Assembly (NCBI RefSeq): GCF_001545095.1
Contig: NZ_CP013213.1
Span: forward strand, 1,440,001 to 1,472,000
Reading direction: 5' to 3'
DNA: 32,000 nucleotides
Source of the DNA: Erysipelothrix larvae
Lineage (GTDB): Bacteria; Bacillota_I; Bacilli_A; Erysipelotrichales; Erysipelotrichaceae
Shown: piece after piece, positions 1 through 32,000 of the stretch
How the letters are laid out: each line of letters starts with the position of its first letter
How positions within the stretch are numbered: the stretch's first letter is position 1
The notes under the pieces: generated by a model
The model's input: the letters and a program-made list of their open reading frames with translations, nothing else
Told to the model about the DNA's origin: nothing
Database searches by the model: none
Made by a program: the position numbers and the translations under genes

Positions 1-340
1 TTCTTTTTGCACCCTTGTAAAGGGCATTCATAATTGCCTCTTTGTACTCTGCCAAATCAATCGGGCTTGTGAGAATTTCTACCTCATCTTCTGTCAGTAA
101 TTCCTTCGGAGCATCCTTGTGCTTGATGTTATAGACAAGAGTACTTTGATTGGCCAGTAAGGTAATCAGCCACACAATCTCTGAAAGTGCCATCTCGACA
201 TTCTCAGACTTCATTAGCTTATCGCCTAAGTTTTCAAGACCACCATATCGTCCTGCGATTTCCTTTGTTGCTTTTGTAGTAAGTAGTAGCACATATTCAT
301 CGCCACCAATACGAATGCTTGCTGTTCGTTCGTTATCCAT
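1..340 (-). CDS. phage tail assembly chaperone, N-terminal part (gene runs off the window start)
   Basis: Absent from the ORF track because no stop lies in the window. ATG at 340-338 sits 3 nt after the major-tail stop, with GGAGGG 7 nt upstream. The frame is stop-free to base 1 (MDNERTASIRIGGDEYVLLLTTKATKEIAGRYGGLENLGDKLMKSENVEMALSEIVWLITLLANQ...). The product call is positional: this is the slot directly downstream of the major tail gene. Confidence 0.55.
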   Translation of the reverse strand, partial: MDNERTASIRIGGDEYVLLLTTKATKEIAGRYGGLENLGDKLMKSENVEMALSEIVWLITLLANQSTLVYNIKHKDAPKELLTEDEVEILTSPIDLAEYKEAIMNALYKGAKR

Positions 341-343
341 CGC

Positions 344-937
344 TTAGCCCTCCGTAACTGTGTAATCCGGTTCATAGACTTCTGTATACCAACTGCTGAT
401 AATCGATGCCGGTACATCCTTATCGCCTTCGGTCACTTCCGCTTTCCACGGATGTTTACCGCTTGTATCCGGCTTGTTTCTTCGGAGAACCGTACCTTCA
501 ATTGTTGGTGTTGAGAATGTAATACTGTCACCTTTTGTTGCTAGGTTTGTCGCAGGAATACCGAATTTCACTCGATAGAGCCAATAGTATTTATACTTGC
601 CATTGGATTTCTTTGCTCTAAAACCAACAGCCACAGGATCCCCGCCATCTTCACTGTTAGAAACCACAACGTTGTTCTTATCAACCGTGACTCCGGTTAA
701 GGCGGCTGCAGTAGTCGAGCCAATATCATCCACTCCAAGAGAGATAGTGCCATTTTTAAATTCTTTAACGATTTCTGCCGCACCATCATCTGCATAGAGA
801 GTTGCCTCTGCCAGTTCAACAGATAACTCTGCTGAGATTGCTTTTGCCAGCTGAGTGGGTGTGCCATAGATTTCTTCGCCATTTTCATCATCTGTGATGG
901 TCGCATAATAAAGTTTATCCAGACCAATTGTTGCCAT
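344..937 (-). CDS. major tail protein (phi13-like family of Firmicutes siphoviruses)
   Basis: 197 aa starting MATIGLDKLYYATITDDENGEEIYGTPTQLAKAISAELSVE..., which is the N-terminus and size I associate with phi13-type major tail proteins. ATG at 937 is preceded by GGAGG. It lies between the head-tail joining genes and the chaperone. Confidence 0.8.
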   Translation of the reverse strand: MATIGLDKLYYATITDDENGEEIYGTPTQLAKAISAELSVELAEATLYADDGAAEIVKEFKNGTISLGVDDIGSTTAAALTGVTVDKNNVVVSNSEDGGDPVAVGFRAKKSNGKYKYYWLYRVKFGIPATNLATKGDSITFSTPTIEGTVLRRNKPDTSGKHPWKAEVTEGDKDVPASIISSWYTEVYEPDYTVTEG

Positions 938-939
938 TT

Positions 940-1284
940 TTAATTACCTCCTATTTCATAATGTTTGGCTACATCCACGTTGTAGTGGTAATAGCCCGTA
1001 TCATCTTCAAAGCCGATGTAGCTCCGTGCGGTTATGGTGAAACTGGAAGCCAACAATAACTGCACCACTTGATTTTTTAACGCTGTATAACTGCCTTTGC
1101 TATAAATTGAAATCCGTGCCTCTTGAACATCGATGCATGGTAGATTATCCGAATGAAGGTCAAATCTATCGCTCATCGGAACAATCACCATGTACTTTGA
1201 CGGCGCAGTATCCGAGAACACGCCTGTTTCTATTGGAACATCCAGTGATTCTAAAGCGACTTGTAAGTCTGCTAGAATGCTCAT
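940..1284 (-). CDS. tail terminator / tail completion protein (positional call)
   Basis: 114 aa. Its ATG overlaps the upstream stop as ATGA (1281-1284). It occupies the slot between the gp10-like gene and the major tail gene. I recognise no diagnostic motif. Confidence 0.45.
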   Translation of the reverse strand: MSILADLQVALESLDVPIETGVFSDTAPSKYMVIVPMSDRFDLHSDNLPCIDVQEARISIYSKGSYTALKNQVVQLLLASSFTITARSYIGFEDDTGYYHYNVDVAKHYEIGGN

Positions 1285-1712
1285 ATCTTTTTGACCTCCT
1301 CTTCAAAAGTGCTTTTCATTACTGAGATACACTCAGACTTTGATGCACTTTTAGCTGGTTTCAAAAAAGGTTTCGCAGGTTGACCGTGTTTGCCATACTC
1401 AAGGATGTTTGCTATTTTTGCGTTACTCTCACCATCAGGCCTTGGTTCAGAAAATCCAATTTTTATATTGTGGTTTCCGTTCCTATCTAGCCTGACTGAA
1501 GTGACACCGAGTGCCTTTTCTAATTCACCCGTTGATCGTGATTCATGCTTTGTACCTTTACCGATTACAGCAGAAAGATTGCTCTTCGTTCGTTTGAAAA
1601 CGACTTCGCCACCTGCTTTTAGCACCTTTTCGGCAACAGGGTCAAAGTCAGATCCAAGCTTTGAAATCTTGAGCAAAAAATCATCGGGCATCTTAATATC
1701 AACTTTTGCCAA
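1281..1712 (-). CDS. HK97 gp10-family head-tail joining protein
   Basis: 143 aa with the C-terminal signature ...ILEYGKHGQPAKPFLKPA... typical of the HK97 gp10 family. The start is TTG at 1712 with AAGGTGGTGA 6 nt upstream. Confidence 0.7.
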   Translation of the reverse strand: MAKVDIKMPDDFLLKISKLGSDFDPVAEKVLKAGGEVVFKRTKSNLSAVIGKGTKHESRSTGELEKALGVTSVRLDRNGNHNIKIGFSEPRPDGESNAKIANILEYGKHGQPAKPFLKPAKSASKSECISVMKSTFEEEVKKI

Positions 1713-2115
1713 TACTGCTCACCACCTTCTTTGCCAAAACTTCTGTATACATACCTCGACCTTTTACGTTTTCTACCGAGGTAATATCAAAACGCTCTCC
1801 ATCACACACAATAAAATGTTCTGTCGTGACCTCGACTCCTGGAATCGCACGAAACCTGAATAAATCTGTAGCCTCTGAAAAAGTAGCTAGGTTAGCCCAG
1901 CGTTCACTGCCATGACGCCCTTCCCGGTAGACTCGAATCGAAGCAATCACGGTTTCTGATGTTGTCGCAAATCCTTCACTGTCTTTTGTTTTTGTGACTA
2001 CCTTAATATCAGCAAATCCATTCATTTTTCCGAAACTCACAACCAGTACCTCGCTTTCAATGTTTACACCTTCCAATCCCGATCGAGTCTTAATAGTAGG
2101 TTGACCGTTTTCCAA
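1699..2115 (-). CDS. head closure / head-tail adaptor protein (start uncertain)
   Basis: The C-terminal part ...FRFRAIPGVEVTTEHFIVCDGERFDITSVENVKGRGMYTEVLAKK resembles phage head-closure (SPP1 gp16-type) proteins. The track ORF overlaps the upstream gene by 52 nt. A GTG near 2046 or the ATG of MNGFADIKVV are more likely true starts. Confidence 0.55.
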   Translation of the reverse strand: MENGQPTIKTRSGLEGVNIESEVLVVSFGKMNGFADIKVVTKTKDSEGFATTSETVIASIRVYREGRHGSERWANLATFSEATDLFRFRAIPGVEVTTEHFIVCDGERFDITSVENVKGRGMYTEVLAKKVVSSIGKS

Positions 2116-2372
2116 ACCTGCTGACCCGCCTGCACATTATCTGCAAAGAAGCCACCTGTACTACCATCTCTGCTTTCATAAAAATGAGAGGAAAGCATAA
2201 TAATGGCTTGCTCTGTAGTCGGTGGCATAGGATTGTCGCTATAGAAATTTTCTGGTACATGCTGATAACTCTCGGCATAACTGACAGCAGCGGCGATGAA
2301 CATCTCTAAGAGTTCGTCATCAGCTTCATGCTCTAAAATCAAGTTTGCCTTTACCTTTTGAATCAGTGTCAT
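2064..2372 (-). CDS. gp6-like head-tail connector protein
   Basis: Start re-assigned to ATG 2372 (MTLIQKVKANLILEHEADDELLEMFIAAAVSYAESY...), which has AAAGGA upstream. This removes the overlap with 2395..2619. The N-terminal pattern and roughly 100-aa size are typical of Phage_connect_1/gp6-like proteins. Confidence 0.65.
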   Translation of the reverse strand: MTLIQKVKANLILEHEADDELLEMFIAAAVSYAESYQHVPENFYSDNPMPPTTEQAIIMLSSHFYESRDGSTGGFFADNVQAGQQVWKTVNLLLRLDRDWKV

Positions 2373-2394
2373 ACCGCTACCATCCTTTCTCTTT

Positions 2395-2619
2395 TTAATC
2401 AGCTTCCATGAGTCCTGCTGTTTGAAGCTTTGAAAGCAATGCATTAAAATCAGCAACTAAACTCGTAATATCTTCTGCCACACTAGGTGCTTGGTTTTCT
2501 GCAGGAGTAAAAGAAGAAGGGAGACCTGTTACGGTTGCTCCCTCCTTAATCTCTAACGTTCCTGCGATGACGGTTTTATCTCCGCCTTGTTCGGTGTAGT
2601 TTTTTGTGTTGTAATCCAT
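2395..2619 (-). CDS. small hypothetical protein in capsid module
   Basis: 74 aa. ATG at 2619 has GGAGGTG 4 nt upstream. It lies directly after the major capsid gene, so a decoration or head-fibre role is possible. No motif recognised. Confidence 0.4.
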   Translation of the reverse strand: MDYNTKNYTEQGGDKTVIAGTLEIKEGATVTGLPSSFTPAENQAPSVAEDITSLVADFNALLSKLQTAGLMEAD

Positions 2620-2631
2620 ATCGCACCTCCG

Positions 2632-3828
2632 TTAGGCTTTCTGCTGAAGAACCTTGATTGCTTCAGGTAGTACTAACTTGCCATCCACACGTTCTTTAGC
2701 AACAAAACCGACCATGCCATTACCTGCAAACAGCTCACGAAGTTCTGCAAAGGAACGAGAACCACGATCTCCAATGTTGTAGTAAGACAAATCGCCAAAG
2801 ATAATGGTCTTAGCACCTGCCTCAATGGTAGGCATATAAGCAGATGTATAAACAGGATAGCCAAGTAGTTTATCTGGTTCACCTGCAACAAGGGCCGGTT
2901 GCCACATATAGGCACCGTTACCGTCCTTTAGTTTTCTAAGGGCTGCAATGGTCTGGTCATTTAAAATGAACACGGCATTTTTACGGTAAGGACGCTTCAG
3001 TGAATACACTAGGTTAATTACTTCGTCAGCAGTAATCGCCGTTGCAGATGCTGTGGTCACACCGACTTCAGCTCCACCACTTGCAGCTAGAATACCCAGT
3101 GGTTTTCCTGTACCATTGCCATTAATAAAGGCATCTTCTTCGGCATTAGCCAGAGCCTTATAAAACTCCTCAATGATGTAATTCTCAAGTTGGAAGGCAT
3201 TATCATAAAGTAGTTCTTCAGTAACCTTTACGGCTACATGAAGTTTGTGGGCATCCAGATTGATTTGAGAGAAGGTTGCATCGCTAAAGGTCAGTGCCTC
3301 ACCCTCATCAATCCATGCAGCCGCAGGTTTTGTGGCCGCTATATTGATTTTTCGCTCACCAGATGTCGTAATGGTATGGCCTAACTTACGGATGATATTT
3401 TCGTCTTTCAGCCCATCAATCAGCCTCGTGTCATACTCTTCTGGAACCAAGTATCCACCATCTGCATCGACACCTTCTTGCAGAACATTAGATACATTAC
3501 GGAAGTTTGAGCGAAGGGCTGAAAGCATAGCAGTCTTATAAGAATCAGCTGCTCGGCCAGTTTTATTTTCACTGTTATCCAGTCGACCATTCATCGGATT
3601 TTCAATGATTGGCTTGCTGACAGGTTTTTCAAGTTCAGCCTCGATTGCTTCACGTCTTTCCATGCGATGGATTTCATTGGTAAGTTCAGAAATTTCATCT
3701 TCCATGGTTTTATAGGTAGCATCATCTTCTGCGGATAATGTGCCATTCTTGGTTTTATGAGTGTCCAAGAACCCGTCCATCGTTTCAATAAGCTTTTTGC
3801 GCTTGTTACGCATTTCTGTAATCGTCAT
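2632..3828 (-). CDS. major capsid protein, HK97 family
   Basis: 398 aa. The N-terminal coiled-coil delta-like region (MTITEMRNKRKKLIETMDGFLD...EISELTNEIHRMERREAIEAELEK) is followed by HK97-type core motifs (GGYLVPEEY, AFINGNGTGKPLGIL). It sits after a ClpP-type protease and the portal gene. Confidence 0.9.
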   Translation of the reverse strand: MTITEMRNKRKKLIETMDGFLDTHKTKNGTLSAEDDATYKTMEDEISELTNEIHRMERREAIEAELEKPVSKPIIENPMNGRLDNSENKTGRAADSYKTAMLSALRSNFRNVSNVLQEGVDADGGYLVPEEYDTRLIDGLKDENIIRKLGHTITTSGERKINIAATKPAAAWIDEGEALTFSDATFSQINLDAHKLHVAVKVTEELLYDNAFQLENYIIEEFYKALANAEEDAFINGNGTGKPLGILAASGGAEVGVTTASATAITADEVINLVYSLKRPYRKNAVFILNDQTIAALRKLKDGNGAYMWQPALVAGEPDKLLGYPVYTSAYMPTIEAGAKTIIFGDLSYYNIGDRGSRSFAELRELFAGNGMVGFVAKERVDGKLVLPEAIKVLQQKA

Positions 3829-3844
3829 AGTAAAATTCCTCCAT

Positions 3845-4576
3845 TTACATATATTTTTTGATAATTAAAAGTCGCTCCTTGAGTTCATCAATTGAGCGCC
3901 CTTGGGGTTTGGCAGATTCCTCCGCCTGAATTGGTTTATTCTTTTCTGCCATTTTGTTAAGTAGGTTAGTTGCCACTGCTTTTCTAGAAAACGCATAGGC
4001 AGAAAAATTGTGTTCGGATTGTTTCTCATCCTTTAGCACATCGTCTGCAAAGCCAAGTTCAATCGCTTTGTTGGCATTCATCCAGGTTTCAGCATCCATG
4101 AGATGGGATAGTTTGATGCGAGATACTCCAGTCTTAATCTCATAGGCGTTAATAATGCTTTCTTTCACCTCATCTAACATCTCGATCGCTCGTTTCATGT
4201 CTTCATGATCGCCCATCGTGATGGTTGCTGGGTTATGAATCATCATGAGCGCTGTAGGAGCCATCAGCACCTTTGTTCCTGCCATGGCAATGACAGAAGC
4301 GGCTGATGCTGCAATTCCATCAATCTTGACAGTTACCTCATCTGGGTAATCCATCAACATGGCATAAATCTGACTTGCAGCAATGCAATCTCCACCCGGT
4401 GAGTTAATCCATAGAGTGATGGGTCCTTTTCCGCTAAAGAGTTCATTTCTAAACATCTGCGGGGTCACATCATCATCAAACCAGCTTTCTTCAGCGATTG
4501 TTCCATAAAGCTCAAGAACTCGTTCTTCTTGTTCGCTTGCTTGGTTCTTCCATCGCCAAAACATCTTGTTCTTCAT
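3845..4576 (-). CDS. ClpP-like prohead (head maturation) protease
   Basis: Start re-assigned to ATG 4576 (MKNKMFWRWKNQ...) with AAGGAGG 9 nt upstream. S14 ClpP-type motifs are present: ITLWINSPGGDCIAASQIYAMLMDY and VIAMAGTKVLMAPTALMMIHNP. It overlaps the portal 3' end by 65 nt. Confidence 0.85.
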   Translation of the reverse strand: MKNKMFWRWKNQASEQEERVLELYGTIAEESWFDDDVTPQMFRNELFSGKGPITLWINSPGGDCIAASQIYAMLMDYPDEVTVKIDGIAASAASVIAMAGTKVLMAPTALMMIHNPATITMGDHEDMKRAIEMLDEVKESIINAYEIKTGVSRIKLSHLMDAETWMNANKAIELGFADDVLKDEKQSEHNFSAYAFSRKAVATNLLNKMAEKNKPIQAEESAKPQGRSIDELKERLLIIKKYM

Positions 4577-5840
4577 CCAAGTCTTCCTCCTTTCCATCCT
4601 CGTTTGTATTTGCGAATGCACCTGCCTTTGTAAGAGGGAGCATATTACCGTTGACAAGGTACATGTCACCGCCATCCTCTGAAGGGATACGGTCTAGGTT
4701 TTCAAGTTCCCTAATATCATTAGCACTCATCCAACCGTTCTGCCTTGCTGTGGCATACCCGCTCATGCGACTAACATAATCCCCTCTAAGCAGACCTTCC
4801 ACATTGAATCTAAAGAAGTATTTTTTCTTTTCTTCCGGTGTAAAAAGGGTGCGGGCTAGGGTTTGCTCCCAACGCACTACCCACGGGTCTAAGGTGTATT
4901 TCACAAACTCAAGGGATTGTTGCTCAATATTAGAAAAGCTCGACTTCTCAAGGTCGCCTACCATGTGAGGAGGGACTCTAAAAATCCGAGCAATTTCATT
5001 GATTTGAAACTTCCTTGTTTCAAGGAATTGTGCTTGTTCTGGTGAAATGGAAATCGGTGTATATTTCATTCCTTCTTCCAGCACGGCTATTTTATTGGAA
5101 TTGGCACTGCCACCAAATTGTGACTGCCAAGCCTCTCTGACTTTCCCAGGTTCTTTAATCGTTCCTGGATGTTCAAGCACACCACTTGGAGCAGCACCGT
5201 TAGCAAAGAACTTAGCTCCATATTCCTCTGTTGCAATGGCAAGACCAATCGCATTTTTAGCCATAGCAATTGGGGAGTAGCCAACAAGCCCATCAAACCC
5301 GAGTCCAGGAATATGAAGTACATCTGAGGTACTAAGTTTTACCGTCATACCCTTCGTACTGTTCACATCATCTGTACCTCTGGTGTATAAGTAATAGAGC
5401 TGCCCACTCTCATCTCGATGGACTGACATTCGATTTGGCATCAAGGGGTAGAGTCCTACAACTTCACCTTTTCCATTGCGAATAATCTGTGCATAACAAT
5501 TCCCCCATAACAAAAGATGAGTCATCATTGTTTCTCGAAACACAAAGGAACTCATCTCAGGATTTGGTTCATCATGCAAAAGTTTATACAAGGAATGGTC
5601 AATTGCTTTTTCCTTGCCACCATCATCTGTATAACGATAAAGGTGCAAAGGAAGCCCTGCTACTGCTTCAGCTAATATTCGAACACAAGAGTATACAGCC
5701 GTCATTTGAAGTGCCGACCGTTCGGTCACTGTTTTACCTGCTGTGGTTGATCCCATTAAAAATGTATAGTTGGAACTCACAGCTCTATCAGTAGGCTTAT
5801 CTCTTGCCTTAAAAATGGATGATAAAAATCCCAAAACCAA
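4512..5840 (-). CDS. portal protein, HK97 family
   Basis: 442 aa. The region VTERSALQMTAVYSCVRILAEAVAGLPLHLY is typical of HK97-type portals, and the gene lies between terL and the protease. The start is TTG 5840 or TTG 5834; the latter is 9 nt from GGAGG. Confidence 0.85.
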   Translation of the reverse strand: MVLGFLSSIFKARDKPTDRAVSSNYTFLMGSTTAGKTVTERSALQMTAVYSCVRILAEAVAGLPLHLYRYTDDGGKEKAIDHSLYKLLHDEPNPEMSSFVFRETMMTHLLLWGNCYAQIIRNGKGEVVGLYPLMPNRMSVHRDESGQLYYLYTRGTDDVNSTKGMTVKLSTSDVLHIPGLGFDGLVGYSPIAMAKNAIGLAIATEEYGAKFFANGAAPSGVLEHPGTIKEPGKVREAWQSQFGGSANSNKIAVLEEGMKYTPISISPEQAQFLETRKFQINEIARIFRVPPHMVGDLEKSSFSNIEQQSLEFVKYTLDPWVVRWEQTLARTLFTPEEKKKYFFRFNVEGLLRGDYVSRMSGYATARQNGWMSANDIRELENLDRIPSEDGGDMYLVNGNMLPLTKAGAFANTNEDGKEEDLDEEQDVLAMEEPSKRTRRTSS

Positions 5841-5849
5841 TCACCTCCC

Positions 5850-7460
5850 TCATATAAAGAGAATGCCTCGGTTGTCATAAACCGAAGCACTCGTATCATT
5901 GCCACAACGAATCGCTCGATCAAGAGCCATAATCGTTGCCACTGCACCATCAATCTTTTCTGATGATTTTTCCTTGTCCGGCTTGATGTTGCCTGCCGGG
6001 TCTGTTCGAACAAAAATGTTATCCATCATCCAACGAAGTACAGGATGCCCACCATGAGCAACCTTTTCCTCTAGCGTTAGTTTCATCAGTTCCTTAGTCG
6101 GTGGACTCATATCCTTAAATCCTTGACCAAAGGGGACAACAGTAAAACCCATGCCTTCTAGGTTTTGAACCATTTGTACGGCTCCCCAACGGTCAAAGGC
6201 AATCTCACGAATATTGTACTTTTCGCCAAGTTCTTCAATAAACTTCTCAATAAAACCGTAATGAACTACATTTCCTTCGGTTGTTTTAAGGTGATCCTGC
6301 TTTTCCCAGACATCATAGGGAACATGGTCACGGTTGACCCTGGCACTTAGAGTTTCTTCTGGCAGCCAAAAGTAGGGAAGAATGATGTATTTATCATCCT
6401 CATCTAGGGGAGGAAACACCAATACAAAGGCAGTAATATCAATGGAGCTAGAAAGGTCTAGTCCGCCATAGCATACCCTTCCAAGTAAATCCTCTTCATT
6501 TACAGCAAAGGCGCATTTATCCCATTTATCCATTGGCATCCAGCGAACCGCTTGTTTGACCCACTGATTAAGCCTTAGCTGTCTAAAGGCATTCTCTTCT
6601 GCAGGGTTTTGCTTGGCTGATTCACAGGCGGCTTTTACCTTATCAATCCCTACCGTTATGCCAAGGCTTGGATTCGCTTTTTTCCACACCTTCGGATCGG
6701 TCCAATCATCTGACTCATCTGCTCCATAAATAACCGGATAAAAAGTAGGGTCAATCTTTCTTTTCTCCATGAGGTCTTTGGCTTTCTGATGGGTTTCATA
6801 GCAGATTGATTTTGTATCAGATCCTGCCGTGGTGATAAGAAAATATAGAGGCTGCGTTCTGGCATCACCAGAACCTTTGGTCATGACATCAAAGAGTTTT
6901 CTATTGGGCTGAGTATGCAGCTCATCAAAAACAACACCATGAATATTAAAACCATGCTTTGAATAAGCCTCTGCTGAAAGTACTTGATAAAAACTATTAG
7001 TCGGTTGGAAAATGATCCGCTTTGTTGCCGATAAGATTTTAACTCGTTTACTTAGAGCCGGACTCATACGTACCATATCAGCAGCCACCTCAAAAACAAT
7101 GGACGCCTGTTGCCTGTCTGCAGCGCATCCATAAACCTCGGCTCTTTCTTCGCCATCACCACAAGTAAGCAGTAATGCGACAGCTGCCGCTAATTCAGAT
7201 TTCCCCATTTTCTTAGGAATCTCAATATAGGCTGTATTAAACTGCCGATAACCATCTGGTTTCAGTGTTCCAAAGAGATCTCTGATAATTTGTTCTTGCC
7301 AATCAATCAGTTCAAATGGTTTTCCAGACCATTTCCCCTTGGTATGACTTAAACACTCAATAAAGTTGACCGCATAATCTGCAGCATCTTTATCGTAGAT
7401 AGAGTCCTTTGCCATAAAAGGGGTCGGTTTATATTTCTTGAGCTTTCTAATTGCGGTCAC
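5850..7460 (-). CDS. terL: terminase large subunit (Terminase_1 type)
   Basis: 536 aa. It has a P-loop-like IEIPKKMGKSELAAAVAL, a Walker-B-like HGVVFDELH and a C-terminal RNaseH-like nuclease half. It sits immediately upstream of the portal gene. The track start GTG 7460 abuts GGAGG with no spacer, so an ATT at 7451 (8-nt spacer) is an alternative. Confidence 0.9.
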   Translation of the reverse strand: MTAIRKLKKYKPTPFMAKDSIYDKDAADYAVNFIECLSHTKGKWSGKPFELIDWQEQIIRDLFGTLKPDGYRQFNTAYIEIPKKMGKSELAAAVALLLTCGDGEERAEVYGCAADRQQASIVFEVAADMVRMSPALSKRVKILSATKRIIFQPTNSFYQVLSAEAYSKHGFNIHGVVFDELHTQPNRKLFDVMTKGSGDARTQPLYFLITTAGSDTKSICYETHQKAKDLMEKRKIDPTFYPVIYGADESDDWTDPKVWKKANPSLGITVGIDKVKAACESAKQNPAEENAFRQLRLNQWVKQAVRWMPMDKWDKCAFAVNEEDLLGRVCYGGLDLSSSIDITAFVLVFPPLDEDDKYIILPYFWLPEETLSARVNRDHVPYDVWEKQDHLKTTEGNVVHYGFIEKFIEELGEKYNIREIAFDRWGAVQMVQNLEGMGFTVVPFGQGFKDMSPPTKELMKLTLEEKVAHGGHPVLRWMMDNIFVRTDPAGNIKPDKEKSSEKIDGAVATIMALDRAIRCGNDTSASVYDNRGILFI

Positions 7461-7477
7461 CTCCCTTCAAAATGAGC

Positions 7478-7503
7478 ATAAAAAATACAGCCTTAAGCTG
7501 TAT
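7478..7503 (-). terminator. intrinsic-terminator-like hairpin upstream of terL
   Basis: The minus strand reads ATACAGC-TTAAG-GCTGTAT followed by TTTTTAT. It lies between the stop of 7561..7740 and the terL start. A second hairpin, GAGCG-N6-CGCTC, is at 7515-7530. Confidence 0.45.
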
Positions 7504-7560
7504 GACGAGAGAAAGAGCGTCTGCACGCTCAAACCCCTATACTATTGAATTATTTATGAT

Positions 7561-7740
7561 TTAATCTTCATCACCGTTTAAAATGAACTTCACATACTTG
7601 GTTTTTTCTTCTTCAAGAAAAATGACCAGCTCATAAAATTCCATCTCATCTGCGATTCTTTGGACTGCGTTTACATCAAACATATTAGTAAGGCCTGTAT
7701 CTCGAATGGCAAGAATCTGCTCTTTTATCTTATCTGTCAT
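7561..7740 (-). CDS. small conserved phage/ICE protein (DUF5049-like by recollection)
   Basis: Start re-assigned to ATG 7740 (MTDKIKEQILAIRDTGLTNMFDVNAVQRIADEMEFYELVIFLEEEKTKYVKFILNGDED). It overlaps the upstream stop within ATGACAGATAA. The family name is from memory only. Confidence 0.45.
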   Translation of the reverse strand: MTDKIKEQILAIRDTGLTNMFDVNAVQRIADEMEFYELVIFLEEEKTKYVKFILNGDED

Positions 7741-7960
7741 CGTCAATCCTCCTGCAAAGGTCTTCTCCATAAACAACGGATAAACTAGACCCCGTGTCCC
7801 AAGACACCATGATTGAACCAATATCATCTACGCCTATTACTGTTCCTTTTGTTCCAATAACTGGTGCTTGAAAGTCATCCATCCTTAAAAGTTCTACACG
7901 GCATCCAACAGGATACTTTTCACGAAGATGATGTAGTCTTTCCTTACTGATTATCATCAT
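7730..7960 (-). CDS. small conserved phage/ICE protein (DUF4314-like by recollection)
   Basis: 76 aa containing ...GCRVELLRMDDFQAPVIGTKGTVIGVDDIGSIMVSWDTGSSLSVVYGED.... ATG at 7960 has GGAGG 8 nt upstream. Confidence 0.45.
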   Translation of the reverse strand: MMIISKERLHHLREKYPVGCRVELLRMDDFQAPVIGTKGTVIGVDDIGSIMVSWDTGSSLSVVYGEDLCRRIDDDR

Positions 7961-8636
7961 TTTTAGCTCCTCCTTTAAATGCCGATGAACCTGTTAGGTT
8001 TCTAAGCAGTATTTTTCGTTCTTCCTTATATTCTTTTCCGATAAAGCCAAGGCGCAGTAAAAAGCATCGAAATGCATATTTCTCATTCGGAGTTTCCTTT
8101 TCTTTTGCCATGATGCGTTTTTGATTCCTTGCCATCTCACAAAGAGCTGAAATAAAGTGGGTATACGCTTGTACCTCTTCTGGTGAAGGCATTTCTTCAA
8201 ACCAAGGAAATGAGACTTCCTCTTCTGAAATCTTAATCGGTAAATCGTCTAGCCGCAAAGCATGACGAATCAGTTCGCCTTTTACCTGAATGATTGCTTT
8301 TACGTTTTCTAATGCTGTATCAGTAAAGCTGTTTCTTGGCATGGAGATACAAAGACCAAACATTCCGCTGTCCGCCGTTTGTGCGGCCTCTGTGCCCTTA
8401 GTTTCTTCCATTGGGGTAAAGCCCTCACTTAATAAATGCTCGGCCACACTTTCGATTTCTTCGCTATCTGCCTTGCCACCTTGTTCAAGTGTTCCATTCT
8501 TGTCGATGATAAAATCCCCCACCTCATAAGCCATGCTAGGCATTCCTAGATACTTTGCTTTCACACCTGTAATTTTGCTCAGTGTTGTAACTAGCCTTTT
8601 TCGGTCTGCTCCTGTTACGTTATATTTAATGACCAT
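7944..8636 (-). CDS. hypothetical protein (conserved C-terminal AFRCFLLRLGFIGKEYK motif)
   Basis: Start re-assigned to ATG 8636 (MVIKYNVTGADRKRLVTTLSKITGVKAKYLGMPSMAYEVGDFIIDKNG...) with AGGAGG 8 nt upstream. It has an acidic central linker. Function unknown. Confidence 0.5.
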   Translation of the reverse strand: MVIKYNVTGADRKRLVTTLSKITGVKAKYLGMPSMAYEVGDFIIDKNGTLEQGGKADSEEIESVAEHLLSEGFTPMEETKGTEAAQTADSGMFGLCISMPRNSFTDTALENVKAIIQVKGELIRHALRLDDLPIKISEEEVSFPWFEEMPSPEEVQAYTHFISALCEMARNQKRIMAKEKETPNEKYAFRCFLLRLGFIGKEYKEERKILLRNLTGSSAFKGGAKNDDNQ

Positions 8637-8730
8637 GTACAAAACCTCCTTTGTTTTGGTATGTACATATATCACTCTAAAACACTACTATAGCAAGCTA
8701 TTTCTCGCTTTTTAGGTGTAGAAATGAGAC

Positions 8731-10467
8731 TTAATATTTCACCTCTAATTGTGTAAACCAAACAATGCCCGATAGGACAAAACATACATTGGGCAGGGCT
8801 ACTCCATTACCCCACATCTTATATTCTGCAGAATCTGAATGAGGGTTTTTAAGCCACTTCGTGATTTGCTTCAGTGTCTTAGGTTTGGTGTAAGCTCCCG
8901 TTGCTTTACGGAATGTTTCAAAAATGTCATACCAAATCCGAAGGTCATCCATCGTTGGGGTCTCTATGCCTAAATCACTGCACCACCAATCTGGAAAACC
9001 TTGCAGTCTTGCACACTCAGTTGGAGTTAGTCTTCTCACCGTATAATCTATCCCGTCATTATCATTGATAAGTGGCGGATCTTTGTAGTCGGTAGCAACT
9101 AGTGTATTGGCCAGTTCCTCTTTGGCATCTGTAAAAAACGATGCCTTACTGGATGAATAGGTAGGAGTTGCAACAGCACTGGGGCCTTGTGCCTTCAGTG
9201 TTGAATTAATTCCGTCTTCAGTAATTCCTAGGTTTCTAGCATAGTTTTGACCGCAGTTAAATGACTCTCTATCAATGGCATAGACCACAGCGTGTTTATC
9301 TACGGTATTTAGAGTAAAGCTAAGCTCTTCATTCACACCAGCACCTTGAGGTCCATTCTTATCTACCCGTCCTATCATAGAGCCTTGTAAACCATAAGAT
9401 TCCACCACTGCAATACCACCTTGATTGCTGTCCGGTGCATTACCTGACGTATCAATCGTTCTTGCCGTGTCACTCTCGTAAACATTGGAACGAGCATTTA
9501 CAGTTCCTTCCGAGGTAAATCGCACATCATAAGTCTTAGAATTCTCTACAACAAATGGTTGGTTGTTGCCGCCTGTTCCATAGGTCGCTGAAATCGTAGG
9601 AGCAACATCAATCGGCCCACTAAAACGAGTATCCTTTCCGTGATTATCAAAAACAGCTGTATCCATAACACAAGGTGGATGATTTGACTTAGCACGTAGG
9701 GTACAAGTAATATCCTCTGTCACATCCATACGATTGCCGCCCTGGTCATTTAAGCAGATTGTGCCTGCCTCTCCAGTGCTGTCTGCAATATAGCTGGTAG
9801 CACCTTGCCACGAGCGGATGCTCTCCTTAGAATACCCAGACAAGCCTTCTGACTTAAATAGTATTTCTCCGGCACCCCCACCTGCAAAATCTGCGACAAG
9901 GAAGATTCGTTTTCTTCGTTGGGGAACTCCCCAGTATTGAGCGTCAAGCACTCGCCAGGCAAGGGAAAAATGGTCTCCCACAATAGTTCCTGCCTGTTTC
10001 CACTTATCAATCTTAGGAACTGATAAGGTTTCATCCTTGATGTGGCAGATGCCTTCAAGGACACATCTGAAATCTTCTCCTTTGTTTGATGAGAAGGCTC
10101 CAGGGACGTTTTCCCAGACAATATATCTTGGTTTTTTGCCATCTGTAGCACACCTCATTTCTTTTACAATTCGGATGGCCTCATAAAAAAGACTTGAACG
10201 TTTACCATCCAAGCCATCACGCTTACCTGCTATGGATAAATCCTGACAAGGTGAGCCAAAAGTAATAATATCTACCGGTTCTATCTTACTGCCATCCATG
10301 GTTGAGATATCGCCGTAATGTTTTATAAAAGGCAGCCTTTTCGTTGTCACCCTAATAGGAAACGGTTCAATCTCCGATGCCCATACTGGGGTAATACCAG
10401 AAATTAAACCGCCTAAAGGAAAACCACCTGAACCATCAAAAAGACTGCCAAGGGTTAATTTATCCAT
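8731..10467 (-). CDS. DNA (cytosine-5)-methyltransferase with very long variable region
   Basis: C5-MTase motifs appear in canonical order: FDGSGGF (I), GSPCQDLS (IV), WENVPG (VI), QRRKRIF (VIII), RRLTPTECARLQGFP (IX-X region) and GNGVALP. Start re-assigned to ATG 10467 (MDKLTLGSLFDG) with GGAGG 6 nt upstream; it overlaps the upstream stop as ATGGATAA. Confidence 0.9.
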   Translation of the reverse strand: MDKLTLGSLFDGSGGFPLGGLISGITPVWASEIEPFPIRVTTKRLPFIKHYGDISTMDGSKIEPVDIITFGSPCQDLSIAGKRDGLDGKRSSLFYEAIRIVKEMRCATDGKKPRYIVWENVPGAFSSNKGEDFRCVLEGICHIKDETLSVPKIDKWKQAGTIVGDHFSLAWRVLDAQYWGVPQRRKRIFLVADFAGGGAGEILFKSEGLSGYSKESIRSWQGATSYIADSTGEAGTICLNDQGGNRMDVTEDITCTLRAKSNHPPCVMDTAVFDNHGKDTRFSGPIDVAPTISATYGTGGNNQPFVVENSKTYDVRFTSEGTVNARSNVYESDTARTIDTSGNAPDSNQGGIAVVESYGLQGSMIGRVDKNGPQGAGVNEELSFTLNTVDKHAVVYAIDRESFNCGQNYARNLGITEDGINSTLKAQGPSAVATPTYSSSKASFFTDAKEELANTLVATDYKDPPLINDNDGIDYTVRRLTPTECARLQGFPDWWCSDLGIETPTMDDLRIWYDIFETFRKATGAYTKPKTLKQITKWLKNPHSDSAEYKMWGNGVALPNVCFVLSGIVWFTQLEVKY

Positions 10468-11695
10468 CAGCAACCTCCAGTTCATCATAGTTGTAGCTCA
10501 GCCCATCCCTTTGGACGCTGACATTGGTAGAAGTTCCGACCTGTTCAATGTAGCGTTTGATAATGACATCGCAAAACTTCTCATCTAATTCTGCAGTGTA
10601 GCAAATACGCTCTGATTGTTCACAAGCAATTAAGGTGCTACCACTGCCGCCAAAAGGATCTAGCACAATGGTGTTAGTCATCGAGGAGTTCAAAACCGGA
10701 TAGGCGAGCAGAGGGATAGGTTTCATCGTAGGATGGTCTCCATTTCTCTTCGGCTTATCAAATTCCCAGATGGTGGTTTCTTTCCTGCCCGTATACCACT
10801 GATGCTTGCCTTTCTTTTTCCAGCCAAACAGCACAGGTTCGTGCTGCCATTGATAAGGAGAACGCCCCAGTACAAGGGAGTCCTTTTTCCAGATACAACA
10901 GCCAGACAAATAAAAACCGGCATCCGAGAAAGCTTTTCTAAAATTAAATCCTTCGGTGTCGGCATGAAATACATAGATGGAGGCATCGTCTGCCAGAACT
11001 TCTTCGATGTTGATAAAGGCATCTAAGAGGAACTGGTAGAAGGCATCATTTCCCATATGGTCATTTTTAATCTTTCCTGCAGTGCCTTCATAATTCACAT
11101 TGTAGGGAGGATCTGTTACACACAAGTTTGCCTTCTTTTTATTCATCAGCACATCATAGGTTTCTTCTTTGGTGGAGTCACCACAGATAAGCCTGTGTCT
11201 GCCAAGCGTCCAGATGTCACCAAGCTTGCTGATGGCAGGCTTTTTTAGTTCTGTCTCCACATCAAAGTCATCATCGTGGATACCATCTTTCAATGTGTCC
11301 TTAAATAAGTCATCCAGTTCTTTAGGGTCAAATCCAGTTAGGGAAACATCAAAATCTACACCTTGTAAATCTGAAATTAAAAGGGCCAGTTTATCCTTGT
11401 CCCAAGCACCGCTGATTTTATTGAGTGCGATGTTAAGTGCTTTTTCTTTCTCTTCGTCCATCTCGATGATGACACACTCGACTTCTGTGATACCCATATC
11501 CATGAGAACCTTCAGTCTTTGATGCCCACCGACAACATGGCCGGTCACCTTATTCCAGATAACCGGCTCTACATAACCAAATTGTTCAATGGATCGTTTT
11601 AATTTATCGTATTCTGCATCACCAGGTTTTAAATCTTTACGAGGATTGTATGTTGCAGGGATGAGGTCTTTTGTGTTCTTCTTTTCAATCAACAT
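10460..11695 (-). CDS. ParB-like nuclease domain fused to N6-adenine/N4-cytosine DNA methyltransferase (beta class)
   Basis: The N-terminus is ParB/Srx-like (YNPRKDLKPGDAEYDKLKRSIEQFGYVEPVIWNK...GGHQRLKVL). The catalytic DPPYN motif (CVTDPPYNVNYEG) comes before the SAM-binding LDPFGGSGSTLIA. The ATG overlaps the metK stop. Confidence 0.85.
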   Translation of the reverse strand: MLIEKKNTKDLIPATYNPRKDLKPGDAEYDKLKRSIEQFGYVEPVIWNKVTGHVVGGHQRLKVLMDMGITEVECVIIEMDEEKEKALNIALNKISGAWDKDKLALLISDLQGVDFDVSLTGFDPKELDDLFKDTLKDGIHDDDFDVETELKKPAISKLGDIWTLGRHRLICGDSTKEETYDVLMNKKKANLCVTDPPYNVNYEGTAGKIKNDHMGNDAFYQFLLDAFINIEEVLADDASIYVFHADTEGFNFRKAFSDAGFYLSGCCIWKKDSLVLGRSPYQWQHEPVLFGWKKKGKHQWYTGRKETTIWEFDKPKRNGDHPTMKPIPLLAYPVLNSSMTNTIVLDPFGGSGSTLIACEQSERICYTAELDEKFCDVIIKRYIEQVGTSTNVSVQRDGLSYNYDELEVADG

Positions 11696-12848
11696 ATTTG
11701 TTTACCGCCTCCCTTAGTTCTGTATAGCAATCTAAAAATTCCCACGTGCTTAAGCCATATCTGAAATGACCGTAAGTAGCTGTATCTGCATAAATAACAT
11801 CCGTCAGCTTTAGCTTTTCGATAATGGCTGCAGGTCTTAGATTGAATACATCTAAAACAGCACGGCAAAGGATACTTTCCTCAACCGTACCTGTTCCAAA
11901 GGTATCAATCTCAAGAGCAACAGGATCTGCTTTTCCAATGGCATAGGAAATCGCTACCTGGCATCGCTTAGCAAAGCTACATCGAACGATATTCTTCGCA
12001 ATCGCCCTTGCCATATAGGCACCACTGCGGTCAACTTTTGTCGGGTCTTTACCCGAAAATGCACCGCCACCATGAGCGGCGAGTCCGCCATAGGTATCAA
12101 CCATGATTTTTCTTCCCGTAAGACCAGTATCTGCTGCAGGCCCTCCTTCAACAAATCGTCCACTTGGATTAATAAGGATCTCAGTCTCATCGTCAAATGG
12201 ATATTTTTCAAAGACTGGCCACAGTACCTGAGCAATGACTTCATTTCTTAAAACATCTAAATCTTTATCTGCACTGTGTTGAACAGAAACAACGATGGTC
12301 TTAATTCGTTTCGGTTTATCATCTTCATACTCCACAGTGACTTGAGCCTTACCATCTGGACCAATATCTTTAATCACGCCATTCTTCATCACCTTATCTA
12401 GCTTTTCGCAAATGGCATGGGATAAGACTAAGGGGAGAGGTAGTTTCTCACTAGTTTCATTGGTGGCATAGCCATAAACGGTGCCTTGGTCACCAGCACC
12501 TAACATGGAATACCATGACGTATCACCCTCACGAGATTCCAAGGGCCTATCCACACCACCTGCGATATCTTTACTTTGCTGGTGTACGTAGACAAAGACT
12601 AAAAACTTTCTTGGATTGTAGCCCACCTCCGTCAGAACACGGCGAACAACACCTCTGATATCAATTCTCTTTGAACAGGTAATCTCACCGGCAACAATGA
12701 TGTGTCCTTTGGTAGCCATCACCTCGCAAGCAACACGAGAGGATTTATCTTTTCTTAAACACGCATCTAAAATGCTATCTGAAATAAGGTCACATAATTT
12801 ATCGGGATGACCTTTACAGACACTTTCGCACGTTCTATATTTTTTCAT
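11685..12848 (-). CDS. metK: S-adenosylmethionine synthetase
   Basis: 387 aa with the canonical MetK motifs ESVCKGHPDKLCD, GAGDQG, VDTYGG and GGGAFSGKDPTKVDRSGAYMAR. ATG at 12848 is 1 nt after the terS stop, with AAAGGAA upstream. Confidence 0.9.
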   Translation of the reverse strand: MKKYRTCESVCKGHPDKLCDLISDSILDACLRKDKSSRVACEVMATKGHIIVAGEITCSKRIDIRGVVRRVLTEVGYNPRKFLVFVYVHQQSKDIAGGVDRPLESREGDTSWYSMLGAGDQGTVYGYATNETSEKLPLPLVLSHAICEKLDKVMKNGVIKDIGPDGKAQVTVEYEDDKPKRIKTIVVSVQHSADKDLDVLRNEVIAQVLWPVFEKYPFDDETEILINPSGRFVEGGPAADTGLTGRKIMVDTYGGLAAHGGGAFSGKDPTKVDRSGAYMARAIAKNIVRCSFAKRCQVAISYAIGKADPVALEIDTFGTGTVEESILCRAVLDVFNLRPAAIIEKLKLTDVIYADTATYGHFRYGLSTWEFLDCYTELREAVNKYVD

Positions 12849-12849
12849 T

Positions 12850-13389
12850 TTATTTTCCTTTCCGAGCAGATAATAACCGCTCCATCAAATCATCTTGTGG
12901 ACTTCTGCCACCGAACTCCACAGAGCAGTTTTCTTTTACAATTTGGTAAATCTGATACCAACACTGGTTGACCTGTTTCATGTATTCACGGCTCATCGCA
13001 ACGTAAGGTGATGCGATGGCAGCGGAAGTGGTTGGATGCTTTGCAAGAAATCCATATTCTGAAATACATTCCTCGCACTGAATCCAACGAGAAACGCTCA
13101 TGGCATACTGCTCGATTAACTGGTTGTTTACTAACATTTCGCAGCTACGATCTTTTAACCATTTATAGGTTTCTATATAAATATCTTCTGCGCAGAGGTC
13201 TTTGCCATTTTTCTGAGTAGCCTTTAAATAATCTTTTACAGCCGGCACATCTGCACCTTCTATTTCCGTTGGCTCTGGCAGGATCATGGCACCATTTAAT
13301 CTGCCGTCAGCAATTTTATCGGTTAGAGCCTTTGATTTTCTTCCTGAACCCACACGCTGACCGCCTCTTGCTGTACCGTCTTTCGCCAT
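12850..13389 (-). CDS. terS: terminase small subunit (P27-like)
   Basis: About 179 aa from ATG 13389; the track start at 13398 is GTG. It has a basic N-terminus (GGQRVGSGRKSK) and a middle region LIEQYAMSVSRWIQCEECISEYGFL...SPYVAMSREYMKQ resembling P27-family small terminases. It lies directly downstream of an HNH gene. Confidence 0.65.
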   Translation of the reverse strand: MAKDGTARGGQRVGSGRKSKALTDKIADGRLNGAMILPEPTEIEGADVPAVKDYLKATQKNGKDLCAEDIYIETYKWLKDRSCEMLVNNQLIEQYAMSVSRWIQCEECISEYGFLAKHPTTSAAIASPYVAMSREYMKQVNQCWYQIYQIVKENCSVEFGGRSPQDDLMERLLSARKGK

Positions 13390-13508
13390 GTTTTTCACCC
13401 CACTTTCCTAAAAGTCTTTAATACCCCCTTTGATTTCTGATTTTTACACGCGAAGCCCCAGGCCGTTGTCCGCCATAAGAGGTCTAGAGATTTGACCTCC
13501 CCCTTGGG

Positions 13509-13868
13509 TCAGCTACGAATCTGTCGATCACCGAGATCTAAATGAATCTTGTTGTGACAGGATTTACACAAGGACATCAGATTACTTCTATCGTGTGTAC
13601 CACCTTGAGAAACAGGGAGGATGTGATGCACTTCATCAGTGGGAGTCAGTCGTCCGTCCTTTTTACACATCTCACACAGGGGATGTTCTCGTGCATAGCG
13701 GTCACGGATTCTTTTCCAGGCTCTGCCGTATTTCTTATTAACATCCTTTGACCGTTGATATTTGTCATAGCGCCTACGCTCTTCTACTCGATGGTCTTCA
13801 CAGTACTGGCCATCGGTTAAGTTGGGACATCCTGGACTGCTACATGGTCGCTTAGGTTTTCTTGGCAT
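13509..13868 (-). CDS. HNH endonuclease (packaging-associated)
   Basis: Start re-assigned to ATG 13868 (MPRKPKRPCSSPGCPNL...). It has an HNH core (EVHHILPVSQGGTHDRSNLMSLCKSCHNKIH) and Cys-rich zinc motifs. It is adjacent to terS, as in HK97-like cos phages. Confidence 0.85.
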   Translation of the reverse strand: MPRKPKRPCSSPGCPNLTDGQYCEDHRVEERRRYDKYQRSKDVNKKYGRAWKRIRDRYAREHPLCEMCKKDGRLTPTDEVHHILPVSQGGTHDRSNLMSLCKSCHNKIHLDLGDRQIRS

Positions 13869-13986
13869 CGTTTCACCTCGCTTTCTGGGCATAGAAAAAG
13901 CCCTGCAGGGCGCATCCCACAAGGCTTGGTAAGTATTCTATCTTGCTGATTATAATGTAACATAAAGATGAGGTGCTTATCTCTGC

Positions 13987-14439
13987 TCAAAAGTGCTCAT
14001 TGCTGTTCAACATTTGAATAACAATTGGATTTTCAGGTACGACAACATGATTTAAGGCATTGCCATGCCATCTGCGAATGGTACTCTTATCAGCATTTAG
14101 CTCATCACCAATTTGCTCCCAAGTAAAGTTGTGAACATAACGGTAACGTAACACCATGCGTTCATCGATATCCGTTACTTTATTAATCACATCTCGAATC
14201 TCTGCTTTAAGTGCTACAAGGTGATCCACCTCATCATTAATCTTGATTTGAAGTTCTTCAATTCGCTCCAGATATCTGACAAACAAAGCATCGGTATGCC
14301 GTTGTGTCTGTATTCTCTCGCCCCAGCTAGGGGAGGAAACACTGGTCGATAACTCCCTTAGCCTTTCCATTTCCTCAATGTTTGATTGTATTCGTTTATC
14401 TAGCCTGTAGGCTTGATGTAAATATTCTTTTGCTTTCAT
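13987..14439 (-). CDS. sigma-70 region-4-like transcriptional regulator (DUF1492/ArpU-RinA-like late regulator)
   Basis: 150 aa. The C-terminal HTH is ERMVLRYRYVHNFTWEQIGDELNADKSTIRRWHGNALNHV. It is located just upstream of the packaging genes, the usual late-activator position. Confidence 0.6.
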   Translation of the reverse strand: MKAKEYLHQAYRLDKRIQSNIEEMERLRELSTSVSSPSWGERIQTQRHTDALFVRYLERIEELQIKINDEVDHLVALKAEIRDVINKVTDIDERMVLRYRYVHNFTWEQIGDELNADKSTIRRWHGNALNHVVVPENPIVIQMLNSNEHF

Positions 14440-14660
14440 TGTTCGCTCACCTCCGCTTGTAGCTTTTTGATTAGGACGTTCCCATCAACAGAGGTAAGTT
14501 CTCTATACCAATCAGAGTGGAAGAACCTCTCCACCTCGTTTTTCATATCTTGTGCCGGTCCATAAAATGGACGTTTCTTTAGTTTCTTTAAGGCATCTCT
14601 ATAATCCTTAACAGCCATCAAAATAATGGCATTGGCTAAATCTTGATAAGGTTCTGTCAT
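14436..14660 (-). CDS. hypothetical protein
   Basis: 74 aa. It has 4-nt overlaps with both neighbours. No motif recognised. Confidence 0.4.
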   Translation of the reverse strand: MTEPYQDLANAIILMAVKDYRDALKKLKKRPFYGPAQDMKNEVERFFHSDWYRELTSVDGNVLIKKLQAEVSEQ

Positions 14661-16009
14661 CGCATCACCTCTAAATTCGCCTTTACCGCATCAATCAAGG
14701 CATCTTGAGTTTTCTCCTTTTTTGTGAGTGCAAGCAGTACGTCTTCATCGATGGTGTTTTTGGTGATAATGTGGTGAACAATAACTGTATTCTTTTGACC
14801 CTGCCTATATAGTCTTGCATTGGTTTGCTGATACAGCTCTAGTGACCAGGTCAGACCAAACCAGATAAGCGTTGAACCTCCGCTTTGAAGATTAAGACCA
14901 TGACCTGCACTAGCTGGATGAATAACAGCAATGGGTATCTTGCCATCATTCCAATTCTCAATATCCTTTGATGACTGAATTTGCCTTACCGGAAATCGCT
15001 CTTTAATCCGTTCTAAATCATGCTTATACCAATAAGCAACAAGGACCGGTTTCCCATTTGCTCCTTCGATTAAATCTTCCAAGGCATCTAGCTTTTTTTC
15101 ATGAATCACATGAGCTTTATTTTCGCTATCGTATACTGCACCATTTGCCATCTGTAACAGTTTTCCAGAAAGGACTGCCGCATTAACAGCATCAATTTCT
15201 TCATCACCTAAGTTAGCAACCATGTCTTCCTTAAAATCTGAATAGACTTTCCATTCTTTTTCACTTAAAGTGACAAACACTTCATTACTGACATATTCAG
15301 GCATCTTGAGATAATCGGTAGATTTCATAGAAATAGTGATGTCCGATATTTGTTTGTAGATTTCCTCTTCTGCACCTGGCAGTGGTTTATAAGAAAATAT
15401 AATCTGTGCGTTTCTCTTATCTGGCTTAAAATAGGTGTTTCGATAATGGCTGATGTAGCGTCCAAGCCTTTGACCCAAATCAAGAATGCGAAACTCTGCC
15501 CATAAATCCATCAATCCATTACTGGAGGGAGTGCCGGTAAGACCAACTATTCTTTTTACAGAGGGTCTAACTTTGAGTAGACTCTTAAACCGCTTTGCAC
15601 CATAGGACTTAAAGGATGACAATTCATCAATGACCACCATATCAAAATGAAAAGGAATACCACTTTTATGAACCAACCAATCCACGTTCTCACGATTGAT
15701 GATGTATACCGTTGATTGTTTCTTGAGGGCATCGATTCTTTCTTTTTCTGTTCCTACTGCCACCGAATAAGAGAGTCCTTTTAAGTGATCCCACTTTTTT
15801 ATTTCAGCAGGCCATGTATCTCTTGCTACTCTTAAAGGAGCAATGACTAACACCTTGCAAACGAGAAAGCTATCCAAACACAGATCAAATATGGCGGATA
15901 AGGTAATCACACTTTTACCTAAACCCATTTCAAGAAATACAGCCGATATGGGATGGGATAAAATGAATTCAGTAGCATAGCTTTGGTATTCATGTGGATT
16001 GTATTTCAC
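14657..16009 (-). CDS. SNF2-family helicase/ATPase
   Basis: Motifs present: MGLGKS (I), VVIDELSSFK (II), LTGTPSSNGLMDLW (III) and QQTNARLYRQGQ (VI). Start probably GTG 16009 with GGAGGG 7 nt upstream; the track start TTG 16024 lies inside the SD. Confidence 0.85.
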   Translation of the reverse strand: MKYNPHEYQSYATEFILSHPISAVFLEMGLGKSVITLSAIFDLCLDSFLVCKVLVIAPLRVARDTWPAEIKKWDHLKGLSYSVAVGTEKERIDALKKQSTVYIINRENVDWLVHKSGIPFHFDMVVIDELSSFKSYGAKRFKSLLKVRPSVKRIVGLTGTPSSNGLMDLWAEFRILDLGQRLGRYISHYRNTYFKPDKRNAQIIFSYKPLPGAEEEIYKQISDITISMKSTDYLKMPEYVSNEVFVTLSEKEWKVYSDFKEDMVANLGDEEIDAVNAAVLSGKLLQMANGAVYDSENKAHVIHEKKLDALEDLIEGANGKPVLVAYWYKHDLERIKERFPVRQIQSSKDIENWNDGKIPIAVIHPASAGHGLNLQSGGSTLIWFGLTWSLELYQQTNARLYRQGQKNTVIVHHIITKNTIDEDVLLALTKKEKTQDALIDAVKANLEVMR

Positions 16010-16271
16010 TAAGTATCCCTCCAATCTGTTCTATATCATCCAGGCAATAGACCAAAAAGCCTAATGCCTCTAATTGCTTCTTTCTTTTATTCTGTAAAGG
16101 ACGCATCTTTTTCCCTGTCGCCTTACATTCGACAAAGGCGATTCTTCCCATGGGAAGTAACACGATGCGGTCGGGCATTCCATCTATTCCAGGACTCACA
16201 AATTTCGGGGCAATACCTCCCATGCTTTTTACTGTCGCTACCAGTTTTTGTTCTATATATTTTTCTTGCAT
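15990..16271 (-). CDS. VRR-NUC domain nuclease
   Basis: Start re-assigned to ATG 16271 (MQEKYIEQKLVATVKSMGG...) with GGAGG 6 nt upstream. The motif GMPDRIVLLPMGRIAFVECKATGKKMRPLQ matches the VRR-NUC D...E-x-K core. It is paired with an SNF2 helicase, as is common in phages. Confidence 0.75.
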   Translation of the reverse strand: MQEKYIEQKLVATVKSMGGIAPKFVSPGIDGMPDRIVLLPMGRIAFVECKATGKKMRPLQNKRKKQLEALGFLVYCLDDIEQIGGILSEIQST

Positions 16272-16357
16272 AAATGACCTCCAACAATTCATCAGGAACA
16301 ACAAGCACAACTTTTAACGTTTTTTCCTATACGCGCGCATACATACGCTCACGATGC

Positions 16358-16580
16358 TTTACTACTACTATTTATTAATTTATTACTAAGTAGTAAAACT
16401 CTTGTTCCACTCATTCCAGTAAAGCCAAAATGTCGGTAATGACTGGGTTTTTAAGAGAACAAGCATAAGGAACAACTAAAGAACAAGGAACGACCTTACT
16501 CATTCTTCTCGTAACAACGTTGCCTACCGTAAAGGGGAAAATTACTTGTTCCATTCTTGTTCCCTTGGTACTTGTTCCAC
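16358..16580. repeat. iteron cluster plus AT-rich inverted repeat (candidate phage replication origin)
   Basis: A 9-bp inverted repeat TTTACTACT/AGTAGTAAA (16358-16366 / 16389-16397) flanks a 22-nt spacer containing only 2 C and no G. The octamer CTTGTTCC occurs at 16401, 16545, 16556 and 16571. Its complement (G)GAACAA(G/C) occurs at 16457, 16469 and 16481 with 12-nt spacing. The cluster straddles the primase stop codon (16496). Confidence 0.5.
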
Positions 16581-18853
16581 CCATTAATCTTTTTCATAAT
16601 TCCTGCAATGGCATAGGAGTCCGCAGGCTTCATGGCGGAGGCATCCCTTCCAAAGCATTCACACCAAATTTCCATATTGCAAACAAGCGTACGTTCAACC
16701 GTACCGACACGAGATTCCCCACCAAATTCACTACCGTTAAGGTAATTTCTTCGCTCGTATAAGGACAGGGCATTCCAATCATCGGGTAACAGCGTATCGA
16801 GGTAAGTGCGAACAAGGCCTTCTCGCTCATCACTTTCCATGGCATCTGCTTGCTCATTCGTTGCTAACTCTACATCACTGCCTTCTAAATAGAGCTTTTC
16901 ACCTTGGCTATACAGCACCAAAGTTTCTGCCCAAATCTGCTCTACATCGTATACGGACATCTGCCATGCTCTTCTTTTACCGTCACCACTAATACGCACA
17001 GGCCAGAATCTACGGTTACCAGTGATATCTCGCAAAAATCCACTCTCTGCATTGGTAGAACCGACAATAATACATTGACGAGGGTGACTTTCAACGTTCA
17101 CACCATAGCTTGCACGATACTTATCATCTGACCTTGAGATGAAGGATTTCACAACCTCCACATCAGTTTTTCGCATTCCGGCTAGTTCACCCAGTTCTAG
17201 GATCCAGTAGCCTTGGAGTTTTTCTGGGCCTGCTTTGTCTTTCATATCGGTGAGGGTTAAACTATCGGAAAACCAATCGCCTGCTAGTTTTGCAAAGAAG
17301 GTAGACTTACCGATACCTTGTGGTCCATTTAGAATTAAAACGCTGTCGAATTTCGTACCAGGATGAACAATTCTAGTGACTGCTGCCACCATCATTTTTC
17401 TGGTAACGGCTCTAGTATAGGAATTATCTGTTGCATTAAAATAATCAATCAGCAAGGTTTCAACGCGATCGGTTCCATCCCACTCTGGTAGATGATCCAG
17501 GTATTCTTTTATAGGATGATAGGATCGCTCTGCTGCGACTGCTAGTATTGCGTCCTTTGTTTTGGTTGGGGAGTAGATGCCATATTTATTAGACAGATAA
17601 ACTTTAAGGGCTGCATTATCTGAATCATTCCAGCCGCCCTTCATCTGTTCCCAAGGCAGTCCGTCTCTTGCATCGATTCCATCACGGTGCTTATTAAAAG
17701 CAATGGATTCTAGTTCTGAATCGTTACGGATGATGAGAACGATATTATCCAAGGTGTCCTTAATCTTTCCTTGCTTATCCAGCTCAAGTGCTGTCTGCCA
17801 GTTATCTTCAGTAAAATCGATTGTTGCCTGTTCCATCCGCTCTTTCATAAACTGTGCTTTTACTTCATCGTCTTGGATGGCAAATTCGCACATATTGATA
17901 AAGGATGGGAGTTTACTTGGAGGTGTGCTTTCTGTCGCTCGATCATCTAAATGACCAAACTTGTGAATGCGAACAAGGTCAAAAGCATTAAGCAGCCTCC
18001 CACTTGCAGGATCTGTTGCGTGGTGAGAATAGGCAAACTTATCATCATAGAGGATAACCCCTGCACTGGAGTCAGCCGGGATATAATCATAGCGACCAAC
18101 CATTACTGAAGGCTCGTATATATCCTTTAAGAACGTATCGATTGCAGTGCTTACTGAGTAGCTACGACAAAAAGTACCGATAACTCCCTCTTTTGAAAGT
18201 GGATCGGCTTGTTCTTTTAATGAGCGATCAAGTACTTCTGACTGCCTAGAGGATACGGGCCAAGTACTGGTGTCTCGCCAATCATCGTATTTATTTAGAA
18301 ATTCATCAGGATCAAGGAGAGAACCATCTTTTTCCTCATACACAAACACACCGTTTCTTGAAGTAGACGGCCAATACATCAATCTTTCCGGTTCATAGGT
18401 AGTGTCATCAAATAGATCGATGCCTACTTCCTTTGCTACCATACGGCTGACCGCGGCATATTCGTCTTCTCCCACATCACGCGAGAGAGGAATGATTAGT
18501 CTAAGCCTTGGATTTTCTGGGGTATGCTTATGGGTAGAATAGATACAGCACTGATACGGAAAGAATATACATATTTCACCCCATATGCTACTTGTACCAT
18601 AGTCCATATCAAGGGTTAGCATGGAGCGTGACAGCACATTACCTTTTTTACGTCTGCCGTCTTTTAAATGACCGCCAACAAAACCGCCGACATCTTTGAT
18701 TGAATCCTGTCCGCCCTTTTTCATCTTACGGTATTCTTCCACGGTTTCAGTAGTACGCTGTGTGGTCTTAACCCGGGAGCAAAAGTCCTCCCAGCTGATA
18801 TCTGTGTTTTTCCATTTCTTATCCATTCGGCTGTTGCCGTATGCTATCTTCAT
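16496..18853 (-). CDS. phage DNA primase / VirE-family P-loop NTPase
   Basis: 785 aa. The C-terminal half carries Walker A LILNGPQGIGKSTFFAKLAG and a VirE-like region (ILELGELAGMRKTDVEVVKSFISRSDDKYRASYG). The large N-terminal domain is compatible with a primase-polymerase. ATG 18853 overlaps the upstream stop as ATGA. Confidence 0.7.
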   Translation of the reverse strand: MKIAYGNSRMDKKWKNTDISWEDFCSRVKTTQRTTETVEEYRKMKKGGQDSIKDVGGFVGGHLKDGRRKKGNVLSRSMLTLDMDYGTSSIWGEICIFFPYQCCIYSTHKHTPENPRLRLIIPLSRDVGEDEYAAVSRMVAKEVGIDLFDDTTYEPERLMYWPSTSRNGVFVYEEKDGSLLDPDEFLNKYDDWRDTSTWPVSSRQSEVLDRSLKEQADPLSKEGVIGTFCRSYSVSTAIDTFLKDIYEPSVMVGRYDYIPADSSAGVILYDDKFAYSHHATDPASGRLLNAFDLVRIHKFGHLDDRATESTPPSKLPSFINMCEFAIQDDEVKAQFMKERMEQATIDFTEDNWQTALELDKQGKIKDTLDNIVLIIRNDSELESIAFNKHRDGIDARDGLPWEQMKGGWNDSDNAALKVYLSNKYGIYSPTKTKDAILAVAAERSYHPIKEYLDHLPEWDGTDRVETLLIDYFNATDNSYTRAVTRKMMVAAVTRIVHPGTKFDSVLILNGPQGIGKSTFFAKLAGDWFSDSLTLTDMKDKAGPEKLQGYWILELGELAGMRKTDVEVVKSFISRSDDKYRASYGVNVESHPRQCIIVGSTNAESGFLRDITGNRRFWPVRISGDGKRRAWQMSVYDVEQIWAETLVLYSQGEKLYLEGSDVELATNEQADAMESDEREGLVRTYLDTLLPDDWNALSLYERRNYLNGSEFGGESRVGTVERTLVCNMEIWCECFGRDASAMKPADSYAIAGIMKKINGWNKYQGNKNGTSNFPLYGRQRCYEKNE

Positions 18854-19284
18854 AGAGACTCTACCTCCTCAAAATCTTTATTAAAGTATCTAACCGGCTG
18901 TCTGCGCTTCTTTGCTTTTTCAATTTCAATACTCATACCTCTTGAAATCACATCACCTAGAACCCAGACCTCTTGGCATTTGCCCATCAGGATAATATCC
19001 ATAAAAATTGCGAGGTCACGTTCCTGTTCATTGTTATCATCCATGAACTGTGGAAACATAAGGTGAGGAGCAAGCGGGATGTTCCCCTTATCGAAAGCAA
19101 AACGGCAGAACTCCCGTGTCCGCTTATTATTGATTTCTATATCTCCGCTAAAAGGAGAGCAGATATAGACAAGAGGCTTAAAGGCAGCTTTTGCTGCTGC
19201 CCTTTCCTCACGGGTGATATTACTAAGTGCTTTATGAGGAGTTGGGTCATGATACCCTTCTGCATTTTTCATATTGATTCCCAT
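18850..19284 (-). CDS. DUF4406 / nucleoside 2-deoxyribosyltransferase-like protein
   Basis: Start re-assigned to ATG 19284 with GGAGG 6 nt upstream. The core is PLVYICSPFSGDIEINNKRTREFCRFAFDKGNIPLAPHLMFPQF...EVWVLGDVISRGMSIEIEKAKK. The family assignment is from memory. Confidence 0.45.
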   Translation of the reverse strand: MGINMKNAEGYHDPTPHKALSNITREERAAAKAAFKPLVYICSPFSGDIEINNKRTREFCRFAFDKGNIPLAPHLMFPQFMDDNNEQERDLAIFMDIILMGKCQEVWVLGDVISRGMSIEIEKAKKRRQPVRYFNKDFEEVESL

Positions 19285-19285
19285 A

Positions 19286-20068
19286 TCACACCTCCATCTC
19301 AATCTGCGGATAAATACCATCCGCTTTCAACTGTTCATAGATAAAGAGTCTGCCTTTTTGTGTCCACTTGGTATGCACTTTCGTATGTTGGATACCTTTG
19401 CTATCTTCATAAATGTGAGTGTTAGTCTTGGTATATCCATTTGGAGCATACTTTTGATAGAGAAGCCAAATAGTTCCTTGTTTGTACTGAATGCCTTTTT
19501 CATGAAGGTATTCGTTCATGCGCATGGCACTCCAGCCGTAATCTTTGGCAATCACAGAGATATTGACTGCATCCCTGCATTTAAGAACCACATCATAGTA
19601 AGTAGCCTTGGGTTTCATCTCAGCAATTTGCTGCTGACCAATCGCAACGGCTGCCATCAATTCCTTGTTCTTTTCACGTTCCTCTTTCAGTGCAGTAAAT
19701 GCAGCAATGGCAAGGTCAGGATTTGCGATTAAATCATCTGTTGCATAAAGTCCATGTTTGCGAATAGCAGGGAGGACTTCATTGGTGACCCATCGCTTAA
19801 ACTTTTTTGCATTTGGCATCTTGCTGGAGAGTATGAGGCTATAAAGGCCGGATTCGTTTATCGCAATCATCGTTTGATTTCTTCCGATGGCGTCACGAAT
19901 CGTTACGTCATCCTTATCCTCTTCATCAATGTGGTCGATCAAAGCTTTGCGAGTATTTGCATAACCAAGAATGCTTGCTACATCCTTGCCAACAAAATAT
20001 GGTTGCCCGCCAATCGTTGTAGTACGTACAGAGCCGAACTCTGCATTTTTGTAAACTTGTAATTCCAT
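19286..20068 (-). CDS. Bro-N / KilAC-domain phage antirepressor
   Basis: Start re-assigned to ATG 20068 (MELQVYKNAEFGSVRTTTIGGQPYFVGKDVASILGY...: Bro-N) with GGAGG 8 nt upstream. The C-terminus is KilAC-like (ATYYDVVLKCRDAVNISVIAKDYGWSAMRMNEYLHEKGIQYK). Confidence 0.8.
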   Translation of the reverse strand: MELQVYKNAEFGSVRTTTIGGQPYFVGKDVASILGYANTRKALIDHIDEEDKDDVTIRDAIGRNQTMIAINESGLYSLILSSKMPNAKKFKRWVTNEVLPAIRKHGLYATDDLIANPDLAIAAFTALKEEREKNKELMAAVAIGQQQIAEMKPKATYYDVVLKCRDAVNISVIAKDYGWSAMRMNEYLHEKGIQYKQGTIWLLYQKYAPNGYTKTNTHIYEDSKGIQHTKVHTKWTQKGRLFIYEQLKADGIYPQIEMEV

Positions 20069-20132
20069 TCGAATTACCTCCTTGTGTTTTTTTGGAGGTC
20101 TTGACCTCCTACCTAGTAGCCTTGGGAGAAGG

Positions 20133-20681
20133 TCAAATCTGACGGTTTTCATATTCTTCTTGTAATTTCTTTGTGGCTCGCTTTAATTTCTGAGTAATAT
20201 TGTTTTCACTTACACCGATGGAACTGGCATATTCTCGAATCGACATACCGTCAATGCGTACTGCAATGAACATATCTGCCCAGTCCTGCTTTTTACCAAG
20301 AGCGGTGCGTATCCATTGGCAGACAGATTCGTACTCATCTTGGAGACTCCGTTCTATCTCCTGAGAGTTATCAGCGAAAGTATCCATGACATCAGTTTCA
20401 TCTTCAGCCTGATCATCTTTACGATAAGGAGTCTTTGGCTTGCCAAGATGCCTATGATAGCGGCGCCAATGGTTGTATTCCTTGTTGTTCATGAGGTCGA
20501 ACATTTCCTGTAGAGTCTCGCAGCGTTTCACCTCGGATTTCTTTTCAGGCTTTGCCTCTGCAAGACGTTGCTCATAGTCGATATCCAGCATGACGCTGTA
20601 ATCTCCATCTGGAATTTCAATTGTGGTGTAGTTCTTGTGACCATTTTTGATGTTGTCTTCATATAAAACTCGAATCTTCAT
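20133..20681 (-). CDS. sigma-70 region-4 HTH protein (early regulator candidate)
   Basis: 182 aa. The C-terminus MSIREYASSIGVSENNITQKLKRATKKLQEEY resembles a sigma r4 HTH. It is the first phage-type gene after the leader region. Confidence 0.5.
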   Translation of the reverse strand: MKIRVLYEDNIKNGHKNYTTIEIPDGDYSVMLDIDYEQRLAEAKPEKKSEVKRCETLQEMFDLMNNKEYNHWRRYHRHLGKPKTPYRKDDQAEDETDVMDTFADNSQEIERSLQDEYESVCQWIRTALGKKQDWADMFIAVRIDGMSIREYASSIGVSENNITQKLKRATKKLQEEYENRQI

Positions 20682-20720
20682 AAAGTATTCCTTTCCGCCT
20701 AGTCATTGGGCGGCGAAATA

Positions 20721-20755
20721 CAAAAAGAGCCTGTAGTGAAGATGACCACAGACTC
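20721..20755 (-). terminator. intrinsic terminator (minus strand)
   Basis: The minus strand reads GAGUCUGUGGU-CAUCUUC-ACUACAGGCUC (11-bp stem including 2 G-U pairs, 7-nt loop) followed by UUUUUG. It lies only about 40 nt upstream of the ATG at 20681. Confidence 0.6.
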
Positions 20756-20760
20756 CGCTT

Positions 20761-20873
20761 GTCCTAAAAAAGGGCACACGAAATAACGGTGGGTGCATCT
20801 TCATTCCAAACACAGTCTTTGTCACTGTGTTCTGAACTCTTATGCATCCCGCCGTCCGTATGCGCACTAGGAC
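20761..20873 (-). other. 113-nt nested imperfect hairpin followed by T6 on the minus strand (terminator-like element or structured RNA)
   Basis: Four nested arm pairs: GTCCTA/TAGGAC (20761-66 / 20868-73), GGGCACACG/CGTATGCGC, CGGTGGGTGCA/TGCATCCCGCCG, and a perfect core AACACAGT/ACTGTGTT (20809-16 / 20824-31). The minus-strand transcript would end ...CGUGUGCCCUUUUUU. Confidence 0.4.
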
Positions 20874-20983
20874 TTTGAGATTGATTTTGTTGAGCGATAA
20901 CTGCTCTGGATAGATTTCTCCCTTAGGGAGGATAGGTAGGCTGATTATTCAAATCTGTCTCTACATATCATTTGTTTTGAAAA

Positions 20984-21133
20984 TTACTTTTTCTTGCTTG
21001 GTCTTGTTTGACTTAAAGCACTGCCAGCAACCGACTTTGCTTTCTTGCTGTAGCGACCATCATTAAGAATTTTGCTTGCTTTTGATGCCACTCTTTTTGA
21101 TGTTTGCTTTGAATTTTTTCGTATTATGTTCAC
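20984..21133 (-). CDS. possible 49-aa Lys/Ser-rich small protein (doubtful)
   Basis: The open frame reads (V)NIIRKNSKQTSKRVASKASKILNDGRYSKKAKSVAGSALSQTRPSKKK*. The only in-frame start is a GTG directly abutting GGAGG with no spacer; ATA codons lie 5 and 8 nt downstream of GGAGG. It is below the ORF-track size cut-off. Confidence 0.2.
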   Translation of the reverse strand: MNIIRKNSKQTSKRVASKASKILNDGRYSKKAKSVAGSALSQTRPSKKK

Positions 21134-21303
21134 CTCCTACATCTAATGAATTTCAAAGATAATCCTTTGATACTTCTATTATCACTGATTATTAATTCTT
21201 AAAATATGGATACAGTAGGGATGGAATATGGAAAGAGTATGGGAATTAAAAAAGAACAAATCGAGTAGGAGATGAGAGATTAATTCCCTCACCGACCTCT
21301 CAC

Positions 21304-21337
21304 ACCACCGTACGTACGGTTCCGTATACGGCGGTTC
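21304..21337 (-). ncRNA. group II intron domain V
   Basis: The minus strand reads GAACCGCCGUAUACGGAACCGUACGUACGGUGGU. This gives a 9-bp basal helix (ACCGCCGUA/UACGGUGGU), a 2-nt CG bulge, a 4-bp upper helix, and CGC in the catalytic-triad position. It starts 4 nt after the RT stop codon. Confidence 0.85.
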
Positions 21338-21341
21338 AGTT

Positions 21342-22628
21342 TTACATGACATGTTTTGTCTGATAATATGAACTTGCGGATAGTAAGCCAAATCTTGCTA
21401 ATCGCTCATTTGTTATGGTAGTGGTTAAAACCCAAGAGTAGGCTATTCTGGCATATGATTTGCTAGAATAGCTGTTTTTGTATGCTTCATTTGTCGACAT
21501 TCCGAGCTTGCGTAACTGCTTTCGTCGGTTTTTAGGTGTTTTCCATAGTTTCCAAATGCACATCCGCAAACGTACTCGTAGATTACTATCAATTTTATCT
21601 AGTACCATTTTCATTCTGGCTATCCTAAAGTAATTGACCCATCCACGAATATTCTCATTGATTTTCTGAACACGGTACTTTGTGTTCACTCCCCAACTAC
21701 GTTTAGTGAGATACTTGATTTTCTTACGAAAATTATTGATGGCAATCTCATGTGGCTTTGGAAGATACTTTCTTTCCTTCCTTCCCCAGAAGAATCCGAA
21801 GCCTAGAAACTTAAACTCGGGATTATTTGGTCTTACAATCTTAGACTTCTCGGCATTTACAATTAGCCCTAGCTTATCCTCAATAAATCGCACAATATTA
21901 CGCATGACTCGTCTTGCAGACATCTCACTTTTGACAAGTATGATACAATCATCGGCATATCTTACAAAACGTAATCGACGTGACTCGAGTTCTTTATCTA
22001 GCTCATTGAGCATAATGTTACTGAGTAACGGGGATAAGTTCCCACCTTGAGGTGTACCCATCGTTGATTCAATATCACCTTCATCTGTACGAATCCCACT
22101 CACCAAATATTTTCTGATAAGCGATATGACGTCGCCATCTTCTATTGTTCGAGCCACAAGATTCATAAGGCGGTCATGATGAACGGTATCAAAGAATCGC
22201 TCCAAATCAATATCCACTACCCATTGATAGCCTTCATTCATATATTCTAACGCCTGCTGAATGGCCATTTCAGCTCGTTTACGAGGGCGAAAACCATAGC
22301 TGTATTGGCTAAACTCAGCGTCGAATATAGGCGTGATGACTTGAGATATTGCTTGTTGGATTACACGGTCGACGACCGTGGGTATTCCCAATAAACGTAC
22401 ACCGCCATTAGGTTTTGGTATTTCCACTCTCAGAACTGGTTGGGGGTTGTATTGTCGTTGAAGTATTTGTTTTCTCACCTCTAGGCCATTTCGTACAAAA
22501 TAAGCTTTCACCTCATCGACAGTCATACCATCGACGCCAGGTTTTCCTTTATTTCTCCGCACTTGTCCAATTGCCAGTTCAATATTTTCGTGACTTAATA
22601 CCTCCTTCATCAAGTTCTTTGTATACAT
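21342..22628 (-). CDS. group II intron reverse transcriptase/maturase (no endonuclease domain)
   Basis: Start re-assigned to ATG 22628 (MYTKNLMKEVLSHENIELAIGQVRRNKGKPGVDGMTVDE...). RT blocks are present: RVEIPKPNGGVRLLGIPTVVDRVIQQA, TPQGGNLSPLLSNIMLNELD and the YADD box (FVRYADDCIILV). An X/maturase region follows (IRGWVNYFRIA). The ORF ends without a D/En (HNH) domain. Confidence 0.9.
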   Translation of the reverse strand: MYTKNLMKEVLSHENIELAIGQVRRNKGKPGVDGMTVDEVKAYFVRNGLEVRKQILQRQYNPQPVLRVEIPKPNGGVRLLGIPTVVDRVIQQAISQVITPIFDAEFSQYSYGFRPRKRAEMAIQQALEYMNEGYQWVVDIDLERFFDTVHHDRLMNLVARTIEDGDVISLIRKYLVSGIRTDEGDIESTMGTPQGGNLSPLLSNIMLNELDKELESRRLRFVRYADDCIILVKSEMSARRVMRNIVRFIEDKLGLIVNAEKSKIVRPNNPEFKFLGFGFFWGRKERKYLPKPHEIAINNFRKKIKYLTKRSWGVNTKYRVQKINENIRGWVNYFRIARMKMVLDKIDSNLRVRLRMCIWKLWKTPKNRRKQLRKLGMSTNEAYKNSYSSKSYARIAYSWVLTTTITNERLARFGLLSASSYYQTKHVM

Positions 22629-23120
22629 GTCTGTTAGTCCTTTCTGTTTCGTGAAGTCGGTATCTACTTTTACGCTCAATGCCAGTAGTCCTTTGCCTGC
22701 TTCCAATTGAGAATTCTTAACAATAAAACTGTTCAGCCCTTCACTCCTTCTACCTTTCGATAGACGTCTTCATTACTATGGCTTCGGCTGACTTCTCACG
22801 TTCCAGTCCTATATCACTATAAGAGTTTGGTGCAGAGACGTGAGACCTCCCCAGTTAAGGTACAAACTCTTCCTCTCTATCTATCCGCCACATTTACACC
22901 ACTTGATTATGTCAGTAACTATTGGGCTTCAACTTCTTTTGCAGCCTTACCCTCAAGTGTCGCCTTTTATGTGATTTCTGTTCGTCGGACCAGAGATTTG
23001 CCTTAGACTTCCTTCAGATTCCACCTCGCGATGGACACCCTTGTCTTTAGCTATACGTTTTCCGTTACTGGGACACGTTAGGGACTTTAACCCTTAAGAG
23101 TTTGCCCATGCTGGGCAAAC

Positions 23121-23150
23121 AAAAATAGCCCCCTGCATTTCTGCAGGAGG
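23121..23150 (-). terminator. intrinsic terminator of the helicase gene and intron homing site
   Basis: The minus strand reads CCUCCUGCA-GAAA-UGCAGGGGG followed by CUAUUUUU. It starts 18 nt after the helicase stop. The intron's first base (23120) immediately follows the T-tract. Confidence 0.75.
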
Positions 23151-23168
23151 CATAATTGATGCTTAGAA

Positions 23169-25784
23169 CTAATCTATAAATAATTCAGGCATATTAAATT
23201 GTATATCGTGTGCTTCAGTTTCTACACCGACATTACCACATGTCAGTATCGAACGGTGAATTTGTATTTCACCATCAACTTCTATTAAATATTTATTCTG
23301 ATTAGTTGGTTCTTCTATATATTTTGAAGATTCTCGTGAAAAACCACTTTGTTGAAGAAAAATAGTCAAAGGATTTGTTGTACCGTATTCCACATATTCA
23401 TACCAATCATTTTGGAAATGATCTACTTGATGTACATCCTTATATTCCAGGGAAAATTTCCTAAAATAATTTGAGATACTAAATAAAAGGACATTTTCAA
23501 TTACACCAAGTGTTTCAGAAATAATATAGTTTTTGTGGGATTTGGAGTTCTTATTATAAACATCAGCCATTTTCATATTGCCAACCCATACACCTGAATT
23601 TGGATTTTTCTCTTTATATTTAAGTGCATGGTATATAATCTGACTAAGGCCATTGCCCCTAATCCATCTTAATAGGATAACTGCATACCACCTGACAACA
23701 GAGTCCTCTCTATAGGTACCTGATTTTCCTATCGTACGTTTTTCATAAATATCCCATTTGAAAACCTTTCGAAGTTTCATGAGGAAATCGACTAATTCTT
23801 CAAAATCAACCTCATCATTTTCTCCTGTTAATTTTGGATATTCTTGTCCACTTTCAACAAGCTCTCTTAAATTGATAATTTGGTCGTATGAAAAATTGAT
23901 ATCGTCACTTGTCTTTTCGACAGGAAAGTTTTCTTTTATTTTATATTCACTTTCTTCATCTAATAGCGATGAAAAAGCTTCTCGTATAGGTGTAATATTA
24001 TCCTCTGCAATATCTTTGGTAAAAATCATTGCAAATTTACGTAGAGCATCAAAGTCCTTTTCTGTAGCTGCTTCACGAACCTTAGTCAATTCCATATCAC
24101 CACGAGCTAAATCATCAACTACCAAGCTTAAATATTTTTTGTTATCTATTAAGTTAATGGAAATCTCTTGTTTTGGAACATCGTTTTGAAGTAAATCAAT
24201 ATAATTCTGAGTTTTAAGTCTGTCCTCCATGCGAATCAAGAACACATTTCCATATAAATTATATTTTATGCGCCCAACACGTCCTACTAAGTTTCTAAAT
24301 TCCACCTCATCCATATTAGAATTTCCGTTTCTATAGCTTGTAATAAATAAATTGTCTGCTGGTAGATTTACTCCTTCAACAAGTGTGCTAGTACAGAATA
24401 TTGTTCTTAGAATACCATCAACAAAACTCTTCTCTATTCTTAATCGGATGTTGGTAGGGAGGTATCCGACATGATATGCTACGCCTCGTTGTATTAAATC
24501 AGCAAGATAACAATCATTATGGACTTCATTACGGATATCATTAGCTAATGAGATAAGTTTCTCATCATCTTTAATAGGAAGTTTGCTTGCATATTGTACA
24601 GCATAATCGACAACTTTTTGTCTCGAATTACAATAGATAATGTTTTGTTGTGTGGATCCAACTCGATTAACAATATCACTCAGCTCATCTTCTTGTGGTA
24701 TTTTTCCTATAGATGATAATGATTTTGAATAATCATTATAAAAATAAGCTTGACCTTCGCACAAATCTAGAAAATATTTAAACTGGCATACCGGTGTATA
24801 TTTTGATGCTAGTTTTTTCACTTCATCTATATTGATTTTTGGTATCAAACTGAGGTATACCTCAGGGTTTGGAATATTTGGAGACGCAAAAATTACTGTT
24901 GGCATTTCCTTCATCTTAGATAGCTGTGCAATCACTTTATAGTAATATGTACTCCGCCCTCCTCTATCAGATATTTTGTGAGCCTCATCTATAAATAGGA
25001 AATCTATTTTTATCTGTGGCTTGCCTATCATCATATGCAGTAGACGTTCAGGAGTCATAACAAAAATGAAGCTGTGTTCTTGTTGTAATACAATATCTCC
25101 AGATGCACTGACAACACGATAATTTGTCTCTTTTAGCTTTTCTTGAAGACTTCCAATTATTTCACTTCTGACTTCGTTTATCAAAGCTTTAGTGGGTACA
25201 AGAATAGCGAAATTCTTGGTTGAACCATTTTCTATTTGTTGTTTAATATATGTTTGTACGACAAATGATTTTCCCATAGAAGTAGGTCCAGAATAGCTAA
25301 AGTACTTGTAATTTAATCCATCATACACATCTTTCTGATCATGAAAAAAATAACTGCCCTCTTCACCTGGTATTTGTAACCTAGATTTATCATACTCAAA
25401 ATACAAACCATCAAACACATTAGAAGTTTGAAATCCCTCAATATAAGTGGATTTCAAGCCACGATAATTACCAACTGTCGAAAGAACAGAACCGAGGTAA
25501 TACTTTACTGCTAAATCCTCTGGATAAACAATACTTAACAAAATCACGAGTTCCTGACCCCACAAGCGATGTTCATCACGTTTATCTGGAAGGGTGGATT
25601 TTGCTAACAAATCTGCAAATCTTAATGCATCTTTTATATTTATTTCTTTTTGCTGTTTTCTTAACTTAAACAGATTGATTGAATAATCATAAAGCAATGA
25701 TTCGTATATTTCTTTCAAATAATCATTCTTGTCAATATCTCTATACAGTGCTTCGGCAAGAGTCTGATTTCTTGGTGTTTGCAT
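23169..25784 (-). CDS. hamB: Ski2-like DEAH-box SF2 helicase, HamB-like (Hachiman-type effector partner)
   Basis: Motifs present: motif I SGPTSMGKS (25266-25289), motif II FIDEAHK (DEAH at 24978-24989), GVAYHVGYLP, TSTLVEGVNLP, and motif VI NLVGRVGRI. A roughly 350-aa C-terminal region shows no motif. Start re-assigned to ATG 25784, 4 nt after the upstream TAG and preceded by GGGAGGTAGGAGG. Confidence 0.65.
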   Translation of the reverse strand: MQTPRNQTLAEALYRDIDKNDYLKEIYESLLYDYSINLFKLRKQQKEINIKDALRFADLLAKSTLPDKRDEHRLWGQELVILLSIVYPEDLAVKYYLGSVLSTVGNYRGLKSTYIEGFQTSNVFDGLYFEYDKSRLQIPGEEGSYFFHDQKDVYDGLNYKYFSYSGPTSMGKSFVVQTYIKQQIENGSTKNFAILVPTKALINEVRSEIIGSLQEKLKETNYRVVSASGDIVLQQEHSFIFVMTPERLLHMMIGKPQIKIDFLFIDEAHKISDRGGRSTYYYKVIAQLSKMKEMPTVIFASPNIPNPEVYLSLIPKINIDEVKKLASKYTPVCQFKYFLDLCEGQAYFYNDYSKSLSSIGKIPQEDELSDIVNRVGSTQQNIIYCNSRQKVVDYAVQYASKLPIKDDEKLISLANDIRNEVHNDCYLADLIQRGVAYHVGYLPTNIRLRIEKSFVDGILRTIFCTSTLVEGVNLPADNLFITSYRNGNSNMDEVEFRNLVGRVGRIKYNLYGNVFLIRMEDRLKTQNYIDLLQNDVPKQEISINLIDNKKYLSLVVDDLARGDMELTKVREAATEKDFDALRKFAMIFTKDIAEDNITPIREAFSSLLDEESEYKIKENFPVEKTSDDINFSYDQIINLRELVESGQEYPKLTGENDEVDFEELVDFLMKLRKVFKWDIYEKRTIGKSGTYREDSVVRWYAVILLRWIRGNGLSQIIYHALKYKEKNPNSGVWVGNMKMADVYNKNSKSHKNYIISETLGVIENVLLFSISNYFRKFSLEYKDVHQVDHFQNDWYEYVEYGTTNPLTIFLQQSGFSRESSKYIEEPTNQNKYLIEVDGEIQIHRSILTCGNVGVETEAHDIQFNMPELFID

Positions 25785-25788
25785 CCTC

Positions 25789-27246
25789 CTACCTCCCATC
25801 AAGCATTTCCGATATGATACTGCTCTTCTCTAATGGAGCATCATTAAAGGGCACAACGTAAAAATAAAAATTATACCCACTCATACCGTTATCAAAAATT
25901 TTCTGTTCAATATACGGCTTTAGAGCAGAAATATCTCTCTTCATCTGTTCTTTGACTGCAATACGATACTTGTTATTATTAGTTTCTGTGTAGCCTAACG
26001 AAAGTGTATAACCAAGGAAAACACCAAAGGCCATATCTGGTTTTGCTACACTAGCTTTATTAGGTATCAGAAGATTAACCATATAATTTGTTGTATCAGA
26101 ATCATAGATACTTCCATGCGTGGTGTTCTCCACCATCTTTAATTCAGTGTCACTGTTACTTTCAATCTCAATAATCTTATCGAATGCACGGTCGATCGCT
26201 ATGGCTAAATCTCCATGAACATCTGATGCTCCAAAGACAAGCTGATGGAATAGCTGGCCATTATCATTTATAGCAAGTAGGTGAACCCCATCACTTTTAC
26301 TTTCGATGCTTCTACCCAGATCATTTATTTCGATTTTGCTCATTATTTTAGGTGCATTTAGCTCTTGTTCCATAAATACATAAAGGAGCATTTCTCCTAG
26401 GACCGTTTCTGCAGAGGCTCCATAAGCTTGCATAAATTTAACTAAAGCTTGTGAACCTATAGCATAACTTTTCTTTGAAGTAATAAGTCTGTTTGTTTTC
26501 GCTCTAGAAAATACATAGTTTCCTATGTTATCCACAAGATATTCCTTTAGCGCCCTAAACTTAAACTTGCAATTATTAGCGTCAACACCGTATATATGTA
26601 CATTGGATGGATTAGATAAACCAAATATATTTATAGAGGACACTTTTTCAAATACCCTCTCAAAAGTCGGGTCATGTAAAGTCTTATGTAAAGGGATTTG
26701 AGATTCAGCTTTTGCACTTTCAAAATAAATCTGCTCATCAGATAGGTCAAAAGACTCTACATAACTTTTATCAATTTCTTTTATTGCTTTTTTACATTCT
26801 TGGTTTTTAACTTCAATTATCGCAAAGTAAAATACGGATGCCAAAAGAGCAGATAAGCTAAATGTAGAATTATTTATGATGTTATTTTTTTCATAGCCCT
26901 TAATATATCCAATCACAGTTTGATCTTGAATATTTGAATCCTCACGCAAAATTTCTTTAATAGCACGAACTACCGATTCACGCTTACTATCTTTTATTAA
27001 TTTTACTACTTTATTTTCAAATACTCTCTCTGCATCTTCAAATGATGTATCTCTAGCAGCGGCAATCACATCTGGTGGTACATTATTCCGGCCACTTTTG
27101 AGATGTCCAGGCAAGGAACTATCAAAAGAATTTGTTGTTTGAGAATAAGAAGAAAAGATGGCATCGCACAACAAATCATTCGTAACTTTTTGGTTACGAG
27201 CTTGATACAATATGTGCATAAGTGTACCAAAACATAATCGTTTCAT
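25789..27246 (-). CDS. hamA: HamA-like (DUF1837-type) protein with a roughly 225-aa N-terminal extension
   Basis: Start re-assigned to ATG 27246 (MKRLCFGTLMHIL...) with GGAGG 7 nt upstream; the track start at 27324 has no SD. The C-terminal half, ...VLGEMLLYVFMEQELNAPKIMSKIEINDLGRSIESKSDGVHLLAIND...QLVFGASDVHGDLAIAIDRAFDKI (26209-26400), matches my recollection of the DUF1837 core. It sits immediately upstream of a coupled helicase gene. Confidence 0.55.
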   Translation of the reverse strand: MKRLCFGTLMHILYQARNQKVTNDLLCDAIFSSYSQTTNSFDSSLPGHLKSGRNNVPPDVIAAARDTSFEDAERVFENKVVKLIKDSKRESVVRAIKEILREDSNIQDQTVIGYIKGYEKNNIINNSTFSLSALLASVFYFAIIEVKNQECKKAIKEIDKSYVESFDLSDEQIYFESAKAESQIPLHKTLHDPTFERVFEKVSSINIFGLSNPSNVHIYGVDANNCKFKFRALKEYLVDNIGNYVFSRAKTNRLITSKKSYAIGSQALVKFMQAYGASAETVLGEMLLYVFMEQELNAPKIMSKIEINDLGRSIESKSDGVHLLAINDNGQLFHQLVFGASDVHGDLAIAIDRAFDKIIEIESNSDTELKMVENTTHGSIYDSDTTNYMVNLLIPNKASVAKPDMAFGVFLGYTLSLGYTETNNNKYRIAVKEQMKRDISALKPYIEQKIFDNGMSGYNFYFYVVPFNDAPLEKSSIISEMLDGR

Positions 27247-27397
27247 TGCGATGCCTCCTATTATTCTATTACAGCAATTTTTATATAATCGATCGACTCC
27301 ATCACCATGACTATGCTTAATCATTAGACTCAGAGTATCTACAGTCTAGCTTGGAAGGGTTCTCTTCTATATAAAATGATAGCTCCTTGTATATTTC

Positions 27398-27403
27398 ATT
27401 ATA
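27398..27403 (-). promoter_or_regulatory. candidate -10 box for the hamA-like/hamB-like operon
   Basis: A perfect TATAAT on the minus strand lies in an AT-rich tract (CTCTATTTTATAATGAAAT) about 150 nt upstream of ATG 27246. There is no convincing -35. Confidence 0.25.
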
Positions 27404-27457
27404 AAATAGAGCTTTTACGACATCCCTAAAAGAGTTTATTTCCCCATTCCTCCAACT

Positions 27458-27619
27458 CTAAAGTTCCATTTCATTCAGTATCTCCTTAAGCTTTTTAAGT
27501 TCTTCTACGCTTAAGGTTACACCTTTGCCCATTTTCTCCTGTTCAGGTGCCCAATCTCTGATGTCATATTTAGGTTCCCTGTCATTCCAGCTGATTAAAT
27601 TCAGCTCAATAAATTGGTC
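27458..27619 (-). pseudogene. 5'-truncated remnant of a PC4/YdbC-like ssDNA-binding protein gene
   Basis: The frame opens right after a TAA (27620-22) with no start codon: DQFIELNLISWNDREPKYDIRDWAPEQEKMGKGVTLSVEELKKLKEILNEMEL*. This matches the C-terminal two-thirds of bacterial YdbC/PC4-like proteins as I recall them (...ELNLISWN...PKYDIRDW...MGKGVTL...). The first 20-25 codons or so are missing, and it starts 14 nt after the hsdS stop. Confidence 0.55.
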
Positions 27620-27635
27620 TTAGAGGTAATTATTC

Positions 27636-29063
27636 TTACTCCTTCACAAGCTGTTTTGTTTGTGGTAACATTTCTTCTATCTTCTCCACAATACGTTTTT
27701 GTTCTCCAAGTGGGGGGAGAGGTAGAATAGTATTTGCTATATCTCTCATAACCCAATTCTTATTACCAACACCTCTAGTATTTTCTCTGGCTTGAATTTG
27801 TACAACAGGTGCTTTAATTACGTACATGAAATACTTATTGTATATCAACTCAGTATTAAATTTTAGAAGTGCAACGCTAACGAATAGGCTAAACTCTTTA
27901 TCAGTATCCACTATGACAGGAATTCCAGTAGTTCCAACTTTAGTTAGAAGTATATCATCCCGTTCCGGATCACATCTTTTGTAAAGAGACTCGTGTTCTT
28001 CTTGTGAGATAAATTTTGTATTAGAAAAATCCATCTTCCCACTACTAATGTCTTTGACAGATATAAATGGAACACCTGTAGCAGTGTATTTAGGGGTACT
28101 ATGAGTCCCATCAGTTAATTTATATAGGAGTTCTCCTAACCTAACCCACTTCCAATTCTCCGGAATATCAAATGGAATCTCATCTTCTGTGATCTCCGGA
28201 AGAACCTTAGTCTTTTTAATCTTCCCTTCCTTAATCAGCTTTTTCTTTTCTTCTTGAATTTGCTTATAAAGGTCTTCTGCTGTTCCATCTTCTTCTCGCT
28301 GCTCTACCAGCTTGCCTTGGATGGCATATTGTAAAATAGATTTTTGCATATCTTCTGGGAACTTTTTATTCAGTTCCTCCACCTCAGTATAGGCTTTATC
28401 GTATTGTTCTACATAAGGCATTAGCTCTTCGATCTTTGCTACGATGCGCTTTTGTTCTTCTAGTGGGGGGAGGGGGATTAGCTTCGGCTCAATCATTGGA
28501 ACTGTCAACTGCTTTATACTTGTTCCCACGCCTTTTTCAAGTAATGCTGTTAGAACATTTTGAACATACTTATTATCTAATTGATCAGAAATGTTTATTA
28601 CGAGTAACCTTACAACAGGTGTAAATGGTTCAGTCCTCAGACACGAAAATCCAATTGTTCCTCTTCCAGAAACCGTAATACACGATTCTTCTATTGTAGC
28701 TTCTTTCGTATATCCTATTATGCCATCATTTTGTATACCATTGGCTATTACTGGAACTGTATGCGTTTCTGTTTTGCTTTTCAAAAAATCTTTTGGTTTA
28801 TCCCCGCCAGCTTTTATAAATAGTGATAAGTCAATTAGTCTAACCCATTCCCAACTCTCTGGAATATCAAATGGAATCTCATCTTCCTTGATTTCTGGCA
28901 GTTTTTTCTGCTTTTTAATTTTACCTTCTTTAAAAAGCTGTTTCCTCTCAGCTTGAATCTTCTCAATTAATTCTCCTGCAGTACCTTCTTCTTCCCGCTG
29001 TTCTACAAGTTTCCCCTGTATGGCAAGTTGAAGGATACTGTTCTTTAAGTCCTGTGCATTCAT
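27636..29063 (-). CDS. hsdS: type I restriction-modification specificity subunit
   Basis: 475 aa with two target-recognition domains. Each is preceded by a conserved helix (SILQLAIQGKLVEQREEEGTA... / SILQYAIQGKLVEQREEDGTA...) and followed by PLPPL(E/G)EQKRIV.KIEE. The ATG directly abuts the hsdM stop. Confidence 0.9.
   Translation of the reverse strand: MNAQDLKNSILQLAIQGKLVEQREEEGTAGELIEKIQAERKQLFKEGKIKKQKKLPEIKEDEIPFDIPESWEWVRLIDLSLFIKAGGDKPKDFLKSKTETHTVPVIANGIQNDGIIGYTKEATIEESCITVSGRGTIGFSCLRTEPFTPVVRLLVINISDQLDNKYVQNVLTALLEKGVGTSIKQLTVPMIEPKLIPLPPLEEQKRIVAKIEELMPYVEQYDKAYTEVEELNKKFPEDMQKSILQYAIQGKLVEQREEDGTAEDLYKQIQEEKKKLIKEGKIKKTKVLPEITEDEIPFDIPENWKWVRLGELLYKLTDGTHSTPKYTATGVPFISVKDISSGKMDFSNTKFISQEEHESLYKRCDPERDDILLTKVGTTGIPVIVDTDKEFSLFVSVALLKFNTELIYNKYFMYVIKAPVVQIQARENTRGVGNKNWVMRDIANTILPLPPLGEQKRIVEKIEEMLPQTKQLVKE
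28137..28349 (-). repeat. hsdS internal direct repeat, copy 2 (partner at 28836..29045)
   Basis: It encodes MQKSILQYAIQGKLVEQREEDGTAEDLYKQIQEEKKKLIKEGKIKKTKVLPEITEDEIPFDIPENWKWVRL. Copy 1 encodes KNSILQLAIQGKLVEQREEEGTAGELIEKIQAERKQLFKEGKIKKQKKLPEIKEDEIPFDIPESWEWVRL. The DNA is clearly similar by eye (for example ggaatatcaaatggaatctcatcttc in both). Confidence 0.8.
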
Positions 29064-30533
29064 TTAATTACCTCCAAACATAGAAGTAATCTGTTCTAAT
29101 ACATGATCGATTTCTGCATTAAGAGATGCCCGCTTCTCCTGGTATTTTTGAATCAAATCCATAGGTTCAAGAATCACTTCTTCTTCATGAGGGAATCCAC
29201 AAAGATCAATATTATAGCTTCTTTCTACAATTTCATCAATTGTGTATCTCTTGGCTTTTGGAAAACCATCCACTTCGATCTCTTCTCTGTTCTCCCACCA
29301 GCTAAGGGCATCGTTAAAATGTTCCAGCTTCATCGGTCTGGTTTTGGAGAAATTCTTGTAGCCTTCTGGCATATCCACACGATAGAACCAGGTTTCCTTG
29401 GTTGGTTCTGTATTATCAAAGAACAGGATATTAGTTCTTATAGATGTATAAGGCGCAAAAACGCTGTGTGGCATTCTTACAACTGTGTGAAGATTAAATT
29501 CACTGAACAGCTTTTTCTTGATATTAAACTTTCCGTTATCTGTACCAAAAAGGAACCCGTCTGGAATGATTACAGCACATCTACCATTTTTCTTAAGCCT
29601 GTACATAATCACATTCATAAATAAATCTGCTGTTTCAGAACTTCTAAGTTCTGTTGGGAAGTTAGACTTCACGCTGTCTTTCTCACTTCCACCATAAGGA
29701 GGATTCATTAAGATCACATCGAAAGGTTCCATCTTCCGCATATCTTTATAGTCCATCTCCAGTGCATTACCATGGAGGATATTTGGATCATCGATATCAT
29801 GAATCAACATATTGGTCACACAAAGCATATGAGGAAGTGCCTTCTTCTCAATACCATAAACGGATTTATTGTAGATTTCTCTATTCTCCAATGAGTTACC
29901 TACCTGTTTATCTAATTCATTGAGGGCAGAGGTCAAGAAGCCACCGGTACCACAGGCGAAGTCTCCGATTCTATCGCCTAGGACAGGCTTTACTACTTTA
30001 ACCATAAAGTCTGTCACTGCCCTTGGTGTGTAGAACTCACCGGCATTACCAGCACTTTGAAGGTCTTTTAGGAAAGACTCATAAATGGCACCAAACTCAT
30101 GGCGCTCCTTGTATTCGGTAAAGTCAATCTCATCAATGATATTGACCACTTGCCTTAGAAGCACACCATCTTTCTGATAGTTGTTAGCATCTTCAAAGGC
30201 ATAGCGAACAATGACCTGGCTCATTGGTGTGTTTTCATCAATTTCAAGATTCTTTAAAGTTGGAAATAATGTATTGTTGACAAAGTCCAGGAGGGCATCC
30301 CCTGTGAGTGCTTCTCCATCTTTTCTATCCACCGCCCAATCACGCCATTTAAGTCCTTCTGGAAGGATAGACTTGTAATTATCATTTAACAGCTCCCATG
30401 TTTCTTCTTTTGCATCATATATTTTTAAGAACAGAATCCACACGATCTGCTCAATTCTTTGGGCATCACCATTAACGCCCGAGTCATTTCGCATGACATC
30501 CTGGATTCTTTTCACAAAGTTACTAATCGCCAT
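29064..30533 (-). CDS. hsdM: type I restriction-modification N6-adenine DNA methyltransferase subunit
   Basis: 489 aa. It has the N-terminal HsdM_N-type region (RIEQIVWILFLKIYD), FYTPRAV, motif I GDFACGTGGF and motif IV ILMNPPYGG. Confidence 0.9.
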   Translation of the reverse strand: MAISNFVKRIQDVMRNDSGVNGDAQRIEQIVWILFLKIYDAKEETWELLNDNYKSILPEGLKWRDWAVDRKDGEALTGDALLDFVNNTLFPTLKNLEIDENTPMSQVIVRYAFEDANNYQKDGVLLRQVVNIIDEIDFTEYKERHEFGAIYESFLKDLQSAGNAGEFYTPRAVTDFMVKVVKPVLGDRIGDFACGTGGFLTSALNELDKQVGNSLENREIYNKSVYGIEKKALPHMLCVTNMLIHDIDDPNILHGNALEMDYKDMRKMEPFDVILMNPPYGGSEKDSVKSNFPTELRSSETADLFMNVIMYRLKKNGRCAVIIPDGFLFGTDNGKFNIKKKLFSEFNLHTVVRMPHSVFAPYTSIRTNILFFDNTEPTKETWFYRVDMPEGYKNFSKTRPMKLEHFNDALSWWENREEIEVDGFPKAKRYTIDEIVERSYNIDLCGFPHEEEVILEPMDLIQKYQEKRASLNAEIDHVLEQITSMFGGN

Positions 30534-30555
30534 TTTATCTACCTGCCATCTCTAT

Positions 30556-32000
30556 TTATGCGTAATATATTTCGTTTTCTAGCTCCTGTACTGCTTTCAA
30601 ATAAGCTTCCTTACCACCAAAGGCTTTGACAATCTTCATCGGGCTGCCAATTTTCTGGAACTCTTTCAGTTGAAGTACTTTCGTATCTTCAATCTCCTTG
30701 ATGCCATCATTGGCATACTTGTCAAGTAGGGCTTCAATAACCTCTTTGGCTACATCTGAATACTTGTAAAGGTAATGCCTTTTCTTCACGTTCTCTGCCC
30801 GTTCCTTCTTGGTCAGGGGTGCCTTATCATAGGCTATGTGGCAGATGAGATCAAAGTCATCCAGCTCCGTTTTTCCCAATTCTTGTCTTACCGCTTCAAG
30901 AAGCACACCGTCATCCTGGAGTTCATCAATGATGGCTTGCTTCCTTTCAGCTTCTGTCCAGGTGCTCAGGAAGTCATCCAATCTTGAATACTGCTCAAGG
31001 ATGTTTTTCTTTGTGTAGTCAATAAGACTTTCAGTAATGAGCTTGCCATCCTTATCTACATACTGGACTCTTTCTGATAGAACTTTTACCAGAACATCGC
31101 CGACATAATATTTTCTTGGTTTGTCTTCGCCTTCATCATCAAAGGGTGGAGTATCATCGGTTACATATTCGCCATCATCTTCTTTAACACCATCAGTACC
31201 TGTATCTTCTCCAGTACCTTCTTCACCTTCCTCTGTAGGTGTTTCAGGCTCATCCACTGGGTCATCACCCCCAAGGTCAATGACCACTTCTGGCTTACCA
31301 TCAAAGGCAGGATCGGCAAAAAGTCTACTGGCATTTCTAAAGTCCATAATGGTAAAGTAGGTCTTGCCGTAATCTTCAAGAAGGCGTGTTCCTCGACCAA
31401 TAATCTGTTTGAACTCAGTCATGCTGTTGATGTTGTTCTCCAGTACAATGAGTTTACACATCTTGGCATCCACACCTGTGGTCATGAGTTTGCTGGTCAC
31501 TGCTATCACCGGATAAGGGCTTTCTTCATCAATGAAATTTTCCAGCTGCGCTTTACCGATATCATTGTCACCGGTAATCCTCATGATATAACGGTCATTT
31601 TCGGCATAAAGATCCTTATTTTCATTGATCAGTGATTGACGCATCCTCTCTGCGTGTTCAATATCCACACAAAAAACAATGGTCTTACTGAACCGATCAG
31701 TCTTTTTCAGAAACTCAGATATTTTAGATGCTACCACCCGAGTTCTATCGTCAATGACAATATTTCTATCAAAGTCTTTGACGTTGTACTCTCGATCTTC
31801 TATCTCATAGCCATGCTTATCCACTTTGCCCGCTTCTGGGCGATAGCCTTCAAGGTCTTTATCCAGACCGATACGGATCACTTTATAAGGTGCTAGGAAC
31901 CCATCATCGATACCCTGCTTTAAGGAGTATTCATATATCGGCTCTCCAAAATAAGTGAAGCTAGAGGCTTCCTTTGTTTCAATTGGAGTAGCTGTACAGC
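30556..32000 (-). CDS. hsdR: type I restriction enzyme R subunit, C-terminal part (gene continues beyond window end)
   Basis: The track's M at 31881 is an internal GTG. The frame stays open to 31998 (...TPIETKEASSFTYFGEPIYEYSLKQGIDDGFLAPYKVIRIGLDKDL...). It has helicase motif VI QIIGRGTRL, an acidic linker, and a C-terminal domain resembling EcoEI_R_C (DDFDLICHIAYDKAPLTKKERAENVKK...FGGKEAYLKAVQELENEIY). Confidence 0.85.
   Translation of the reverse strand, partial: CTATPIETKEASSFTYFGEPIYEYSLKQGIDDGFLAPYKVIRIGLDKDLEGYRPEAGKVDKHGYEIEDREYNVKDFDRNIVIDDRTRVVASKISEFLKKTDRFSKTIVFCVDIEHAERMRQSLINENKDLYAENDRYIMRITGDNDIGKAQLENFIDEESPYPVIAVTSKLMTTGVDAKMCKLIVLENNINSMTEFKQIIGRGTRLLEDYGKTYFTIMDFRNASRLFADPAFDGKPEVVIDLGGDDPVDEPETPTEEGEEGTGEDTGTDGVKEDDGEYVTDDTPPFDDEGEDKPRKYYVGDVLVKVLSERVQYVDKDGKLITESLIDYTKKNILEQYSRLDDFLSTWTEAERKQAIIDELQDDGVLLEAVRQELGKTELDDFDLICHIAYDKAPLTKKERAENVKKRHYLYKYSDVAKEVIEALLDKYANDGIKEIEDTKVLQLKEFQKIGSPMKIVKAFGGKEAYLKAVQELENEIYYA

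Follow-up and report, generated by a model that had tools for sequence, protein, structure and literature searches.

A prophage-borne Hachiman gene pair of Erysipelothrix larvae with a candidate N-terminal effector domain in HamA

Described Hachiman systems and the Erysipelothrix gene pair

Canonical Hachiman systems (type I-A; PMC11914072), such as that of Escherichia coli ECOR31 (PDB 8VX9; PMC12278908), combine a HamA of 250-330 aa, which bears a D...E-x-K motif and is itself the DNase, with a Ski2-like helicase, HamB, that senses 3' ssDNA and DNA damage (PMC12278908). Mutation of E-x-K abolishes defence in three canonical HamAs in which it was tested (PMC12278908, PMC11914072, PMC13064477). 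Cui et al. (2025; PMC11914072) defined a group of HamAs that carry additional domains at the N-terminus and whose DUF1837 domain has no active site; these make up types I-B, I-C and I-D, which lack (D/E)xK. In the type I-B system Cap4-HamAB, which is the AbpAB of E. coli K-12 CP4-57 (PDB 8ZUE; PMC11914072), HamA consists of an N-terminal effector and an inactive DUF1837 scaffold, and the Cap4 domain is the active nuclease of AbpA. Trypsin-HamA of the trypsin-HamAB-MBL system (PDB 9WH1/9WHK/9WHU; bioRxiv 10.1101/2025.09.03.673762) is also without the canonical nuclease residues, and DNA-triggered ATP hydrolysis releases its fused domain.

The window analysed here is a 32,000-nucleotide stretch of the Erysipelothrix larvae genome (NZ_CP013213.1, positions 1,440,001 to 1,472,000). 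On its minus strand, hamA (27246-25789; 485 aa; stop codon TAG at 25791-25789) lies directly 5' of hamB (25784-23169; 871 aa), which codes for a Ski2/Hel308-like SF2 helicase corresponding to the Hachiman sensor and ATPase. The gene order, the 4-nt gap and a single terminator after hamB are those of a Hachiman operon, and the pairing recurs in all related loci. Direct reading of the junction, GATGGGAGGTAGGAGGATG, gives TAG, GAGG and ATG in succession, just as the first-pass annotation had it for a tightly coupled pair; the intervening GAGG (25785..25788, minus; part of GGGAGGTAGGAGG) is a ribosome-binding site suited to translational coupling. AbpAB is coupled comparably, by a 4-bp overlap. 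The ribosome-binding site of hamA itself, AGGAGG, is at 27254-27259, just 5' of the ATG. A longer hamA reading frame from 27324 is not supported, as MKRLCFG is the start of the homologues and other copies resemble the window in DNA only from 27263 onwards. The intrinsic terminator (23118..23151, minus) has a 10-bp G+C-rich stem, a 4-nt loop and a T tract; it was found by scanning and by folding, with the stem at 23151-23128 reaching -24.8 kcal/mol (z = -4.15; none of 200 shuffles equally stable), which bears out the earlier view that the pair has its own terminator. A promoter of its own is not established: positions 22500-27800 contain 18 promoter-like sites against 22.3 expected from shuffles, and the DNA common to other copies extends just 17 nt beyond the hamA ATG on its 5' side.

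Profile and structural searches agree on the nature of both proteins. HamA matches Pfam PF08878 (HamA/DUF1837) over residues 233-467 (E 4.6e-36; 125 bits, where the cut-off is 25) and 14 PADLOC HamA models, the best of which, HamA1 (PDLC00164), aligns residues 1-485 with positions 1-488 of 490 at 871 bits. An AF2 model of HamA (pLDDT 86) retrieved the solved HamAs 8vxy_A, 8zue_A and 8vx9_A in Foldseek with a probability of 1.00 and E values of 2.6e-3 to 6.2e-3. HamB aligns over residues 4-870 with positions 3-865 of the 866 in PADLOC HamB1 (PDLC00190; 1131.8 bits) and matches the Pfam DEAD, ResIII and Helicase_C families. It has the N-terminal helical region expected of HamB and, all on the minus strand and at the positions previously given, motif I (Walker A; GPTSMGKS; residues 166-173; 25266..25289), motif II (DEAH; residues 266-269; 24978..24989), motif VI (GRVGR; residues 501-505; 24270..24284) and the segments GVAYHVGYLP (24456-24485) and TSTLVEGVNLP (24360-24392). 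Its nearest PDB chain is 9wh1_B (E 9.8e-72; residues 17-834), followed by AbpB (8zue_B), Hel308, Brr2 and Ski2.

The proposal that a DUF1837 protein followed by a Ski2-like DEAH helicase represents Hachiman thus finds agreement among Pfam, PADLOC, PDB and Foldseek, and family membership and genomic context support the assignment of the pair as a genuine, already catalogued HamA-HamB system with a predicted anti-phage role. From the solved complexes 8VX9, 8ZUE and 9WH1, the two proteins are expected to form a heterodimer. The upstream protein is indeed atypical, in that E-x-K is replaced and an N-terminal domain is added. It does not, as had been surmised, define an undescribed subtype, because the 490-position model of PADLOC 2.0.0 spans it from end to end, the search gave more than 400 relatives (nearly all of the 120 listed are full length) and a grouping of N-terminally extended HamAs has been published. 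With a folded N-terminal domain of 176 residues and the loss of (D/E)xK, it falls among the effector-fused HamAs of types I-B, I-C and I-D (PMC11914072). In the literature searched, we found no experimentally tested Hachiman with this N-terminal domain.

A DUF1837 domain without the canonical catalytic residues

The C-terminal part of HamA (residues about 200-485; 25792..26649, minus) is a DUF1837 domain with a PD-(D/E)xK-like fold, as recovered by Pfam, BLASTP and phmmer. BLASTP aligned it with the canonical 332-aa HamA of an Arthrobacter plasmid (E 4e-24) and phmmer with residues 265-513 of 9wh1_A (E 1.8e-9; 8e-16 with the family profile). Where canonical HamAs have the G-E-x-K nuclease motif, it has G339-A340-S341-D342 (26221..26232, minus), with both E and K replaced; in the alignment of QLVFGASDVHGD from the window with QLIFGESKMYGD from Arthrobacter, FGASD stands against the canonical FGESK. 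The residues G339, A340 and S341 are the same in all 65 family members compared, and D or N predominates at position 342. E-x-K is present in all three canonical HamAs fetched, appearing as TEAK in the E. coli plasmid copy and as ETK in that of Bacillus thuringiensis. The signature D...(D/E)-x-K is accordingly incomplete, with D319 (26290-26292) present and A340-S341-D342 in place of E-x-K. In addition to D319 and E285, several other invariant charged residues are kept in the domain.

The first-pass description of this protein as nuclease-like therefore holds for the fold and fails for the active site, because the catalytic E-x-K residues are missing. Its A-S-(D/N) resembles the state of the Cap4-fused and trypsin-fused HamAs, which are likewise devoid of E-x-K, and by analogy with them we infer that the DUF1837 domain has no catalytic activity and serves as a scaffold docked onto HamB. 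The window system resembles canonical Hachiman (ECOR31 and the B. thuringiensis and Arthrobacter plasmid copies were compared) in gene order, DUF1837 fold and Ski2-like HamB, but differs in having A-S-D and an N-terminal addition of 176 residues plus a linker.

An alternative is that DUF1837 remains a DNase by means of a rearranged active site, using for instance E285, D319 and another base, and that the N-terminal domain is regulatory or DNA binding. Such a reading could draw on D319, E285, E293, K300, K304 and E306, which vary little or not at all across the family, and on the stronger purifying selection acting on the domain, with an omega of 0.04-0.09 as against 0.16-0.24 for the N-terminal domain. 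However, both E and K are replaced and position 342 is variable, so that the strand offers no compensating residue, and K300, K304 and E306 also occur in the canonical Arthrobacter HamA, which marks them as shared features rather than replacements. The dependence of the canonical proteins on E-x-K and the reliance of both characterised HamAs without it on their fused domain also argue against this reading, which we regard as unlikely. Purifying selection acts on both genes and on both halves of hamA, with an omega of 0.056 for hamB in comparison with the Listeria copy.

The N-terminal domain as a candidate effector

Residues 1-176 of HamA (26719..27246, minus) are predicted to form an all-α domain of nine helices (AF2 pLDDT 96.3; pTM 0.92). 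Pfam gave no match to it, NCBIfam gave only FevR at E 1e-3, far below the cut-off, and Foldseek searches of the PDB (best E 1.9; TM 0.16) and of BFVD gave none; no other open reading frame of the window carries it. Sequence searches retrieved 335 representatives of the domain at E<=1e-3. Among 84 representatives of at least 300 aa, 43 are HamAs, 17 have an ABC-3C CTD11 domain, 5 a CTD6 domain, 2 a NACHT domain and 1 a ThsA_Macro domain. STAND fusions that were scanned individually show NB-ARC with TPR, NACHT with SNaCT14 and two more NACHT-like NTPases, and one CTD11 fusion sits in an operon with the order HTH, N-terminal domain plus CTD11, MC7 and DUF2326. The ABC-3C/Lamassu CTD11/CTD6 proteins and the STAND (NACHT/NB-ARC) NTPases share the N-terminal 170 residues with an identity of 25-33%; C5, K120 and N148 never vary among them, and G7 and D103 hardly do. 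Their chassis, though, is an ABC ATPase with MC7 or a STAND NTPase, for which the window has no counterpart. Assignment of the pair to Lamassu/ABC-3C was rejected, since neither an LmuB/ABC-type ATPase nor a middle component lies beside hamA and the N-terminal domain alone is shared.

Because the domain also stands at the N-terminus of ABC-3C/Lamassu-type effector proteins, of STAND NTPases and of a ThsA-Macro protein, it is probably the effector in HamA. The residues conserved across these architectures are C5 (27232-27234), G7, D103 (26938-26940), K120 (26887-26889) and N148 (26803-26805); in the model, C5, D103, K120 and N148 lie where helices are predicted to end, a placement suggestive of an enzyme pocket and not of a module with a structural role alone. 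The regulatory role that goes with a rearranged DUF1837 nuclease could appeal to very weak repressor- or HTH-like matches (FevR as above, PADLOC HTH_IX at E 0.1 and CI repressors in BFVD at E about 2), but STAND, ABC-3C and ThsA-like proteins would not be expected to carry a purely regulatory domain at their effector position. We tentatively propose that the domain is an undescribed immune effector family, interchangeable across at least four sensor chassis and with an activity and a target that would both be new. If this is true, the Hachiman helicase, the ABC-3C/Lamassu ATPase, the STAND NTPases and a ThsA-like Macro domain would share one effector.

Among solved structures, both proteins are closest to those of trypsin-HamAB-MBL (type I-C), which has a HamA of roughly 500 aa extended by an extra domain at the N-terminus, a DUF1837 domain without catalytic residues and a HamB of roughly 850-870 aa. 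It differs from the window system in that the N-terminal domain of the latter is all-α, unrelated to trypsin and without a Pfam peptidase match, and in that no MBL-fold third gene occurs in the window or related loci. Assignment to type I-C was discarded on these grounds, and the alignment with 9wh1_A covers the C-terminal domain only. AbpAB is likewise a two-gene, prophage-borne system, and its HamA (8zue_A) is matched by that of the window in Foldseek. Its effector, however, is a Cap4-like PD-(D/E)xK nuclease (D45/Q58/K60), whereas that proposed here is helical and without a nuclease signature; AbpB has 729 aa and is matched by the window HamB at just E 1.8e-18. Type I-B was set aside, as the N-terminal domain has no β-sheet core and no Pfam or PADLOC Cap4 match; it also gave no alignment with residues 1-252 of K-12 AbpA.

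The likeness of HamB and DUF1837 to trypsin-HamAB, which acts through a third protein, raises the question of whether the N-terminal domain acts as an adaptor that recruits, or an activator that switches on, a host or phage protein encoded by a separate gene, in the manner of trypsin-HamA and its MBL nuclease or of STAND effector-associated domains. Its lack of a recognisable catalytic fold would fit such a function. Nevertheless, a conserved third gene flanks hamAB neither in the window nor in loci L002-L004, L007 and L016-L026, no second copy of the domain is encoded in the window, and none of the 84 representatives fuses it to a recognised enzymatic effector, a typical adaptor trait (there is one lone Phage_integrase match). 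With no Pfam EAD or Death-like match either, we consider an adaptor role quite improbable.

Taken as a whole, the pair is likely to be a Hachiman of the effector-fused class that a Javan630-like temperate phage carries in its defence hotspot as a 4.1-kb cassette, with the N-terminal domain as the killing effector. On the precedent of Cap4-HamAB and trypsin-HamAB, ATP-bound HamB would keep the fused domain inactive while the complex surveys DNA. On loading on 3' single-stranded or damaged DNA made during infection, HamB would hydrolyse ATP and release the domain to act, and the infected cell would die or arrest in an abortive infection.

An exchangeable cassette in a prophage defence hotspot

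From ribosome-binding site to terminator, hamAB forms an exchangeable cassette of ~4.1 kb (23121..27263, minus). Two metagenome contigs (L016 and L018) are 98.3% identical in DNA to the window over exactly this interval, and their upstream flank, a BpuSI-type R-M system, is unrelated to that of the window; conversely, the Listeria loci have flanks 92-98% identical to those of the window around a cassette that is just 80% identical. The pair had been placed between an R-M operon and a prophage, but the R-M genes and hamAB together fill a variable defence hotspot within a Javan630-like prophage, and phage Javan630 holds a Lamassu system at the same site. The R-M neighbour upstream stands, an hsdS with a PC4 remnant; the direct border with prophage genes on the other side does not, as a group II intron (21261-23120) intervenes just past the hamB terminator, between hamB and the next phage gene. 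The phage replication module, with a VapE primase and an SNF2 helicase, adjoins hamAB.

That adjacency and the resemblance of HamB to Hel308-type repair helicases could be taken to mean that the pair is a DNA repair or replication helicase of phage or host together with an accessory protein, or else a remnant in decay, and not an immune system. The best matches by far, though, are the full-length, defence-specific HamA1 and HamB1 profiles, and NCBIfam Hel308 scores far under its cut-off. Further, the cassette swaps among phage backbones independently of the replication genes, with Lamassu at the site in Javan630, and both reading frames are intact and under purifying selection. We hold this explanation to be highly improbable.

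In every related locus with annotated upstream genes, an R-M system of one of four kinds lies directly upstream of hamAB. Because each of the four kinds of context examined has an R-M system immediately before the hamAB of this clade, HamB may be triggered by the free ends of DNA fragments left by restriction.

The foreign-looking composition earlier noted in a few sampled lines extends over the whole pair. At 33.3% (mean 20.0 G+C per 60 nt; n=67), its G+C content is below that of the phage backbone, which reaches 42.5% (25.5 per 60 nt; n=344), and that of the hsd genes (36.8-42.5%), and its GC3 is 0.24-0.27 as against 0.36-0.42 elsewhere.

The hamA-hamB pair and its family

On the minus strand, hamA (27246-25789; 485 aa), with AGGAGG ahead of its ATG at 27254-27259, and hamB (25784-23169; 871 aa) meet at the junction GATGGGAGGTAGGAGGATG, in which the TAG stop of hamA is followed by GAGG and then by the ATG of hamB; direct reading of the sequence here bears out the coupling claimed in the first-pass annotation. 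Longer starts for hamA (27324) and hamB (25802) were ruled out by the N termini of homologs and the positions of the ribosome-binding sites, and a plus-strand ORF of 143 aa within hamB (23758-24189) was regarded as spurious, as it is antisense to a conserved gene. The helicase motifs GPTSMGKS (25266-25289) and DEAH (24978-24989) lie exactly where that annotation had placed them, and GVAYHVGYLP, TSTLVEGVNLP, and GRVGR are likewise present in HamB.

Profile and structure searches agree with its reading of the pair as Hachiman. HamA matches Pfam PF08878 (HamA/DUF1837; E 4.6e-36, residues 233-467) and, over its entire length, the PADLOC-DB HamA1 model PDLC00164 (871 bits; residues 1-485 against 1-488 of 490), whereas HamB matches the HamB1 model PDLC00190 (1131.8 bits; residues 4-870 against 3-865 of 866), so that the profile checks proposed for both proteins were positive. 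The closest solved structure to HamB is 9WH1 chain B (E 9.8e-72, residues 17-834), followed by AbpB (8ZUE_B) and then by the Hel308, Brr2, and Ski2 helicases; that closest to HamA is 9WH1 chain A, in the C-terminal domain only. Foldseek placed the AlphaFold2 prediction for HamA (pLDDT 86) on three solved HamAs, 8VXY_A, 8ZUE_A, and 8VX9_A, with a probability of 1.00. The exact HamA of the window has no record of its own, and relatives of 96% (P0001) and 77% (P0005) identity were used as stand-ins. More than 400 relatives were found, nearly all of them full length (481-511 aa) among the 120 matches listed, and one is named "HamA C-terminal domain-containing protein" by NCBI. On the strength of these profile, structure, and relative matches, the pair is almost certainly a Hachiman system, of a long-HamA subfamily that is already included in a public defense-system database (PADLOC) and in a published classification. 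The earlier suggestion of a divergent or undescribed subtype therefore holds as regards an atypical HamA but not as regards novelty. As a Hachiman locus alone, the pair is no novelty, since it would be detected by the usual tools.

The pair is markedly poor in G+C (33.3%, with a GC3 of 0.24-0.27) compared to the phage backbone (42.5%) and the hsd genes (36.8-42.5%). The foreign look first noted from three hand-counted lines persists when all 60-nt lines are counted (means of 20.0 in the pair versus 25.5 in the phage backbone), and the small sample was therefore representative. Of the regulatory signals attributed to the pair, the terminator is its own: a hairpin with a 10-bp G+C-rich stem and a T tract (23151-23118), 17 bases past the hamB stop, has a folding energy of -24.8 kcal/mol (z = -4.15), which none of 200 shuffles equaled. 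A promoter of its own did not emerge, as promoter-like sites around hamAB are not enriched (18 versus 22.3 expected from shuffles). DNA common to the other copies of the cassette starts just 17 nt upstream of the hamA ATG.

Loss of the E-x-K motif in the DUF1837 domain

Canonical HamA is a PD-(D/E)xK nuclease of 250-330 aa, the D...E-x-K residues of which are needed for defense in Escherichia coli ECOR31, E. coli DEC14B, and Streptococcus thermophilus (PMC12278908, PMC11914072, PMC13064477). Among PDB sequences, our HamA-family profile reached 9wh1_A alone and did not find 8vx9_A or 8zue_A; canonical HamAs from plasmids of Bacillus thuringiensis, E. coli, and Arthrobacter, in which the site reads ETK, TEAK, and GESK, respectively, were therefore brought in for comparison. 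In MAFFT, the HamAs of E. coli and B. thuringiensis, both short, aligned poorly, and the Arthrobacter HamA aligned cleanly, as confirmed by BLASTP against the C-terminal domain of the window's HamA (E 4e-24), with its QLIFGESKMYGD opposite QLVFGASDVHGD. Across the 65 members of the subfamily, G339, A340, and S341 are invariant and position 342 is D or N in most; hence, the E-x-K motif retains neither its E nor its K, and the strand carries no conserved replacement. The description of the upstream protein as nuclease-like thus stands for its fold only and fails at the catalytic E-x-K, where both residues are replaced. The aspartate D319 and a helix glutamate, E285, are retained in the subfamily, and DUF1837 might still have nuclease activity at a rearranged active site; given the replaced E and K, we regard this as unlikely.

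Cui et al. distinguished types for HamAs with added N-terminal domains, namely, I-B (Cap4 nuclease), I-C (peptidase), and I-D (an unidentified "X"), and proposed that DUF1837 serves as a scaffold in all three (PMC11914072). The HamA described here resembles them in both its added N-terminal domain and its loss of E-x-K. It likewise resembles the HamA of the trypsin-HamAB system from which 9WH1 originates, which is without canonical nuclease residues (bioRxiv 10.1101/2025.09.03.673762). The pair hence belongs to the effector-fused, nuclease-dead class of Hachiman, which would not surprise a specialist. What makes it valuable is that it represents the least understood class of Hachiman, with a dead nuclease and a fused uncharacterized domain, in a clean and compact form of just two genes.

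The N-terminal domain and its proposed release

Residues 1-176 of HamA (the N-domain) are predicted to form a bundle of nine helices (pLDDT 96.3, pTM 0.92). The domain had no match in Pfam, only FevR far below the cutoff in NCBIfam, and nothing significant by Foldseek against the PDB (best E 1.9, TM 0.16) or BFVD; a word-indexed search with its profile retrieved only unnamed short proteins and fragments, none with a functional name, and no other ORF of the window contains it. A HMMER search with residues 1-215 against 1.84 billion representatives recovered 335 proteins at E<=1e-3. A Pfam scan of the 84 proteins of at least 300 aa among the 150 matches listed found the HamA domain in 43, ABC-3C CTD11 in 17, CTD6 in 5, NACHT in 2, and a ThsA Macro domain in 1. 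Ten representatives scanned singly include NB-ARC plus TPR, NACHT plus SNaCT14, and two more NACHT-like NTPases, with the N-domain N terminal in every case. This is the place of the effector domain in LmuA, Avs/bNACHT, and ThsA.

One CTD11 fusion lies in an operon of an HTH gene, the fusion, MC7, and a DUF2326 ATPase, which, going by the Pfam family names, can be read as an ABC-three-component (Lamassu-type) arrangement. In metagenome contigs L030-L032 (about 2300-5700), this arrangement (HTH_26, a 444-aa N-domain-CTD11 protein, MC7, and a DUF2326 ATPase) adjoins RepA_N and integrase genes, so that the N-domain is also carried by a further mobile element, within another type of immune system.

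The N-domain is under purifying selection (omega 0.16-0.24), and it is highly improbable that the pair is decayed or not a defense system at all. The most conserved residues of the N-domain across architectures (C5, G7, D103, K120, and N148; 87-94% each) lie at helix ends in the predicted model. Two candidate activities were rejected: membrane insertion via helix 131-145 (Kyte-Doolittle 1.83 in the window; family median, 1.4, with only 19 of 79 reaching 1.6) and a PLD-like HxK motif at H48-K50, as proteins beyond the HamA subfamily do not conserve H48. Synonymous divergence between hamA and a Listeria copy (L022 10001-11461) is 0.49 in the N-domain versus >4 (saturated) in the C-terminal domain, suggesting that hamA is a mosaic in which the N-domain may have been exchanged apart from the scaffold.

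The pair combines a HamB-family helicase, a DUF1837 domain without E-x-K, and a conserved N-terminal module found in the effector position of other immune systems. By analogy with the solved Cap4-HamAB and trypsin-HamAB complexes and the ECOR31 work, DUF1837 would dock onto HamB, and ATP-bound HamB would keep the fused N-domain inactive; upon loading on 3' single-stranded or damaged DNA, HamB would hydrolyze ATP and free the N-domain, which could then damage a cellular target and abort the infection. We consider this account as a whole, with the N-domain as the putative effector, probable. The N-domain might instead serve as the adaptor of some protein whose gene lies elsewhere, but no conserved third gene was found in any related locus, and an adaptor role appears quite unlikely. 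Since ABC-3C/Lamassu-type, STAND, and ThsA-like proteins also carry the N-domain in their effector position, an activity solved in the helicase-controlled hamAB would annotate a module of several immune systems. The interest of the locus rests on this uncharacterized, widely shared putative effector module, for which hamAB is a convenient experimental entry point.

Prophage setting and cassette exchange

In the first-pass annotation, the pair was flanked by a type I R-M operon on one side and a prophage on the other; instead, both the R-M operon and hamAB belong to one variable region of the prophage. Window positions 1-20600, which encode terminase, portal, and capsid proteins, methyltransferases, a VapE primase, and an SNF2 helicase, are 93.4% identical to Streptococcus phage Javan630 (MK448997), a Streptococcus uberis prophage, the equivalent end of which (L034 1-3282) carries a complete Lamassu operon (LmuA-LmuC-LmuB). 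The site thus looks like a defense hotspot in a phage family of unusually wide host spread, the same backbone being found in Listeria genomes (92-98% identity), and elements in Listeria and one Erysipelotrichaceae genome being 91-93% identical to it. In Listeria, the order is hsdM-hsdS-hsdR, PC4, two small genes, and hamA-hamB, followed by the same phage genes.

The hamAB genes of Listeria are only 80% identical to those of the window; metagenome contigs L016 and L018 have a 98.3% identical copy over exactly 27263-23121, behind a BpuSI-like type IIS R-M system, and an Oscillospiraceae metagenome-assembled genome has a 50% identical one after a C5-methylase, AAA_5, and LlaJI system. These differing identities and upstream systems indicate that the 4.1-kb cassette is exchanged as a unit. 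R-M genes lie directly upstream of this hamAB clade in every locus with annotated upstream genes (window 27636-31881; L002, L003, L004, L007, L016-L018, and L022-L025) and fall into four unrelated kinds: type I systems with the genes in R-M-S order, others in M-S-R order, a BpuSI-like IIS system that has two methylases, and a C5-methylase/AAA_5/LlaJI system. The adjacency could reflect island clustering alone or a coupling in which restriction-made DNA ends trigger HamB. A remnant of a PC4/YdbC ssDNA-binding protein gene (27458-27607, minus strand), the last 49 codons, 5' truncated and without a start, corresponds to a full 73-aa gene that, in the Listeria loci L022-L025, separates hsdR from hamA; its truncation marks a recombination breakpoint, at which another type I R-M operon replaced the original one. 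The locus documents the swapping of R-M types, Hachiman alleles, and Lamassu at a single hotspot of a phage backbone common to Streptococcus, Listeria, and Erysipelotrichaceae.

Between PC4 and hamA, loci from Listeria, Anaerotalea, and Erysipelotrichaceae (L003 8955-9944 and L022 8955-9944) have either a single ORF of 329 aa or two shorter ones of 109 and 219 aa, with a weak match to RAMA; these ORFs are absent from the window. On the other side of the cassette, a complete group II intron (21261-23120, minus strand; RT/maturase ORF, 21342-22706), with three Rfam domain matches covering D1-D4 and domain V/VI, is inserted directly after the hamB terminator, with a second hairpin (about 23101-23121) between the two. 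Class C bacterial introns typically insert directly behind a terminator. The site is empty in the otherwise near-identical loci L016, L018, and L022. Within the backbone, two phage DNA methyltransferase genes (8731-10488 and 10460-11695, minus strand), one with a ParB-like N-terminal part, sit between the genes for the small and large terminase subunits; they may provide anti-restriction functions to a phage that carries R-M and Hachiman cargo.
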